Shown here: positions 1-64,000 of the stretch, one piece after another
Layout: each line of letters begins with the position of its first letter
How positions within the stretch are numbered: the stretch's first letter is position 1
Translations under genes and position numbers: made by a program
Origin: an uncultured SAR86 cluster bacterium
Lineage (GTDB): Bacteria; Pseudomonadota; Gammaproteobacteria; Magnimaribacterales; D2472
Length of the DNA stretch: 64,000 nt
NCBI GenBank assembly: GCA_902528215.1
Contig: CABZRR010000001.1
Coordinates: 128,620-192,619 of the forward strand
Direction: 5' to 3'
The notes under the pieces: generated by a model
What the model was told of the DNA's origin: nothing
Seen by the model: the letters and a program-made list of their open reading frames with translations, nothing else
Databases searched by the model: none

Positions 1-617
1 TTATTCAGTCGAAAGAAAAGCATGCGCTTTTGCCAATGCTCAATAAATTTGTCTAAAGCAAGACGTATGTTAAAAGTATCTCTATAAATTTTTATAAAAC
101 CATCAGCATCATTGGTATTAATTACTACATGATCCAATTTATGGGGTGAAGAAGCATTTAATTCTTTTAATTGAGGGAGATTCCCATCTAAGTGCTCTAT
201 TACAAATGAAAATATGCCTCTAGTAAGCTCAGGAGGCAAAAATAAATTTTTCCATTTTCTTGTATGTTGGTCAGAATTATTTATTCCTTGTCCGTTGGAT
301 AACTCTTCAACTAGAAATCCTTTTTCTACAAGGGAATCACTTGCTGAATTTATATCTTCAGTTGCAAAAACCATTCCCATCAAGCCCTCTCCACTTTGAG
401 CAAGATAATTATTAACTAGATCAGCGCCCTCGCCATTACCAGAAGCAGACAGAAGCTCAAAATATGTATTTTCAAAATTAAACAATGAATTACTTGTTCC
501 CCAGTCCTTATGAATACCCTTCCAAACTGGAGTAAAACCAAAAAGTTTTTTATAGTTGTTTTCTGCTTCCTTTAAATCCTTAACAGCAACAATTAAATGA
601 TCTAGCCTAGCAAACAT
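1..617 (-). CDS. VOC/glyoxalase-like domain protein (partial, C-terminus beyond window edge)
   Basis: Absent from the ORF track because no stop lies inside the window. A reverse-strand ATG at 615-617 opens the frame MFARLDHLIVAVKDLKEAENNYKKLFGFTPVWKG..., which stays open to position 1. The N-terminal pattern is typical of vicinal-oxygen-chelate fold proteins. Confidence 0.55.
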   Translation of the reverse strand, partial: MFARLDHLIVAVKDLKEAENNYKKLFGFTPVWKGIHKDWGTSNSLFNFENTYFELLSASGNGEGADLVNNYLAQSGEGLMGMVFATEDINSASDSLVEKGFLVEELSNGQGINNSDQHTRKWKNLFLPPELTRGIFSFVIEHLDGNLPQLKELNASSPHKLDHVVINTNDADGFIKIYRDTFNIRLALDKFIEHWQKRMLFFRLN

Positions 618-631
618 CTTTATTTACCTGC

Positions 632-1750
632 TTATAAACTTTTCTGATATCCAATAATAATTTGATAATCGGTTTTCATTTGAAGGTTATTTTTATCTTG
701 GTCAAGAGGCTTTAGTATTTCAATGCCAATTGTATCTTTTCCACCAGGCAAGAGATCCAAGTTTAGATTCATGCCTAGGCCTAAATGTAATTCTTTGCCG
801 CCATAGTTATTTGGATTTGCAGTTTGGACTGGAGCCATAATTAATGGGTTTCTTCCAGACAGGCTATCTGTATCAACAAACTTTAGTCTAGATGAAATAG
901 AGAGGGTCTTTGATAGTGAATATTGTATCCATGAACTAAGCTCTGTTGCATCTCCAAAAGACCAATCTGCCTCTGAGACAACAATTTTTCTTTTAAGTTG
1001 ATTGCCCAAAAAAATACCTTCACCTAATTCTCTTAAATTTGTTAAACCAAAGATTAGGCTTGTAGAGTTATCCCCAAGCTGCATTGCATAGGGCATGATC
1101 ATTTTCATTTTTTTTCCCATAGGTGTTAATGCCATTGCAGTAGAGTCATTTTTGCCAATTGATTCTTTTAATGCAATTTCTCCATGCCATTTTGAATTAT
1201 CAGTTTGATTGATATTAAAGAGGCCGTTAAGAGTAAAGCTTGAAAGATCGCTAGCAGAAGTACTAAATTGTCCCACCAGGTTTCTTGCCATCATGGGAGA
1301 AAACGAACTTAGGTTCATGTCTTTAGAAACATAGATTGCCATCAACATAAAAGTAAAATTATTACTGGGTGCGTACATGGCATCAATCATGGTCATCTTC
1401 ATCTCCATGTTTTTCGGAACAATTGAAAGATTAGCAGGCATATTGCTTAAAGGGTTTCTCATACCAAGAATTTCTGAGTCGCTAATATTTTTCCCGTCTA
1501 AAATATTACCATCCATTTTCATTCGCCCATGTTTAATGGATAACATGAAGCCTTTGTGATGCATGTTTCCCATTATTCCAATTGGAATAAAGCCGTGGCT
1601 CATGGAATGATGGCTTGAATCCATTTCTGTCATTGCTGAATGATCATGCGTCGAATGATCATGCGTCGAATGATCATGTTCTGATGAACCATCTTGAGCA
1701 AATAGAAAGGTTGATAGGAGAAAGAATAAAGTTAGTAAATGAAATTTCAT
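632..1750 (-). CDS. Secreted His/Met-rich protein, probable outer-membrane metal-binding beta-barrel
   Basis: N-terminal signal peptide (MKFHLLTLFFLLSTFLFA). It is followed by HDHSTHDHSTHDHSAMTEMDSSHHSMSHG, reminiscent of CopB/PcoB-type His/Met metal-binding tails. The remainder alternates in a beta-rich pattern. Confidence 0.5.
   Translation of the reverse strand: MKFHLLTLFFLLSTFLFAQDGSSEHDHSTHDHSTHDHSAMTEMDSSHHSMSHGFIPIGIMGNMHHKGFMLSIKHGRMKMDGNILDGKNISDSEILGMRNPLSNMPANLSIVPKNMEMKMTMIDAMYAPSNNFTFMLMAIYVSKDMNLSSFSPMMARNLVGQFSTSASDLSSFTLNGLFNINQTDNSKWHGEIALKESIGKNDSTAMALTPMGKKMKMIMPYAMQLGDNSTSLIFGLTNLRELGEGIFLGNQLKRKIVVSEADWSFGDATELSSWIQYSLSKTLSISSRLKFVDTDSLSGRNPLIMAPVQTANPNNYGGKELHLGLGMNLNLDLLPGGKDTIGIEILKPLDQDKNNLQMKTDYQIIIGYQKSL
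1638..1678 (-). repeat. 15-bp tandem repeat (about 2.7 copies of gaatgatcatgcgtc) encoding the HDHST repeats
   Basis: Direct reading of 1638-1652, 1653-1667 and 1668-1678. The repeat is in frame within CDS 632..1750. Confidence 0.9.
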
Positions 1751-2289
1751 GATTTTTTAAAAAAAAGTACAACCCCAGAAATAGATGTAAATAGAGCAAT
1801 GAACGAAAAAATTTTTAAAAGTGTATTATCAATATTATCTCGGTCAACCCAATCCATTATATGAAAGCCCCACATCAGATCCCAGATCCGCCATTGAGAG
1901 GATCTTATGGCAACAATTTCGCCAGAATATGGATTTTGATAAACATTGATCTCTTTGCCATCATTAGTAGCTGATATCACCTTATACAAGGGCAATTCTC
2001 TTCCCCTGTATTCAGATCCTCTTTTTGATTCTTCAATTATTTCGATACTCTGAGGAATAAGAATTGTTTTTTTTTCTACAATTCTTTTTGCAGATTCAAA
2101 ATCGAGCTTTTTTTCATTTATTGTTCTTTCAATTGTAGGTTTGACTTGAATCGCAAGATACTGCTCTCCGCGAACATTTTCTATTTTGTTAAACGAAAAA
2201 TATATCCCAGATATTGTCCAAAGAAGCAACTGAATTGCTATGAGCAGACTGATATATTTATGAAATTTTCTTAAAGTGATTCTTGCCAT
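1747..2289 (-). CDS. PepSY-associated transmembrane protein
   Basis: N-terminal LRKFHKYISLLIAIQLLLWTISGIYF resembles the PepSY_TM helix signature. There is a second C-terminal TM helix. It overlaps the downstream His-rich gene by 4 nt, which suggests an operon. Confidence 0.5.
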   Translation of the reverse strand: MARITLRKFHKYISLLIAIQLLLWTISGIYFSFNKIENVRGEQYLAIQVKPTIERTINEKKLDFESAKRIVEKKTILIPQSIEIIEESKRGSEYRGRELPLYKVISATNDGKEINVYQNPYSGEIVAIRSSQWRIWDLMWGFHIMDWVDRDNIDNTLLKIFSFIALFTSISGVVLFFKKS

Positions 2290-2303
2290 TAGTAATTACT
2301 GGC

Positions 2304-2711
2304 TCAGCCAAGCTGTCTACAAGTTTGAAAGTTTTTATAATGAGAATAAGCAACCATTATAGAGCCTATAAAGGTTAAAACTTCTTCGATGTGTTCACCA
2401 AAGACACTCTCACCAAAAAAAATCGCAAAAATTAAGAACCAAAGACCTGAAATGCCTAAATAAAGATAAGAAGAAATATTATGGTTTTGAAATCCAGAAA
2501 TCAAAGCATACAGACTTATTGGTATTACCAATATCAAAAAAACCTTATGAATTAGCTCATTATCAATCGTAAGAGCAATAACACCAGAAGTTAGAATTAA
2601 AAATGATGGCATTAACAAGCAGTGAATCATGCATGCCATCGACAAAGTGATTGATAGCTTGTCAGCTTTAAATTGAGTATTCATAATTTTTTGAGAACTG
2701 ATTTTATTCAA
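2304..2711 (-). CDS. MerC-domain membrane protein (putative metal transport)
   Basis: Four predicted TM helices and the Cys pair motif MACMIHCLLMP, typical of MerC-family proteins. Confidence 0.5.
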   Translation of the reverse strand: MNKISSQKIMNTQFKADKLSITLSMACMIHCLLMPSFLILTSGVIALTIDNELIHKVFLILVIPISLYALISGFQNHNISSYLYLGISGLWFLIFAIFFGESVFGEHIEEVLTFIGSIMVAYSHYKNFQTCRQLG

Positions 2712-2745
2712 GAGAATTATTTATCGCAAGTACTATATAAAGTGA

Positions 2746-3282
2746 TTATGTTGATATCTTATTTTCAATTCTATTTATCATAATATAGTAAATTGGCGTC
2801 ATTGCGACCGTATATGCAATTACTTGTGGGCCTATGATTTCAAATAGAGCGAAACAAGATATACCGGCAATAAAAAGAAAAAATAATTCTAAATAGCTTT
2901 TAATAAAGCCTTCTTGAAATGCGGCTTTAAATATTAAGAAATTAATAGGAAGATAAAGCAACACACTTGTAATAGCTCCTGGGCTGAAATCAGCAAAATA
3001 AAAGCTAAAGAAAACATGAAACAGTGCATTTACTACCTGGGTGGTCATTAAGAAGAATAGAACAATGTGGGCACTACCTCTGTTATTTTTTAATAGGTGT
3101 ATAAAGACCATTATCAATAAAAGTGAAATCAATCTTATAAGCACCTCTTCTGTTGCTATCGCATTGTTATCTGCAAAATAAGTGAGTCGCCAGTCTCTAA
3201 AATTAAAAATTATGTGCTCTTCAAAGTGATGAATTGCATAAATCAAAGGACCTAGAACAATAAGATTTTTAAAATCGGTCAC
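2746..3282 (-). CDS. HXXEE domain membrane protein
   Basis: The motif IHHFEEH lies near the N-terminus of a polytopic membrane protein. Confidence 0.55.
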   Translation of the reverse strand: MTDFKNLIVLGPLIYAIHHFEEHIIFNFRDWRLTYFADNNAIATEEVLIRLISLLLIMVFIHLLKNNRGSAHIVLFFLMTTQVVNALFHVFFSFYFADFSPGAITSVLLYLPINFLIFKAAFQEGFIKSYLELFFLFIAGISCFALFEIIGPQVIAYTVAMTPIYYIMINRIENKIST

Positions 3283-3291
3283 AGAGTTCCT

Positions 3292-3933
3292 TTAGCTTTT
3301 ATAAAATTTTTTATAAAAAAAATAACATAAAGCAGGCAAAACTGCGGCGCCAGTAAATGCAAGAAAAGACGAGTTGCTATCTATTGCTGCAGCACCTATT
3401 CCTGAAAAAACTATCGCAACTCCTAAATTAGTTATTCCGACAACAGAAATAAAATTCTTAAAAGGCATGTTAGATAAGCCTGCACTTAAAGTTATAAGCT
3501 CGGCAAAACCTGGGACTGGTCTAGATAGAATTAATCCAAGAGTATTAAAGTTTTTTAACGCTTTTTCAGCATCATTAAATTCTTCATCAGAGATAATCTT
3601 CTTTGCGATTGGGCGAGCTGCAATGCTACCAATTAAATATCCGATGCAGGCTCCTAAATTGAGGCCTATCCAAACCACGATTGAAGACAAACTCCAACCC
3701 AGCGACATCCCAGATAAGGTATTGGTAAGGCCATTAGGCACTGGCAAGATTACGTCTGCTGTTAACGCAACAATTACTATCAATGAAATAGCCATTTTAT
3801 TAGTTCCTGCCCAAGCCAACGCAGTATCTGCATAAGTTGATAAAGGGGTTTCTAAAAAAAATAAAGGTAAAAGGATAGAAGTAAAAAATATGATACTAAA
3901 AGAAGTCCATTTGATAATTGGCATTAATCGCAT
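3292..3933 (-). CDS. DedA/VTT (TVP38/TMEM64) family membrane protein
   Basis: Polytopic membrane protein with a SRPVPGFAELITLSAGLSNMPFKNF segment resembling the VTT domain core. Confidence 0.5.
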   Translation of the reverse strand: MRLMPIIKWTSFSIIFFTSILLPLFFLETPLSTYADTALAWAGTNKMAISLIVIVALTADVILPVPNGLTNTLSGMSLGWSLSSIVVWIGLNLGACIGYLIGSIAARPIAKKIISDEEFNDAEKALKNFNTLGLILSRPVPGFAELITLSAGLSNMPFKNFISVVGITNLGVAIVFSGIGAAAIDSNSSFLAFTGAAVLPALCYFFYKKFYKS

Positions 3934-3960
3934 AATGTATTTGTGTTTATTTTTAATTCT

Positions 3961-4758
3961 TTACCAGTTATCACGCAATCCTCGTAAGCCAATAAAGGTT
4001 TTTTGACGATCCAAACTATTCACATCAATTTTTAGTGAATCTGCAATTCCAAGTCGAACCTGCTGTTCATCGAGTCTAAAAAAAACATTTATCTCTCTTT
4101 CTAATCCAATATCGCTAATAAAACTCTCAGCATCGAGACCGTTTTTAAACTTATCTCTTAGTTGTTTAGCAGACTGATTATCTGGCTCTCTATCAAGGGT
4201 AAACTCTAAGTTATTTTCAATATAATCATGTCCTGGATATATTCGAACATTGTCTGAGAGTAAAAAAATCTGTTCCTCAAATGTTTTATGAAGAATTGAT
4301 GGCTCTCCTCCAAAATCACATCGCCCTACCCCTGCATTAAATAAAGTATCGCCACAAAATAAAGCAGGCATTTCAGTATCGCTACCCTCATAATATAAAC
4401 AAATATGGCTCATTGTATGACCAGGGGTATCCATTACCTTCAAAGTTAATTCTCCACATGTCAACTCATCCCCAGCATTTAAACCTCTATCAACATTGGG
4501 AATGGCATTCATGGCTTCAATATGAGCAACTAATTTAGCGCCAGTTGCAGAAATTACAGGATCATTGCCACCTATATGGTCATGATGATGGTGGGTGTTA
4601 GCAACTGTTTTTATTGTCCAGCCCTTTTTTTTTGCAACTTTAAGACATAAAGCATGATCCAACGGATCAATTGCAATTGCCTCATGAGTTTTTTCACATG
4701 CCAATAAATACATATAATTTTTTAGGCTATTTCTTATGGGTATTTGCTCGATTAACAT
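3961..4758 (-). CDS. gloB: Hydroxyacylglutathione hydrolase (glyoxalase II), MBL fold
   Basis: Metallo-beta-lactamase motif THHHHDHIGGN, followed by TPGHT and CGDTLF. Length is 265 aa. Confidence 0.8.
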   Translation of the reverse strand: MLIEQIPIRNSLKNYMYLLACEKTHEAIAIDPLDHALCLKVAKKKGWTIKTVANTHHHHDHIGGNDPVISATGAKLVAHIEAMNAIPNVDRGLNAGDELTCGELTLKVMDTPGHTMSHICLYYEGSDTEMPALFCGDTLFNAGVGRCDFGGEPSILHKTFEEQIFLLSDNVRIYPGHDYIENNLEFTLDREPDNQSAKQLRDKFKNGLDAESFISDIGLEREINVFFRLDEQQVRLGIADSLKIDVNSLDRQKTFIGLRGLRDNW

Positions 4759-5076
4759 TTATTTTTTCATAAATAATCTATCGATCATATTTAGTGGATC
4801 CTTATATATATTTTTTCCATTTACAAGAACAGAAATTTTGACTGAAAAAAATCCACCTATGAAGACTTCTACTGAATCAATGTCCTCAGAAAAATTATAA
4901 TTTTTTAAAAAAGGCCTTCTTGTATCAGGGATCATGCTTGTATTCTGGTCAAGATGTTGATTATCAATATATAAATCTGCAGATCCCTTGAGATTCCAAC
5001 CCCACCAATTAGATATCAAAATATTATGCTTTTGATAATTGATCTCCCATTTTTGAAGGTTAGGTTTTTTTTGCAT
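4759..5076 (-). CDS. Hypothetical protein
   Basis: ORF abutting gloB on the same strand. No recognisable motif. Confidence 0.35.
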   Translation of the reverse strand: MQKKPNLQKWEINYQKHNILISNWWGWNLKGSADLYIDNQHLDQNTSMIPDTRRPFLKNYNFSEDIDSVEVFIGGFFSVKISVLVNGKNIYKDPLNMIDRLFMKK

Positions 5077-5079
5077 TTA

Positions 5080-5541
5080 TTATTTTAAAATATAGGCCTT
5101 TATAACAAACGTATCTTTCAACATATCAATATCAATTACATCTAAATTCTGAGTACCATCACTAATTTGCACGATTTGTCGTATCTTGATTGTTGAGCCC
5201 TCACGATTCCAAACCCCTCTAAATGCTCCGGCAGCAACAGTATCAGCATCGAGTGCACCCCTGCCATTTCCGGTAACAAAGCCACTTGTTCTAGTTACAT
5301 AGGTTAGGTTATAGGTAACATAAACTGTTCCATATACTCCCATTTTTCCTGTAGCACTAATCGTTGACGATTCATCTCCAATGTCAACATTAGTCACAGT
5401 CATAACTGCATCAGCTTGGCGTTTTTCAAGGTGAAGGAACTCTTCTCCTTTATGATCATTGCTGAAGGATGGACTTGAAAAAGCTACCAGGATCATAGCT
5501 AACATAATATTTTTCATATATTCTCCTTTAATTTGCATCAA
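5080..5541 (-). CDS. Hypothetical secreted protein
   Basis: Signal-peptide-like N-terminus (MKNIMLAMILVAFSSPSFS). The internal start at M9 is likely. No recognisable domain. Confidence 0.4.
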   Translation of the reverse strand: MMQIKGEYMKNIMLAMILVAFSSPSFSNDHKGEEFLHLEKRQADAVMTVTNVDIGDESSTISATGKMGVYGTVYVTYNLTYVTRTSGFVTGNGRGALDADTVAAGAFRGVWNREGSTIKIRQIVQISDGTQNLDVIDIDMLKDTFVIKAYILK

Positions 5542-5653
5542 ATCTAAGTATGTTTTTTTTATTAAAGCATATTTTATAATTGATAGTAGAAAAGAGACGC
5601 TCAGTGTTTTTAATAAACAGTTGTTTTTATTTAAATTAAAAGTTCACTGTAAC

Positions 5654-6100
5654 TTATATCCACCTTCTAGTATTTTTTTTATAAGAAGCAAATTCTTTAG
5701 GAAACAACTTATTCATTGCTGCTTCTTCAGGGATAATTTGGAATTTTGTTATAAATAAAGCAAACAATAGGGTAATGAATAAGCCACCCAATAAATTAAA
5801 CTTTACAGATATAGAAATTAAGATAAAAACCATGCCCAAATACATTGGATTTCTAGAAAAACTAAAGACTCCGGAAATAACCAAGGAGGTAGCTTGTTCA
5901 GGTTTGAGAGGGTTAATTGTTGTTTGGTGTTTCCTAAAAGATGCTGCTGATACAATTAAAATGCATACACCGACAAATAAAATCAAACCGCTCAGAAAAT
6001 TTACCATACTAAAAATATATTCAGGGAAATAAGGCCCGGAAAAGTAAATACATAATCCAAATATTAATGTAACTATTGGAGGCGGTATTTTAGTGTTCAT
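5654..6100 (-). CDS. Isoprenylcysteine carboxyl methyltransferase (ICMT)/phospholipid methyltransferase family protein
   Basis: Membrane protein with the GVFSFSRNPMYLG motif characteristic of the ICMT/PEMT family. Confidence 0.65.
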   Translation of the reverse strand: MNTKIPPPIVTLIFGLCIYFSGPYFPEYIFSMVNFLSGLILFVGVCILIVSAASFRKHQTTINPLKPEQATSLVISGVFSFSRNPMYLGMVFILISISVKFNLLGGLFITLLFALFITKFQIIPEEAAMNKLFPKEFASYKKNTRRWI

Positions 6101-6107
6101 ACTATGT

Positions 6108-6575
6108 TTAGACCAATAAAGCGATGAAAATTGCCAAAAAAATAAGTACTAATGGTAATATCTTGTCAAAAATCCTAGAGATATCCTCTTTTTTAGGCAA
6201 TTTAGAATAATCAATAAATGAAAAGTACCCATCAGATTCATCTTTAATTTCTTGAGAAATATTATTATTTATGGGTACATTTTCAATATCTTTTCTATAA
6301 TTATGAGATAAATCTCTATAATTTAAGATATCTTTAGCTTTGTTTTGAGAATTTGTGAGTACATTATTATTTGCATTGGTAATCTCTATTGTTTTTAGCT
6401 CTTCAAGTATTTTATCTCTTCTTGCCCGGGCAATATCAATATCATTTGTTTCTAAAGATTTCTTTATAAACTCTTTTCCTATTATAGAAGAAATTTTTTT
6501 TGAAACTCTTTTTTGTATAAAGTAAATATCTTTGTTTTTTCCTCTCAAAACAAGATATTTATCATTTGTACTCAT
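6108..6575 (-). CDS. Hypothetical protein with integrase-N-terminal-like segment and C-terminal TM anchor
   Basis: YLVLRGKNKDIYFIQKRVSKKISSIIGKEFIKKSLETNDIDIARARRDKILEEL resembles the N-terminal arm domain seen ahead of some tyrosine integrases. No catalytic domain is present. There is a C-terminal hydrophobic helix. Confidence 0.35.
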   Translation of the reverse strand: MSTNDKYLVLRGKNKDIYFIQKRVSKKISSIIGKEFIKKSLETNDIDIARARRDKILEELKTIEITNANNNVLTNSQNKAKDILNYRDLSHNYRKDIENVPINNNISQEIKDESDGYFSFIDYSKLPKKEDISRIFDKILPLVLIFLAIFIALLV

Positions 6576-6632
6576 AATGTACTCATTATTTTAAACCCAC
6601 TTTTAAATGATAGCAAATTTGTACTCATAACT

Positions 6633-6992
6633 TTAAATCCATTGGTCATTTTCTGCTGTGAAGTTATTTGACACATCTCCTGTATTTTTGACCCCTATTG
6701 GCTCAATCAGCATTATTTTTGCTTCATTATTAGCAAATGGTTTATGTTTTTTTCCTTTTGGAATTACAATAATCTCTCCTGCAGATAATTCTATTGTTTC
6801 ATCCTCAAACTCAATCCCTATTTTTCCTTCAATAACAAAAAAGACCTCGTCTGTAAAATCATGTTTATGCCAGGTAAAATCATTTTCAATTTTAACAAGT
6901 TTAAATTGATAATTATTCATCTCGGCAATGACTTTTGGAGACCAATGATCAGTAAACTGTTGAAATTTATCTTGCAAGTTAATTTTTTCCAT
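6633..6992 (-). CDS. Cupin domain protein
   Basis: 119 aa with a cupin-like WHKH...EVFFVIEG...G...IPKGKKHKP pattern. Confidence 0.65.
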   Translation of the reverse strand: MEKINLQDKFQQFTDHWSPKVIAEMNNYQFKLVKIENDFTWHKHDFTDEVFFVIEGKIGIEFEDETIELSAGEIIVIPKGKKHKPFANNEAKIMLIEPIGVKNTGDVSNNFTAENDQWI

Positions 6993-7062
6993 ATTTTTTA
7001 CATGAGGTTACTTATACAACTATTTTAGATTATTATTAATTTAACATCTTAAAAAGTAAAAA

Positions 7063-8166
7063 ATGGGCAAAAAAAGATTCTTTGATGATAGATTGAAGTA
7101 TTTATCGTTTATTCAGAATACGGGAGAGAAAAAAGCAATTTCTGAGAAAGTTTATTCACATATTGCTAGCTTATCTGATAATAAGTCATATTTAAGAATT
7201 TTAGATGCTGGGACAGGTGATGGGACAATCTTCTCAAATATTATTAAAAGCTTTCATAAATATCATCCCTACTCTTCCCTATTAATAACTGGAAAAGAAA
7301 TCAGTTATGAAGATTTAAAAAATACTCTTGAAAAAATGCCAGATAGATTTGTTGAGCACCCAAACCTATTAATAACAATGACTAACGTAAAATTTGCTGA
7401 ACTAGGATTAATTGAGAATTCAAATAAAATTAAAGATAAAAAAATTAAAGAATTTAATTTAGTCCTTAAAAGCAACAACTCGTTTGACTTTAATTCTCAA
7501 ATAACTGGAAATCTTTTAAGAAATTTTATTAAAAAGAATTGGGGAATAGAAATTGATAAAAAAGATCGAACTTCATACTCGTCTCCATGCATTATTAGAG
7601 TTTATAGAGAAGACAATGTAAAGCATCTAGGTAAGTTTTTGAAAAATAACTACAAAAACAATAACTATGATTTGATATTAGCATCCCAGGCATATAGAGC
7701 AGCATCATCTGTAAACATTAAAGTTAAAAATGTTATTGGACCTTTGATGAGGTTATTGAATAAATCAGGAAAGCTTTTAATAACCCATTCAGTTGGCGGA
7801 GAATCTGTTCAAAAGATCTTAAAGTTAGCGTTTAAAGGTAAAGAAGCTTTTCCAAATAAAGCAAAAGATATAATTGGATATTTAAAAGATAATCCATTTG
7901 GAGAAAACAATATTTATAAGTTTTCTAAACCTCAAAATTATTATTTCACTTTCAAAAGAGCGCCAGATAAAACAGTTAAAGAATTATTCGGCCATAACAC
8001 AGATGCTAAATGGGCAAATATGTTGTATGTTGGTCAAATAGCAGAAAAAGATATTCAAGCATTTGAAAAAAACACAGCGCTTCAAAAAAAAATCAAAAGA
8101 GTCATAGATAAATCAAAAGAAATTCAATTTCAAAATGAAATATTTAGTATTACAAAGTTAAGATGA
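7063..8166 (+). CDS. Class I SAM-dependent methyltransferase-like protein
   Basis: Motif I-like ILDAGTGDGT about 45 aa from the N-terminus. The remainder is not recognisable. Confidence 0.45.
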   Translation: MGKKRFFDDRLKYLSFIQNTGEKKAISEKVYSHIASLSDNKSYLRILDAGTGDGTIFSNIIKSFHKYHPYSSLLITGKEISYEDLKNTLEKMPDRFVEHPNLLITMTNVKFAELGLIENSNKIKDKKIKEFNLVLKSNNSFDFNSQITGNLLRNFIKKNWGIEIDKKDRTSYSSPCIIRVYREDNVKHLGKFLKNNYKNNNYDLILASQAYRAASSVNIKVKNVIGPLMRLLNKSGKLLITHSVGGESVQKILKLAFKGKEAFPNKAKDIIGYLKDNPFGENNIYKFSKPQNYYFTFKRAPDKTVKELFGHNTDAKWANMLYVGQIAEKDIQAFEKNTALQKKIKRVIDKSKEIQFQNEIFSITKLR

Positions 8167-8206
8167 CCTCACTTTTTTTAATACATGTTAAATTGAGTTA
8201 CAAGTT

Positions 8207-8641
8207 ATGAAAAATATATTACTAATACTTTTTATTTTTTCTTCTTTTTCTTATGGGCATAGTGCTATGAAGGGTGACTTAAACGGGACCTGGAGGCTGG
8301 TTGAATATGCAGTAGATAAAAAATATCAAGATGTGCCAAACCCTACTCCGATTAAGATGTACATGAATGGAGAATTTATAATTATTTTTTATTTAGAAAA
8401 TAAAATGAACTTTAATAAGGGCAGATATTTCATTAAAGATGGGAATGTAACCGAAACAATTTTGTCAAGTAGCACTGAATCCCTTGAAGGCGAAGTAATC
8501 TCTTTTGAACCAAACTTTATGGGCGATAAAAACTCATTCAAAATAAATATTGATTTTGGAGATTATCAAACTTTTGAAAGATGGGAAAAAACCTACTGCG
8601 ATGTTGTGGAGTGCGCAAAAATTAGATCTAGAAATAACTAG
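8207..8641 (+). CDS. Secreted lipocalin-like hypothetical protein
   Basis: Signal peptide, then a GTWRLVEY motif common in lipocalin-like domain proteins. Confidence 0.4.
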   Translation: MKNILLILFIFSSFSYGHSAMKGDLNGTWRLVEYAVDKKYQDVPNPTPIKMYMNGEFIIIFYLENKMNFNKGRYFIKDGNVTETILSSSTESLEGEVISFEPNFMGDKNSFKINIDFGDYQTFERWEKTYCDVVECAKIRSRNN

Positions 8642-8667
8642 AATTTTTTAACTTTTACATTTTTAAA

Positions 8668-9588
8668 TCAAAAGTCTAGTGCATCAACAATTTTCCTAAT
8701 TTCTTTTATGTGAGAAGTTGTTGTTCTGCAACAGCCGCCTATTACCGAAGCTCCTTTAGTAATCCATTCAGAAACAAACTTACTATACTCTAAATGATTG
8801 ATATGTTGATGATTGTGATAATGCCATTCGTCAGAGTCAGTAACAAAACCCTCTAGCTTATTTTTTTTATATTTAGAGGAGTTTGCATATATACCAAAAC
8901 TTTTTTCTTTTTTTAGTTTTTCAATTGCAATGCTCGCGGTATCTGCGTGAACACAATTTACTAGTTGACAATCAACATTTAATTTTAATCCTTCATCAAT
9001 TGCAAGATCTAATAACTCTGTGCTTGGGAGTCTGTTAAGTTTATTTCCCCTGGTTGTCCAACTTAACCAAACTCGGTCTGAAAAATTTTTAGCAGTTGAT
9101 GCTGCAATAGTGCCCTCATAAATTGATGCCATTGTTTCACAAATGATTAAATCAACATCATCTTTGTAAATTTCGCCTAAGGTTGCATAAAACTTTTTCA
9201 ATTTTTTTTCTTTTGCACTTAAATCAGGCCTAAAGGTTATGTGAATTGGTGGAAAGCAACCAGCGATCTTTATATTTGCTCCAGTTTCAGCAACTGCTTC
9301 TTTGCATAATTCAAGTGATTTTTTTGCAAGATCTTCATATGAGGGGGCCTTTGGCTCTCTAATAAGTAATTCTGGAGTAGCCTGATAATTTGATGTGGTA
9401 ATTACATCAGCGCCAGCTTCAATGTTATCAACATGTATTTGTTTTATAACTTCTGGTTTATGTATTAAGCAATGTGCTGACCAAATAGAAGTTTTAAAAC
9501 TTGGGAGATATTCGCCTCTATTTTCAAGCTCAGTGCCCATGGCTGAATCAAGTATTAATGGTTTTTTAATTTTCGTTTTTAAAGACAT
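8668..9588 (-). CDS. Homocysteine S-methyltransferase family protein
   Basis: N-terminal LILDSAMGTELENRG and the C-terminal zinc-ligand motif GGCCRTT. Strong SD (AAGGAGGTG) 4 nt upstream of the ATG. Confidence 0.8.
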   Translation of the reverse strand: MSLKTKIKKPLILDSAMGTELENRGEYLPSFKTSIWSAHCLIHKPEVIKQIHVDNIEAGADVITTSNYQATPELLIREPKAPSYEDLAKKSLELCKEAVAETGANIKIAGCFPPIHITFRPDLSAKEKKLKKFYATLGEIYKDDVDLIICETMASIYEGTIAASTAKNFSDRVWLSWTTRGNKLNRLPSTELLDLAIDEGLKLNVDCQLVNCVHADTASIAIEKLKKEKSFGIYANSSKYKKNKLEGFVTDSDEWHYHNHQHINHLEYSKFVSEWITKGASVIGGCCRTTTSHIKEIRKIVDALDF

Positions 9589-9732
9589 TCACACCTCCTT
9601 TATTTGCTGAACGCCATATCTTTTTTCCACCTTGCCGGAGTTGGCAGGTTGGAGAGGAAATTAATCCTTCTCATGATATATAACTTTTATTTTATCAAAA
9701 CTTTAAAGAATTTGATCTTAAAAAGATAATTA

Positions 9733-11706
9733 TTAAGATTTTTTTTCGCCATCGTGAAAATGTTTCGTCAAGATCTCTAGATGATCTTCATAATTCCTCC
9801 AATAATCTAAACCGGTCTTGTAAATTGGCTGCCTGACTTGTTCAGAACTTGCAGTTTTTACTGGACGCTTTGATTTATGAAAATTTAAACAATTCTCTTC
9901 GAACTTCACGTTACAAAATTCTAATAGATCTGCAATTCTTTCATTAGGATTTTTGATAACATCCTCATAATTGATCGTAAAAATTTCACCTGGAAAACGC
10001 TTTTTCCAATAATTTATTAGCCTAATATAATCTTTGTAATATCTCGCAATATCATCTAGGTCATAAGTAAAATGTTGGCCTTTAGCAAAATACTGTTTAA
10101 AGCAGCTAAAACAAGCATCCATTGGATTTCTTCTTGCATCTATTATCCTAGCCTTGGGTAAAATTAATTTTATAAGACCTATATGAACAAAATTGTTTGG
10201 CATTTTATCAATAAAAAATGGTTTAGAAGATCTAGCCCATTTTGTTTCATCAATATATTTTTGTCCTAGATCCTCAAATGATGATTGCTCAAGTGTTAAT
10301 AAATTATTTGGATACCCTTTTTCTTGATCAATTAACTTTATATCTCTAGAAATTGCCAAAATATTTGGTAATTCTTGTGTGCCCTCTATTAAAGAATGAG
10401 ATGCTAGAATCTGTTCGATCATTGTTGATCCTGATCTGGGTAAACCCAAAATAAAAATTGGATCTTCAAAACTTGATTTAGCTCTTAATTTGTATAGATC
10501 ATGATTGTTTTCAAAGAAATCTATTAAGTTATCAATGGAAATTTTATAATCTTCGGCGTTATAACTTATCTGCTTTCTTTGTTGCCAATTCCCTAGAGCA
10601 TAATGTTTAAATGATTTATCAAAATGTTTTTTTGACTCATAGGCTTTTCCGAGTGCAAAGTGCATCTGAATAAGCTCTTTTGGATGTATGTTTTCTTTAA
10701 GAGAAGACTCCATATTAAAAATTTCTTTATCTGAGAATTCATAAGTCTTTAGATTTGCTAAGCTCCAATATGCTTCACCAGATAATGGAAAATACTTTAT
10801 TGCATTTTGATATGCATCCTCACATCTTTTTCTTTCTCCAACTGTTTTCAAAGCGTGACCAAGACTGAGAAAGACTCGAGGATTTTCAGGATTAATTTTT
10901 AATGACTTATCATATAATTTAATACCTTCGTGATATTTTGATAACTTGATATAAACAGTTCCTAAGGATACCAATGCTTCGAAATTATTTGGATCCAACT
11001 TAATGAGATTCTTAAACGCTGGGACAGACTTTGAAAGTTTATTTTGAATCCTATAAAGTTTTGCTAGATTATCCCAGGCTAGTGAAAAAGTTGGATCTAA
11101 TTCAAGGACTCTTAAAAAAAGTCTCTCAGATACCTCATAATCTTTTGTTTTAAATGCAAGCAATCCCAATAACCTTAAAGCATCGATATTATTCTTATCT
11201 TTTTTAAGAACTCGTTTATATGAATCTTCAGCAAGCTTTAATCTTCCTGCTTTGACGTGTCTAATTCCCTTATATAAATCACCGTATTTTTTATCTGACT
11301 CAAAGAAGCTCTGAATAACTTGATCAGATTCCTCTTCCCTATCATTTTCAATATGTATGTTTGAAATTAAACGAGCGGTTGTAATGGATGGAAATTTTTT
11401 ATGAAAATCAATTAATGCAGACTCGTATGCTCTATTGTCATTAAGAAATTGATAAACTTTTAATAATTTTTCATGATGCTCCTTACTATCAGGTTCAAGT
11501 TGAATTAGTTTTTTGATAATTTTTAAGGCTTTCTCAGCCTTATTAAATTTTACATTGATATCTAAAAGTAAAGACAAGGCTTTAAGGTTAGTGGGGTAGA
11601 TATTTAAAATTTCTTCAAGTTGTTCTATACATTCATTTAAATTATTATTGTTAAATAAATCACTAGCGTTATCTAATGCAATCTTAAGGTTGGTATTCTC
11701 TGACAT
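9733..11706 (-). CDS. TPR-repeat sulfotransferase family protein
   Basis: The N-terminal half consists of TPR-like repeats. The C-terminal half carries the PAPS-binding 5'-PSB motif LGLPRSGSTMIEQILASH. Confidence 0.8.
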   Translation of the reverse strand: MSENTNLKIALDNASDLFNNNNLNECIEQLEEILNIYPTNLKALSLLLDINVKFNKAEKALKIIKKLIQLEPDSKEHHEKLLKVYQFLNDNRAYESALIDFHKKFPSITTARLISNIHIENDREEESDQVIQSFFESDKKYGDLYKGIRHVKAGRLKLAEDSYKRVLKKDKNNIDALRLLGLLAFKTKDYEVSERLFLRVLELDPTFSLAWDNLAKLYRIQNKLSKSVPAFKNLIKLDPNNFEALVSLGTVYIKLSKYHEGIKLYDKSLKINPENPRVFLSLGHALKTVGERKRCEDAYQNAIKYFPLSGEAYWSLANLKTYEFSDKEIFNMESSLKENIHPKELIQMHFALGKAYESKKHFDKSFKHYALGNWQQRKQISYNAEDYKISIDNLIDFFENNHDLYKLRAKSSFEDPIFILGLPRSGSTMIEQILASHSLIEGTQELPNILAISRDIKLIDQEKGYPNNLLTLEQSSFEDLGQKYIDETKWARSSKPFFIDKMPNNFVHIGLIKLILPKARIIDARRNPMDACFSCFKQYFAKGQHFTYDLDDIARYYKDYIRLINYWKKRFPGEIFTINYEDVIKNPNERIADLLEFCNVKFEENCLNFHKSKRPVKTASSEQVRQPIYKTGLDYWRNYEDHLEILTKHFHDGEKKS

Positions 11707-13188
11707 ATGTTTATAAAAATAAGTGCAGAATGGAATAAAACTATTATCTCACTTGCGATTGTACTATCTTTGCTCTTATCAATATATGTGTTGTCTGATC
11801 CTGTTGGAAGTTCAAAGCTACTTTTCAAATTATATGACTCTCTGACAATCTTTTTTGAACCGACCTATATGTATGGAAGTTTTTTGGTATTAATTTTCCT
11901 AATCTTTATTGCGCTATCAAAATATGGTGATGTAAAAATTTCTTTACAGAATAAAGAAATATATTCATTTTTTTCATGGGGATCAATGCTCTTTGCTGCA
12001 GGTATTGGCGCAGCTCTTTTGTATTGGGCAACAATTGAATGGATAGATTACTTTAATATATTAAGATCCCAAAGATTAGATATTGATACTGCATTGTTGT
12101 ATTCAAGAACGTATCCTATTTTTCATTGGTCATTTACTGCTTGGGCTATATATTGCTTGCCTGCAATTGCGTTTGGGTTGGCGATCACAATAAATCAAAA
12201 ATCTAAATTAACATTTTCAGGAATATTTAATATCAAAAATAAATTCTTGGAAGTTTTATTTGATTCTTTATTCATTGGAGCAATACTTTGTGGAGCTGGA
12301 GTTGGACTCGGCTTGTCCTTCCCGTTAATTTCTTCGATCTTATCAAATGTCTTCAATATTGAAAAAACTTTTAATCTAGACATTTTTACGATAGCTGTTT
12401 GTCTGTCAATATTTGCAACCAGTGCATATCTTGGAATTCAAAAAGGAATAAAAAGGCTCAGCAATTTTAATATAATGTTAGTTTTATTATTTTTACTCTT
12501 CGTTTTTATTCTAGGGCCTACGCAATATATTTTTTCTAAATCAATCGAAAGTTACTTGTTCTTATTTAAACATTATCCTGAATTAAGTTTCACAACTGGT
12601 ACAGCAATAAGTAAGGATTGGTCGGTTTTTTATTGGGCTTGGTGGATGGCATTAGCCCCAATGGTCGGCGCCTTCATCGTTAACATATCTAATGGCAAAT
12701 CATTAAGATCTATTATTCTAGGAGTAATATTTATTGGCAGCGTTGGTTGCATCATTAGCATGTCTGTATTATCAAATTTATCAATCTATCTATTTGAATC
12801 AGGACTTTTGAATTCGCCCATGCTTTTAGAAGGCGGGATGCTAAATAGAGAGCAAATAATAATTAAAACTTTATCGACTTTGAATTACAGCCATTATCTT
12901 TTAATTGGCTTTGGAATAATTTGTATTATCTTTTTATGCACAACCTATGACTCTACCTCATACATTCTAGCTTCAGCATCTATGAAAAGTTCAAATATTG
13001 AGAGCTCAGGCAATTTAAGGTTGATATTTGCAATTTTACTAGTTATTCAACCTACCCTCTTAATGTTTCTTGGGGGGGTTGATTCGTTTAAGTGGATAAT
13101 GGTTATATTCTCAGTTCCGTTATTATTTGTATATCTATTACTGATGATTTCTATAGTTAAAAATATTATTGCGATTAAAAAAGTATAG
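11707..13188 (+). CDS. BCCT family (betaine/carnitine/choline-type) transporter
   Basis: Polytopic membrane protein with the BCCT signature WSVFYWAWWMALAPMVGAFI. Confidence 0.75.
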   Translation: MFIKISAEWNKTIISLAIVLSLLLSIYVLSDPVGSSKLLFKLYDSLTIFFEPTYMYGSFLVLIFLIFIALSKYGDVKISLQNKEIYSFFSWGSMLFAAGIGAALLYWATIEWIDYFNILRSQRLDIDTALLYSRTYPIFHWSFTAWAIYCLPAIAFGLAITINQKSKLTFSGIFNIKNKFLEVLFDSLFIGAILCGAGVGLGLSFPLISSILSNVFNIEKTFNLDIFTIAVCLSIFATSAYLGIQKGIKRLSNFNIMLVLLFLLFVFILGPTQYIFSKSIESYLFLFKHYPELSFTTGTAISKDWSVFYWAWWMALAPMVGAFIVNISNGKSLRSIILGVIFIGSVGCIISMSVLSNLSIYLFESGLLNSPMLLEGGMLNREQIIIKTLSTLNYSHYLLIGFGIICIIFLCTTYDSTSYILASASMKSSNIESSGNLRLIFAILLVIQPTLLMFLGGVDSFKWIMVIFSVPLLFVYLLLMISIVKNIIAIKKV

Positions 13189-13232
13189 AGCCTTCATTTT
13201 TTGATAAAGGCTTATGATTTATAGAATTATTT

Positions 13233-15563
13233 CTAGTATCTGTACTTGAATCTTAAACCAATAACTCTTGGCCTATTTTGAGTCCTTCTAATATCTCCAA
13301 AATCGTCATACCTAGATAAATATCCATTTTCATCAGTAAGATTGCTAATAAATACTTCCATAGACCTATTATTTGATTCAACGCCAACTCTTATGTTAGC
13401 TATAGCATATGAAGGCAACTTTAGTTCATTGGCCTGACTGGTGTACCTATCACCTGTATATGAGTAATCAACGGACACATATCCGGGCATACCAAAAATA
13501 CTTAACACCTTATCTAATCCTAAAACATAAGAGAGCTCGGGAACGTATGCAAGTCTATTTCCTGAATTAGCCTGAAGAACTCCAGACACATCATAGTAAT
13601 CCTCTGACAAAGAAGGATCGTTAGAAACAACATAGCCTGACAAAGTTAATGAGTCATTAGGTTTGTAGGTCGCATCAAGTTCAAGACCATTAATTTCTGC
13701 ATTACCCACATTATCAACAAAGGCTACCGTGGAATATGCCAAATTGTATGTGGTAGATTGAAAATCACTCCAATCCATCATGAAGTATGCCCCATTGAGA
13801 ATAAGTTTTCCGTCTGCAAGGGTTGACTTGAATCCAAGCTCAAGACTTTCTAAATAGTCAGAGTCATATGTTTCAGGAATAAAAGCAGTTTGAGCGGGCC
13901 TAACTCTGTTAATACCACTGGCTCTGAAGCCTTCCGAATAAGTACCATACAACATCACGTCTTCATTTAAGTTATGGGCTATATTAACTTTTGGTACAAC
14001 TCCTGAATCACTAGAATTAAATACTTTGTCTACTCCATCAAATACACCAAAGTAGCCATCTTTTGCATTTACCATGGTATCTTGATCGTATGATCTAAAA
14101 CCTAAGGTTAACTTGGTTTTATCATTAAGGTTGAAGCGACCTTCTCCAAAAAAGGCCTCTGTATCCTCCTCTCTTGTGTTATCAAGATTCCACCACTGAC
14201 CATTGGGTACATTCCATGACAAATTACCTGGATTTGATCCAGGCCATAGGTAAGCAATTTCATAGTCTCTGTTAGAAGATTCGCTGAATGCTCCAAGGAT
14301 CCACTGAAAGCCTGAGTCTCCTTTTGATTGAATTCTTACTTCGTAAGAATCTCTTTCATGATTATCGATTTGCGTGTATGACATTCTTGGATCCTGACAA
14401 CCTGAGATATTGTAATAATAATAGTAGTCATAATAGTCACAGGTATAGGTGGGACCATCGTAGTTATAATATTCTACATATTCTGAATAGTCATATGTGT
14501 ATTCAACATCCCTTTCAAAAGAAGAAGCAGTAAATATATATTCAACGTTATCGTTTAAATCACCGCTCAATGATAATGAAATTTGACTAAAATCATCATC
14601 AAAATACTCTTCATTAAATCGAGAATTTGATCTCGGACCGACAGCTTCATCAGTCTCCCAAGATCCACCAAATTCAGAAGCTTGATCAAGCATAGAAAGA
14701 TCAAGGTTTTGCCCCATGATTTCTGAGGCTAATCTAATTCTATATCCACTTTTATTAAGTTCATTGTAATCATCTTCTGCAAATGCGCTGTTATCAATTG
14801 TATAGCCGCTATTTGTGAAAGTTTTGGTTGAAAGTTCGTTATCAATCCAACCTCCATCTTGAAGATCATATGCGCTGACTCTTACAGCGGTATTAGCACC
14901 AAGAGGCATATTTACGTATGCTTCTAACGATTGATCATTTGATCCATCTTCAATAGATCCATACTCAATGTCAAAACCATAATCTACAGAAGTAACATCG
15001 GGTTTTTTTGTAATTATTTTTATGTTTCCAGAAGTTGAGCTTGAACCATATAAAGTTCCTTGTGGCCCACTTAGAATTTCCACTCGCTCAACATCAAAAA
15101 CATGTAAATCAGGCGTTTGACCAATTGTTGTTAAAGGCTGCTCATCTAAATATAAGGCTGTTGTTGAGGCGGCTCCTGAAGGATTTCCAAATCCACCATC
15201 TGAGACACCTCTGATATAAAAAGTAGAATTACCTGGCCCGCCGGCATCCAATGTAACTGCTGGAGATAGACTTGCAATATCATCAAGACCTTTAACATTT
15301 TTGAGGTCCAATTCAGCTGCACCTATTGCTTGAACGCTCATCGGAACGTCTTGCAGATTTTCTGACCTTTTACTCGCTGTTACAACAACTTCCTCTAAAT
15401 TCTCCTGAGCAGAAACATTTGATGATTGAGCTACGCCAAGTCCAAGTGTTAAGGCACCAAGATATGGCAAAGCAAAATTATTGTCTTTAAATATGTCCCT
15501 TAATATATGAGTTACTGGATCTGCTTTTTTTTCAAAAAGCGGTTTTAAATAAATAGATGACAT
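13233..15563 (-). CDS. TonB-dependent receptor
   Basis: Signal region, plug-domain motifs (EEVVVTASKRSENLQDVPMSVQAI, VERVEILSGPQGTLYGSSSTSG) and a C-terminal beta-barrel ending RFKYRY. Confidence 0.85.
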   Translation of the reverse strand: MSSIYLKPLFEKKADPVTHILRDIFKDNNFALPYLGALTLGLGVAQSSNVSAQENLEEVVVTASKRSENLQDVPMSVQAIGAAELDLKNVKGLDDIASLSPAVTLDAGGPGNSTFYIRGVSDGGFGNPSGAASTTALYLDEQPLTTIGQTPDLHVFDVERVEILSGPQGTLYGSSSTSGNIKIITKKPDVTSVDYGFDIEYGSIEDGSNDQSLEAYVNMPLGANTAVRVSAYDLQDGGWIDNELSTKTFTNSGYTIDNSAFAEDDYNELNKSGYRIRLASEIMGQNLDLSMLDQASEFGGSWETDEAVGPRSNSRFNEEYFDDDFSQISLSLSGDLNDNVEYIFTASSFERDVEYTYDYSEYVEYYNYDGPTYTCDYYDYYYYYNISGCQDPRMSYTQIDNHERDSYEVRIQSKGDSGFQWILGAFSESSNRDYEIAYLWPGSNPGNLSWNVPNGQWWNLDNTREEDTEAFFGEGRFNLNDKTKLTLGFRSYDQDTMVNAKDGYFGVFDGVDKVFNSSDSGVVPKVNIAHNLNEDVMLYGTYSEGFRASGINRVRPAQTAFIPETYDSDYLESLELGFKSTLADGKLILNGAYFMMDWSDFQSTTYNLAYSTVAFVDNVGNAEINGLELDATYKPNDSLTLSGYVVSNDPSLSEDYYDVSGVLQANSGNRLAYVPELSYVLGLDKVLSIFGMPGYVSVDYSYTGDRYTSQANELKLPSYAIANIRVGVESNNRSMEVFISNLTDENGYLSRYDDFGDIRRTQNRPRVIGLRFKYRY

Positions 15564-15651
15564 GTCTTCCCCCCGAAATACATTTAACTTATTATTTTAT
15601 AATGTAATTAGGTCTTAAACACAAGTTTGTTGGCACATTAAAACTGCCAGC

Positions 15652-16689
15652 TTAATTTTTAAAGTCAAATAACAGATTTATTAAAAAATCGTTGCCCCAT
15701 TCATTAGCGATTGAAAAATTGCACTCTGAATAATTGAGGTTTGATTGAGGTGGAGAGTAACAAAACCCTACATTTCTATCAATGCCAGGCCAAAAATGTC
15801 CTGCATCTTTATTTAAAAGGCTAATAACCTGAACATCATTCTTGCATCCTGAAGCTATATTTTTTTCAAAATCATCATATAAATTAAAATCTGATTGTTT
15901 GAAGGTCTTGCATTCAAATTGTTTTGACCAGGCATTAAATGTATCCTCCATTGGCTCATAAAAATAGCCGTCTGATGCTCTGATATTAATTGGAGGAACG
16001 ACCGTGTCTTTAACGCTTCCATAGATAATAAAATTCACTGGCTCTTTAGGAATGCAACTAAGGTCTTTTTGTTGCATGCCTACAACATTTACAACACCTT
16101 TAAAAACAGTTGGATATTTACAGGCCAGTGCTTGGGCCATCATGCCACCATTGCTCATGCCTAATAAATATATATCTCTAATCTTATGATCTTCCCTTGC
16201 GCGATCAATTATTTTTTTTATGAAGCCAAGGTCATCGCTGCAGCTTGCCCAAGCACAGCGGCCTCCTCCACTACAATTAGGATACTGGGGATAAATATCT
16301 GCATCTATAGCACATATTTCACCATTTGGTGTTTGGGTCCTTGAGCCTGCCAGATCATTCCAAGAGGAAACAAATGAGCTAGGATCATCCTCAATGCTAT
16401 TAAAGTAAAGCCCTTGTGGGTAAATTGCTAAAAATTTATATTTGTCTGCTGCATCATTAAATCCGCCAGTGGTTTGCTTTTCAAATCCGGTAGCTGTTCC
16501 TGTATAACCATGGATGCCAATAAATAAATCAACTTCATTTTTTAGATCTAGGTCAACTGGAATATATTTTAGGTAAGTTCTATTGATTGATTCATGATCT
16601 ATCGCATGCTCTGTCATTGACTCTGATAGCACCGATAAAGACAAGCAAAGCAAAGCTAAGGTGTTAATTTTTTTGCTAATTAAATTCAC
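15652..16689 (-). CDS. Secreted alpha/beta-hydrolase esterase (PHB-depolymerase/LpqC-like family)
   Basis: Signal peptide and a nucleophile elbow GMSNGGMM in the context YLLGMSNGGMMAQALACKYP. It lies adjacent to the TonB-dependent receptor. Confidence 0.6.
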   Translation of the reverse strand: MNLISKKINTLALLCLSLSVLSESMTEHAIDHESINRTYLKYIPVDLDLKNEVDLFIGIHGYTGTATGFEKQTTGGFNDAADKYKFLAIYPQGLYFNSIEDDPSSFVSSWNDLAGSRTQTPNGEICAIDADIYPQYPNCSGGGRCAWASCSDDLGFIKKIIDRAREDHKIRDIYLLGMSNGGMMAQALACKYPTVFKGVVNVVGMQQKDLSCIPKEPVNFIIYGSVKDTVVPPINIRASDGYFYEPMEDTFNAWSKQFECKTFKQSDFNLYDDFEKNIASGCKNDVQVISLLNKDAGHFWPGIDRNVGFCYSPPQSNLNYSECNFSIANEWGNDFLINLLFDFKN

Positions 16690-16754
16690 TTTTTTAAATC
16701 TACTCTACGGCAGAGCACTCTTCTCAAGAAAACTTCTCATTTTTGTACTTTCCA

Positions 16755-17015
16755 TTAAAAGTTATTTGCTTTAAACAATATATATCCTGAAATGAACTCG
16801 CCTAAGAAAGTAATTACTGTTATTAGAAGCCCAACAATTAAATAGAATTTATATGATTTGGATTTTGCTTTATGCTCATTCCATCCAATTAACAAATACA
16901 CAAGGCCCAAAATATATAAAGATAATGGAGAGAAATAATTATCTAAGTATATTAATAGAATGGACAATGCGAGCCCAACAACAGCGGTAATATGAAGAAA
17001 CTTGAGCATAAACAA
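16755..17015 (-). CDS. Small membrane protein, hypothetical
   Basis: 86 aa with three hydrophobic helices. No motif. Confidence 0.35.
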   Translation of the reverse strand: MFMLKFLHITAVVGLALSILLIYLDNYFSPLSLYILGLVYLLIGWNEHKAKSKSYKFYLIVGLLITVITFLGEFISGYILFKANNF

Positions 17016-17041
17016 TACTATACTTTAGTATCTAACTCGTT

Positions 17042-17728
17042 TCATCGTCTTGATAGAATAACTATCCAACGACCAAGGTTTAAAATGTCGGCTAGCGCAG
17101 CCGAAACATACGTAAGGGCTGCTGCCCTCAGAATGTTGTTAACGGCTCTTTCATTTGACTGTGATACGTAATTCCCTTCCCTCAATATAGGAAGTGCTTT
17201 GGAAAAACTTGCATCAAATTCAATCGGCAGAGTCACTGCATGAACCATCATGCGGGCGATAAATCCGGATAGCCCAACGACAAGCAACAAAGAAAATGGC
17301 ATTGGATGCCGAGTAATAATACCGATCACTGGTGATAAAGAAATAATTAAAGCACTCCAACGGGCAACCTTGTCAATAACGGGAACCATCTTTGTTCTAG
17401 TGGCCAGACGTTTATCACCTTGCTGATCCTGAATGGCATGTCCAACCTCGTGTGCGGCAATTGCGATTGCTGTTAACGATTTGGATTCATAGTGCTCTCG
17501 CAAAAGCCTAACTTTTTTTTCAATTGGATCATAATGATCTCCCAACTCAGTTACTTCGACGGTCACATCTTTTAAAGAAAATCGCTCAATCAAATGCTTA
17601 GCAAGTTCTCCTCCCGTGCCAGGCATTTCAGGCTTTGCAGTTGAATACCTCCTCATAACCAGCTTCACCCATAAAGATGGCCCAAATATTAGTGCTAGAA
17701 CTATGAGCGCGCCGGCTGCTAAAACCAT
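17042..17728 (-). CDS. Zinc metallopeptidase (YpfJ/YugP-like, Zn_peptidase_2 family)
   Basis: HEVGHAIQ zinc-binding motif, N-terminal TM helix and C-terminal TM helices. G+C is markedly higher than in the flanking genes. Confidence 0.75.
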   Translation of the reverse strand: MVLAAGALIVLALIFGPSLWVKLVMRRYSTAKPEMPGTGGELAKHLIERFSLKDVTVEVTELGDHYDPIEKKVRLLREHYESKSLTAIAIAAHEVGHAIQDQQGDKRLATRTKMVPVIDKVARWSALIISLSPVIGIITRHPMPFSLLLVVGLSGFIARMMVHAVTLPIEFDASFSKALPILREGNYVSQSNERAVNNILRAAALTYVSAALADILNLGRWIVILSRR

Positions 17729-17813
17729 GTTTGATACTCCTAAAATTTATTCTGCAAACGAAACAAATTTGCGACTATAAAGTTTATATGGTGATTTAAT
17801 TTTATTTTAAAAG

Positions 17814-18611
17814 TTATCCATGTTTTTTTACTAAATTTATCGCCCAGTTTATTACATTTGGATTTTTCTCAGTATCAAAAATGAATTCTTGCCCAAACCC
17901 TTTATAGAAGATTTTAGATTCCTTCTCATTTTCCCACTGCATTCTATTTAAAAATAATCCTTCTGTATTTGAGAAATATTCTGAGGGCATTTTCCATCTA
18001 GATCGTGTTTTGTTTGCTTCGGTCAGAATTAAATCATCATGTGTTTTTTTAAATAAACCATGGCCCCTGTCAAAAACCTTTTTTTCATTTATCTCTAAAG
18101 TTTTTTTTCCTACATAGATAGTATTATTTGAAAATTTAGAGGTGTCTCCAAATCCATGAGGATGAGCAATGTTCTTTTCTTTGAGATATGTGATAATTGC
18201 CTCTGATCCTTCTATGATTTCTTTTATTTGTAACCATCCAAACAGATGATGTAAATCTCTTCCTTTAATTGAAAAGTTCTTAAACCATCCAAAGAATAGA
18301 AATAAGTCTCCTGGACCAACACTATTATTTTTTAATTCAGTTTGAGAGGAATTTGCTTGACCGAAAATACCGATATCTTCATTTAGAAGTGGGTCATTGT
18401 GACAATAATCTGAGGGTTTGATCTTAGATGACACCTCTTTTAATAATTCTGTGCCTGATGTTCCACAAAAGTTTAAATCTTCATACTTTTTTGGAGAGGG
18501 ATGATCTTGAGGAATCGGTATAGAAAAAATTCTTCCATCACTGAATATAGGTGAGGCGCTACCCCCTGCTTTAGCATCAAATCCTTTTCTGCTTAGAATT
18601 ATTCTTTTCAA
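17814..18611 (-). CDS. Hypothetical protein, possibly Nmad3-family nucleotide-modification-associated protein
   Basis: The N-terminus MKRIILSRKGFDAKAGGSASPIFSDGRIFSIPIP matches my recollection of the Nmad3 family start (LSRKGFDS..GG.PSPI.PDG...S.PIP). This was not verified by any search. Confidence 0.4.
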   Translation of the reverse strand: MKRIILSRKGFDAKAGGSASPIFSDGRIFSIPIPQDHPSPKKYEDLNFCGTSGTELLKEVSSKIKPSDYCHNDPLLNEDIGIFGQANSSQTELKNNSVGPGDLFLFFGWFKNFSIKGRDLHHLFGWLQIKEIIEGSEAIITYLKEKNIAHPHGFGDTSKFSNNTIYVGKKTLEINEKKVFDRGHGLFKKTHDDLILTEANKTRSRWKMPSEYFSNTEGLFLNRMQWENEKESKIFYKGFGQEFIFDTEKNPNVINWAINLVKKHG

Positions 18612-18694
18612 CTTATGAAATTAAAAAAACATGCCTATAAATCTTTTCCACTGTAATGGATTAAATTTGAAATCACTTTCATTGTCTTAATATA

Positions 18695-18985
18695 TTAAGT
18701 TATAAGCTTTGGTATTATTCCTAGTTGAGCCAGAATACCAAAGATAATTAATAATATAATGCTAGTAAGCGTTTTAAGGTTCTTCTGTTGAATAAATTCA
18801 AATAAGTCGTCTTCTATAAATTTTCTTATCCAATCATCAGCTTTACCCATCAACTTAACAGCTTTTCTTGTCCATTTGTCAGTCACATCAATTATCAACA
18901 ATGAAAATGCTGCAATGATAAGCCACACAAAACCATTAAGAGTCATGTCGATTAGCCAACCTATAATCACCCAATTTATTTCCAT
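18695..18985 (-). CDS. Small membrane protein, hypothetical
   Basis: 96 aa with two hydrophobic segments. Confidence 0.35.
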   Translation of the reverse strand: MEINWVIIGWLIDMTLNGFVWLIIAAFSLLIIDVTDKWTRKAVKLMGKADDWIRKFIEDDLFEFIQQKNLKTLTSIILLIIFGILAQLGIIPKLIT

Positions 18986-19020
18986 TATTAAACCCTAAAA
19001 AATCTAATTTTATTTTTGTA

Positions 19021-19036
19021 GTCCACCGTCACTGAG
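19021..19036 (-). repeat. glmS-terminus repeat copy G5 (gtccaccgtcactgag), most distal and degenerate
   Basis: In glmS orientation it reads TCA GTG ACG GTG GAC TAC = SVTVD-Y, so the stop is lost. It shares an exact 15-mer tccaccgtcactgag with copy G2. Confidence 0.8.
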
Positions 19037-19154
19037 AATATTAAACTATCTACTTTTATTAATCCTCATGCTCATTATACTTACAGTACTTTTTTTTAAA
19101 CTTTTTCCTATCCATTTTTTTAAAAGAAAAGTGTTTATCTAGTATCATATCGCC

Positions 19155-20270
19155 ATGAAAATAAATTCATTCACGCCGCCAAATAGGATTTTAATGGGTC
19201 CAGGTCCATCTGACGTTTGTGACAGAGTTTTGGAAGCTATGGCTAGACCAACTATTGGTCATCTAGATCCTATTTTTATAAAAATGATGGATGAAACAAA
19301 ACAGTTACTTCAATATGCATTTCAAACACAGAATGAGTTAACTTTTGCCTTATCGGCTCCTGGTATGGCAGGTATGGAATCTTGCTTTGCAAATCTTGTT
19401 GAGCCTGATGACAAAGTAATTATTGCTAAAAATGGGTTCTTTGGCGAAAGAATGAAGGAAAATGTCGAACGATTTGGTGGAATACCCATAGTTATTGATG
19501 ATGAATGGGGAACAAAAGTAGACTTAAATAAAATTGAATCAGCATTAAATGAACACAAGGATGCAAAAATTGTTGCTTCAGTTCATGCTGAAACCTCTAC
19601 TGGGGCTCTTACAGATCCAGAATCAATTACAAAATTAGCACATGACCATGGATGTTTATCAATTGTAGATACTGTAACTGGTTTGGCTGGAGTTCCTTTA
19701 AAGGTAGATGAATGGGGAATTGACGCAATTTATTCTGGTACACAGAAGTGTTTGTCCGCTTCTCCTGGTTTATCGCCAATTAGTTTTAGTGATGATGCAA
19801 GAGAAAAGATTAAGAATAGAAAATCAAAAGTGAAGAGTTGGTTTCATGATTTAAACTTAATCATGTCATATTGGGAAGGGGAAGGTGGCCGATCTTATCA
19901 TCATACTGCACCAATAAATTCATTATATGGACTGCATGAAGCCTTGATAATGTTAAGTGAAGAAGGCCTAGAAAATTCATGGAAAAGACATAAAAAAAAC
20001 CATCTTCATCTCCGAGAGGGCTTAGAAAAATTAAATATAGAATTTTTAGTAAAAGAAGAGGACCGATTGCCTCAGTTAAATGCTATCTATATTCCTGATG
20101 GTGTAAATGATCTTGAATCAAGACAAAGACTTTTAAACGAATTTAATCTCGAAATTGGAGCTGGTCTCGGAGTTCTTGCAGGAAAAGTTTGGCGCATTGG
20201 ACTTATGGGACAATCTTCCAATAAAAAGAATATTGAATATTGTTTAAACTCTCTTGCGGAAGTAATTTAA
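19155..20270 (+). CDS. Class V aminotransferase (alanine-glyoxylate / serine-pyruvate aminotransferase family)
   Basis: 371 aa. PLP-lysine context YSGTQKCL and family-typical GPGPS and HAETSTG motifs. Confidence 0.8.
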   Translation: MKINSFTPPNRILMGPGPSDVCDRVLEAMARPTIGHLDPIFIKMMDETKQLLQYAFQTQNELTFALSAPGMAGMESCFANLVEPDDKVIIAKNGFFGERMKENVERFGGIPIVIDDEWGTKVDLNKIESALNEHKDAKIVASVHAETSTGALTDPESITKLAHDHGCLSIVDTVTGLAGVPLKVDEWGIDAIYSGTQKCLSASPGLSPISFSDDAREKIKNRKSKVKSWFHDLNLIMSYWEGEGGRSYHHTAPINSLYGLHEALIMLSEEGLENSWKRHKKNHLHLREGLEKLNIEFLVKEEDRLPQLNAIYIPDGVNDLESRQRLLNEFNLEIGAGLGVLAGKVWRIGLMGQSSNKKNIEYCLNSLAEVI

Positions 20271-20427
20271 AAATTATAAAGCCGCCCTCTTCCAATCACT
20301 GTTCATACCTGGTTTAAATTTAACAGAGTCTCATTAACCAAATTCACTTTATCGATATATTTTTGTAAATAGAAGATTACCAATTAAGTCGGAATTAACT
20401 GTAATTTTTTAATTTAATTTGAATCTT

Positions 20428-21078
20428 CTAGTTAATCTGATTTCCATTAAAGTCGTACTCCTCGATCACCCTAAGTATAGTTCCGTTTTGATATTCTATT
20501 TTTGACTTAAGTTGTCCGTTTTGATGGTATGTCACAGATATACCATGTAATTCTTCCTTATTGTTATATACTTCCTTCGTTGCTATTTGACCGTTGTCAA
20601 AATATGAAAATGCTGTAAGAGTAACGGTCACACCATTTTTAACATTTTCTTTCCAGCTTACTTGACCATATTCATAGCCAATCCATTCACCCTCGTCAAC
20701 ACCATTAACTCTATTTCCTTCCATGGATGGAAAGCCTTCCATAAACTCAATATATTTTCCGTGCTCAAGTCCATTTTTATATCCAGTCTTGAATGAAAAT
20801 AAAGTCCCACAGCCCTCATATGCCTCAAAAGGGCCATGAAGAAGCCCCCTTTTGTATGACCCTGCCTCTAATGCACAAAATCCATATTCATCCTCATAGG
20901 TTACAAATCTTCCAGAAAATGGAGTATTAGTATTTACCTGATATTTCAAACCCTGTCTTTCAACAAGTGATGACGAATTTATAGATTTATCCGCATACAT
21001 GATATACAAGGCTTCATTAGCCTGTATATTTAGACTTAAAGAAACAAATAAAAATGCGTTTCTTAAAAGTATCTTCAT
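20428..21078 (-). CDS. Secreted MORN-repeat-variant protein (YwqK-like)
   Basis: Signal peptide plus repeated G.....Y..NG / YKNGLEHGKY units. Confidence 0.55.
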   Translation of the reverse strand: MKILLRNAFLFVSLSLNIQANEALYIMYADKSINSSSLVERQGLKYQVNTNTPFSGRFVTYEDEYGFCALEAGSYKRGLLHGPFEAYEGCGTLFSFKTGYKNGLEHGKYIEFMEGFPSMEGNRVNGVDEGEWIGYEYGQVSWKENVKNGVTVTLTAFSYFDNGQIATKEVYNNKEELHGISVTYHQNGQLKSKIEYQNGTILRVIEEYDFNGNQIN

Positions 21079-21142
21079 ATTTTACTCACACAACTTAATA
21101 GTACTATTATCCATTTTAACGCTATCTTTGAAATATTTAAAA

Positions 21143-21163
21143 TTATTCCGCCGTGACTGACTT
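21143..21163 (-). repeat. glmS-terminus repeat copy G4 (degenerate: tccgccgtgactgac)
   Basis: In glmS orientation it reads AAG TCA GTC ACG GCG GAA TAA = KSVTAE-stop, compared with KSVTVE-stop in glmS. Codon usage differs but the peptide and the stop position are kept. Confidence 0.7.
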
Positions 21164-21249
21164 GAATGAAACAGAGAATTAGATTTATTATCCTGAAATC
21201 CTTTGTGAAAACTCTGATATAACTTTATATATTTCTGTTCCAATTTAAA

Positions 21250-21669
21250 TTATATTTCGAAATTATTTAGTTGCTCTAAGGGGTCTTTTCCAAATCTGTT
21301 ATCTCCATCAGTTCCCTTTGAACAGTACCATATAAGTAAAGGAATCATTCCTATGATGGTAAATATTATTAAGTACCACCAACCTGACTTGTCAACGTCA
21401 TGAAGTCTTCTTATGACTAGACATGTTGAAGCAATAATAATAAAAATTTGCACTGGCAACATTACAATTGCAAGCACAATATCCATTGCGGTTTCTGAAA
21501 ATCCTGCAGTTACAGATAAAAAACCAATTACAAGACCAACAATAAGTCCCACAGGAAAACTTGCTAAAGTTACAAAGAGAGTTGCCCACCAATATTCTGA
21601 TCTACTTGATCTGCTTCTAAAATCATTCCATTTTAAAAAATATGATTTAACTGCCTGTGTAAAATTCAT
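21250..21669 (-). CDS. DUF805 family inner-membrane protein
   Basis: RSSRSEYWW and RRLHDVDKSGWWYLI motifs typical of DUF805 (YhaH/YhaI-like). Confidence 0.75.
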   Translation of the reverse strand: MNFTQAVKSYFLKWNDFRSRSSRSEYWWATLFVTLASFPVGLIVGLVIGFLSVTAGFSETAMDIVLAIVMLPVQIFIIIASTCLVIRRLHDVDKSGWWYLIIFTIIGMIPLLIWYCSKGTDGDNRFGKDPLEQLNNFEI

Positions 21670-21704
21670 AAAAATTCTCCTATTTAATTATCTGTTTTGT
21701 TCTT

Positions 21705-21721
21705 CTCCACCGTAACGAAGT
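21705..21721 (-). repeat. glmS-terminus repeat copy G3 (ctccaccgtaacgaagt)
   Basis: Exact 17-mer shared with copy G1. It reads FVTVE followed by K, so the stop is lost. Confidence 0.85.
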
Positions 21722-21766
21722 GTATAAAGGTGTCTACTTATTGGTTTATGAAATTTAATCAAAAAA

Positions 21767-21934
21767 TCAAGGTGCTTCTTTCTCATTATTTTTAATGTAA
21801 ATTTTTCCAAAAATGGCAAATAAACCAAATAAACCAATTAACCACCATTTATAGTCACCTGCATTTAATAAAATAATCGTTACTATTGCTGCACCCCAAA
21901 ATGGTGAATGGAGAATTTGAATTAATTGCCTCAT
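21767..21934 (-). CDS. Small ORF, 55-aa two-helix membrane peptide (hypothetical)
   Basis: Hand-translated: MRQLIQILHSPFWGAAIVTIILLNAGDYKWWLIGLFGLFAIFGKIYIKNNEKEAP. It is below the ORF-track size cutoff. It is the only ORF between repeat copies G2 and G3. Confidence 0.3.
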   Translation of the reverse strand: MRQLIQILHSPFWGAAIVTIILLNAGDYKWWLIGLFGLFAIFGKIYIKNNEKEAP

Positions 21935-21954
21935 TTTTAATTAGACACCTTTAT

Positions 21955-21973
21955 CTACTCCACCGTCACTGAG
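21955..21973 (-). repeat. glmS-terminus repeat copy G2 (cta ctccaccgtcactgag)
   Basis: Reads TCA GTG ACG GTG GAG TAG = SVTVE-stop. This is identical in peptide and stop position to the glmS end but uses different Ser and Val codons. Confidence 0.85.
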
Positions 21974-21992
21974 TAGATTTCTTTGGTGCATT

Positions 21993-22151
21993 TTATTCTT
22001 CCTCTTCAAGTCTACTCCTTCTCTCATCAAGCACCTCTCCTTCAAACTTCCAATTTAAAGGTCCAGCAATTGTTTTCCAATTAAATCCCATTCTATTTGT
22101 TGCAATTAATGCTGCACTAGACAAAGAGTGATCATCATTAAGATTGCTCAT
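21993..22151 (-). CDS. Small ORF, 52-aa acidic-tailed peptide (hypothetical)
   Basis: Hand-translated: MSNLNDDHSLSSAALIATNRMGFNWKTIAGPLNWKFEGEVLDERRSRLEEEE. It is preceded by AGGAGA 8 nt upstream of the ATG. Confidence 0.3.
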   Translation of the reverse strand: MSNLNDDHSLSSAALIATNRMGFNWKTIAGPLNWKFEGEVLDERRSRLEEEE

Positions 22152-22190
22152 TTTGAAATTCTCCTAAATCGTATTTCCAATAAATAAACT

Positions 22191-22898
22191 TTATTTCAAT
22201 AATCCAAATATTTCTGCGGCATCTCTATTAAGAGACCATCCTGAAGATTGAGAGCAGTAACTCATGGTGCGTTTATATAAAAATTCCCCGTCTGTGTTAT
22301 TTAACATCTTTTTCATATAGGAAAGAAGTCGGTCATCTTTTCTAGCACAAGAAATATCATATCTTGAAGAATAGGAATAAGGAGCATGAAACATTAATTT
22401 TCCTCCCTCCGTCATCGATCTGTAATAACCCCCAAGATATGCGGTTGCGCAAGATGAATAACACTCGGCAGTACCTACTAAACGTGTTTTTACCTGCTCA
22501 TCTCTAAATAAACTACCTAACTTGTAACCATCTTCCATGTAACCCCCACCAGAGTTCATGTAAACAATTATTGCTAATCTTATACCGTCAGTATTACGAC
22601 ATCTATTAGGTGAGTCTTCAATTCTATTTAATAGTCTTTCTATTATAAATGGTGTGTCCGGGTTTATTGGACCACTCATTTCAATATGATCGTCATGTTG
22701 AGATCTGTTTTGACAATCTGTTGAATCTATTTGTCTGACGTGTCGAATTTTTAAATTGCTTACTTCTATATTAGAAATTATTTCGTATTTTCCAGAAGTT
22801 AAGTATGAATTAGTACCCAATATATAGTGTTTTGCATAAAGTTCGTTAGCAAAAGAAAAGAAAAGAATGCATGTTAGAAGATATTTATTCATTATCAT
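22191..22898 (-). CDS. Secreted ClpP/SppA-fold-like periplasmic protein (COG3904-like)
   Basis: Signal peptide. The segment VYMNSGGGYMEDGYKLGSLFRDEQVKTRLVGTAECYSSCATAYLGGYYRSM..KLMFHAPY follows the S.GG....lG..iR.....T.v....C.SAC...f.gG..R pattern of that family. Confidence 0.45.
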   Translation of the reverse strand: MIMNKYLLTCILFFSFANELYAKHYILGTNSYLTSGKYEIISNIEVSNLKIRHVRQIDSTDCQNRSQHDDHIEMSGPINPDTPFIIERLLNRIEDSPNRCRNTDGIRLAIIVYMNSGGGYMEDGYKLGSLFRDEQVKTRLVGTAECYSSCATAYLGGYYRSMTEGGKLMFHAPYSYSSRYDISCARKDDRLLSYMKKMLNNTDGEFLYKRTMSYCSQSSGWSLNRDAAEIFGLLK

Positions 22899-22907
22899 AT
22901 TTTAACC

Positions 22908-23141
22908 TTAATTAATCCTAAACTTTGTGATTACTTTAGTATAGGTCTTATTTCTTAATGAAATTCTTTCCTTTCTTTCTTGCATTCTTTTGACATTGCC
23001 ATGAACTTTGGAATTAGACCAAATTTTGTTTGTGTGAGTTTTTATACCAGACCGGTTTAGAAAATCTGAAATTCTTCGATATCCCATGCCTTCTTTGTGC
23101 ATGAACTGGATCAATTTATGAATAGCAATTTGTCTGTTAGT
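22908..23141 (-). pseudogene. Remnant of a serine-recombinase (Recombinase-domain fragment, catalytic N-terminus missing)
   Basis: The stop-to-stop frame TNRQIAIHKLIQFMHKEGMGYRRISDFLNRSGIKTHTNKIWSNSKVHGNV... matches the (v..if.ly.eG.s...Ia..LN..Gi.t.....W....v..il) segment of large serine recombinases. No resolvase catalytic domain and no canonical ATG are present. Confidence 0.45.
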
Positions 23142-23230
23142 TAGTTGTTTAAGAGGTATTAATTTGTTAGTTCTATGAATTAGAGTGAATTCAATAGTTA
23201 TTTTCTGCCGAATTAATGCACCATTCGAAA

Positions 23231-23250
23231 TTACTCCACCGTAACGAAGT
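23231..23250 (-). repeat. glmS-terminus repeat copy G1 (tta ctccaccgtaacgaagt)
   Basis: Reads TTC GTT ACG GTG GAG TAA = FVTVE-stop. It shares 12 nt (ctccaccgtaac) with the true glmS end and 17 nt with copy G3. Confidence 0.85.
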
Positions 23251-23281
23251 TGAATTGGTTGTACCTGTTTTCTTCATTTAG

Positions 23282-24211
23282 TTAACCCTTGAATCCAATC
23301 CAAAACTTTTCAACATAATTATTATCAATTGATAATTTAAGTTCTTCTGTGAATTTATTATTTATTCCTTTCTTTTTCAAAGTTTTAAATAATTTTATGT
23401 TTCTGGTCTTTAGTCTCTCTATCAACTTTTTATTTGGTAATCTATTACTCTTGGAACTATTTTCATTGGGTAATACATATACCAAATTCCACAAGTCATC
23501 TGAATACATATAAGACCATGGAATAACATGATCTATTGAAGGAGTTCCTGAGATTTTTTTTCCAGTCAAAAAACACTCCTTCTTTGGATTTTCTTCGTCA
23601 ATAAATTTTCGAAATTTGTTCAGGTTTCCTCGTTTAGGAAATTGATCTCTATCAACCCCTTTTATTTTTTTTGAAATTCTTGGGGATCCATCCATAGTTT
23701 CTAATTCTTGTGTCCATCGATAATTGATTGAGTTATATAAAATTTCTGAATAAGTTTTTAGAACTCTAGGGTTAATTAATTTTATCTCTCTTTTAGTGAG
23801 GTCATAGTCATAAATTTTGTGTGTTCTACCTCCAAGATTTAAAAATCTTTTACAAACGTCTTTCTTTAAGACTGAACTTATTTTTGTAAACGGGATATCT
23901 ATTTCATTTTCTATTCTTATAAAAGTTTCTTTTTTGAAACCTCTTGATAATTGGTATTCCTTAATTGAATTTTCAACAATTTGTATGATCTCTGGTTTCT
24001 TATTTCTGTTGTGACTTTGATTTAGATTAAAAAATATACACTGATTCCAATAATACTTAAAAATCAATCTTGATAACTCATCAAAATGAATATTTTTTTT
24101 TGGAGATTTTTCACAAGATTCTACAATAGACCTTATCCAAGACATTTTATATGTATTGTCCATTGACCCGTTATTTATCAGATCTAAAACATCTTTTAGA
24201 TAAGGATTCAT
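23282..24211 (-). CDS. HNH endonuclease-domain protein with uncharacterised N-terminal domain
   Basis: C-terminal HNH core PSIDHVIPWSYMYSDDLWNLVYVLPNENSSKSNRLP. The roughly 220-aa N-terminal region (DNTYKMSWIRSIVESC...) was not recognised. The start overlaps the HIT stop (TAATG). Confidence 0.7.
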   Translation of the reverse strand: MNPYLKDVLDLINNGSMDNTYKMSWIRSIVESCEKSPKKNIHFDELSRLIFKYYWNQCIFFNLNQSHNRNKKPEIIQIVENSIKEYQLSRGFKKETFIRIENEIDIPFTKISSVLKKDVCKRFLNLGGRTHKIYDYDLTKREIKLINPRVLKTYSEILYNSINYRWTQELETMDGSPRISKKIKGVDRDQFPKRGNLNKFRKFIDEENPKKECFLTGKKISGTPSIDHVIPWSYMYSDDLWNLVYVLPNENSSKSNRLPNKKLIERLKTRNIKLFKTLKKKGINNKFTEELKLSIDNNYVEKFWIGFKG

Positions 24212-24591
24212 TAATATTTTTGTTTAGTGGGAATAACTCCTCTCACTCCACCTGTTGGATCTTCAACATCATTATGGTATCTCGGGATAATATGTATGTG
24301 TAAGTGATCAACTGTCTGACCACTTACCTCTCCACAATTTATTCCAATATTGAATCCGGGGGGATCAAATTTTTTTACCAAAAATTCTTTTGTTTGAAAA
24401 AGGAGACGGTTGAGTCCAATAACTTCATCGTCAGTTGAATCAAAATAGTTTGAATAAACTCTGTGAGGAACAACGAGACAATGACCTTCACTTACTGGAA
24501 ATTTGTCGAAAATAACAAAACCTGAAGAATTTTCAAAAATACGTTCTCTATTATCTAAAAATGGACTTATAAAATTTCCAGAATTACTCAC
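24211..24591 (-). CDS. HIT (histidine triad) family nucleotide hydrolase/transferase
   Basis: Histidine triad HLHIHIIPR and EGHCLVVP motifs. GTG start 30 nt downstream of the glmS stop. Confidence 0.8.
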   Translation of the reverse strand: MSNSGNFISPFLDNRERIFENSSGFVIFDKFPVSEGHCLVVPHRVYSNYFDSTDDEVIGLNRLLFQTKEFLVKKFDPPGFNIGINCGEVSGQTVDHLHIHIIPRYHNDVEDPTGGVRGVIPTKQKY

Positions 24592-24621
24592 AACTTACCG
24601 TTTTAACTGGTACAACCAAAT

Positions 24622-26448
<1,827 letters not shown>

Positions 26449-26449
26449 A

Positions 26450-27802
26450 CTATTTCTTTTTTTTTGCCCAATCTTCTTTGATAACTTGTTTACCTCGACC
26501 TACAGCCAAAGCATTGTCGGGAACGTCTTTTGTAATTACAGAGCCGGCTCCTACATAAGCACCTTTACCAATATTGACTGGTGCAACTAAGGAAGAGTTT
26601 GTACCAATGAAACTATCTTCACCGATAGTAGTTTTATGTTTATCGGTACCATCGTAATTGCATGTAATGGTTCCGGCGCCAACATTAGTTTTATCGCCAA
26701 TGTTTGCATCGCCTAAGTAAGAAAAATGATTGGCTTTGACGCCATTTCCGAGTTTAGTTTTTTTGGTCTCGACAAAATTACCAATTTTTGCATTATTGCC
26801 TATCTCTGAGCCCTCCCTAATGCGGGCATATGGGCCAATGTTGCAATTCGAACCAATAGATGCTGATGAAAGATGGCTAAATGATTCTATGATCGAATTA
26901 TCTCCAATGAAGACATCTTGTAAAACAACATTTGATTTAATTGTAACGTTATTGCCAAAGGTAACATGGCCTTCCAAAATAACATTGACATCAATAGAAC
27001 AATCTTTTCCTGCAACGACTTTGCCACGAACGTCAACACGAGTTTTATCAATAAGTGTTACTCCTTGTTCTAATAATTTTTCAGCGCTCATTTTTCTTAA
27101 AATTAATTCTAGCTCATGTAATTCATGCTTATTGTTTGCACCCAACACTTCTTCAGGATTTGCTTGAGTACATTTTATTTTAACTCCTTTTCCAGAAAGT
27201 ATCTCCACCAAGTCTGTAAGATAATATTCGTTAGCTGAATTTTGGTTCTTAATTTCTTCTAATGCAGGTCTAAGCAAACTTCCATCAATTAATAAAATAC
27301 CTGTAAAAACCTCTTCAATTTTAAGTTCGTCTTCTGATGCATCTTTTTGCTCTACAATTTTTAAAGCTAAGTTTTGCCCATTTGTAATCACCCTGCCGTA
27401 GCCAGTTGGGTCATTTAATTGCATGGTTAAGAGCGTGCACTCGTGTCCAGAATTTATAAGTCGCTCTATAGTTTTGGAGCTAATCAATGGAACATCGCCA
27501 TACAAAATTAATATTTTTTCATCATCCTTAATCAAATGCGAAGCCATTTTAACTGCATGTGCTGTTCCCAGCTGATCATCTTGATCTGATGTCTTTATAT
27601 TAGGATCGATGTTTGCAATGTGTGTTTTTAAGGTATTTTTTTTATAACCGACAACAATAGTTATATTTTCACTATTCTCTTTTGCAGTTTGAATAACATG
27701 CGAAATTAAAGTTTGTCCCCCAAGGGGTTGCATAACCTTTGGCAAATTAGTGTTCATTCGAGTGCCCTGACCAGCCGCAAGAATAATAGTATGAATATTC
27801 AA
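26450..27802 (-). CDS. glmU: Bifunctional UDP-N-acetylglucosamine pyrophosphorylase / GlcN-1-P acetyltransferase
   Basis: 450 aa. N-terminal ILAAGQGTRM, C-terminal left-handed beta-helix hexapeptide repeats, and synteny atpC-glmU-glmS. Confidence 0.95.
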   Translation of the reverse strand: MNIHTIILAAGQGTRMNTNLPKVMQPLGGQTLISHVIQTAKENSENITIVVGYKKNTLKTHIANIDPNIKTSDQDDQLGTAHAVKMASHLIKDDEKILILYGDVPLISSKTIERLINSGHECTLLTMQLNDPTGYGRVITNGQNLALKIVEQKDASEDELKIEEVFTGILLIDGSLLRPALEEIKNQNSANEYYLTDLVEILSGKGVKIKCTQANPEEVLGANNKHELHELELILRKMSAEKLLEQGVTLIDKTRVDVRGKVVAGKDCSIDVNVILEGHVTFGNNVTIKSNVVLQDVFIGDNSIIESFSHLSSASIGSNCNIGPYARIREGSEIGNNAKIGNFVETKKTKLGNGVKANHFSYLGDANIGDKTNVGAGTITCNYDGTDKHKTTIGEDSFIGTNSSLVAPVNIGKGAYVGAGSVITKDVPDNALAVGRGKQVIKEDWAKKKK

Positions 27803-27834
27803 AACAAATACGAATTAATATAGATACAAGTACC

Positions 27835-28248
27835 TTACTTGTTTTTTCTTAATTTTTGAATGGTTTTGATTCTAGCGGCAGCTTCAGCTAGTTGTGCAGC
27901 TGCTTTGGTGTAATCTAATTCTGACTCTTTGTCTTGCATGTTTTTTTCGGCAAGTTCCTGAGATTTAATGGCTTCAGCCTCATCCATGGATTCAGCTCGT
28001 TCAGCTGTATCAGACAAAAATGTCACCAAATCAGGCTGTATTTCAATAAATCCACCTGAGCAAAAAAAGGTTTTTTCATCATCGCCATTTTGAACTCTCA
28101 CAGGCCCTGGAGCAAGGCCGGTTAGAAGAGGCGTGTGCCCTGGTGCAATGCCTATTTCACCCAAGGATCCGGTTGCAAAGACCATAGTGCCTTCACCAGA
28201 GTAAATTTCCTCACTTGACGAAACTATGCTGACTTTAATAGTGGACAT
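27835..28248 (-). CDS. atpC: F0F1 ATP synthase subunit epsilon
   Basis: 137 aa, in the position after atpD, with typical sequence. Confidence 0.9.
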   Translation of the reverse strand: MSTIKVSIVSSSEEIYSGEGTMVFATGSLGEIGIAPGHTPLLTGLAPGPVRVQNGDDEKTFFCSGGFIEIQPDLVTFLSDTAERAESMDEAEAIKSQELAEKNMQDKESELDYTKAAAQLAEAAARIKTIQKLRKNK

Positions 28249-28251
28249 TAA

Positions 28252-30523
<2,272 letters not shown>

Positions 30524-30533
30524 TGCTTGTCAA

Positions 30534-32078
30534 TTAAAATGTTTGGGTTTTTTTAAATTGTTCAACAGTCTCAGTGAATTGTTTTTCAATATCATCATTC
30601 CAGTCCCCTGTATCATTAATGCTCTTTTCGAGGTCTGCTTTTTCAGACGAAAAGTAGCCATGCAATGCTTCTTCAAATCTGCCAATCTTTTCGACCTCAA
30701 CATCATCCATGTAACCTCTATCAGCAGCAAAAATACTCAATGATTGTTGAGCTATGCTCATTGGAGAATATTGTTTTTGCTTTATAAGCTCGGTAATTCT
30801 AATGCCTCTTGCAAGCTGAGCTTTGGTTGCATCGTCTAGATCAGACGCAAATTGAGAAAAAGCTGCGAGTTCTCTATATTGAGCTAATGCAGTTCTTACG
30901 CCTCCGCTTAGTTTTTTCATAATCTTGGTTTGGGCTGCTCCACCTACCCTAGAAACAGAAATACCCGGATTAATAGCAGGCCTTATACCTGAATTAAAGA
31001 GGTCAGTTTCTAAGAAAATTTGGCCATCTGTAATTGAAATAACATTTGTTGGAACAAAGGCTGACACATCCCCTGCTTGTGTTTCGATAATCGGAAGTGC
31101 GGTTAAAGATCCAGTTTTTCCTTTCACCTTTCCTTTGGTAATTGTTTCTACATAATCTGCATTCACCCTAGCGGCTCTTTCTAGCAATCTTGAGTGAAGA
31201 TAAAAAACATCTCCTGGGTAGGCCTCCCTTCCTGGGGGTCTCTTTAAAAGCAAAGATACCTGCCTATATGCAACGGCTTGTTTAGAGAGGTCATCATACA
31301 CAATTAATGCGTCTTCACCTTTATCCCTAAAATATTCACCCATTGAACAACCTGAGTAGGCAGAAAGATATTGCATAGGTGCGGGATCAGATGCTGATGC
31401 TGAGACAATAATTGTATGTTCTAAGGCTCCATGTTCCTCAAGCTTTTTAACAACATTAACCACGGTTGATTGTTTTTGGCCAATAGCAACATATATACAT
31501 TTGATACCAGTTCCTTTCTGATTGATGATTGCATCAACCGCAACAGCAGTCTTGCCGGTTTGTCTATCACCAATAATTAGCTCTCTTTGACCACGACCAA
31601 TTGGTACCATTGCATCAACTGCTTTTAAACCAATTTGAACAGGTTGATCAACTGACTGTCTTGCAATCACACCAGGGGCTACAACTTCTACTGGAGCAGT
31701 CATCTTTGTTTTAATTTCTCCCTTACCATCAATAGGGCTGCCCAAAGCATCTACCACTCTTCCTAATAACTCTTCACCCACTGGAACCTCTAAAATTCTT
31801 CCAGTGCAAACAGCTTTTTGGCCTTCGATTAGTCCCAAATAATCTCCTAAAACCACTGCTCCAACAGAATCTTGCTCGAGGTTAAGCGCCAATCCAAGAA
31901 CACCATTTTCAAACTCTATTAGCTCACCATACATGACGTCGCCCATACCGTGAATTCTCACAATCCCGTCTGAAACGCTAACGATAATACCTTCATTTTT
32001 CCTTTCTGCAGAAAGATCAAGACCTGAAATTTTTTCCTTTAGTACGCTGGAAATTTCTGATGGATTAAGTTGGCTCAT
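30534..32078 (-). CDS. atpA: F0F1 ATP synthase subunit alpha
   Basis: 514 aa with Walker A GDRQTGKT. Confidence 0.97.
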
Positions 32079-32087
32079 TTTTTCACC

Positions 32088-32624
32088 TTAAAAATTTAAT
32101 TGATTTACTAATTTTTTGACCTTTCCTCTTATGGATAGATCCAGAGTTTCATCTCCGATTTTGATTGACAGGCCGCCCATGATAGAGGGGTCCTTTGAAA
32201 ATTCTACATTCGAACCCTCTCCGTGTTCTTCAAGAAGTTTTTCTACGATAATTTTTTTATTATCCTCAGAAGGTTGATCGGCAACATTCACAAGAATAGA
32301 GCTTGTTTTATTATGTTGCTCTAAAAGTTCTTGATAACCTACATAAATTGTTTCAATAAGATTAAGTCTTTTGTTTTCCGCAAGGAGTTCCAACATCTTA
32401 TTAGACAAATCGCCCACTTCTCCGTCTGCTAAACCAATAATAGTGCTAGCTATTTGTTCTTTTGAAAGTTGTGGATCTTGAATCAAATTGGCAATCTCTT
32501 TGGTTTGAGACACAGCTGATAACAAGGCAAGATCCTGTGCAACTGCCTCATGCTTTCCTTCATCTAAAGCTGCGGTAAAAATAGCTTTGGCATAAGGTCT
32601 TGCGAGTGGTGAAAGTTCTATCAT
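32088..32624 (-). CDS. atpH: F0F1 ATP synthase subunit delta
   Basis: 178 aa, called from operon position and the OSCP-like sequence. Confidence 0.88.
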   Translation of the reverse strand: MIELSPLARPYAKAIFTAALDEGKHEAVAQDLALLSAVSQTKEIANLIQDPQLSKEQIASTIIGLADGEVGDLSNKMLELLAENKRLNLIETIYVGYQELLEQHNKTSSILVNVADQPSEDNKKIIVEKLLEEHGEGSNVEFSKDPSIMGGLSIKIGDETLDLSIRGKVKKLVNQLNF

Positions 32625-32627
32625 TTT

Positions 32628-33098
32628 TTATAACTCAGAAGCTGCTTTTTTAAGCAACTCTTGATGTTTCTCTGGGCTAATTTCATCTCCCAATATTTTT
32701 TCAGAAGTATCGATAATAAGTTCTGACATTTTTTGCCTTAACTCTTCTTTGGCTTTATTGACGTCATTCTCAATGGTTTTAGATGCTGAGGATAAAATCT
32801 TTTCAGCTTCTGTCTCTGCTTTTGCTGTCGCATCGCTAACAATTTGAGAGGCTCTAAGGTTGGCTTTTTCTAATATTTCCGCGGCCTCTGCTTTTGCCTT
32901 GCTCATCTCTTGATCAAAGGCGAGTTGAGCTTCTTCCAAAGAATCATCTGCTTTTTTTGCTGCCTCTAAACCATCCGCTATTCGCTTCTCTCTTTCTTCC
33001 ATTATCGCAATGATAGGAGGCCATACATACTTCCAACAAATTGCTACAAAAATAACAAATGCTAATGTTTGACCTAAGAGAGTTGCGTTAATATTCAT
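32628..33098 (-). CDS. atpF: F0F1 ATP synthase subunit b
   Basis: 156 aa. N-terminal TM helix followed by a long charged helix. Confidence 0.88.
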
Positions 33099-33105
33099 TG
33101 TTTAT

Positions 33106-33342
<237 letters not shown>

Positions 33343-33355
33343 CTAAAAATAAGAC

Positions 33356-34496
<1,141 letters not shown>

Positions 34497-34600
34497 TAGA
34501 CCTATGGCAGATAACCGATTTTTTTTTAAAGTGTTAATTTTAAGCTAAGTATGTTTTTTTACGAGGCAGATTATAAAAATTAATGGTCTTTAGGACAAGC

Positions 34601-35473
34601 TTAATTTTTCTTTAATTTTAATAATTTGCTTATAATTGCTTCACACTCATCTTTGGATGAGTATGAAATAGAAATTTTTCCTTTTGAAGTGGTTTGTTGG
34701 TCAATTTGGGTTTTGTGACCAATGTTTTCAGATAGCTCCTCCTCGATATTTAAAAGATCTCTATTTTTTGTTTTGACGGAGCTCTTAATGCTTTTAGTTT
34801 TTGTTGAAGAGGCGGCGTCTTTTACGGTCATGCCTAAAGTAACTATTTTTTGTGCCAGCTCCTCAGCTTCGTTGGGCTCCATTGATGCAAGGATTTTTGC
34901 ATGCCCTTTTTCTAAGTCACCAGAATATAAGAGCTCAATAATAGACGATGGGAGGTTTAAAAGCCTCATTGAGTTGGCAACAGAGCTTCTGGCCTTTCCT
35001 GTAACTTCCGCAATTTTATCTTGCGTCAAAGAAAACTCTTTTTTTAAACGATCATAACCTCTAGCCTCTTCAATTGGATTTAAGTCTTCCCTTTGAAGGT
35101 TTTCAATAAGCGCAAGTTCAAGTGAAAGCTGGTCTTCTGCTGAATCAATCATACATGGAGCGGTTTGCAGTCCAGCTTCTTTTGCTGCTCTTAATCGTCT
35201 TTCACCCGCTATAAGCTCATAGCCTCCAGCGCCTGTTTCCCTCACAAGAATGGGTGATAAAATACCGTGCTTTGAAATTGACCGTGAGAGTTCTGAAATT
35301 TTTTGATCATCGAATGATTGCCTGGGTTGAAATCTATTTGGTTTAATTTGAGATAACTCTATTTCTTTGATGGTTTTTTTGTCGGGAGACGCAACATCTC
35401 CCAATAGTGCGTCTAGGCCTGTGTTAAGTATTTTGTCCGCCACCTTCAATTCTCCTAATAAGTTCGCCAGCAA
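34601..35473 (-). CDS. parB: Chromosome partitioning protein ParB/Spo0J
   Basis: LIAGERRLRAAK ParB box and an HTH region. The start is uncertain, because the track ORF overlaps the parA end by 50 nt. Confidence 0.9.
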   Translation of the reverse strand: MLANLLGELKVADKILNTGLDALLGDVASPDKKTIKEIELSQIKPNRFQPRQSFDDQKISELSRSISKHGILSPILVRETGAGGYELIAGERRLRAAKEAGLQTAPCMIDSAEDQLSLELALIENLQREDLNPIEEARGYDRLKKEFSLTQDKIAEVTGKARSSVANSMRLLNLPSSIIELLYSGDLEKGHAKILASMEPNEAEELAQKIVTLGMTVKDAASSTKTKSIKSSVKTKNRDLLNIEEELSENIGHKTQIDQQTTSKGKISISYSSKDECEAIISKLLKLKKN

Positions 35474-36188
35474 GAGCTAAATAAGCTTTTGCACCAAATG
35501 ACGACGGCATGTATTGAATTGCCGAAGTTCCGTGGCTGGGCGCTTCTGCTAATTTAACATTTCTTGGAATGAGTGTGTTAAAAACCAAGGATGGGAAATG
35601 TTTTTCTAGCTCTTCGGATACCTCTTTTGCTAGATTGTTTCTCATATCAACCATTGTCCTGACAATTCCAAAAACCTCGTTGTTTGTAAGGTTTTTGTTT
35701 TTGAGAGTATTTATTGTGTTTATAAGAGATGATATGCCTTCAAGGGAATAATATTCGCATTGGAGAGGTATAAGAGTTGCTGTCGCGGCAAAAAGCGACT
35801 CTAGTGTTAGTTGATTTAAAGACGGCGGTGTATCCATTATTATAAATTCGTACTCTAGAGGGCTTAATTGTTTTTTTAGTTCGCCTTGTTTGTTATCACT
35901 TCTTATAAAAACTTCCAACGCAATTAAATTCTCGCCCCCTGGTATGACGTCATATCCACTGGGTGACTTCGATATGTGCGCTTTGATGTTAAGACCTTCA
36001 GAGTAAATTTTATAAAGGGTTTTTTCATTTTTGGACACTCCAGCTGCTGTGCTCGCGTTTCCTTGGGGGTCCAGATCAATTAAAAGAACTCTGCGTTTAG
36101 TCGCTGCGAGGGCTGCGGCAAGGTTAACTGCTGTAGTTGTTTTTCCAACTCCACCTTTTTGATTGGCAATAGCGATAATGTGTTTCAT
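35424..36188 (-). CDS. parA: Chromosome partitioning ATPase ParA/Soj
   Basis: Deviant Walker A NQKGGVGKTT. 254 aa. Confidence 0.93.
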   Translation of the reverse strand: MKHIIAIANQKGGVGKTTTAVNLAAALAATKRRVLLIDLDPQGNASTAAGVSKNEKTLYKIYSEGLNIKAHISKSPSGYDVIPGGENLIALEVFIRSDNKQGELKKQLSPLEYEFIIMDTPPSLNQLTLESLFAATATLIPLQCEYYSLEGISSLINTINTLKNKNLTNNEVFGIVRTMVDMRNNLAKEVSEELEKHFPSLVFNTLIPRNVKLAEAPSHGTSAIQYMPSSFGAKAYLALAGELIRRIEGGGQNT

Positions 36189-36727
36189 TTTTTGGTTATC
36201 TCTAAAATGTGCCTGTGCTTATCTTTGATGTTTGTTTTATGGATATTGTAAGAGTATGTATTATTATCCAACTGAGCAACCTCTTCTTTGGTTTTTTCTA
36301 ATGTTCCCTTCATAAGAACATATTTACCATTTTTTGATAGCAAATGTTCTGACCAACTAATTATTTTTGGTGTTGGTGCTAGAGCTCTTGCAGTAATAAT
36401 ATCAAAGAGTTTTTTTGTTGTTGTTTTGGGATTTATAGCTTTATTCTTGATTCTAGCGTTACTGAGCCCAAGCATTTGAATTGTTTTTTTTATAAAGTAT
36501 GCTTTTTTTTGATTTTTTTCTGACATTGTTATGTATGATGAGGGTTGCAGAATTGCTATAAGCAGGCCTGGAAGCCCGGCTCCGCTTCCAATGTCAAGTA
36601 TTTCTTTTTCTGGTGGTATGTGTTTAAGAACCATCTGACAATCGAGGATATCTTGTGAATAGATTTCTTCTTTGGTGTGTCGTCCAACTATATTATGAGC
36701 TTTGTTGAATTTTAATATTTCCTCCAC
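36185..36727 (-). CDS. rsmG: 16S rRNA (guanine527-N7)-methyltransferase
   Basis: SAM motif DIGSGAGLPGL and synteny mnmG-rsmG-parA. At 180 aa it is slightly short, so the start may lie upstream. Confidence 0.85.
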   Translation of the reverse strand: MEEILKFNKAHNIVGRHTKEEIYSQDILDCQMVLKHIPPEKEILDIGSGAGLPGLLIAILQPSSYITMSEKNQKKAYFIKKTIQMLGLSNARIKNKAINPKTTTKKLFDIITARALAPTPKIISWSEHLLSKNGKYVLMKGTLEKTKEEVAQLDNNTYSYNIHKTNIKDKHRHILEITKK

Positions 36728-36773
36728 ATATGTTTCTATGAGATTGTCTTGTTGGTCGTATCTTTTGATTGGG

Positions 36774-38591
36774 TTATGCCTTCTCTAATAATTGGTGTTT
36801 TTTAATTGTTATGGCAAGTAGATTTATGGCTGCAGGTGTGATCCCCTCAAGCCTGCTGGCTTGTCCAAGGGATGCTGGTTTGTGCGTGTTTAATTTTTCA
36901 ACCACTTCGTTTGATAGCCCCTTTATAAGTGAGTAATCTATTTCTTTCGGTATTTTTGTTTTTTCATTTTTTTTGGAGCCTTCTACCTCTCTTTGTTGTT
37001 TTGCTATATAGCCCTTGTATTTAATTTCATTTGATGCTCTGTTGAAAAACTTCTCTTCTTTTTTTGAAATCTTAAATATTTTTTTTAACTCTGTTTTATC
37101 AAGGTCGGTTCTTTTTAGCAGCTCGTCACCCGAAGCTGATTTGCCGTTTTTATTAATTTTTAGTTTTTTTATGTGGTTTAAAAATGTTTGGTATTTATTT
37201 TCTAGCTCTACAAAAGACTGAAAAACTTTATCACTTATAAGGCCTAGAGAGTGGCCTTTTTTGGTCAGTCTTTGGCATGCTGTATCCTGAGATAACATGA
37301 GTCTATACTCTGCTCGGCTGGTAAACATTCTATATGGTTCTGTTACCCCGTTAAGTGTTAAATCATCTATTAATACACCAATATATGCCTCACTTCTATC
37401 GAATATAACCTCAGCTTTTTTTAATACTGCTTGGCCTGCATTTATACCAGCAACTAAGCCCTGAGCCGCTGCCTCCTCATATCCTGTTGTTCCGTTAATT
37501 TGACCTGCTAGATAAAAACTCTTAAGAAATTTTGTTTCTAGGGTTGGGTGAAGGGATCTCGGATCAATAAAATCATATTCAACAGCATATCCAAACTCTT
37601 CTATTTCTGAATTCTCAAGCCCATTTATTGACTCTATAAAATCTTTCTGAGCAGCGCTTGGTAAGCTTGTTGAAATACCATTTGGATAAACCAAATCTTT
37701 ATTTAGACCTTCGGGTTCTATAAATATTTGATGGCTATCTTTTTCGCTAAACTTATTAATTTTATCTTCTATTGATGGGCAATATCGAGGGCCTATTCCT
37801 GATATTTTTCCTGAGTACATGGCAGAAAGATGTGTATTGTTTAAAATTATTTGATGTGTTTTTTTGTTTGTTCTGGTGATATAGCATGATATTTGTGGGA
37901 GCTTTTTTGCTGGAGGCTGCAGAACTGACATAGAGGGCGAATTTGGGTCTCCCGGTTGTTCATCCATAACGCTGAGCTCAATGCTGGACAGCTTGATTCT
38001 TGCCGGGGTTCCTGTTTTCAACCTTCCCATAGGTAGTTTCAAATCATAGAGTTTTTTGGATAATGGGACAGACGAACCATCGCCTACACGCCCACCTAGA
38101 GAAGTTTCTTCACCTTTATACATAACACCATTAAGAAAAGTTCCTGTTGTTAAGATGGTCTTTAGTGATTCTATTTTCTCACCATTTTTTAACACAACGC
38201 CTTTGATATTGTCGTTATGAATAAGAATGTCAACCACCTCCCCTTCCTTAATATAAATGTTTGTCTTATTCAAAGCGTCTTGAATTGCTTTTTTGTATTT
38301 ATCTCTGTCGCATTGCACTCGAAGTGCCTGTACTGCAAAACCCTTTCTTGTATTTAGAGTTCTCGATTGAATACCGGATGCGTCTGTAGCTTGAGCCATA
38401 ATCCCCCCTAACGCATCGACCTCCCTAACTAAATGTGATTTTCCCAACCCACCAATAGCTGGATTGCAGGACATCTGGCCAATAGTGTCTTTCTTAAAGG
38501 TGACAAGACAACATTTAAGCCCCTGTCTAAAAACAGCGTGCGCCGCTTCAACACCAGCATGTCCACCACCAATTACTATTACATCAAACAT
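36774..38591 (-). CDS. mnmG: tRNA uridine 5-carboxymethylaminomethyl modification enzyme
   Basis: FAD motif [12 protein letters not shown] prefer the ATG at 38589-38591 ([10 protein letters not shown]). The track ORF begins two codons upstream at a TTG (38597). Confidence 0.95.
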
Positions 38592-38649
38592 ATACAAGAA
38601 TGTTATAACAACAATATATTATTGTTGTTGTTATTAAGGGAATTTTTTT

Positions 38650-38658
38650 TGTGTATAA
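38650..38658 (-). promoter_or_regulatory. DnaA box (TTATACACA, fits TTATNCACA)
   Basis: Plus strand reads tgtgtataa. Located in the mnmG-mnmE intergenic region. Confidence 0.5.
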
Positions 38659-38748
38659 AGCCTACAAGTCTAGTATCTAAAAGACTAACTGAAACTAATA
38701 AGTTATGTAAACCCAACACCGTAAATTGTAGTTTTCTATTAAATAAGA

Positions 38749-38757
38749 TGTGGATAA
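38749..38757 (-). promoter_or_regulatory. DnaA box, perfect consensus TTATCCACA
   Basis: Plus strand reads tgtggataa. Located in the mnmG-mnmE intergenic region. Confidence 0.6.
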
Positions 38758-38797
38758 AAATAAAATAAAAACTAATCACAATTTTCCCACATTTTAT

Positions 38798-40105
38798 CTA
38801 CTTCCCTATACAGAAATCTTTAAAAATATCACCAAGCAAATCATCAGAATGCTTGATGCCCAAAAACTCATCAAGGGAGGATCTAACCAGTCTTAAATCC
38901 TCTGCCGCAATATCAACATCATACTCATTAGAAATTTTCTCAATACAAGCATTTAGGCTTGATAGGGCTGACTTAAAACATTTAAGGTGTCGATCCCTAA
39001 TAACAAATGTTTTTTTTGTAACATCTTTATCCTCTTGTATCAATTCAAAAATTTTATTCTTTAACTCCTGTACACCATCACCTGACTTTGCAGAAACGAC
39101 ACAGTCATAAAAGCCGTTTGGATGTTGCTTGTCAGACTTGTTAAAAACAACCAGATGTTTTTTATCAGACAATTTAGATTTAAATCTTGATAATAGCTCT
39201 TCTGTATCGTGATCTAAAATTATAAGAATCAAATTAGAACTCTTAACCTCATCACCAGAAAGGGCTACACCGCTTCTCTCGACCAAATCATCCGTTTCCC
39301 GAATACCTGCCGAGTCTACCAACTCCATATTTACACTATTATAAAAAATCTCAGAGTCAATTAGATCTCTGGTTGTCCCAGGAATCTTTGATACTAATGC
39401 CCTATCAAAGCCCAGCATACGGTTAAACAAAGATGATTTACCCGTATTAGGGGGCCCAAAAAACAAAACCCTGTTTTTTGATAGTTTTCTGCTTGAAACT
39501 AATGAAGAATCTATTAAACCGGCTAAAGAAGATTTTATTTTAACCAGCCTTTCTTCAACGTTTCCTGCTGCAATAAAATTATGGTCTTCATCTGAAAAAT
39601 CAATACTTCCCTCGACAAAAACCCTTAGGGCATCAACATCATTACCCAGTGTATAAACAATTTCGCTTAGTTTGCCAGCCACAGCTTCTGAGAAAAGCTG
39701 GCCTCTTACAGCGTCTTCTGAATTAATCAAATCAACAACTGCCTCGGCCTCATTTAAAGAAAGCTTACCGTTTTCAAACGCGACCCTTGAAAATTCACCG
39801 GGATCAGCCTCCCTGAAACCTAGCGATAAAAAAACCTCTGTTAATGACCTAATAACCGAAAGGCTTCCATGACAGTAAACCTCTACAGAATCCTCACCCG
39901 TATAACTGTTAGGGCTTGAATAGTAGACAACAGAGCATCTATCAACCAGAGCCCCCTCCCAAATAATATCTCTTAAAAAAACTTTCCGGTAATCTGTGAT
40001 GGATTTATTGATAACACTATTAAATTTCTGACAACAACCCTCACCAGATATTCGAAAAACGGCAATTGCAGATTGTGTCACTGGAGTTGCTAGTGCAAAA
40101 ATCAA
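38798..40105 (-). CDS. mnmE: tRNA modification GTPase
   Basis: G-domain GPPNTGKSSLFN, DSAG, NKSD and the C-terminal CIGK motif. Confidence 0.95.
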   Translation of the reverse strand: MIFALATPVTQSAIAVFRISGEGCCQKFNSVINKSITDYRKVFLRDIIWEGALVDRCSVVYYSSPNSYTGEDSVEVYCHGSLSVIRSLTEVFLSLGFREADPGEFSRVAFENGKLSLNEAEAVVDLINSEDAVRGQLFSEAVAGKLSEIVYTLGNDVDALRVFVEGSIDFSDEDHNFIAAGNVEERLVKIKSSLAGLIDSSLVSSRKLSKNRVLFFGPPNTGKSSLFNRMLGFDRALVSKIPGTTRDLIDSEIFYNSVNMELVDSAGIRETDDLVERSGVALSGDEVKSSNLILIILDHDTEELLSRFKSKLSDKKHLVVFNKSDKQHPNGFYDCVVSAKSGDGVQELKNKIFELIQEDKDVTKKTFVIRDRHLKCFKSALSSLNACIEKISNEYDVDIAAEDLRLVRSSLDEFLGIKHSDDLLGDIFKDFCIGK

Positions 40106-40116
40106 AACACAAACTC

Positions 40117-41679
40117 CTAACCGCCACCTGATCCAGAATAAATAGATGCACCATATTTTTTATACATAGCTCTTTGTTGAATGAGAGATATTGCGCTGTT
40201 TGCAACAGAGTACAAAACAAGACCTGCTGGCATGATTACAAAAATAACAGCGATCATTACCGGCATAAATTTCATGATTTGCGCTTGAGTTGGATCCATG
40301 CCTGGTGGTTGAGGGTTAAGCTGTTGTGTTAGATACATAAGAGCAGCAAATACAACCGGCAAAATAAAAAATGGGTCAGGAGCAGACAAATCCTGTATCC
40401 AGAAAAAGAAAGATTCATGCCTTAGCTCAACGCTTTCTCTCAAACAAAAAAAGAAAGCTATAAAAACTGGCATTTGAAGAAACAATGGAAAACAACCACC
40501 AGCGGGGTTTATACCCTCTTTTTTATAAAGTGCCATCATCTCTGTTCCAAGTTTTGTCCTATCGTCTTTGTACCTCTCTTGTATTTCTTTTAACTTTGGC
40601 TGCGCTGTTCGCATTTTAGCCATACTAGAAAAACCCTTGGCAGAAATTGGCCAAAGCAACAACTTAACCAATACTGTCAAAAGTATAATCGAGACACCCC
40701 AATTACCCACAAAAACATTGATCATACTCAACAACATCATAAGGGGTTGAGCTAAAAACCAAAACCAACCCATATCAATTGTTAGCTCCAGATCAGACGC
40801 CCGACTGATCAAATCAGAACGAATTTTAGGCCCAAGAAAAACCCTATGATCTACACCAGAAATAAGATCGCTTGCTTTTGCCTCTCTAGACATGGCCCCC
40901 ATTACGTATGTATCAGAGCCAGAGGTCGGAGGAAGGGCAATCAATGTCTGAACTCTTTCTGAGGGAGTTAGAATTGCTGCCATAAAATATTTTTGTATGA
41001 AGGCAACCCAACCACCCCTTTGAAAATACTCTATTCTTTCGTCAATAGACCTAAGCCTGCTATTTGCATACGGTTCGTCAGGCGTATTAAAAGCGACCCC
41101 TGTATAACTGCTGTTTTCAAAAAAATTATCCCTAGCGTCTAATGCCCGCCCATCTGTTCTATACATTGCAATGTATGGAGTAGGCAGATCAACAGGAAGA
41201 TTTCCAACCCAAACATCTTTTATTATTAATTCGTAATCATTTTCTTTTAGAGCTATATTTTTACTAATTTTGCCATCAGTTGATACAAGCTCAACCGAGG
41301 AAGGCCGCACATTTACAATCTCAAATTTTTGATCCTCGGAAGCAAAACCACTATTAAGATAGAATTTAAATCCAGTAGCATTATCAAAACCAAATAACCT
41401 TACACCCAAAGAGTCATCATTGTTAAGATAGGTATGCTCTTTAAGTCTTGCTTCCCAAATTTTTCCGGTAACAGGGCTTATCTTTACAACCAATTTAGTA
41501 TTTTGTATTTCTATAAAATCTTCTGTTTCCCCGGCTGGGAGAACTTGCTGATTTTTGCTTAAGTCTATGGCGGTTGCTTCAGCAACCTCTTGCTTGATTT
41601 CCTTTTCAGCATTCCAAGATAAAAACAAAACGTATGATAGAGCAACAACAGAAGCTATGTAAAAATATCTCCAATTCAT
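40117..41679 (-). CDS. yidC: Membrane protein insertase YidC
   Basis: 520 aa with a large periplasmic domain and a conserved C-terminal 5-TM core (GCFPLFLQMPVFIAFF). Confidence 0.95.
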   Translation of the reverse strand: MNWRYFYIASVVALSYVLFLSWNAEKEIKQEVAEATAIDLSKNQQVLPAGETEDFIEIQNTKLVVKISPVTGKIWEARLKEHTYLNNDDSLGVRLFGFDNATGFKFYLNSGFASEDQKFEIVNVRPSSVELVSTDGKISKNIALKENDYELIIKDVWVGNLPVDLPTPYIAMYRTDGRALDARDNFFENSSYTGVAFNTPDEPYANSRLRSIDERIEYFQRGGWVAFIQKYFMAAILTPSERVQTLIALPPTSGSDTYVMGAMSREAKASDLISGVDHRVFLGPKIRSDLISRASDLELTIDMGWFWFLAQPLMMLLSMINVFVGNWGVSIILLTVLVKLLLWPISAKGFSSMAKMRTAQPKLKEIQERYKDDRTKLGTEMMALYKKEGINPAGGCFPLFLQMPVFIAFFFCLRESVELRHESFFFWIQDLSAPDPFFILPVVFAALMYLTQQLNPQPPGMDPTQAQIMKFMPVMIAVIFVIMPAGLVLYSVANSAISLIQQRAMYKKYGASIYSGSGGG

Positions 41680-41888
41680 TTTTTTACTTCATCAACGCCG
41701 CCAGCTGACCACGGCCCACATTTTAAAATCCTTACAAAAGAGTAAAAACTACCAACAATCACCCCATGAACTTCAATACTCTCTTTTGCATATTGCGAGC
41801 ATGTTGGCTCAAATTTACAATTTTTGCCGAACAAAAAACTTAAATATTTTTGATAAAAGTCAATCGTGAATATAAAAAAATTTTTCAT
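41676..41888 (-). CDS. yidD: Membrane protein insertion efficiency factor YidD
   Basis: 70 aa with the CKFEPTCSQYA motif. Confidence 0.9.
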   Translation of the reverse strand: MKNFFIFTIDFYQKYLSFLFGKNCKFEPTCSQYAKESIEVHGVIVGSFYSFVRILKCGPWSAGGVDEVKK

Positions 41889-41890
41889 AT

Positions 41891-42193
41891 CTAAACCCTC
41901 TTACTATCACCAAACTTTTCCAAAACAGGATGAAACTCATTAAAAACATTTCTATAACCCATTTCCAAAAAACCAAATCTTACAACCACAACATATCCTC
42001 CGTTGAGACCATTAAAATGAAAAATTTCTTTAATCCAACGCTTAATTTTATTCCGATGTACCGCCAATGAATAGTCTTTCTTCTTAACTATAATCCTAAG
42101 TTTTGCGTTAAGTGATTCTTCATCATAAAAAATTGATGCAAATTTTGAGTGATATATTTTTTTTGAGATAGTGAAGCCTAAATAATTAAGCGG
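41891..42193 (-). CDS. rnpA: Ribonuclease P protein component (start codon unresolved)
   Basis: Hand-translated stop-to-stop frame of 100 codons containing [16 protein letters not shown] (RnpA RNR motif), in the position between rpmH and yidD. There is no ATG/GTG/TTG before codon 43. The coordinates given are the maximal open frame. Confidence 0.7.
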
Positions 42194-42320
42194 TTAAAAC
42201 CTTGCGACCTTTTTTCCTTCGGTTTGCAATTACAGCTCTTCCTGCCTTAGTTGCCATTCTCGCTCTAAAGCCGTGAGCCCTTTTTCTTTTTAGCGTACTG
42301 GGTTGAAATGTTCTTTTCAT
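42186..42320 (-). CDS. rpmH: 50S ribosomal protein L34
   Basis: Hand-translated: [44 protein letters not shown] (44 aa). It is below the ORF-track size cutoff. Confidence 0.95.
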
Positions 42321-42412
42321 ATTTACTCAAAATTTAAGCAAAAAATTATATAACATTGCGTATGAAATGAAAGAAAAAAGAATAAAAAATAAATACATAA
42401 CATATCAACAAG

Positions 42413-42421
42413 ATATCCACA
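42413..42421 (+). promoter_or_regulatory. DnaA-box-like site ATATCCACA (one mismatch to TTATCCACA) upstream of dnaA
   Basis: Read directly. It lies 77 nt upstream of the dnaA start and overlaps the left arm of a 12-bp inverted repeat. Confidence 0.45.
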
Positions 42422-42497
42422 TAAAATACATATGCTTATGCTGTAGATATCTTGTTAGTTTTTGTTAGACTAACTTTTCTACCGGAGGTCTATAAAA

Positions 42498-43787
42498 TTG
42501 AAATTTTGGTCTGAATGTGCTGAAAAACTAGAAGCTAAGCTGTCACAAGAAGAATTTAATACATGGATTAAGCCCTTAAGAGCAAATATTCGCGAAAATA
42601 ATTTAGAGATAAGTGCACCGAATGATTTTGTTTTAAATTATGTACAAGAGAATCTCGGACAAATAATAGAAAATCTGGTAAATCAATCTAACGAATCGCT
42701 TAGTGTAAAATTTAAAACACTGGATAAGTCAACATTTGTTGATAAATTAAAAGTTTCTAAACAAAACAAAGCTTCTCTTGTTCAAAACTTTACATTTAAT
42801 AGCTTTGTAGAAGGAAAATCCAATCATATGGCGCTTGCTGCGGCAAAACAAGTGGCAGCTAATCCCAAGGGAGACTATAACCCCCTCTTTATTTATGGTG
42901 GGGTTGGGCTAGGAAAAACACATCTTATGCATGCCGTAGGAAATGAAATACTTAGTGCAGATACCTCAAAAAGGATAGTTTATGTTCATTCTGAAAAATT
43001 TGTAGCAGATATGGTAAAAGCCCTTCAATTGGGGGCTATGAGTGAATTTAAAGAATTTTATAGGAATGCTGATGCCCTATTAATTGATGATATTCAGTTT
43101 TTTGCTGGCAAAGAGCAGTCGCAAGAGGAGTTTTTTCATACATTTAATACTCTTTTAGATAGAAATCATCAAATGGTTCTCACATGTGATAAATATCCAA
43201 AGGAAATAGATGGTCTTGAAGAGCGACTAAAATCAAGGCTTGGTTGGGGATTGCCGGTAATAATTGAGCCTCCTGAGCTCGAGACGCGAGCAGCAGTCTT
43301 GTTAAGTAAGGCTAATTCCATGGGGGTTAAACTACCAAACGATTGTGCTTTCTATATTGCTCAAAGAATTAGATCCAATATTAGAGAGCTTGAAGGGGCT
43401 CTGAAAAGGGTTGTGGCAAACTCAAGGTTTGCTGACCAAGAGATTGATATTCCTTTTGTCAAAGAAGCGCTAAAAGACTTGTTCGTTATATCGGCGAAGA
43501 TGGTAAGCATTGATAATATTCAAAAGACTGTTGCTGAGTATTACAACATTAAACTATCTGATCTTCTTTCAAAGAGAAGAAGCCGATCAATTACTAGACC
43601 AAGACAATTAGCGATGGCCCTTACGAAATCATTAACCAATCACAGTTTACCAGAAATAGGCGAGGCATTTAATGGAAGAGATCACACCACTGTGCTTCAT
43701 GCGTGTAGTAAAATAAAAGAACTGAGAAAAGAAATTCCGTCCCTCGAAGAAGACTACAGAAACCTAAACAGGACACTTACAAACTAA
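42498..43787 (+). CDS. dnaA: Chromosomal replication initiator protein DnaA
   Basis: TTG start preceded by GGAGG (42484-42488). AAA+ Walker [11 protein letters not shown] and a C-terminal DNA-binding domain ([10 protein letters not shown]). Confidence 0.97.
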
Positions 43788-44885
43788 ATGGAAATAACCT
43801 TAAAAAAAGAGGATATTGTTTCTGCTCTTAATATTACTCTAGGGGTTGTTGAAAAAAGACAAACACTTCCAATTCTCGCAAATGTTTTATTTCAAGTAGA
43901 TGAAAATTCATTTAAATTAACAGCAACAGACTTGGAGTCAGAGGTCACGACTAGCGGCTCTCTCTCAAGCAGTGAAGCACCAGGAAAATTAACAACATCT
44001 GCCAAGAAATTAAATGAGCTTTGTAGATTGATTCCTGATGGAGAGGAAATTAATTTTTCTTTAATATCTGATAAATTAAACATAAAAACTAAATATGGTA
44101 AGTACTCACTATCAACACTGCCCAGTGCTGACTTCCCCGTATTTGATATTGATTCAGGTGACATGCCACTGATAATTCCTGCTAAAGACTTGTTAGGGCT
44201 TATAAAAAAAACATCTTTTGCAATGGGTAATCAAGATTGGAGACATTATTTAAATGGTCTTTATATTTCAATTAGTGATGGACAAATAACTGCTGTTTCA
44301 ACAGATGCTCATAGACTGGCTGTAGCCAACATTCCCATTCATTCTGATCATTCATTTTCTGGAATCATACCTAGAAAGTCTATCAATGAGATGGCGAAAT
44401 TTCTTTCTGATCAGTCAGGAGATGCGGAGCTTAAAATTAATGATGCCTCTCTTGAACTCATGGTTGGAAATTTAATATTCAAAAGCAAATTAATTGATGG
44501 CCAGTTTCCAGATTATCAAAAAGTAATTCCATCTGGTGAAAGCTCTTTGTTGGAAATCAATGTGAAAGATTTCTCTGAAACCTTGAGTAGAGTTTCAGTT
44601 TTATCTAGTGAAAAATATAAAGGCATTCGACTGATTACTTCATCGGATGGAGTAAGAATCTCAGCTAACAATCCAGAGCAAGAAGAAGCGGAAGAATTTT
44701 TCCCTGCATCTTATAAGGGGGATGATTTAGATATCGCTTTTAATGTGACCTATTTGCAAGAAATAATGTCTCACATGCAAACAGATATATGCCACATAAA
44801 TTTTTTTGGATCTGAAAAAAGCTGCTTACTAACTCCTCCCAATGCAGATAGTCCTAAATATGTTGTAATGCCACTCCTAATTTAG
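43788..44885 (+). CDS. dnaN: DNA polymerase III subunit beta
   Basis: 365 aa. Called from synteny and the sliding-clamp sequence ending VVMPLLI. Confidence 0.95.
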   Translation: MEITLKKEDIVSALNITLGVVEKRQTLPILANVLFQVDENSFKLTATDLESEVTTSGSLSSSEAPGKLTTSAKKLNELCRLIPDGEEINFSLISDKLNIKTKYGKYSLSTLPSADFPVFDIDSGDMPLIIPAKDLLGLIKKTSFAMGNQDWRHYLNGLYISISDGQITAVSTDAHRLAVANIPIHSDHSFSGIIPRKSINEMAKFLSDQSGDAELKINDASLELMVGNLIFKSKLIDGQFPDYQKVIPSGESSLLEINVKDFSETLSRVSVLSSEKYKGIRLITSSDGVRISANNPEQEEAEEFFPASYKGDDLDIAFNVTYLQEIMSHMQTDICHINFFGSEKSCLLTPPNADSPKYVVMPLLI

Positions 44886-44888
44886 GAA

Positions 44889-48468
<3,580 letters not shown>

Positions 48469-48621
48469 AATCCAAATTTTACAAATATATTGGAGTTTCG
48501 ATGTTGAGAGGAATATCGATGTAGTAATAATAATTAAAGAGACAAAAATTAAGCTTATTAGAAAAACTAAATAAAATATTAAGATACTAATTATATGAAT
48601 TTACTAAATATAAACTTTTGT

Positions 48622-49971
48622 CTAGTTTACTATCAAGTCCTCCACATATTTTGAGAGTTCTGAGATCGCTATTCTTTTTTGTTGCATTGTATCCCTATCG
48701 CGAATGGTTACTGAATCATCATTAAGGGTTTCAAAATCTACTGTAATGCATAAAGGGGTTCCAACTTCGTCATGTCTTCTATAACTCTTTCCAATATTTC
48801 CTGAGTTCTCTAGTAAAACCCGGCCTAGCCTCAAACTTTGTAAAGTTTTTTTAATTTTTAATGCAATTTCAACTAATTCCTTTTTATTTTTCTTTAGAGG
48901 AATAACAGCCGCTTTAATTGGTGATAAATGAGGTTTAAGCTTTAGGACTGTTCTTGTTTTACCGTCTTCCAATTCCTCGACTTTGTATGCCTCATTTAAA
49001 ATAGCAAGTACGCCTCTATCAACTCCTGCCGAAGGCTCAATAACATATGGAATAAACCATTTTTTTGTTTCTATGTCTTGAAGTGCAAGTTTTGCATTTG
49101 ATTCATTGTTATCTGATACGTTTGAATGAATATCAAGTTCTTTTTGATTTTTACTATGTGACCCAAGATCAAAATCTGTTCTATTAGCAATGCCCTCTAA
49201 TTCTTCAAGACCGTGAGGAAATTTGTACATTATATCTACTGTGGCTTTAGAATAATGAGCAAGCTCGTTTGATGGCACATTGTACAGTTCAATATTATCT
49301 TTACTTATCCCTTGTTCATCCCACCACTTAAGTCGGGCATCTATCCATTTTTTATGCCAGTCTTCATCGGTTCCAGGAGCAACAAAAAATTCAAGTTCCA
49401 TTTGCTCAAATTCCCTCACTCTAAATATAAAATTTCTTGGCGTTATTTCATTTCTAAATGCTTTACCAATTTGCGCAATTCCAAACGGGACCTTCCTAGA
49501 TGTAGAATCAACAACGTTCTTAAAGTTTGTAAATATATTTTGAGCAGTCTCAGGTCTTAGATATGCAAAAGAATCTTTATCCTCAACTGGCCCTACAGCC
49601 GTCTTAAACATTAGGTTGAATTGTCTTGGTTCTGTAAGATCTTCTTTCTTACAATGATCTGGAACTTGATCAGCGCGAAAACGTTGATTACAAGATTTAC
49701 AATCTACCATTGGATCTGAAAAAGTATCCTCATGACCTGAAAATTTTAAAACACTTGGTTTTGTTAAAATTGAAGCGTCTAAGCCCTCAACATCATCTCT
49801 ATCAAATACAATCTCCCTCCACCAAGCTTGTTTTAGGTTATTTTTAAGCTCAACACCCAATGGCCCATAATCATACAAACCTTGAAGACCTCCGTAGATT
49901 TCATTAGATTGAAATATAAAACCCCTTCTTTTGCAAAGAGCTACGAGTTCATCCATTGTTTTTGCTGTCAA
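48622..49971 (-). CDS. glyQS: Glycine--tRNA ligase, homodimeric (alpha2) type
   Basis: 449 aa. N-terminal [34 protein letters not shown] and class II motifs. It is a single polypeptide, not a glyQ/glyS pair. Confidence 0.9.
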
Positions 49972-50109
49972 AATTAGCCTTTATTTTAATATTTCAGAAA
50001 CTATATTATGCAGCTATTTTAATAATATCTATAGAATTTTTATGAACTCTATACTCACAACCCTATTAAATATTTAATTAAGAGTTGATAATTGACAAAA
50101 TGATCTGAA

Positions 50110-50973
50110 ATGAAAATATTTTTTTATATTTTATCGATTCTGCCTTTAAAGTTTATATTTTCTTTTTTAGATATTTTTTTTAAATTTTTACCGCTAAGTT
50201 TTTTAAGAATATTCTCTCCTTTCCAGATAACTAGAAAAAATTTGTCTATTGTTTTCCCGAATACAACTTCCCTTGAGTTAGACATGCTTGCAAAAGAAAG
50301 TTACAAAGAAACAATTAAAAGTTTATATGAAACTTTATATACATGGTCAAGGTCGTCTCATAAAATTATTCTAGAAGTTAAAAAGATTAATAACAGATTT
50401 TTATTAAACGCTTCAAATCATAAAGATGGATTAATTATTTTTGCTCCCCATAATCGAAGTATTGATTTTATGTTGAGATGGATAAGCACGCAAAGATCAC
50501 ACACATCCCTTTACAAGAAAATTAAGTTTAGTCCAATTGATAAATTCGTAAAAAAATTTAGAGAGGAAGAAAATTGTAAAATGGTTGAAACTGGAATAGG
50601 GGGCGTGAAGTCAATTCTGAATGCTTTAGAAAAAAATCAGATGACATGTATGGCATCAGACCAAGTCCCAGCTGATGGACTTGGAACCTATTCTAAATTT
50701 TTTGGACATGAATGTTATTCGTTTACTTTGGCTCCAAAATTGGCAAGAAAAACAAAGAAAGAAATTCTTTTAAGTTATCTTTCATATAAAAGAGATATTG
50801 GTCATATTATTAATTTAAAAAAACCTAGTGTCGAAATTTATGAAAAAAATGGTGTTCATGTGATGAATAAAGAAATAGAAGATGAGATCATGAAATCACC
50901 TTTAGAGTATGCTTGGGAATATAAAAAATTTAGAAAACTTTCAGGAGATATAAAAGATATCTATAAAAATTAA
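50110..50973 (+). CDS. Lipid A biosynthesis (LpxL/HtrB-like) lysophospholipid acyltransferase family protein
   Basis: 287 aa. N-terminal TM, a PHNRSIDF (HX4D/E-like) motif and a downstream ASDQVP segment. Confidence 0.55.
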   Translation: MKIFFYILSILPLKFIFSFLDIFFKFLPLSFLRIFSPFQITRKNLSIVFPNTTSLELDMLAKESYKETIKSLYETLYTWSRSSHKIILEVKKINNRFLLNASNHKDGLIIFAPHNRSIDFMLRWISTQRSHTSLYKKIKFSPIDKFVKKFREEENCKMVETGIGGVKSILNALEKNQMTCMASDQVPADGLGTYSKFFGHECYSFTLAPKLARKTKKEILLSYLSYKRDIGHIINLKKPSVEIYEKNGVHVMNKEIEDEIMKSPLEYAWEYKKFRKLSGDIKDIYKN

Positions 50974-52412
50974 CGCCGCCAAAAAGCTGGAGTAAACAAT
51001 ACAAGTAGAGTAAATATTTCTAGTCGTCCTAAAATCATCGCAAAGCATAAAATTATTTTTCCAACTTCACTTACGCTTTTATAGTTGCTAGCAACATCAC
51101 CCAAGCCAGGGCCTAAATTATTTAAACATGCTCCAATTGCAGAAAATGCAGATTCAAAATTTAATCCAGTTCCCAGCATTGCCATTAGTAAGAACATAAA
51201 AATAATTACATAAATAGAGAAAAATCCCCAAACCTTCCCACCAATTTTTGAGTCTATTACTTTATTTCCAATCTTTGTAGAAAGAACAGCATTTGGATGG
51301 ATGATACTTAAAATTTCTTTATAAGCTTGATTGAGCATAATTAAAACTCGCCAGGTTTTTATGCCTCCACCAACAGACTGTGAACAGGCTCCCATAAAAG
51401 CACCAACCAGCAAAAGATATGGTAAAAAACTTGGCCAAAGAGAGAAGTTTTCTGTGGTAAAACCTGAGGTTGTTACTATGGAAACGGTATGAAAAATCGA
51501 TGCCCTAAAAGTTAAAAAAAGATCCTCATATGAGTTACTTATAGTATGAAATATTAATGTTATTAAAATTATTGACATGACAACTGTCAAGAAGAATCGA
51601 AACTCTGAATCATAAAAGTATCTTAGAGGTTTACCACCAAATATTGCTGCATAATGTACAGCAAATGAAGCTGCAGAAAGCAGCATAAAAATAATACAAA
51701 CAGCCTCTATAAGACCGCTATCAAAAAAACCTATACTCTTATCATGAGTTGAAAAACCGCCTCCAGCTACTGTGCTTAGACTATGCGCAATTGCATCAAA
51801 TAAATCCATGCCTGAAAGAATGTATAAAAGAGCACAAGCTAGGGTAAGACCAAAATAAATTTTCCATAGAGCTTTTGCACTGTCTGTTATTTTTGGGGTA
51901 AGCTTTTGATTACCATGACTGCCCGGAAGTTCCATCTTATATAATTGACTTCCTCCAATCCCGAGAGCTGGCATAACTGCAACAGCTAAAATTATTAATC
52001 CCATTCCACCAATCCACTGCAGAAGTTGTCGGTATAAGAGCAGAGACTTTGGTAGGTCATCAAGACCGACGATTAGAGTTGCTCCAGTAGTAGTTATTCC
52101 AGATACTGATTCAAAAATAGCATCATTAAAACTTAGACCAAAAAAGTAAAATGGTATTGATCCAGCGCAAGCTAAAACAACCCAGAACATAGTTGTGATA
52201 ATAAAGCCATCTGAAATATTTAGTGGAAGACCTTTTTGCCGACTGATAAACCACATAAGACCACCTAAAGAAATTAAAAATAAAAATGAGTATAAAAATA
52301 TTTCACTAAGTGGCTCATCATAAATAAAGGTAACTATTAAAGGGGGAACAAATGCAAAACTAAATATAGCAAGCAGAATACCTATAAGATTTAAAATCGA
52401 TTTGTAATTCAT
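50970..52412 (-). CDS. trkH: Trk-type potassium uptake protein TrkH
   Basis: 480-aa polytopic protein with repeated selectivity-filter-like SGxxTTG / GGFS segments. It overlaps the trkA stop. Confidence 0.9.
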   Translation of the reverse strand: MNYKSILNLIGILLAIFSFAFVPPLIVTFIYDEPLSEIFLYSFLFLISLGGLMWFISRQKGLPLNISDGFIITTMFWVVLACAGSIPFYFFGLSFNDAIFESVSGITTTGATLIVGLDDLPKSLLLYRQLLQWIGGMGLIILAVAVMPALGIGGSQLYKMELPGSHGNQKLTPKITDSAKALWKIYFGLTLACALLYILSGMDLFDAIAHSLSTVAGGGFSTHDKSIGFFDSGLIEAVCIIFMLLSAASFAVHYAAIFGGKPLRYFYDSEFRFFLTVVMSIILITLIFHTISNSYEDLFLTFRASIFHTVSIVTTSGFTTENFSLWPSFLPYLLLVGAFMGACSQSVGGGIKTWRVLIMLNQAYKEILSIIHPNAVLSTKIGNKVIDSKIGGKVWGFFSIYVIIFMFLLMAMLGTGLNFESAFSAIGACLNNLGPGLGDVASNYKSVSEVGKIILCFAMILGRLEIFTLLVLFTPAFWRR

Positions 52413-53770
52413 TAATCCTTTAGAAAAAGATTATCTATATTTTCTTTTTCAGTTTTGCCGAGTATAAAAACAATAATTTTATCGTTAGGTTTAAGAAGTA
52501 AATTTTTAGAATGCATAAAAATTTCATCCTGTCTTATTACTGCGGCAATTACACAATTCTTTGGCAGAGGTATTTCTGAAATTGGTCGATCAAAGAAGTT
52601 TTCCGTAAATTTATTTTTATGGATAACTCCTTCAATTGCCTCTGCTCCACTTTGCATCTTAAGCATTACTTCTTGGGGAACATCTCCTTTAGCAAGATGT
52701 TGCAGCACCATAGATACAGTTAATCTTTGTGGAGAAAGAGCTAAGTCAACAAAGTTCTTCGGTAGAATATTTATATATGTATAGTTATTTAAAATAATGA
52801 TAGTTTTTTTAGCACCCAGTTTTTTTGCTAAAAAAGCGGACATAATATTTGTTTCATCATCATTCGTTAAGGAGCAAAAAATATCAATATTCTCAATATT
52901 CTCACTTTTAAGCAGCTCTTCATCAGAGCCTTCCCCTTTTAGTACAATTGTTCTATTTAGCTTATTTGATATTATTTCACATCTGTCTTCACTTGGATCA
53001 ATGATTTTAATTTTGTAATTTTCTTCAAGGGCTTTTGCAAGCGCAAAGCCTATTTTACCTCCACCTACTATCATCATCCTCGAGGATGAATTATCTTGAA
53101 GCCTCATTTCTTGAACAACGCTATCAATATCGCTTTCTGCTGCTAAGAAATATATTTCATCATTTTCTTTAATAATTGTTTTGCCATCAGGTATTAGAGG
53201 TTTTCCTTTTCTATAAATAGCAGGAACAAAAGTATTTGTATCTGGCATATCGCTTTCAATGCTTTTTAACTCTCTATTGACTAACATTCCATCTTTTTTA
53301 GCTTTTACAGATACAACTTTTATTGATCCATTTGCAAATGACTCAATCTGCTCTGCACCAGGATGTTTGATTAAATCCACTAAGTGCTCAGTGACTTCAT
53401 TTTCAGGACTTATTGCAATATCAATATTATTTTCACCGAATGCACTTAAAGAGTCTAAATATTGCGCATCCGACAATCTGCAAATTGTTTTCTTTACATT
53501 AAACTTTGATTTTGCTATCTGACATGAGGTAATATTGCATTCGTCGCTATTTGTAACCGCTAACAAAATAGTTTCTTCATCAGCTCCTACTTTTTTTAAA
53601 GTATTAGGATATGATCCATGACCAACTTCAGTTGCCAGATCTAGATCTTCTTGAAGTCTCTGAAGTCTATCTTTATTTAAATCAACAATGCTGACCTCAT
53701 ATTGTTGCTTTGATAAAGTGGAGGCAAGACTGCTTCCAACCCTTCCAGCCCCAAGTATTAAAATTTTCAT
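52412..53770 (-). CDS. trkA: Trk system NAD-binding protein TrkA
   Basis: Two RCK/Rossmann N-domains (ILGAGRVGSSLA and IVGGGKIGFALA). Confidence 0.92.
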   Translation of the reverse strand: MKILILGAGRVGSSLASTLSKQQYEVSIVDLNKDRLQRLQEDLDLATEVGHGSYPNTLKKVGADEETILLAVTNSDECNITSCQIAKSKFNVKKTICRLSDAQYLDSLSAFGENNIDIAISPENEVTEHLVDLIKHPGAEQIESFANGSIKVVSVKAKKDGMLVNRELKSIESDMPDTNTFVPAIYRKGKPLIPDGKTIIKENDEIYFLAAESDIDSVVQEMRLQDNSSSRMMIVGGGKIGFALAKALEENYKIKIIDPSEDRCEIISNKLNRTIVLKGEGSDEELLKSENIENIDIFCSLTNDDETNIMSAFLAKKLGAKKTIIILNNYTYINILPKNFVDLALSPQRLTVSMVLQHLAKGDVPQEVMLKMQSGAEAIEGVIHKNKFTENFFDRPISEIPLPKNCVIAAVIRQDEIFMHSKNLLLKPNDKIIVFILGKTEKENIDNLFLKD

Positions 53771-53822
53771 TGTTATAAATTAAACCTCTTTTTATATAAT
53801 TGAAAGAATTGGCAAAATTTAA

Positions 53823-54743
53823 TTAGTCTTGAAAAAAATCAGCATACGAGTTTGCTGCATCTTTTGAAGATATGATATCTTTTCCAGGAAATTGTAAGTA
53901 AGTGATCACTATGGACTTATCGATTGTTTTCACAATTAATAAATTGTCTATAAAATAAAACTTCTTATTTGTGTTAGACATATTATTATTTTTATTAATG
54001 GCTATACCGTGAATTTTAATTTTTAAATCTTTCCATTCAAAATATAGGCCCGGCCAACCATAATAAGCTTTAAATTTTCTTAAAATGTTATCAGCTCCCT
54101 CTTGATCAAAATTTATCCTGCCAGAAAGTTTATCTATCTTTTTGCAATAACTTATGTTTTTTACATCTTGTTTAATTGGAACTATTTTATCGAGATATAT
54201 GTTAGAAAGATCTTTCTCAATATTTTTGATACTTAAGTATGTAAGTTTTTTTTCAAGAGTATTCTTATTATCTGAATTCAAGATTTCTTGAGTATGGAAA
54301 ACAAAAACTGGTCCTTCATCTAATCCGGCTGTCATTCTCATAATTGAAATTCCTGTCATTTTTTCACCATTTAGAAGAGCAGATTGAATTGGCGACGCAC
54401 CTCTATATTTTGGTAATAATGAATAATGGATATTAATTGAATCTTTGGAAGGAGTTTTCAGCAGCCATTCAGGCAATATCTTCCCATATGCTGCAACTAA
54501 TAAAATATCAAACTTGAGTTGTAAAATTGTCTCCTTAAAACTTTCATCTAGATTTTGGGGTTTATATACATTTATACCATTTTTTTCTGCTACGGATGCA
54601 ACATAAGAAGGTTCTGCTGAAGTACGTCTTTTTGACCTCTTATCTGGTTGACTTATGACCCCAATAACCTCATTAGATCCATCAATCAACGATTCAAGGA
54701 TTAAGGAGGAGGATTGAGATGAGCCCGCATATAAAATCTTCAT
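53823..54743 (-). CDS. fmt: Methionyl-tRNA formyltransferase
   Basis: 306 aa with HYSLLPKYRGASPIQ and def-fmt synteny. Confidence 0.92.
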   Translation of the reverse strand: MKILYAGSSQSSSLILESLIDGSNEVIGVISQPDKRSKRRTSAEPSYVASVAEKNGINVYKPQNLDESFKETILQLKFDILLVAAYGKILPEWLLKTPSKDSINIHYSLLPKYRGASPIQSALLNGEKMTGISIMRMTAGLDEGPVFVFHTQEILNSDNKNTLEKKLTYLSIKNIEKDLSNIYLDKIVPIKQDVKNISYCKKIDKLSGRINFDQEGADNILRKFKAYYGWPGLYFEWKDLKIKIHGIAINKNNNMSNTNKKFYFIDNLLIVKTIDKSIVITYLQFPGKDIISSKDAANSYADFFQD

Positions 54744-54774
54744 ATGAAAAATCTTCTAAAATCTTCTAAAATCT
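54733..54774 (-). repeat. Four tandem copies of decamer GAAGATTTTW spanning the fmt start codon
   Basis: Minus strand reads cAGATTTTA GAAGATTTTA GAAGATTTTT cat atGAAGATTTTA. The last copy forms fmt codons 1-4. Confidence 0.85.
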
Positions 54775-54811
54775 GTAAACAATACCTTATTTTCGTATAT
54801 TTTCTTTTAAA

Positions 54812-55306
54812 TTACTGATTTAAGAGTTTTTTTCTAATTCTGTCTCGCTTTAGTGGTGAAATATAATCTACAAGCAGCTTGCCTTCCAAATGATCTATTT
54901 CATGTTGAAAACATACAGCAAGAAGACCCTCTGGCTCATCTTCGTAATTTTTTCCCTCAATATCTTGCCAATAAGCTTTTATTTTGTCTGGTCTAGTAAT
55001 TTCTTCCCTTACTCCTGGAATTGATAAACAACCTTCCTCGCATGAAAATAAACTTTTGTCGTCTAATACCTTAAATTCAGGATTAATAAATACTTTCGGA
55101 TTATTTTTTTCTTCAGATAAATCCATAACTACAATTCTTTTGTGAATATCAACCTGTGTTGCAGCTAAACCAATACCATTTTCTTCATACATCGTGTCAA
55201 GCATGTTCTCAGTAATTTTTATAAGACTTTTGTCGAATTCTTTTACTGGAGATGCAACTTTCCTCAATCTAGGGTCGGGAAATGTTAATATTTTTAATCT
55301 AGTCAT
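54812..55306 (-). CDS. def: Peptide deformylase
   Basis: Motifs GIGLAATQV, EGCLSIPG and HEIDHLEG. Confidence 0.95.
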   Translation of the reverse strand: MTRLKILTFPDPRLRKVASPVKEFDKSLIKITENMLDTMYEENGIGLAATQVDIHKRIVVMDLSEEKNNPKVFINPEFKVLDDKSLFSCEEGCLSIPGVREEITRPDKIKAYWQDIEGKNYEDEPEGLLAVCFQHEIDHLEGKLLVDYISPLKRDRIRKKLLNQ

Positions 55307-55370
55307 ATATACATTATATGTTGATTCTTTATAATCAACAGCACTAATTTTTATAAATAGGAGCTATTTT

Positions 55371-55865
55371 ATGTCCGACAGCCTTTCAGTTTCAATATTT
55401 ATGGGATCAAAATCTGATTTACCCATCGTTCAAGCAGCATCAGATACATTAAAAGATTTTGGAATATCGCATAAAATGTTTATTTTATCTGCACATAGAA
55501 CCCCAGAAGAAGTTGTAAAAAGAGTAAAAGAGTCAGAGGCAAATGGAGTGAAAGTATTTATAGCTGCAGCTGGTATGGCAGCACATTTAGCTGGTGCCAT
55601 TGCTGCTCAAACAAAAAAACCAGTTTTAGGTATTCCTTTAGGTGGAGGTGATCTTGACGGAATGGATTCCTTGCTAGCCACAGTGCAAATGCCAAAAGGG
55701 GTTCCTGTAGCAACATTCGCAATAGGAAAATCCGGTGCTATTAATGCAGCAATTTGTGCAGCACAGATTATAGGCACAAGTGATAATGAAATGGCAAAGA
55801 AATTAGATGAGTACAAATTAAAAATGCACGCAGATGTAACAGAAGCTAACGAATCTATTCAGTAA
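55371..55865 (+). CDS. purE: 5-(carboxyamino)imidazole ribonucleotide mutase
   Basis: 164 aa with GSKSD, SAHRTP and AAGMAAHLAG motifs. Confidence 0.93.
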   Translation: MSDSLSVSIFMGSKSDLPIVQAASDTLKDFGISHKMFILSAHRTPEEVVKRVKESEANGVKVFIAAAGMAAHLAGAIAAQTKKPVLGIPLGGGDLDGMDSLLATVQMPKGVPVATFAIGKSGAINAAICAAQIIGTSDNEMAKKLDEYKLKMHADVTEANESIQ

Positions 55866-55868
55866 AAA

Positions 55869-56426
55869 TTGAACAAATTTTTAAATCCTGAGGATGCCAC
55901 TAAATGGTTAAATCAAGGAAAAATATTAATACACCCTACAGAGGGAGTGTGGGGGATTGGTTGCGATGCTTTTAATCCATTAGCAGTAGAAAAGGTGAAT
56001 ACTCTTAAGCAAAGAGATCCATCCAAAGGTTTAATATTACTGGCTTCCTCAATGCAAAATGCACTCCAGTATTTTCAACCACTCTCAGAGCAACAAAACT
56101 CATTTGTAAGGGATCACTGGCCTGGACACACAACTATAATTTTTAATTCAAGTGATAAAGTTCCATTTCATTTAAAATCTATAGATAATACTATTGCAGT
56201 GAGAGTAAGTAATCACAAACCACTAGTGAGTTTGCTATCTTTTTTTAATAATTTAATGGTTTCTACCTCTGCCAATATAAGCAATTTGCCAACTCCTAAA
56301 AGGCCTGAAGACATTGCTAAGACCTTTGATGATCCAGACGTAGCATTTTATTATTTTAACAATGGAGGATTAAAAAAACCTTCCTCTATAATTGATCTAA
56401 ATACCATGGAATATATTCGTGAATAA
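55869..56426 (+). CDS. tsaC: L-threonylcarbamoyladenylate synthase (TsaC/YrdC type)
   Basis: TTG start. YrdC-domain pattern IHPTEGVWGIGCDA ... STSAN. Confidence 0.85.
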   Translation: MNKFLNPEDATKWLNQGKILIHPTEGVWGIGCDAFNPLAVEKVNTLKQRDPSKGLILLASSMQNALQYFQPLSEQQNSFVRDHWPGHTTIIFNSSDKVPFHLKSIDNTIAVRVSNHKPLVSLLSFFNNLMVSTSANISNLPTPKRPEDIAKTFDDPDVAFYYFNNGGLKKPSSIIDLNTMEYIRE

Positions 56427-57354
56427 GCTCACAAATAAAGAACTCAAAAAGCTTGAATCTGTCTTCACCAAGATACAAAGAGATATTGAAAATGGGATAA
56501 ATACTCTTTTCACTTCTCCCCCAATTAGAGTTGCTAAGGTGTGGAAAAGAGATCAAGGAGGTGGAGGAAAGTCTATTTCAATTACCGGCGATACAATTGA
56601 AAAAGCTGCTATTAATTTTTCATCAATATCCGGTAAACAACTACCTCAATCATCAATTGCTGAAGAACTCAAAACAAAGTCTCATAAATTCCATGCCATG
56701 GGGGTTTCTGTAATTGCTCATCCCATGAATCCGTTTTGTGCAACCAGTCATATGAATGTTAGGATATTTCTAGAGCTAGGTAAAAATAATTTAATTGAAA
56801 ATTGGTGGATTGGAGGAGGTTTTGATCTAACTCCGTTTTTTCCAACTAAAAATGAGTCATCTATTTGGCATTCGAATGCAAAAGGTTGCTTGGATAATTT
56901 TGATCCAAAGTATTATAAAAAATTTGCTAAAAATTGCGATGAATATTTTTACTTGCCTCACAGAAAGGAAAAAAGGGGCATAGGCGGGGTATTTTTTGAT
57001 CAGCTTCAGCATAAAAAAATAGAAGATAGCCTAGATTTACTTAATGCTATTGCAAATTGCTATATTGAAACTTATGTAAGTCTTGTCAATTCCAATAAAA
57101 ATCAAAAATTTACAGCTGATGACAGAGAGTTTCAGTTATACAGGAGAGGAAGATACGTTGAGTTTAACTTGTTATTTGATAGAGGTACAAAATTTGGAAT
57201 TGAATCAAATGGCAGAACTGATTCAATACTTGCATCTATGCCTCCAGCTGTAAATTGGCCATTTCGGCTTTCTAAAAACATCATTAAAAATGAAAGTAAA
57301 CTTTTAAGATTCATAAATAAAAACTGGAATCAACATATAGATTATGAAATATAA
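56419..57354 (+). CDS. hemF: Oxygen-dependent coproporphyrinogen III oxidase
   Basis: Motifs HMNVRIF, WFGGGFDLTP-like WWIGGGFDLTPF, RGIGGVFFD and YVEFNL. Confidence 0.92.
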   Translation: MNKLTNKELKKLESVFTKIQRDIENGINTLFTSPPIRVAKVWKRDQGGGGKSISITGDTIEKAAINFSSISGKQLPQSSIAEELKTKSHKFHAMGVSVIAHPMNPFCATSHMNVRIFLELGKNNLIENWWIGGGFDLTPFFPTKNESSIWHSNAKGCLDNFDPKYYKKFAKNCDEYFYLPHRKEKRGIGGVFFDQLQHKKIEDSLDLLNAIANCYIETYVSLVNSNKNQKFTADDREFQLYRRGRYVEFNLLFDRGTKFGIESNGRTDSILASMPPAVNWPFRLSKNIIKNESKLLRFINKNWNQHIDYEI

Positions 57355-58162
57355 ATTAGGAGTTATTGGTGATCCAATTGAGCATTCTTTGTCTCCAAAA
57401 ATACATAACATCTTCTCAAAGCAGACAAATATTAATATTGACTATCAGGCTTATCATGTCCAAGAAAATAGCCTTGATAATTTTTTAAAAGATTTTTTTA
57501 GTAATGGGGGAGATGGTCTTAACATCACACTACCACATAAGATTAACTGTCTGCCTTTTGCAAACACTAAATCATCCCTTGTTAAATTAATTGGAGCTGC
57601 TAATACCTTGTGTTCAGATAGTTCAGGTAGAATTTTTGCAGAATCAACTGATGGCATTGGTTTAGTGCAAGATTTAAAAAATAAGTGTTCAATTTCTTCA
57701 GCTAATATTTTAATTTTAGGCGCAGGAGGCTCTGCTTTAAGCATTATTCCATCGCTTGACGCGTGTAAACCAAGAAACATAATTTTAGATAATAGGTCTA
57801 AAAATAATCTCGAAAGAGTAATTAAACGCTTCTCTGATTCAAATGAAATCCACTCAAGAATACTTAATCTTGACAACTTTAATGAAAATATAGATTTAGT
57901 TATCAATGCGACATCAACAGGTTTTTCGGGCTCATTTAATTGGCACAGAGTATTAAAAATAAATAACGAGACAGTGCTTTATGATCTTAGTTACAGCAAA
58001 GATCATAATCAAACTCCTTTTTTAAAATGGGGTAGTCAACGCTCTGAAAAATATTTCGATGGTTTTGGTATGTTAATTAACCAGGCGGCAGCATCATTTG
58101 CATTATGGACCGGTGAAGTGCCTAAAACAAATATCACTAAATTGGACTTAATAAATGACTAA
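57344..58162 (+). CDS. aroE: Shikimate dehydrogenase
   Basis: N-terminal GVIGDPIEHSLSPKIHN, NITLPHK and GAGGSA NADP motifs. Confidence 0.92.
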   Translation: MKYKLGVIGDPIEHSLSPKIHNIFSKQTNINIDYQAYHVQENSLDNFLKDFFSNGGDGLNITLPHKINCLPFANTKSSLVKLIGAANTLCSDSSGRIFAESTDGIGLVQDLKNKCSISSANILILGAGGSALSIIPSLDACKPRNIILDNRSKNNLERVIKRFSDSNEIHSRILNLDNFNENIDLVINATSTGFSGSFNWHRVLKINNETVLYDLSYSKDHNQTPFLKWGSQRSEKYFDGFGMLINQAAASFALWTGEVPKTNITKLDLIND

Positions 58163-58364
58163 AGGGTTTATTCGATTTATTGCTGGAGCAGTTTGTCCTT
58201 CTTGCAAAGCTCAAGACAAAATTGCCATTACCCCAGACGATAAAACTATATATTGCATAAGTTGCAATTATAAGGAGCATAGACCTGATGAAGATAGCTT
58301 AGGGAACTTAAAATCTGATAAGCCCAAAATCTTCAAAATTGATGATTATAGGCCTAAAAAATAA
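58155..58364 (+). CDS. yheV: YheV-family zinc-ribbon protein
   Basis: 69 aa with FIAGAVCPSC...CISC Cys pairs. Confidence 0.65.
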   Translation: MTKGFIRFIAGAVCPSCKAQDKIAITPDDKTIYCISCNYKEHRPDEDSLGNLKSDKPKIFKIDDYRPKK

Positions 58365-58525
58365 TAGAATTTATCATCATTTAAAGCTATTATGGCGACA
58401 AATAAAATTCCATAAAGCAATTAAAAAAGAGTCAAAAAACTTCTCATGAACATAATTTTTAGTTATAATTGCTTATATTAATTTTTTATTTTTAAAAAAT
58501 TCTTATTTACTAAGGGAAAAATCTA

Positions 58526-59668
58526 ATGTTTAAAAAAGCTACCGCTAGCATTTTCGCCAAATATTTTGCAGGAATGGCATTTCTTTTTTCTGGTAATACG
58601 TTTGCCGCTTGGAATGATTTAAATATGACCGAAGGAGTCACAGCAATCAGCAAAGAGGTTTTTGATCTGCATATGTTGATTTTTTGGATATGCGTCGGCA
58701 TTGGCCTAGTTGTATTTAGTGTTATGTTTTATTCAATGTTTGCATTTACAAAAAAGAAAAATCCTAATCCCTCATCATTTCATGAAAATACGAAACTTGA
58801 ACTTGCTTGGACCATCGTTCCCTTTTTAATTTTAGTTTTCATGGCGATCCCAGCTTCAAATACACTTACAAAAATCTATGACGATACTGAAGGTGATATA
58901 AATATTCAGGTTGTCGGATATCAGTGGAAATGGCAATACAAGTACCTTGAGGACGACATAGATTTTTTTCAAAACCTCACCACAGATTGGGATGAAATTT
59001 ATAATAAAACTCCAAAAGGCGAGCACTATCTAGAAGAAGTTGATGAAGCAGTTGTTATTCCAGTTGGAAAAAAAATTAGGTTTTTAATAACAGCAAATGA
59101 TGTTATTCATTCCTGGTGGATGCCTGATTTTGCAATTAAGCAAGATGCTATTCCTGGCTTCATAAATACGGCTTGGACTGTTGTAGATGAGCCAGGAACC
59201 TATCGAGGTAAATGTACGGAGCTGTGTGGAAAAAATCATGGCTTTATGCCAGTTGTTGTTAAAGTAGTGCCTGAAGATGAATATCATACTTGGGTCAAAG
59301 AAAAGAAGGATGCTGCCATAAGAATGGCTGAGCTTACGACTAAAGATTGGTCTGCCTCTGAGCTAGTCCAGAGAGGTGAAGCAATTTACGAAAGGAACTG
59401 TGTAGCGTGTCATCAATCTAACGGTCAAGGCATCGCTGGTATATTCCCAGCCCTTGCAGGTAGTGATATTGCGCTTAATAATAAACCAAGGCACATAGAA
59501 ATCTTAATGGAGGGTGTTCAAGGAGCGGCTATGGCATCATATGCTAACCAGCTATCTGAGGTAGATTTAGCTGCTGTGATTACATACACAAGACAAGCTT
59601 GGGGTAATTCAGAAAAAGGGGATGGACAGATTGTTGTTCCCAAAGATATTGTTGATTATAAATTATAG
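58526..59668 (+). CDS. coxB: Cytochrome c oxidase subunit II with C-terminal cytochrome c domain
   Basis: CuA site HSWWMPDF...CTELCGKNHGFM and the heme c motif CVACH. Confidence 0.95.
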   Translation: MFKKATASIFAKYFAGMAFLFSGNTFAAWNDLNMTEGVTAISKEVFDLHMLIFWICVGIGLVVFSVMFYSMFAFTKKKNPNPSSFHENTKLELAWTIVPFLILVFMAIPASNTLTKIYDDTEGDINIQVVGYQWKWQYKYLEDDIDFFQNLTTDWDEIYNKTPKGEHYLEEVDEAVVIPVGKKIRFLITANDVIHSWWMPDFAIKQDAIPGFINTAWTVVDEPGTYRGKCTELCGKNHGFMPVVVKVVPEDEYHTWVKEKKDAAIRMAELTTKDWSASELVQRGEAIYERNCVACHQSNGQGIAGIFPALAGSDIALNNKPRHIEILMEGVQGAAMASYANQLSEVDLAAVITYTRQAWGNSEKGDGQIVVPKDIVDYKL

Positions 59669-59689
59669 TAAAAGTACAGAGGCAAAAAT

Positions 59690-61276
59690 ATGAGTGCAGT
59701 AATTGAATCCCATGGTCATGATGATCATCACCATGGACCAGCTAAGGGCTTAACGCGCTGGCTATACACAACTAATCATAAAGATATAGGAAGTTTATAT
59801 TTGTGGTTCAGCTTCGCTATGTTCCTCATTGGTGGAGCTATGGCTATGGTAATAAGAGCTGAGCTTTTTCAACCTGGTATGCAAATTGTAGAACCAGAGT
59901 TTTACAACCAAATGCTTACACTTCATGGACTGATAATGGTATTCGGTGCAGTTATGCCCGCATTCGTTGGTCTTGCAAACTGGCTCGTGCCTATGATGGT
60001 GGGTGCTCCGGATATGGCGCTCCCAAGAATGAATAATCTAAGTTTTTGGATACTCCCATTTGCATTTTTTATTTTATTATCATCTCTTTTTATGGAGGGT
60101 GGAGCTCCCAATTTTGGGTGGACATTTTATGCCCCACTATCCACAACTTATGCGCCTCCGAGTGTTACCTTCTTCATATTTGCTGTGCATATTATGGGTG
60201 CATCATCAATAATGGGATCTATCAATGTGATTGTAACCATCATGAATATGAGAGCACCTGGTATGACATTGATGAAAATGCCACTTTTTGTTTGGTCATG
60301 GTTGATAACAGCATATCTTTTGATAGCCGTAATGCCTGTTCTTGCAGGGGCAGTAACAATGATGCTTATGGATATTCATTTTGGAACAAGTTTCTTTAAT
60401 GCAGCGGGTGGAGGAGATCCTGTTTTATTTCAACACATCTTTTGGTTTTTTGGTCACCCTGAAGTTTATATAATGATCCTGCCAGCTTTTGGTATCGCAT
60501 CTCATATTATTGAAACGTTCTCAAGAAAACAGCTATTTGGCTATGCCTCTATGGTTTGGGCGATGGCATCCATCGCCATTTTATCATTTGTTGTTTGGGC
60601 GCACCATATGTTTACTGTAGGGCTTCCATTAGCTGCAGAATTATTTTTTATGTGGGCAACTATGCTAATCGCTGTCCCAACTGGAGTTAAAGTTTTTAAT
60701 TGGGTAACAACAATGTTTAAGGGGTCAATCTCTTATGAAACACCTATGCTATTTGCTATAGCCTTTGTAGTTTTATTTACCATAGGCGGTTTCTCCGGGT
60801 TAATGCTCGCAATAACACCAGCTGATTTCCAGTATCATGATACATATTTCGTAGTTGCACATTTTCATTATGTCCTTGTTCCAGGATCAGTATTCTCAAT
60901 AATGGCCGCTGTTTATTATTGGATTCCAAAATGGACAGGGAATATGTATGATGAAAGACTTGGCAAACTCCATTTTTGGTTATCATTCATTGGTGTTAAC
61001 GTAACATTTTTCCCACAGCATTGGATCGGTTTAGCCGGAATGCCTAGAAGAATTCCTGACTATGCACTTCAATTCGCCGACTGGAATATGATCTCATCAG
61101 TAGGAGCGTTCTTATTTGGAGCTTCACAAATTTTATTCATGTTTATAGTACTCAAAACAGTAATGGGCGGTAAAAAAGCAACTCCTCAGGTTTGGGAAGG
61201 CTCAAGAGGTCTTGAGTGGACAGTAGAATCACCTGCTCCCTATCACACATTCACAACTCCACCGAAAGTCAATTAA
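59690..61276 (+). CDS. coxA: Cytochrome c oxidase subunit I
   Basis: 528 aa with WFFGHPEVYI and HHMF motifs. Confidence 0.97.
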   Translation: MSAVIESHGHDDHHHGPAKGLTRWLYTTNHKDIGSLYLWFSFAMFLIGGAMAMVIRAELFQPGMQIVEPEFYNQMLTLHGLIMVFGAVMPAFVGLANWLVPMMVGAPDMALPRMNNLSFWILPFAFFILLSSLFMEGGAPNFGWTFYAPLSTTYAPPSVTFFIFAVHIMGASSIMGSINVIVTIMNMRAPGMTLMKMPLFVWSWLITAYLLIAVMPVLAGAVTMMLMDIHFGTSFFNAAGGGDPVLFQHIFWFFGHPEVYIMILPAFGIASHIIETFSRKQLFGYASMVWAMASIAILSFVVWAHHMFTVGLPLAAELFFMWATMLIAVPTGVKVFNWVTTMFKGSISYETPMLFAIAFVVLFTIGGFSGLMLAITPADFQYHDTYFVVAHFHYVLVPGSVFSIMAAVYYWIPKWTGNMYDERLGKLHFWLSFIGVNVTFFPQHWIGLAGMPRRIPDYALQFADWNMISSVGAFLFGASQILFMFIVLKTVMGGKKATPQVWEGSRGLEWTVESPAPYHTFTTPPKVN

Positions 61277-61863
61277 TGAACGAAGGATCGAAAAAAACTA
61301 TTAAAACCCTATGTTTTGCCGTTCTAGGAATGTTCACATTTTCATTTGCTTTGGTCCCTCTTTACAATGTTTTTTGCGAAGTAACTGGCCTGAATGGAAA
61401 AATTGAATTAAGAGCAACGAGCAATAAGAATATCGAGATCGATAATGGTCGAGATATCTCAATTCAATTTGTTTCTCATAACAATGAAGAAATGCCTTGG
61501 ACGTTCAAACCATCTGAGGATAATATTCAAATTAAGACAGGTAAGTATCACACAGCTACCTTTTACGTAAAAAATACAACAAGGAAAAGAATGGTCGCTC
61601 AGGCAATACCCAGTGTTGCGCCCTCAAATGCAGCTGCGCACTTAAAAAAATTAGAATGCTTTTGTTTTGAAAAACAAGAACTTGCCCCGGGTGAGGAAGC
61701 ACTTTTACCGGTAAGGCTTATTTTTGATGATGAGCTACCAAGATCTATTAATAGCGTTGTTCTTTCATACACTATTTTTGATGTTACAGATTACAATGAT
61801 ATTGAGTTTGCCCAACGCAATGGTGACTATCACAGTAACCATGAAATGGAGCCTTCAATATGA
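61276..61863 (+). CDS. ctaG: Cytochrome c oxidase assembly protein CtaG/Cox11
   Basis: The start is placed at the ATG at 61276-61278, which overlaps the coxA stop (TAATG). Sequence MNEGSKKTIKT...VPLYNVFCEVTGLNG and the CFCF copper motif. The track ORF 61216.. is an upstream extension inside coxA. Confidence 0.9.
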   Translation: MNEGSKKTIKTLCFAVLGMFTFSFALVPLYNVFCEVTGLNGKIELRATSNKNIEIDNGRDISIQFVSHNNEEMPWTFKPSEDNIQIKTGKYHTATFYVKNTTRKRMVAQAIPSVAPSNAAAHLKKLECFCFEKQELAPGEEALLPVRLIFDDELPRSINSVVLSYTIFDVTDYNDIEFAQRNGDYHSNHEMEPSI

Positions 61864-62765
61864 GTTATCAAAAATACTATGTACCAGAGGAAAGTAAATA
61901 TCCCATATATATCGCAACAGCACTTTTTCTACTAGTGATGGGAGCGGCTGGGACGATTAATGATTTAGGAAAACCTAATAGCAATTCCGTATATATTTTG
62001 TATTCTGGTTTTGCCGTTTTTGCAATAACCTTATATTTATGGTTTAGAGCAGTGATCAGAGAACATATTGCTGGCCTGGATAGTGCTCAGCTTCAAAAAT
62101 CTTTTGTTTTTGGTATGGGTTGGTTTATTTTCTCTGAAGTAATGTTCTTTGCTGCATTTTTTGGAGCACTTTTCTACGTTAGAAACTTTTCAGTCCCTTG
62201 GCTCGCTGGCGATGGCGAGAAAGGACTAGCTAATATGTTATGGGAGGGTTTTGAGGCCTCATGGCCTGTGATGTCAACTCCTGACGCTGGATCGGCATTT
62301 GTTCTTGCAGATAAAAGTATGAGTTGGCCAGGCTGGGGTAATGCATTAAAGTGGTTGCCATTATGGAATACGATTGTACTTCTTAGTTCAAGTGTAACCG
62401 TTCACTTTGCACATCTTGCTCTCAAAAATGATAACAAAAAAAGTTTTAACACCTGGCTTGGAGTTACTGTAACCCTTGCTCTAATATTTGTTGGGTTACA
62501 GGCTGCCGAGTACTATGAGGCCTATGCACATTATGGTTTAACACTCAACTCTGGAATATATGGCTCAACTTTCTTCATGTTGACTGGATTTCATGGCTTT
62601 CACGTTATGATGGGAGGATTTATGCTTGCTGTGATGCTCTCTAGATCAGTTTTTTATAATCACTTTGATCCTCATAATCATTTTGGGTTTGAAGCAGCCT
62701 CCTGGTATTGGCACTTTGTTGATGTAGTTTGGGTGATGCTATTTCTTTTTGTTTATATACTTTAA
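61860..62765 (+). CDS. coxC: Cytochrome c oxidase subunit III
   Basis: 301 aa with GFHGFHV and WYWHFVDVVW motifs. Confidence 0.95.
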   Translation: MSYQKYYVPEESKYPIYIATALFLLVMGAAGTINDLGKPNSNSVYILYSGFAVFAITLYLWFRAVIREHIAGLDSAQLQKSFVFGMGWFIFSEVMFFAAFFGALFYVRNFSVPWLAGDGEKGLANMLWEGFEASWPVMSTPDAGSAFVLADKSMSWPGWGNALKWLPLWNTIVLLSSSVTVHFAHLALKNDNKKSFNTWLGVTVTLALIFVGLQAAEYYEAYAHYGLTLNSGIYGSTFFMLTGFHGFHVMMGGFMLAVMLSRSVFYNHFDPHNHFGFEAASWYWHFVDVVWVMLFLFVYIL

Positions 62766-62766
62766 A

Positions 62767-62979
62767 TCAAGAGCCCCAAGGAACGTTATTTCCAAGTTCT
62801 CCCGTATATAACCCATAGGATACTAAAATCAATAGCAATGCTGCCATAGTTACTCTAAAACCAAGGCTATAAACAGAACGTTTGCCTTGGCCTTGGTCCT
62901 TGAAAAGGAAAAACAAACTACTAAATAAGCTTATAAAGATTAAGATAATGACAATTGCAATTAGAGGTTTAAGCCACAT
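62767..62979 (-). CDS. DUF2909-like twin-TM small protein
   Basis: 70 aa with two TM helices, in the position between coxC and SURF1 seen in other proteobacterial cox clusters. Confidence 0.5.
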   Translation of the reverse strand: MWLKPLIAIVIILIFISLFSSLFFLFKDQGQGKRSVYSLGFRVTMAALLLILVSYGLYTGELGNNVPWGS

Positions 62980-63002
62980 ACTAAAATTATAACATTATAA
63001 AA

Positions 63003-63707
63003 ATGATCAAATTTTTAAAAAAAGAAAACATTAAAAATAATAAAGCTCTAACTATTTTTTCAGTTTTCTTTGTGCTTGTATTTATATTTTTAGGATTCTG
63101 GCAAATTGAAAGAGCATCTGAAAAGTTAAATTTAGTTGAAAATTTTGAAATTCAACAATCCTCTCAACCTCAATATATTTCAGAAAACTCAGTCAAGTGG
63201 AGCCGAGTTTTTATTGAAGGTGTTTACGATTCATCTAAACAGGTATTAATCGATAATCAAATCCTTAATGGAAGGGTTGGCTATAAAATATATACCCCAT
63301 TTTATTTTGGAAAAGATCAACAGATCTTTGTTGACAGGGGTTGGGTTTCTCAAGGTAAGTCTAGGAGTGAATATCCAAATATTGATTTCATCTCTAATAA
63401 AGTTCGCATAGTTGGTAGCCTTTATAAGCCAGAACAAGAAGTTTTAGCTGGCGACGAGTTGTTAACGAATAATTGGCCGATGGTTTCACAAACTAAATCT
63501 CCGAAGGTCATCGAAACTGCTTATGAAAAAAAATTTTTAAATATGGTCTTAATGTTGGAGCCAGGATCAGAATTTATTGCTGAATTTGTTCCACTCAACC
63601 CTTTTGTTATCACTCCTACTAAGCACTATGGTTATGCTTTGCAATGGTTCACTATGAGTATTGTTTTAGCTGGCATGTATGTATTTGCAGTTACAAGAAC
63701 ATCATGA
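63003..63707 (+). CDS. SURF1 family cytochrome oxidase biogenesis protein
   Basis: N- and C-terminal TM helices, GFWQIERA and HYGYALQWF motifs. Confidence 0.88.
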   Translation: MIKFLKKENIKNNKALTIFSVFFVLVFIFLGFWQIERASEKLNLVENFEIQQSSQPQYISENSVKWSRVFIEGVYDSSKQVLIDNQILNGRVGYKIYTPFYFGKDQQIFVDRGWVSQGKSRSEYPNIDFISNKVRIVGSLYKPEQEVLAGDELLTNNWPMVSQTKSPKVIETAYEKKFLNMVLMLEPGSEFIAEFVPLNPFVITPTKHYGYALQWFTMSIVLAGMYVFAVTRTS

Positions 63708-64000
63708 AGAGCAAAATTCTGTTAGCCTTTCTATTATTCACTCCACCATTGGTTTTGTTAATCTCTACGATATCATTTCAATCGGGATTTTCACCAATTA
63801 ATACTAAAAACAATGGAGTATTTTTTAGTGAATATTTTGATGTGAAAGACCTTAACCTAATTAATGATGAAAAAGTTATTGCATTTGACGATGGCAAGTG
63901 GACATTTGCCACTTATGCCTCTAAGAGTGACGGCCTAGAAGAAGCCCTTTATTTAATGCGACAGCTTAACATTGCGCTCAATAGAGATATTAATAAGCTT
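63704..64000 (+). CDS. Hypothetical membrane-anchored protein of the cox cluster (partial, continues beyond window)
   Basis: ATG at 63704 overlaps the SURF1 stop (ATGA). MKSKILLAFLLFTPPLVLLIS... stays open to the window end. Confidence 0.4.
   Translation, partial: MKSKILLAFLLFTPPLVLLISTISFQSGFSPINTKNNGVFFSEYFDVKDLNLINDEKVIAFDDGKWTFATYASKSDGLEEALYLMRQLNIALNRDINKL

What the first reader, a model, noticed from the sequence alone, without database searches (positions are those of the whole stretch)
19018..24642. The glmS C-terminal codons are reiterated five times downstream of glmS, delimiting an array of small gene cassettes
Seen directly in the sequence:
- The authentic glmS end (24622-24642, minus strand AAA TCA GTT ACG GTG GAG TAG = KSVTVE-stop) recurs in the same orientation at five sites.
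- Those sites are 23231-23250 (FVTVE-stop), 21955-21973 (SVTVE-stop), 21705-21721 (FVTVE then K), 21143-21163 (KSVTAE-stop) and 19021-19036 (SVTVD then Y).
- Two subtypes exist: ctccaccgtaacgaagt (an exact 17-mer at 21705 and 23234) and tccaccgtcactgag (an exact 15-mer at 19022 and 21959). The copy at 21147 is a degenerate version of the second subtype.
- The copies use different synonymous codons yet keep the peptide. In three of the five they also keep the stop in register, and decay increases roughly with distance from glmS.
- All copies are GC-rich islands in AT-rich intergenic DNA. They cut the region into five segments of about 1.4, 1.3, 0.25, 0.55 and 2.1 kb, each holding 1-3 functionally unrelated genes.

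Inference:
- Elements integrated repeatedly by site-specific recombination inside the last ~15-20 nt of glmS, each carrying its own surrogate glmS terminus.
- Each new insertion pushed the older att scars outward.
- This differs from Tn7, which inserts downstream of glmS without duplicating coding sequence. It resembles tRNA-targeted island accretion, but at a protein-coding gene and with integron-sized cassettes.
- No intact integrase remains in the array.
Basis: partly seen in the sequence, partly recalled or inferred. Interest (0 to 1): 0.85.

Follow-up and report, generated by a model that had tools for sequence, protein, structure and literature searches.

The report
Serine-recombinase gene-cassette array behind glmS
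Downstream of glmS, this SAR86 marine bacterium carries a stack of small mobile gene cassettes, each bounded by a copy of the last glmS codons, and in related DNA the same kind of site lies next to a large serine recombinase, so the locus resembles an integron built on a different enzyme.

Summary
TCCACCGTMAC occurs five times in 64 kb, all on one strand and all at or downstream of the glmS stop (0 expected).

The repeat is clade-wide. 55 of 64 SAR86 glmS loci have extra VTVE-stop copies downstream (0.234 per kb against 0.0034 per kb on the reverse strand).

Each cassette carries its own about 17-bp inverted arms flush against a 16-nt core (n-TCN-GTN-AC-N-GTN-GAR). A circularised cassette would therefore hold a site of about 54 bp with two-fold symmetry, centred on the AC of the Thr codon.

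A clade of large serine recombinases (LSRs) has this core 9-170 nt after the stop codon in 38 contigs. attP, attL and attR were all recovered for one 6-7 kb element. Wobble-base linkage places the exchange at AC.

Near-identical cassettes (95-100% nt) sit at different array positions in genomes whose glmS is only 65-77% identical.

The window holds about eight recombinase-less cassettes that decay with distance from glmS. The mechanism is SCC-like (serine recombinase, 3' end of a conserved gene) and the architecture is integron-like. I found no prior description.

The parts
24622..26448 (-). glmS (608 aa, ends KSVTVE-stop). This is the attachment target.
   Evidence: It is 63-98% identical to SAR86 GlmS proteins.
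24625..24640 (-). Junction J0: the 16-nt core A-TCA-GTT-AC-G-GTG-GAG at the glmS end. The proposed exchange dinucleotide AC of the Thr codon lies at 24632-24633. It is an attL-type site (glmS half plus the left arm of cassette 1).
23250..24624 (-). Cassette 1. The left arm is 24605-24624 (TAGATTTGGTTGTACCAGTT, which includes the glmS stop codon). The right arm is 23250-23269 (AACAGGTACAACCAATTC..). Cargo is a HIT protein (24211-24591) and an HNH_4 protein (23282-24211).
   Evidence: The arms match at 16/18 in register. The same arm type occurs in L012, L060, L033 and L030.
23234..23249 (-). Junction J1: core C-TTC-GTT-AC-G-GTG-GAG followed by TAA (FVTVE-stop).
21974..23233 (-). Cassette 2, with arms TGGTGCATT / AATGCACCA. 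Cargo is a 68-aa Recombinase-like HTH ORF (22908-23114), a 235-aa protein of unknown function (22191-22898) and a 52-aa ORF (21993-22151).
   Evidence: The start of this cassette is 83% identical in L028 (array position 1) and L051 (position 3).
21958..21973 (-). Junction J2: core C-TCA-GTG-AC-G-GTG-GAG followed by TAG (SVTVE-stop).
21721..21957 (-). Cassette 3 (236 nt between cores), with arms ATAAAGGTGTCTA / TAGACACCTTTAT. Cargo is one 55-aa membrane ORF (21767-21934).
   Evidence: The arms match at 16/17. The cassette is 94% identical in L004 at array position 6 and 78% identical in L032, L041 and L050.
21705..21720 (-). Junction J3: core C-TTC-GTT-AC-G-GTG-GAG followed by AAG (the stop is lost).
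21162..21704 (-). Cassette 4, with arms AAACAGATAATTAAAT / ATCTAATTCTCTGTTT. Cargo is a DUF805 protein (21250-21669).
21146..21161 (-). Junction J4, decayed: G-TCA-GTC-AC-G-GCG-GAA followed by TAA (SVTAE-stop).
20315..21145 (-). Cassette 5a. Cargo is a MORN-repeat protein (20428-21078). The arms are decayed.
20292..20332 (-). Junction J4b, with the core largely deleted. The right arm GAGACTCTGTTAAATTTA (20315-20332) is followed by the residue AACCAGGTA (20306-20314), which overlaps by two bases the left arm TATGAACAGTGATTGG (20292-20307).
   Evidence: L004, L007, L010 and L011 share only the DNA distal to this point.
19037..20307 (-). Cassette 5b. Cargo is a class-V aminotransferase on the opposite strand (19155-20270, +).
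19021..19036 (-). Junction J5, decayed: C-TCA-GTG-AC-G-GTG-GAC followed by TAC (SVTVD-Y, no stop).
18663..19020 (-). Cassette 6. Cargo is a 96-aa membrane ORF (18695-18985).
   Evidence: The segment is present in at least 25 SAR86 loci at variable positions.
18646..18662 (-). Junction J6, decayed: AATCC-ATT-AC-A-GTG-GAA followed by AAG. The preceding right arm GAAAGTGATTTCAAATTT (18663-18680) resembles the arm next to the LSR in L117.
17778..18645 (-). Cassette 7. Cargo is an Nmad3-domain protein (17814-18611).
   Evidence: The cassette is deleted in L010 except for its last ~32 nt, and is present in L060.
17748..17799 (-). Junction J7, with the core deleted. The right arm TTAAATCACCATATAAACTTTA is followed by TAGTCGCAAA and then TTTGTTTCGTTTGCAGAATA. 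That last sequence is the one that directly follows glmS in L003, L016, L024 and L062.
17042..17728 (-). Zn_peptidase_2 gene, the conserved distal flank of the array in most SAR86 loci. It lies 0.4 to more than 8 kb from glmS.

Best explanation
The region is an accretion array of non-autonomous integrative gene cassettes at the attachment site of a clade of large serine recombinases (LSRs) that target the last codons of glmS.

Site structure (shown from sequence):
- The site is about 54 bp with two-fold symmetry: right arm (about 17-19 bp), n-TCN-GTN, AC, N-GTN-GAR, left arm (about 17-19 bp, beginning with the stop codon).

Mechanism (inferred):
- Strand exchange occurs at the central AC of the Thr codon.
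- A circular element therefore integrates inside glmS and supplies the replacement N-GTN-GAR-stop, so GlmS keeps its ...SVTVE end.
- The previous terminus is displaced to the far end of the insert.
- Repeated insertions at the glmS-proximal junction stack the cassettes, oldest outermost, where they decay.
- Only codon positions 1 and 2 of the core are fixed and the wobble positions drift. The recombinase apparently reads the non-degenerate bases of a universally conserved peptide.

The cassettes:
- Most are small (median about 0.65 kb) and compact, hold a single ORF, run in the same direction as glmS, and lack a recombinase.
- I infer that they are moved in trans, or carried along, by visiting LSR elements of 6-9 kb that also encode a rolling-circle Rep-like protein.
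- The window holds about eight such cassettes and no recombinase.
For: Enrichment and distribution:
- The repeat is non-random and confined to the glmS-distal side.
- The same holds in 55 of 64 SAR86 loci, at about 70 times the reverse-strand density.
- 139 of 154 displaced copies keep the stop codon in register.

Arms:
- 69 of 151 cassettes have arms complementary at 12/14 or better, and 62 of those 69 are in one fixed register.
- The symmetry spans positions 3-19 after the Glu codon and stops by position 21.

Link to the recombinase:
- An intact LSR is the last gene of a 6-kb unit in L050, with the core 28 nt after its stop.
- The LSR elements in L081 and L084 have the same layout.
- 38 LSR variants (32-97% identity to the L050 LSR) carry the core 9-170 nt after their stop codon.
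- attP was recovered on L099 and L100, with attL and attR of the same element on L093, L094 and L108.
- Further attP-like sites occur on L111, L122, L135, L136, L172 and L188.

Exchange point:
- Junction pairs sharing only the upstream arm agree at the wobble bases left of AC (0.76/0.73/0.56 against a background of about 0.3) but not right of it.
- Pairs sharing only the downstream arm show the reverse pattern.
- The wobble bases of attP, attL and attR agree with this.

Mobility:
- 45 cross-genome cassette pairs were found, 36 of them at different array positions.
- In 40 of 41 pairs the cassette nucleotide identity exceeds the glmS identity by more than 5 points. One 457-nt cassette is 100% identical while glmS is 67.5% identical.

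Cassette form:
- 207 ORFs run with glmS and 32 against it.
- 90 of 118 small cassettes hold one forward ORF, starting a median of 33 nt after the core.

Known parallels:
- A site of about 54 bp is close to the ~40-50 bp sites described for large serine integrases (PMC12286644 abstract, seen).
- ccr recombinases, members of the serine recombinase family, need a central dinucleotide, target the conserved rlmH gene and act on non-canonical sites. SCC islands are bordered by imperfect direct repeats, and recombinase-less pseudo-SCC elements and composite islands exist (PMC10581047).
Against: - No LSR is present in the window or in 79 of the 80 species-representative SAR86 loci, so trans-mobilisation is inferred and not shown.
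- Arm sequences differ widely between cassettes. In this sample only about a quarter are 15/20 or better identical to an arm found next to an LSR. One recombinase would not be expected to read them all.
- From general knowledge, canonical LSRs recombine attP only with attB. An occupied glmS end is attL-like, so how further units are added is unexplained.
- L024 has a displaced copy that keeps 24 extra nt of glmS coding sequence in place of a P-type arm. Simple attP x attB recombination does not produce that.
- No attP junction was found for a recombinase-less cassette. A search of viral contigs for the commonest arm type found none.
- Nothing here is experimental.
Confidence: 0.78

Rival explanations
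1. The small units are not individually mobile. They are deletion remnants of successive full-length LSR elements or prophages that each integrated at glmS and then decayed in place.
For: - LSR elements do integrate here.
- The distal junctions and arms in the window are decayed.
- L010 shows ordinary deletion inside the array.
- Some small cassettes share arms with LSR elements.
Against: - The same 236-1600-nt units recur at 95-100% identity in genomes with 65-77% glmS identity. They have the same boundaries at the cores but different neighbours and positions.
- 124 cassette families, each with matched arms of its own, are hard to obtain by independent deletions that always spare both about 20-bp ends.
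Confidence: 0.1
2. The paired arms matter because the site works as a folded single strand: a hairpin with the 16-nt core in its loop. This would be analogous to integron attC or CTX-phage attP. It would be processed by a structure-specific recombinase, or would serve as a single-strand origin for the rolling-circle Rep of the autonomous element.
For: - The arms covary strongly between cassettes while differing in sequence.
- The autonomous element encodes a REP_ORF2-G2P-like protein scoring 30.8 bits against a threshold of 27.8, which implies single-stranded intermediates.
Against: - Mismatches in the arms show no G:T excess on either strand (20 against 34, out of 122).
- The hairpin exists only in the excised form.
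- The exchange point is at the symmetry centre, as in double-stranded serine or tyrosine recombinase core sites, and not at the stem base as in attC.
- The only recombinase consistently linked to the site is an LSR. From general knowledge, that family acts on duplex DNA.
- No integron integrase was found.
Confidence: 0.1
3. The array results from Tn7-like, TnsD-directed transposition downstream of glmS.
For: - glmS is the classic attTn7 target.
- As I recall it, TnsD also recognises the conserved C-terminal coding sequence.
Against: - No Tns genes are present in the array.
- The exchange lies inside the Thr codon and the terminus is replaced, whereas Tn7 inserts downstream.
- There are no shared transposon ends, because the arms differ for each cassette.
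Confidence: 0.01
4. The repeats arise by chance or by local duplication and gene conversion of the glmS tail, with no mobile elements involved.
For: L024 carries a longer duplicated glmS tail.
Against: - None was found in 100 shuffles.
- The copies show about 70-fold strand- and side-specific enrichment across 80 loci.
- The gene content between repeats is unrelated.
- attP forms were recovered.
Confidence: 0.01

Closest known systems
Staphylococcal cassette chromosome (SCC/SCCmec), pseudo-SCC elements and SCC composite islands at rlmH (orfX), moved by the Ccr large serine recombinases
   Same: - Both use a serine-family recombinase and insert in a conserved housekeeping gene. As I recall it, the rlmH site is also at the 3' end of the gene.
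- Elements are bordered by imperfect direct repeats.
- A central dinucleotide is required.
- Recombinase-less elements (pseudo-SCC) and composite islands occur.
- Both loci lie near oriC (PMC10581047; window dnaA at 42498-43787).
   Different: - The target here is the SVTVE-stop codons of glmS.
- The hosts are free-living, genome-streamlined marine Gammaproteobacteria, plus other taxa.
- The units are integron-sized (median about 0.65 kb, one ORF) rather than 15-60 kb.
- There are up to 8 or more units per genome.
- Each unit has its own arm sequence.
- The LSR is only 25-30% identical to any phage or plasmid LSR in the reference collections.
Integrons, and CALINs (clusters of attC sites lacking an integrase)
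   Same: - Both are arrays of small, compact, mostly single-ORF cassettes in one orientation downstream of a fixed entry point.
- Cargo is enormously diverse.
- Most arrays lack a recombinase in cis.
- Recombination sites are palindromic with a variable sequence.
   Different: - There is no IntI tyrosine recombinase.
- The palindrome is split by the cassette, with exchange at its centre, rather than sitting intact between cassettes with exchange at one edge.
- There is no GTTRRRY core.
- The entry site is a coding sequence that must be restored.
- The associated enzyme is a serine recombinase.
Tn7 and Tn7-like elements at attTn7
   Same: Both exploit the conserved 3' coding end of glmS as a safe and universal target. 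Tolerance of wobble positions in TnsD recognition is recalled from memory and was not tested here.
   Different: Tn7 uses transposition with TnsABC+D, inserts downstream of the stop codon and makes a 5-bp duplication, without replacing the terminus. None of these features is seen here.
Tyrosine-integrase islands accreted at tRNA/tmRNA genes, including Prochlorococcus tycheposons (bioRxiv 10.1101/2020.12.28.424599)
   Same: - Both rebuild the target gene from element-borne sequence.
- Displaced target fragments mark the boundaries.
- Islands of tandem remnants accumulate in streamlined marine bacteria.
   Different: - The target here is protein-coding.
- The recombinase is a serine recombinase. 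In the tycheposon preprint 910 of 937 elements carry tyrosine recombinases.
- The units are much smaller and mostly non-autonomous.
Phage large serine integrases (phiC31, Bxb1, A118, SPbeta type)
   Same: - The domain set is the same: Resolvase, Recombinase and Zn_ribbon_recom.
- The att sites are short (~40-50 bp per PMC12286644; about 54 bp here) and quasi-palindromic.
- attP lies next to the integrase gene.
   Different: - From general knowledge, canonical enzymes are strictly attP x attB. Here insertions recur at an already occupied site.
- Here many unrelated arm sequences share one core.

Membership tests
LSR integrative element / SCC-like accretion island | A large serine recombinase gene (Resolvase + Recombinase ± Zn ribbon) within the element | tested here: not met
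   - The window array has only a 68-aa ORF with a weak Recombinase hit (E 3e-4).
- tblastn with the L050 LSR finds nothing else in the window.
- The window units are therefore non-autonomous, comparable to pseudo-SCC elements.
LSR integrative element / SCC-like accretion island | A cognate LSR is found at homologous sites elsewhere, next to the same att sequence | tested here: met
   - L050, L081, L084 and L085-L100 show this arrangement.
- 38 LSR variants have the core 9-170 nt after their stop codon.
LSR integrative element / SCC-like accretion island | A short att site with two-fold symmetry around a central non-palindromic dinucleotide | tested here: met
   - The layout is 7 nt, AC, 7 nt, flanked by arms symmetric at positions 3-19, for about 54 bp in total.
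- The register is fixed in 62 of 69 cassettes.
LSR integrative element / SCC-like accretion island | Strand exchange at the central dinucleotide | tested here: inconclusive
   - Wobble-base linkage switches between the Val-1 wobble base and the Thr wobble base, which brackets the AC.
- The attP, attL and attR sequences agree with this.
- This localises the exchange to the 2-4 nt around AC but does not show cleavage chemistry.
LSR integrative element / SCC-like accretion island | attP, attL, attR and an unoccupied attB all observed for one element | tested here: met
   - attP is on L099 and L100.
- attL and attR are on L093, L094 and L108.
- The attR flank of L108, L109 and L092 (taaggaaaggtttctcggttgatc) resembles the flank directly after glmS in L022, L019 and L029, taken here as the unoccupied-site type.
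LSR integrative element / SCC-like accretion island | Recombination activity of the enzyme on these sites | not testable with these tools
   This needs an in vitro or in vivo recombination assay.
Integron | An IntI-type tyrosine recombinase adjacent to the array | tested here: not met
   - No Phage_integrase hit was found in any array ORF or in the flanking ORFs scanned.
- On the other side of glmS lie glmU, then ORFs that by size and order look like the atp operon and parAB (not scanned), through to dnaA.
Integron | Intact attC between cassettes (R''-L''...L'-R', GTTRRRY core, exchange at R') | tested here: not met
   - The palindrome halves flank each cassette.
- The arms on either side of a junction come from different cassettes and do not pair.
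- The exchange is at the palindrome centre.
Integron | Compact cassettes in one orientation, mostly with a single ORF | tested here: met
   - 207 ORFs run with glmS and 32 against it.
- 90 of 118 small cassettes hold one forward ORF.
- The median coding fraction is 0.78 and the ORF start is a median of 33 nt after the core.
- Promoter-like sites are not enriched.
Tn7-like transposon | TnsA/B/C and TnsD genes, shared terminal TnsB sites, and insertion downstream of the glmS stop codon | tested here: not met
   - There are no such Pfam hits in the array.
- The arms differ for each cassette.
- The exchange lies inside the coding sequence.
tRNA/tmRNA-targeting tyrosine-integrase island (tycheposon type) | A tRNA or tmRNA target and a tyrosine integrase | tested here: not met
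   - There is no tRNA or tmRNA in 12000-30000.
- There is no Rfam match in 16900-26500.
- No tyrosine recombinase was found.

The most novel reading that the evidence does not exclude
The SAR86 glmS locus is a functional analogue of the integron built on a serine recombinase.
- It would be a clade-wide, oriC-proximal platform that captures promoterless single-gene cassettes and expresses them by read-through from glmUS.
- Individual cassettes, each bounded by two half-att sites, would be excised and inserted in trans by transient LSR elements.
- The recombinase would read only the non-wobble bases of a universally conserved peptide-coding sequence.
- The per-cassette covarying arms would then be a new kind of recognition problem, either many specificity classes or structure-assisted recognition.
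- The origin of cassettes would be an open question parallel to the origin of integron cassettes.
Probability: 0.4. Interest if true: 0.88.

Novelty: new variant of a known kind. Interest (0 to 1): 0.76.

Why it matters
- SAR86 is one of the most abundant uncultured bacterial groups of the surface ocean. It has a small, streamlined genome, and how such cells exchange genes is poorly understood.
- This locus gives a concrete, sequence-defined route. It is a fixed entry point in an essential gene where dozens of unrelated small genes are stacked.
- The genes include HIT/HNH, DUF805, methyltransferase-like, restriction-modification and membrane proteins.
- They are swapped between lineages that are only about 65% identical at glmS.
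- It shows that an integron-like cassette economy can be built on a serine recombinase. It also shows that a whole LSR clade, found in marine and freshwater samples and in AT-rich and GC-rich hosts, uses the SVTVE-stop codons of glmS as its target.
- Practically, it offers natural LSRs with a target present in nearly all bacteria, and a marker for tracking flexible gene content in SAR86 populations.

Tried and rejected
- **Genome-wide dispersed repeat:** rejected. There is no copy elsewhere in the window. There is none upstream of glmS on the forward strand in 79 loci, and reverse-strand hits are rare.
- **RNA element or tRNA target:** no Rfam match and no tRNA.
- **Integron or tyrosine integrase, and Tn7:** no such proteins in the array or flanks.
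- **The 68-aa Recombinase-like ORF as an LSR remnant:** rejected. It is only 24% identical over 33 residues, and it is conserved as an intact small ORF in other arrays.
- **Single-strand folding signature:** there is no G:T excess among arm mismatches.
- **Promoter and terminator scan:** uninformative. It found 40 promoter-like sites against 36.5 expected, and no intergenic terminators between cassettes on the glmS strand.
- **Viral contigs with the single LSR:** no hit. With the LSR alignment, only distant relatives were found, though L188 has an intact attP.
- **Free attP of the commonest arm type in viral contigs:** none found.
- **Exact look-up of the window GlmS protein in the assembly index:** not on record.
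- **Reference phages and plasmids:** no LSR above 30% identity.
- **Literature:** nine full-text searches and three papers checked found no description of SAR86 glmS arrays or of LSRs targeting glmS.
- **Known limits of the regex:** my strict regex misses decayed copies. It also gave false positives inside the Zn-peptidase gene (KDVTVE), which I excluded.

Full report
**1. The observation**

The minus-strand glmS gene (24622-26448) ends AAA TCA GTT ACG GTG GAG TAG. The 11-mer TCCACCGTMAC (plus strand) occurs exactly five times in the 64-kb window. All copies are on the same strand, at 19022, 21706, 21959, 23235 and 24626. None was found in 100 dinucleotide-preserving shuffles.

With up to three mismatches a 17-mer also picks up 18646. 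Direct inspection confirms the degenerate copy at 21146. So are the register of the stop codon (kept in 3 of 5 copies) and the segment sizes of 1374, 1259, 236, 542 and 2108 nt.

**2.

Read in the glmS sense, the sequence immediately after each core begins with the stop codon. It is the reverse complement of the sequence that ends 4 nt before the next core. Each cassette has its own version:
- Cassette 1: GATTTGGTTGTACCAGTT / AACAGGTACAACCAATTC.
- Cassette 2: TGGTGCATT / AATGCACCA.
- Cassette 3: ATAAAGGTGTCTAATTA / TAAGTAGACACCTTTAT.
- Cassette 4: AAACAGATAATTAAAT / ATCTAATTCTCTGTTT.

The distal units have only vestiges of such arms.

**3. The organism, and how general the feature is**

GlmS relatives fetched from one genome per species are all SAR86 (63-98% identity). 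I used a pattern that fixes only codon positions 1 and 2 of VTVE (GT.AC.GT.GA[GAC]).
- 55 of 64 loci with at least 3 kb downstream have one to eight extra copies after glmS on the glmS strand.
- The density is 0.234 per kb, against 0.0034 per kb on the reverse strand. There are no forward-strand copies upstream of the glmS end.
- 139 of 154 displaced copies keep a stop codon in register, and most are preceded by a Ser codon.

The reiteration is therefore a clade-wide property. The copies differ mainly at wobble positions.

**4. Geometry of the site**

Across 151 inter-core segments, 69 have arms complementary at 12/14 or better. In 62 of those the register is identical. Complementarity holds from position 3 to position 19 after the Glu codon (0.8-0.98, against 0.35-0.6 expected from column composition). 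It is at chance from position 21 onward.

The arms are very different between cassettes. Examples are AAACCCCACCTGT / ACAGGTGGGGTTT and CACCTACCCCC / GGGGGTAGGTG, with AAATCACTGTT / AACAGTGATTT the most common.

Joined head to tail, a cassette would carry: right arm, n-TCN-GTN, AC, N-GTN-GAR, left arm. That is 7 nt on each side of the AC of the Thr codon, within a site of about 54 bp that has two-fold symmetry.

**5. The recombinase**

Among 239 array ORFs from the 80 loci plus the window there is one recombinase. It is a 551-aa large serine recombinase (LSR) in L050. It is the last gene of a 6-kb unit, and the core lies 28 nt after its stop codon.

Its homologues form a large family in marine and other metagenomes.
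- In L081 the layout is glmU, glmS, a 9-kb element ending in the LSR, the core, and further cassettes.
- L084 is similar.
- One LSR (P0020/P0026) belongs to a conserved 6-7 kb element. The element includes a 174-aa REP_ORF2-G2P-like protein (30.8 bits, threshold 27.8).

For that element all site types are on record.
- attL (the glmS end plus TAAATTTATAAGGCAATT...) and attR are on L093, L094 and L108.
- An intact attP (CAAATTGTCTTATAAATTTA GTCC GTT AC A GTG GAG TAAATTTATAAGGCAATT) is on L099 and L100. It is followed by the element's own left-end genes, so this is a circular or tandem form.
- The same LSR abuts at least eight different downstream neighbours.

A metagenome scan with an LSR alignment gave 80 more loci. 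Across all the fetched LSR loci, 38 variants (32-97% identical to the L050 enzyme, from AT-rich and GC-rich hosts) have the core 9-170 nt after the stop codon. Several of these are attP-like: L111, L122, L135, L136 and L172. A 15-kb IMG/VR contig (L188) also has an intact attP. No phage or plasmid in the reference collections has an LSR more than 30% identical.

**6. The exchange point**

If exchange occurs at the centre, wobble bases left of AC should travel with the upstream arm. Those right of AC should travel with the downstream arm. I compared junction pairs from different genomes, excluding the glmS ends themselves.
- Pairs sharing only the upstream arm agree at the three left variable positions: 0.76/0.73/0.56, against a background of 0.32/0.31/0.28. 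They do not agree at the right positions: 0.32/0.35/0.57, against 0.32/0.29/0.48.
- Pairs sharing only the downstream arm show the opposite: 0.27/0.29/0.26 on the left and 0.48/0.54/0.80 on the right.
- The P0020 element agrees. attP is GTT-AC-A GTG GAG. attL is GTC-AC-A GTG GAG. attR is GTT-AC-G GTT GAA or GTT-AC-G GTG GAA.

The exchange therefore lies at or immediately around the AC. The incoming element supplies the Thr wobble base, Val, Glu and the stop codon. This explains why the right half of the core stays a valid coding end.

The left half is never translated after integration, yet it keeps the TCN GTN pattern. This suggests that the enzyme reads those positions and ignores the wobble bases. 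That step is inference.

**7. Cassettes as units of horizontal transfer**

I clustered 150 inter-core segments.
- 45 cross-genome pairs align over at least 80% of both members, and 36 of them sit at different ordinal positions in the array.
- In 40 of 41 pairs, cassette nucleotide identity exceeds glmS identity by more than 5 points.
- One 457-nt cassette is 100% identical between L004 (position 3) and L021 (position 1), whose glmS genes are 67.5% identical. A cassette of about 1.55 kb is 98-99% identical among L014, L023, L028, L052, L067 and L068, where glmS is 66-77% identical.
- There are 124 families among the 150 cassettes, 109 of them singletons.
- 207 ORFs run with glmS and 32 against it.
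- 90 of 118 small cassettes hold a single forward ORF. It starts a median of 33 nt after the core and ends a median of 41.5 nt before the next core. That leaves little room for a promoter.
- Promoter-like sites are not enriched in the window array.

**8. The window in detail**

Between glmS and the conserved Zn-peptidase gene (17042-17728) there are about eight units. In most SAR86 loci that gene lies 0.4 to more than 8 kb from glmS. The units are:
- Cassette 1: HIT plus HNH.
- Cassette 2: a 68-aa HTH ORF, a 235-aa protein and a 52-aa ORF.
- Cassette 3: a 55-aa ORF.
- Cassette 4: DUF805.
- Cassette 5a: a MORN-repeat protein.
- Cassette 5b: an aminotransferase on the opposite strand.
- Cassette 6: a 96-aa membrane ORF.
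- Cassette 7: an Nmad3-domain protein.

Junctions J0 to J3 are intact apart from the stop codon lost after J3. J4 is SVTAE. J4b has lost most of its core. J5 is SVTVD with no stop. J6 is ITVE-K. J7 has lost its core. The arms decay in parallel.

The closest relative (L010, 98% GlmS identity) shares only the distal part, from the aminotransferase onward. It has different proximal cassettes and an ordinary deletion of the Nmad3 unit.

No recombinase was found in the window. A tblastn search with the L050 LSR found only the 68-aa ORF, and Pfam scans of 40 ORFs found no recombinase or transposase family apart from that ORF's weak Recombinase hit. The other side of glmS holds glmU and then ORFs that, by size and order, I read as the atp operon, parAB, gidAB, mnmE, yidC, dnaA, dnaN, recF and gyrB. 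These were not scanned against Pfam. On that reading the array lies in the oriC neighbourhood.

**9. Interpretation and its limits**

The best-supported reading has four parts:
- An LSR clade targets the SVTVE-stop codons of glmS.
- Autonomous 6-9 kb elements integrate there.
- The small recombinase-less cassettes share the same site architecture. They are non-autonomous units that accumulate by repeated insertion at the glmS-proximal junction.
- All eight elements for which both ends are on the contig sit directly next to glmS.

Shown by sequence:
- the site structure;
- the linkage of the site to LSRs;
- the attP, attL and attR forms;
- the bracket on the exchange point;
- horizontal sharing of single cassettes.

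Inferred:
- that LSRs move the small cassettes in trans or as hitch-hikers;
- that expression depends on read-through from glmS.

Unresolved:
- How a canonical attP x attB enzyme adds units to an already occupied, attL-like site. [quoted passage not shown]
- Why the arms are so diverse yet symmetric. The candidates are many LSR specificity classes, a structural requirement, or homogenisation of quasi-palindromes.
  - There is no G:T bias among arm mismatches, which argues against single-strand folding.
  - About a quarter of cassette arms match an LSR-linked arm at 15/20 or better in this limited sample.
- The odd L024 copy with a long glmS tail.

**10. Comparison with known systems**

- Mechanistically the closest system is SCC/pseudo-SCC accretion at rlmH by Ccr serine recombinases. 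The shared points are listed under Closest known systems and rest on PMC10581047.
- Architecturally it resembles integrons and CALINs. However, it fails the defining integron tests (IntI, attC).
- It is not Tn7-like, and it is not a tRNA-island or tycheposon system.
- Nine full-text searches, plus checks of the tycheposon and marine-satellite papers, found no description of this locus or of LSRs that target glmS. That library is incomplete, so prior description elsewhere cannot be excluded.

**11. Verdict**

I class it as a new variant of a known kind: serine-recombinase integrative elements at the 3' end of a conserved gene. The unusual part is a clade-wide, integron-like miniaturisation in an abundant uncultured marine lineage.

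My confidence in the core explanation is about 0.8. It is lower for trans-mobilisation and read-through expression, at about 0.5-0.6.

Noticed in passing
window 22908-23114 (-): A 68-aa ORF with a weak Pfam 'Recombinase' (HTH) hit is the first ORF of cassette 2. Intact orthologues occur in L028 and L051 (81-85%) and in L011, L012 and L075 (about 50%), apparently always as the first ORF of a cassette. It is only 24% identical to the matching LSR segment, so it is a free-standing small protein. It might be a directionality factor or a regulator.
   Followed up: partly
L093 1199-1723; also L081 3049-3579, L085 1060-1584, L094, L096: The autonomous LSR elements (6-9 kb) share a conserved gene set that includes a 174-aa REP_ORF2-G2P-like (rolling-circle Rep) protein. 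The other roughly ten genes have no family match. The element may replicate as a small circle after excision.
   Followed up: partly
L135, L136, L138, L140, L157, L160, L164, L171-L180; L188 (IMG/VR): LSR relatives at 29-38% identity, many from GC-rich or non-SAR86 contigs, also carry the SVTVE-codon core and palindromic arms next to the gene. One is on a 15-kb predicted viral contig. Targeting of glmS codons by this LSR clade therefore extends well beyond SAR86.
   Followed up: partly
L181-L183, L186 (IMG/VR), about 60-90 nt after the LSR stop codon: These LSRs have TCC ATC ACN GTN GA (SITVE) in place of SVTVE near their 3' end. This may be a variant core matched to hosts whose GlmS has a different terminus.
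   Followed up: no
L024 12050-12095: The displaced copy keeps 24 additional nt of glmS coding sequence (RNLAKSVTVE-stop) in place of a cassette-type right arm, after an insert of only about 255 nt. Simple exchange at AC does not explain this.
   Followed up: no
window 17814-18611 versus L010 14655-14670: The closest relative has an 808-bp deletion that removes the Nmad3 cassette. The deletion runs from inside junction J6 to 32 nt before the Nmad3 stop codon. This is ordinary deletion, not site-specific excision, and it shows how distal cassettes decay.
   Followed up: yes
window 18695-18985 (-): The 96-aa membrane ORF of cassette 6 is the most widely shared segment. It occurs in at least 25 SAR86 loci at 77-88% nt identity, at varying distances from glmS. 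In L053 it lies on the far side of the Zn-peptidase gene.
   Followed up: partly
window 23282-24591 (-): Cassette 1 encodes a HIT-family protein and a 309-aa HNH_4 endonuclease-like protein, and their stop and start codons overlap at 24211. This gene pair could be a defence or toxin module.
   Followed up: no
window 42498-47899: ORFs whose sizes and order match dnaA, dnaN, recF and gyrB (not scanned against Pfam) lie about 18 kb from the array. The cassette platform would then sit in the oriC neighbourhood, as SCC/rlmH does in staphylococci.
   Followed up: no
window 17748-17767; L003, L016, L024, L056, L062, L097: The sequence (TAG)TTTCGTTTGCAGAATTA follows glmS directly in several SAR86 genomes. 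In the window it lies just upstream of the Zn-peptidase start codon. It may be the ancestral right half of the unoccupied site, or a very common arm type.
   Followed up: partly

Follow-up and report, generated by a model that had tools for sequence, protein, structure and literature searches.

Introduction

Type IV restriction enzymes that join a sensor to an HNH nuclease are described in the excerpts used here of two reports (PMC6765204; PMC11037411), and include the SRA-HNH enzymes TagI and ScoA3IV, the EVE-HNH enzyme VcaM4I, the PUA-wH-HNH enzyme HhiV4I, wH-HNH enzymes, and McrA. According to these excerpts, such an enzyme is one polypeptide with an N-terminal sensor and a C-terminal HNH domain, has no adjoining cognate DNA methyltransferase, and is distributed patchily and horizontally, in islands and on plasmids. 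SauUSI, a PLD nuclease-helicase-DUF3427 protein, is genetically linked to a MutT/NUDIX pyrophosphohydrolase (PMC3141236). In SauUSI and in T4gt-restricting enzymes, 5mC/5hmC is recognized by the DUF3427 domain (PMC3141236 and the excerpt used of PMC6765204). An S. aureus strain lacking the linked NUDIX gene did not become transformable in the way that a sauUSI deletion strain did (PMC3312211). MazG-linked HNH proteins have also been described, as His-Me finger 'Group 23' (PMC5714182).

Here, we analyzed a HIT-HNH gene pair that lies next to glmS in a 64,000-nucleotide stretch of DNA from an uncultured SAR86 cluster bacterium (the window, meaning the whole sequence analyzed). By analogy with the systems above, the pair resembles the restriction enzymes directed at chemically modified foreign DNA, of which it seems to be a variant not yet described. 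Its 309-aa HNH protein resembles the type IV enzymes in combining both parts in one polypeptide, in lacking an adjoining cognate DNA methyltransferase, and in its patchy, horizontal spread. The 309-aa family usually has a coupled nucleotide-hydrolase gene, whereas the excerpts cited above mention none for the type IV sensor-HNH enzymes.

At the SauUSI locus, a modified-DNA nuclease is linked to an enzyme hydrolyzing nucleoside polyphosphates, and the same is predicted, by analogy, for the HNH protein and its HIT or PRA-PH partner. The NUDIX protein seems accessory (PMC3312211), and in the HNH family about a quarter of loci lack the partner. SauUSI-like genes also share clusters with the HNH family in Firmicutes. 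The two differ in build, as SauUSI consists of PLD, helicase, and DUF3427 and is paired with NUDIX, whereas the HNH family has an HNH nuclease within 309 aa, no helicase, another sensor, and HIT or PRA-PH as partner. To our knowledge, the linkage of SauUSI to a nucleotide pyrophosphohydrolase, reported in 2011, has never been explained. The HNH family repeats this type of pairing with four enzyme types of three unrelated folds, and such diversity makes it testable whether the helper guards against incorporation of modified nucleotides or controls a nucleotide signal. 'Group 23', compared here by its description, was called unannotated, whereas the 309-aa family matches HNH_4, and for that reason the two could not be equated.

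Results and Discussion

The glmS gene (24622-26448, 608 aa, from its open reading frame and translation) is followed by a 30-nt gap (24592-24621), the HIT gene (24211-24591, 126 aa, GTG start, open reading frame and PF01230 match), and the HNH nuclease gene (23282-24211, 309 aa, ATG start, open reading frame and HNH_4 match). The minus strand encodes all three genes, a point that the initial annotation of this DNA had left unstated. That annotation placed the GTG start 30 nt past the glmS stop with no terminator in between, and the coordinates and a terminator scan agree. No terminator-like site was found between glmS and the HIT gene, and the sole same-strand site of this kind inside the pair (23534-23513) lies within the HNH coding sequence. 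Because the gap is only 30 nt and holds no terminator, transcription of the pair together with glmS is plausible.

The annotated TAATG overlap is present at 24209-24213 on the minus strand, where the final A of the HIT stop codon TAA is the first base of the HNH ATG. This arrangement implies that the two genes are translationally coupled. Overlaps of 1 nt (TAATG), 4 nt (ATGA), or up to ~10 nt recur in almost all homologous pairs. HIT and HNH also co-evolve, since their sequence identities correlate (Spearman 0.75, Mantel p = 0.001). Together, the overlaps and the co-evolution bear out the proposal of a conserved, coupled two-gene unit. Both reading frames are real genes rather than chance, as each has many homologues: at least 896 for the 309-aa protein at E ≤ 1e-3 (best 7e-193) and 2597 for the HIT protein at E ≤ 1e-5.

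The HNH (beta-beta-alpha-metal) nuclease domain is of the Cas9/McrA type and spans 23282-23611 on the minus strand, as delimited by HNH_4, PDB matches, and invariant columns. Residues 225-259 match HNH_4 (PF13395, E 6e-10, Pfam), and the DHVIPW motif, correctly read from the sequence as a C-terminal HNH core, occupies residues 227-232. A 41-sequence alignment shows no variation at H228, N242, N251, and N256 and almost none at D227. The best PDB matches of the nuclease domain, by sequence and by fold, are Cas9 HNH domains, and a PDB search with the single full HNH sequence returned these only. In PADLOC-DB v2 (2023), neither the HIT nor the HNH protein matched a named anti-phage system; the matches were at domain level only, namely the HNH region of Cas9 models (E ~1e-6) and the HIT-family model 'ThsC' (E 1.4e-8). 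Literature searches turned up neither a HIT-HNH pair nor a glmS cassette array, and the initial view that this is no named system stands.

The same polypeptide carries a separate N-terminal domain of ~200 aa, presumed to be a sensor or DNA-binding domain (23612-24211, minus strand, from invariant columns and AlphaFold). About 220 aa ahead of the HNH core had been reported as unassignable, and profile searches of residues 1-220 likewise returned no family, housekeeping or other. The domain had no match in Pfam, NCBIfam, PADLOC, or PHROGs, and a profile search of PDB sequences gave chance-level matches only. Foldseek returned nothing at E ≤ 0.001; a weak similarity to the Cdc6/ORC winged helix (probability 0.54) fell below significance. 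The domain has hundreds of diverse homologues without a solved structure. It lies outside the known modified-base reader families SRA, PUA/EVE/YTH, DUF3427, DpnI-type wH, SBD, and NEco, and thus differs from the type IV sensors (SRA, PUA/EVE, DUF3427, DpnI-type wH) in belonging to none of them and in having no solved fold.

The alignment reveals invariant aromatic-rich motifs, NTYKxxW (19-25), YWNQ (54-57), and INYRW (162-166), and residues 18-33 of the protein read DNTYKMSWIRSIVESC. AlphaFold gave a pLDDT of 91 for the full-length 309-aa protein and 86 for the N-terminal domain alone, which was modeled confidently to about residue 176. The model is helical, with one beta-hairpin, and partly winged-helix-like. 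The domain is also fused to unrelated, non-HNH C-terminal regions, and because of these fusions it is presumed to be a separable sensor-type domain. Among longer proteins bearing it, the only annotations were MTaX1, an RNA polymerase alpha CTD-like helix-hairpin-helix, and HNH.

The HIT protein matches PF01230 with E 8.7e-19 (68.4 bits against a cut-off of 21.5), and its NCBIfam matches all fall far under their cut-offs. The triad sequence HLHIHIIPR, noted earlier, is located at residues 96-104; H96, H98, and H100 of this HxHxHxx triad are invariant in 23 sequences. A C-terminal motif, IPRYxxDxxxPxGGVRGVIPxKQxY, is specific to the clade. Homologues of 122-126 aa that share the N-terminus back the GTG start. 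Solved HIT proteins match down to E 6e-14; of the closest, HINT1/HINT2 rank lower than an uncharacterized archaeal HIT protein, Ap4A phosphorylase, and Fhit. The last two of these work on nucleoside polyphosphates, and the usual substrates of HIT enzymes are NMP-X or NpnN, not dNTPs. The protein is predicted to be a nucleotide hydrolase or transferase of the HIT family, and its role in the pair is inferred.

Partners were counted in 80 species-representative genomes that carry the HNH family. The initial annotation had named HIT as the partner, and had counted homologues unlinked to HIT as a point against its reading. Both outcomes were found. Where a HIT gene of this clade is present it is coupled and co-evolving, but it adjoins the HNH gene in only 19 of the 80 genomes. 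A PRA-PH/MazG-type NTP pyrophosphohydrolase takes its place in 35/80, and about 22/80 have neither neighbor. MazG-like or NUDIX genes lie within 5 kb of the HNH gene in several other genomes. HIT, PRA-PH, MazG-like, and NUDIX proteins are four enzyme types of three unrelated folds, all of them acting on nucleotides, and the replacement partners keep their own enzyme-family signatures. Another recurrent partner is a class I SAM methyltransferase of the small-molecule type (~190 aa), which is found by itself in Mollicutes and on an Acinetobacter plasmid, and as a fusion with HIT in another clade. Gene order is inverted at one locus (L055) with the HIT-HNH linkage kept, and some genomes have the partner gene after the HNH gene or on the other strand. 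Judged by gene content, the conserved feature thus appears to be some enzyme working on free nucleotides rather than HIT itself.

With somewhat less than even confidence, we favor a restriction nuclease, probably dependent on DNA modification, accompanied by a helper enzyme whose substrates are free nucleotides. The pair would form a small, horizontally mobile restriction-type module. Its helical/winged-helix-like N-terminal domain would recognize foreign DNA by some feature, a modified base being the likeliest, and the Cas9/McrA-type HNH domain would then cut the recognized DNA. The HIT protein, translated together with the nuclease, would work on free nucleotides and not on DNA. Like PRA-PH, MazG-like, and NUDIX enzymes, it may target non-canonical (modified) nucleoside polyphosphates at the alpha-phosphate; these could be synthesized by a phage or recovered from broken-down invader DNA. 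Modified nucleotides would thereby be kept out of the host chromosome, sparing the host self-restriction, and phages that depend on them might also be starved of precursors.

Several lines of evidence favor this restriction reading. A sensor-type domain ahead of an intact HNH domain is the layout of modification-dependent enzymes in the excerpts used (PMC6765204; PMC11037411), and no DNA methyltransferase cluster occurs among the recurrent neighbors within 4 kb at 92 loci. The partner is displaced non-orthologously by other nucleotide-acting enzymes, HIT and HNH co-evolve with a linkage that survives the inverted order, and the HIT protein is closest to generic HIT, Ap4A phosphorylase, and Fhit, above HINT1/HINT2. 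The same HIT clade is also coupled to a DUF3427-HNH_2 nuclease. In Firmicutes, relatives cluster with genes for SauUSI-like PLD-helicase-DUF3427 proteins, Mrr_cat, SLFN/DUF2075 helicases, NUDIX, and MazG-like proteins. The family is absent from the phage records searched and present on plasmids, with some copies beside defense genes. It is from this architecture and these associations that modification dependence is proposed. An accessory role of the helper is suggested by the linked NUDIX gene, whose deletion lacks the sauUSI-type phenotype (PMC3312211), and by the nuclease-only cassettes of the HNH family.

Other observations count against it. The N-terminal domain belongs to no known reader family and has no significant fold match, which speaks against modification dependence. 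The SAM methyltransferase partners are not obviously covered by sanitation of the nucleotide pool, and the preference of HIT enzymes for NMP-X/NpnN over dNTPs likewise argues against such a role. Neighborhoods in marine genomes are mostly non-defense.

The same partners could instead serve a nucleotide-gated nuclease of the abortive-infection type, which we consider unlikely but the strongest competitor. Here, a ligand bound by the N-terminal domain would switch HNH on, and the partners would destroy or alter this ligand, setting a threshold and holding the nuclease off in healthy cells. The ligand might, for example, be a modified (d)NMP released as a phage breaks down DNA, or an alarmone of the dinucleoside polyphosphate type, and a modified mononucleotide can indeed trigger a defense system (bioRxiv 10.64898/2026.01.15.699771). 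All recurrent partners perform free-nucleotide chemistry, including the small-molecule-type SAM methyltransferases and the methyltransferase-HIT fusion. The invariant aromatics Y21, W25, Y54, W55, Y164, and W166 are compatible with a ligand pocket, and fusion to non-nuclease C-terminal regions is often seen for sensor domains. However, no signal-synthesizing enzyme is conserved in the neighborhoods of the 92 loci. Nuclease-only cassettes are common, interspersed in the tree, and catalytically intact, so an 'off-switch' would be dispensable. The weak, partial winged-helix likeness would suggest DNA binding, and the HIT clade is shared with DUF3427-HNH, whose sensor reads modified DNA.

A toxin-antitoxin or addiction module, in which HNH is the toxin, the upstream HIT is the antidote, and the pair stabilizes the cassette array as in chromosomal integrons, is improbable. 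A small upstream gene overlapping a larger downstream gene by 1-4 nt, the place in a mobile cassette array, and the co-evolution of HIT and HNH are all consistent with it. Nevertheless, type II toxin-antitoxin pairs are expected to co-occur obligately, and the nuclease and its partner do not. H228 and the conserved asparagines are invariant throughout the 41-sequence alignment, which covers two members without a partner (P0096, P0120). The substitutes for HIT are unrelated enzymes with their family signatures kept, not binding proteins, and partners placed downstream or on the opposite strand also speak against an upstream antidote.

The restriction reading further supposes that a promoter-less cassette enters the glmS 3' end by site-specific recombination and is probably expressed by read-through from glmS. 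The 14-mer at the end of glmS, TACTCCACCGTAAC, is found five times in the window when up to 2 mismatches are allowed (19019, 21703, 21956, 23232, and 24623), compared with 0.11 expected by chance. In gene orientation, copy 1 reads GTTACGGTGGAGTA (24623-24636, minus strand); it lies at the glmS end and marks the glmS-proximal boundary of the HIT-HNH cassette. Copy 2 (23232-23245, minus strand) is an exact 14-mer at the distal boundary. Terminal inverted repeats accompany both: the proximal arm, GGTACAACCAAATC on the plus strand (24609-24622), lies inside the glmS-HIT gap, and the distal arm is GAATTGGTTGTACC on the plus strand (23252-23265). The arms are complementary at 13/14 bases, a score equaled by none of 200 shuffles. 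Homology to the SAR86 genomes L013 (93%) and L017 (98.7%) by blastn ends exactly at 23231/23232, and the flanks of the cassette differ between close relatives. The SAR86 single-cell genome AG-337-I17 was rejected as the source of the window, since blastn aligns the two over just 1.8 kb at 93%; the DNA comes from a different, related SAR86-like organism.

Cassette-specific inverted repeats, with core repeats, were significant in 7 of 14 cassettes examined. The core repeats and inverted-repeat ends are shared by other cassettes of these arrays, which carry unrelated cargo and no HNH gene. On this evidence, the final glmS codons and stop appear to be the recombination core of a cassette array, and the HIT-HNH pair a discrete mobile cassette. 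The repeated 14-mer, the inverted repeats, and the homology break thus uphold the initial placement of the pair in a mobile array; its position next to glmS suggests that it is the newest cassette. No integrase or intI was evident by eye among the open reading frames of 7-19 kb near the array. A 68-aa fragment of a serine-recombinase 'Recombinase' domain (Pfam) lies at 22908-23114.

The array appears to resemble integron cassettes in being a one-directional series of short, promoter-less, single-operon units beside a fixed site, with a conserved core at the bounds and cassette-specific sequences that keep inverted-repeat symmetry. Integrons also carry iMazG-type nucleotide-hydrolase cassettes and toxin-antitoxin cassettes. 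The two differ in that the integron core is attI/attC and that of the array is the glmS 3' end. Unlike in attC, the inverted-repeat arms of the glmS array are split across two cassette ends around the core. A second type of cassette, DUF3427-HNH_2 with HIT (L099-L105), has the same HIT clade (76-79% identity) and the same place just past glmS in SAR86-like synteny (atp operon, glmU, glmS). It also consists of two overlapping genes, but with the nuclease first, and its sensor is DUF3427 and its nuclease HNH_2, whereas the HIT-HNH cassette has HNH_4.

HNH nucleases are frequent in selfish elements, and glmS-like genes adjoin the HNH family in 12 loci of several phyla. This site-specific placement might suggest a homing-type HNH that cuts a glmS-end target and spreads its own cassette, with HIT as incidental cargo or an end-processing factor. 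We regard this as very improbable, because sister cassettes with the same core and ends carry no HNH gene, the majority of family members are away from glmS, Firmicute members sit in restriction clusters, and the N-terminal domain occurs without HNH too. Aprataxin is a HIT-superfamily enzyme that takes 5'-AMP off DNA ends, and the two genes are tightly coupled, yet a housekeeping DNA-repair pair, in which an aprataxin-like HIT removes 5'-adenylates and the nuclease trims ends, is just as hard to credit given the patchy horizontal spread, the variable cassettes with unlike flanks between close relatives, nearest solved HIT relatives that are generic HIT, Ap4A phosphorylase, and Fhit, and the replacement of HIT by NTP pyrophosphohydrolases, for which DNA ends are not a substrate.

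Beyond the restriction reading of this one pair, a wider proposal is possible but doubtful. It would combine a new sensor domain, reading either a modification or a nucleotide signal, on HNH and other effectors with a general rule of pool-editing companions and with marine cassettes that target glmS. Under such a rule, HIT, PRA-PH, MazG-like, NUDIX, and small SAM methyltransferase proteins would be interchangeable as companions, and the SauUSI-NUDIX linkage would be explained. If true, modules of this kind circulate in streamlined marine genomes as integron-like cassettes targeting the glmS 3' end. Other modification-dependent enzymes already serve as tools for mapping DNA modification, and the N-terminal domain, if it reads modified bases, is a potential addition to them.

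The HNH family occurs in Proteobacteria, Bacteroidota, Firmicutes, Mollicutes, and one archaeal MAG. A phage origin was rejected, as a search of 50,697 phage records found no member of the family and 2.9 million viral contigs gave one weak match. The family is found on six plasmids, and two of these six copies adjoin defense genes, for example a type I-F CRISPR system and an AAA-ATPase + HNH pair. The defense setting first proposed for the pair is supported in part: enrichment is clear in the Firmicute relatives only, whereas the neighbors of marine HIT-HNH pairs are mostly flexible-island cargo, with defense genes a minority among 110 (a crude count without a background control). The module bears on the phage resistance of genome-streamlined plankton, and the glmS cassette system suggests a route by which such genes may be exchanged. 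The pair is widespread, and abundant uncultured ocean bacteria, SAR86 and SAR11-like ones among them, commonly carry the module.

The HIT-HNH Gene Pair

The glmS gene (24622-26448, minus strand) is followed on the same strand by an ORF for a 126-aa HIT protein (24211-24591, GTG start at 24591) and an ORF for a 309-aa HNH protein (23282-24211, ATG start). The glmS-HIT gap measures 30 nt (24592-24621), and the HIT stop and HNH start overlap as TAATG (24209-24213), one base being common to TAA and ATG. The initial annotation had described this layout accurately, leaving the strand unstated, and the motifs it cited (HLHIHIIPR, DNTYKMSWIRSIVESC, and DHVIPW) were all found in the translations. As it had also noted, the glmS-HIT gap holds no terminator-like site; promoter-like sites in the region were as numerous as in shuffled sequence. 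Pfam searches bore out the HIT assignment (PF01230, E 8.7e-19) and the HNH core (HNH_4, PF13395, residues 225-259, E 6e-10), and gave no match on residues 1-220 of the HNH protein, the part it could not assign. Homologues of the HNH protein number 896 at E ≤ 1e-3, almost all of 305-313 aa, and those of the HIT protein 2597 at E ≤ 1e-5, with the GTG start backed by 122-126-aa homologues sharing the N-terminus. Judged by these homologues, both ORFs are real genes.

In an alignment of 41 nuclease homologues (50-86% identical), H228, N242, N251, and N256 of the HNH domain were invariant and D227 nearly so. Three aromatic-rich motifs in the N-terminal part were likewise invariant: N19-T-Y-K-x-x-W25, Y54-W-N-Q57, and I162-N-Y-R-W166. 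AlphaFold modeled the nuclease confidently (pLDDT 91.3, pTM 0.87) as helices, a single beta-hairpin (134-145), and then the HNH domain. Cas9 HNH domains were the sole matches to the C-terminal part in fold and sequence searches. For the N-terminal domain modeled by itself (pLDDT 86), Foldseek gave nothing at E ≤ 0.001 in PDB or BFVD, and its top match was a Cdc6/ORC winged helix (prob 0.54). The domain also had no profile match among PDB sequences and no match in NCBIfam, PADLOC, or PHROGs. Searching residues 1-215 against 1.84 billion representative proteins returned 256 relatives, some of them longer (422-1800 aa) with non-HNH C-terminal regions. Large proteins headed by this domain include P0233 (1800 aa), P0257 (1293 aa), P0219 (969 aa), P0228 and P0180 (~650-680 aa), and P0261 (422 aa). 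Found also with non-HNH regions and matching no known fold class, the N-terminal domain behaves like a portable module for sensing or binding. The C-terminal regions of the large proteins are otherwise unannotated; one large protein has an RNA-polymerase-alpha-CTD-like helix-hairpin-helix ahead of the domain, and one ends in an MTaX1 "methylase-associated" domain.

Partner Genes

On metagenomic contigs with nuclease relatives of 86%, 60%, and 53% identity, the gene directly upstream is a HIT gene overlapping by 1-4 nt; two other relatives have no HIT gene. Among 80 loci from species-representative genomes, a gene of this HIT clade was adjacent to the HNH gene at 19 (SAR86, SAR11-like and other Alphaproteobacteria, Alteromonadaceae, Bacteroidota, Chlorobiota, and two Firmicutes), and HIT and HNH pairwise identities co-varied (Spearman 0.75, Mantel p = 0.001). 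To this extent the proposed HIT linkage stood, but a ~105-aa PRA-PH/MazG-type all-alpha NTP pyrophosphohydrolase was adjacent, upstream or downstream, at 35 loci (Firmicutes), and about 22 loci of various taxa had none of HIT, PRA-PH, MazG-like, or NUDIX genes. At 4 loci, also of various taxa, neither HIT nor PRA-PH was adjacent and a MazG-like (PF12643) or NUDIX gene lay within 5 kb, as it also did at several HIT- and PRA-PH-linked loci. Five Mollicutes and related loci had a ~189-aa class I SAM methyltransferase neighbor instead. Partner type mostly tracks the HNH tree, with exceptions such as locus L055, where HIT is downstream. Nuclease-only members are scattered among HIT-linked ones and keep the catalytic residues.

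The HIT clade combines the canonical triad with a private C-terminal motif. Among solved structures, the HIT protein is closest to an uncharacterised archaeal HIT protein, Ap4A phosphorylase, and Fhit, with HINT1 and HINT2 ranking lower. One relative, at 75% identity, again has the 309-aa HNH gene after it; another, at 76-79%, is coupled in reversed gene order, overlapping by 11 nt, to a 319-aa DUF3427-HNH_2 protein. This second cassette also lies downstream of glmS in SAR86-like synteny (L099-L103, about 5052-6375; L104; L105). On some of these contigs, a DEAD/ResIII helicase and an N6-methylase with specificity domain follow. Among the best 80 metagenomic HIT loci, the HNH family was adjacent in 27 and DUF3427-HNH in two. 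Seven of the 27 carried a 286-288-aa ORF fusing a class I SAM methyltransferase to HIT. In 5/5 inspected metagenomic contigs (L112, 2379-4351; L115; L122; L133; L142), this fusion came after a more distant HNH protein of 355-373 aa; four of these proteins have a related N-terminal motif, (S/T)TYKFALLRGV, and the fifth (L122) has ATYKFYWL. A 1332-aa DEAD plus UvrD helicase follows the fusion in L133. Other HIT-clade neighbors were ResIII/DEAD or UvrD helicases, a RecA-like ATPase, DUF6997, and some ordinary metabolic genes.

Genomic Setting and Proposed Function

The initial annotation had taken the architecture as that of a small defence or nucleic-acid-modification-sensing module. In Firmicutes, the HNH and PRA-PH pair lies within conserved restriction-type clusters (L056, 1007-8149; L061, 4420-10975; L065, 4764-9957; L071, 6465-14382; L045; L081) with SauUSI-like PLD-ResIII-helicase-DUF3427, NUDIX, MazG-like, Mrr_cat, SLFN group 3 (DUF2075) helicase, and UvrD/RQC helicase genes. 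Among 110 proteins neighboring 19 marine HIT-HNH pairs, however, counted without background control, defence matches were a minority (type II R-M components, TIR-like ThsB, PDC-M60 and PDC-S18 candidates), and most proteins were of ordinary kinds or cargo of islands, among them glmS/glmU, MerC, cupins, and HAD hydrolases. On a Priestia plasmid, a nuclease relative adjoins an AAA-ATPase plus HNH pair and ImmA/IrrE. On an Acinetobacter plasmid, type I-F CRISPR-Cas has as its neighbor a distant relative that is itself next to a class I methyltransferase gene. No member of the HNH family was found in 50,697 phage records, and 2.9 million viral contigs gave one weak match. A single Firmicute cluster can hold three nucleotide pyrophosphohydrolase types.

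Our functional statements are all drawn from sequence, structure prediction, and gene context. The 309-aa protein resembles a modification-dependent restriction nuclease, judging by its architecture, the missing cognate DNA methyltransferase, its neighbors, and a HIT partner shared with DUF3427-HNH. The partner genes encode four enzyme types of three unrelated folds, all acting on free nucleotides. PRA-PH, MazG-like, and NUDIX enzymes are nucleoside-triphosphate pyrophosphohydrolases, and HIT enzymes of the Fhit branch also act at the alpha-phosphate of nucleoside polyphosphates. DUF3427 is described in two reports as the 5mC/5hmC recognition domain of SauUSI and T4gt-restricting enzymes (PMC3141236; PMC6765204). 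At least 60 SauUSI homologues are linked to a MutT/NUDIX gene whose role is unexplained (PMC3141236), and deleting the SauUSI-linked NUDIX gene gave no transformable phenotype like that of a sauUSI deletion (PMC3312211). Partner chemistry and this precedent led us to propose, tentatively, a sensor-HNH restriction nuclease with an accessory enzyme that clears non-canonical nucleotides from the pool. The nuclease would target a DNA modification, and the accessory enzyme would strip non-canonical nucleotides out of the pool, so that the host keeps the target modification out of its own DNA. Enzymes with a preference for 5-methyl-dCTP, among them human DCTPP1 and E. coli NudG, offer an analogy.

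Pool cleaning does not account neatly for the small SAM methyltransferases that recur as neighbors or for the methyltransferase-HIT fusion, and these keep alive a rather unlikely main alternative, that the N-terminal domain binds a nucleotide-derived signal controlled by the partner enzymes. Toxin-antitoxin, homing, and repair readings are weaker. The module would be best classed as type IV-like sensor-nuclease restriction with an unclassified sensor domain. PADLOC has no system model matching the HIT-HNH pair, and a full-text literature search found no description of the module or of the N-terminal domain. The principle of a nucleotide-enzyme partner was earlier noted only for SauUSI. In a study from 2026, MazG appears along with further nucleotide-modifying domains among defence components that are predicted but still await validation (PMC13092281).

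The Cassette Array After glmS

The last 14 bases of glmS (GTTACGGTGGAGTA, gene orientation) form a core present in five copies with ≤2 mismatches (24623, 23232, 21956, 21703, and 19019; 0.11 expected by chance), in an array spanning 19019-24636. The HIT-HNH pair occupies the 1377 bp separating copies 1 and 2. Inverted repeats beside these cores (24609-24622 vs 23252-23265) are complementary at 13/14 bases and unlike those of neighboring cassettes; 7/14 cassettes from five genomes scored above nearly all shuffles for such repeats. The closest genomes to the window are SAR86 single-cell assemblies, and blastn alignments to AG-337-I17 (1.8 kb, 93%) and AG-896-P11 (692 bp, 98.7%) end exactly at 23231/23232. 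With so short a match, the window does not belong to the AG-337-I17 genome. The atp operon-glmU-glmS synteny is the same in SAR86-like contigs. In a Rhodospirillaceae MAG (L027) and other SAR86-like contigs, the same core bounds the HIT-HNH cassette, and the arms differ in sequence with complementarity kept. With shared core boundaries and cassette-specific complementary arms, the pair is thus a discrete, site-specifically inserted cassette. Its place beside glmS is the one ground on which it would be the "newest" of the array, as initially described; in L001, another SAR86-like genome, it is separated from glmS by at least one further cassette, which carries an NT5C gene. The array is integron-like but differs in site geometry, with no integrase in view, and no description of it was found in the literature searched.

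Four cassettes of 239 bp to 2.7 kb follow glmS in the window, each with a copy of the glmS 3' end as its boundary. In three, cassette-specific terminal inverted repeats lie at the core (for instance, ATAAAGGTGTCTA / TAGACACCTTTAT in the 239-bp cassette). Comparable arrays follow glmS in other SAR86-like genomes, a Rhodospirillaceae MAG, and a Flavobacteriales MAG. A short ORF (22908-23114, minus strand) matches just part of the "Recombinase" domain of serine recombinases (PF07508, positions ~8-53). Such ORFs (68-128 aa) lie in or beside cassettes of eight loci from different phyla, the others being L010 (7329-7544), L022 (14300-14686), L025, L027 (10967-11242), L029, L031 (1440-1703), and L033 (6776-7153); these may be remnants of recombinases or a small DNA-binding protein that the cassettes carry. 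Other minus-strand cargo includes a DUF805 membrane protein (21250-21669), a MORN-repeat protein (20428-21078), and a secreted-looking 235-aa protein (22191-22898) whose match to ClpP-related head-maturation proteases is weak (E 1e-3). Near HNH or HIT cassettes elsewhere (L004, L099-L103), DUF805 and MORN proteins are again present. Just past the last core repeat lies a gene for a 265-aa protein (17814-18611, minus strand) with Nmad3, "nucleotide modification associated domain 3" (PF18754, E 4e-54), a further nucleotide-modification-linked gene of the variable region. On one marine contig (L011/L012, 7652-7795), a nuclease-only gene adjoins an apparent tRNA gene, judged from ORF translation, which suggests a second type of integration site, a putative tRNA gene, for the nuclease gene.
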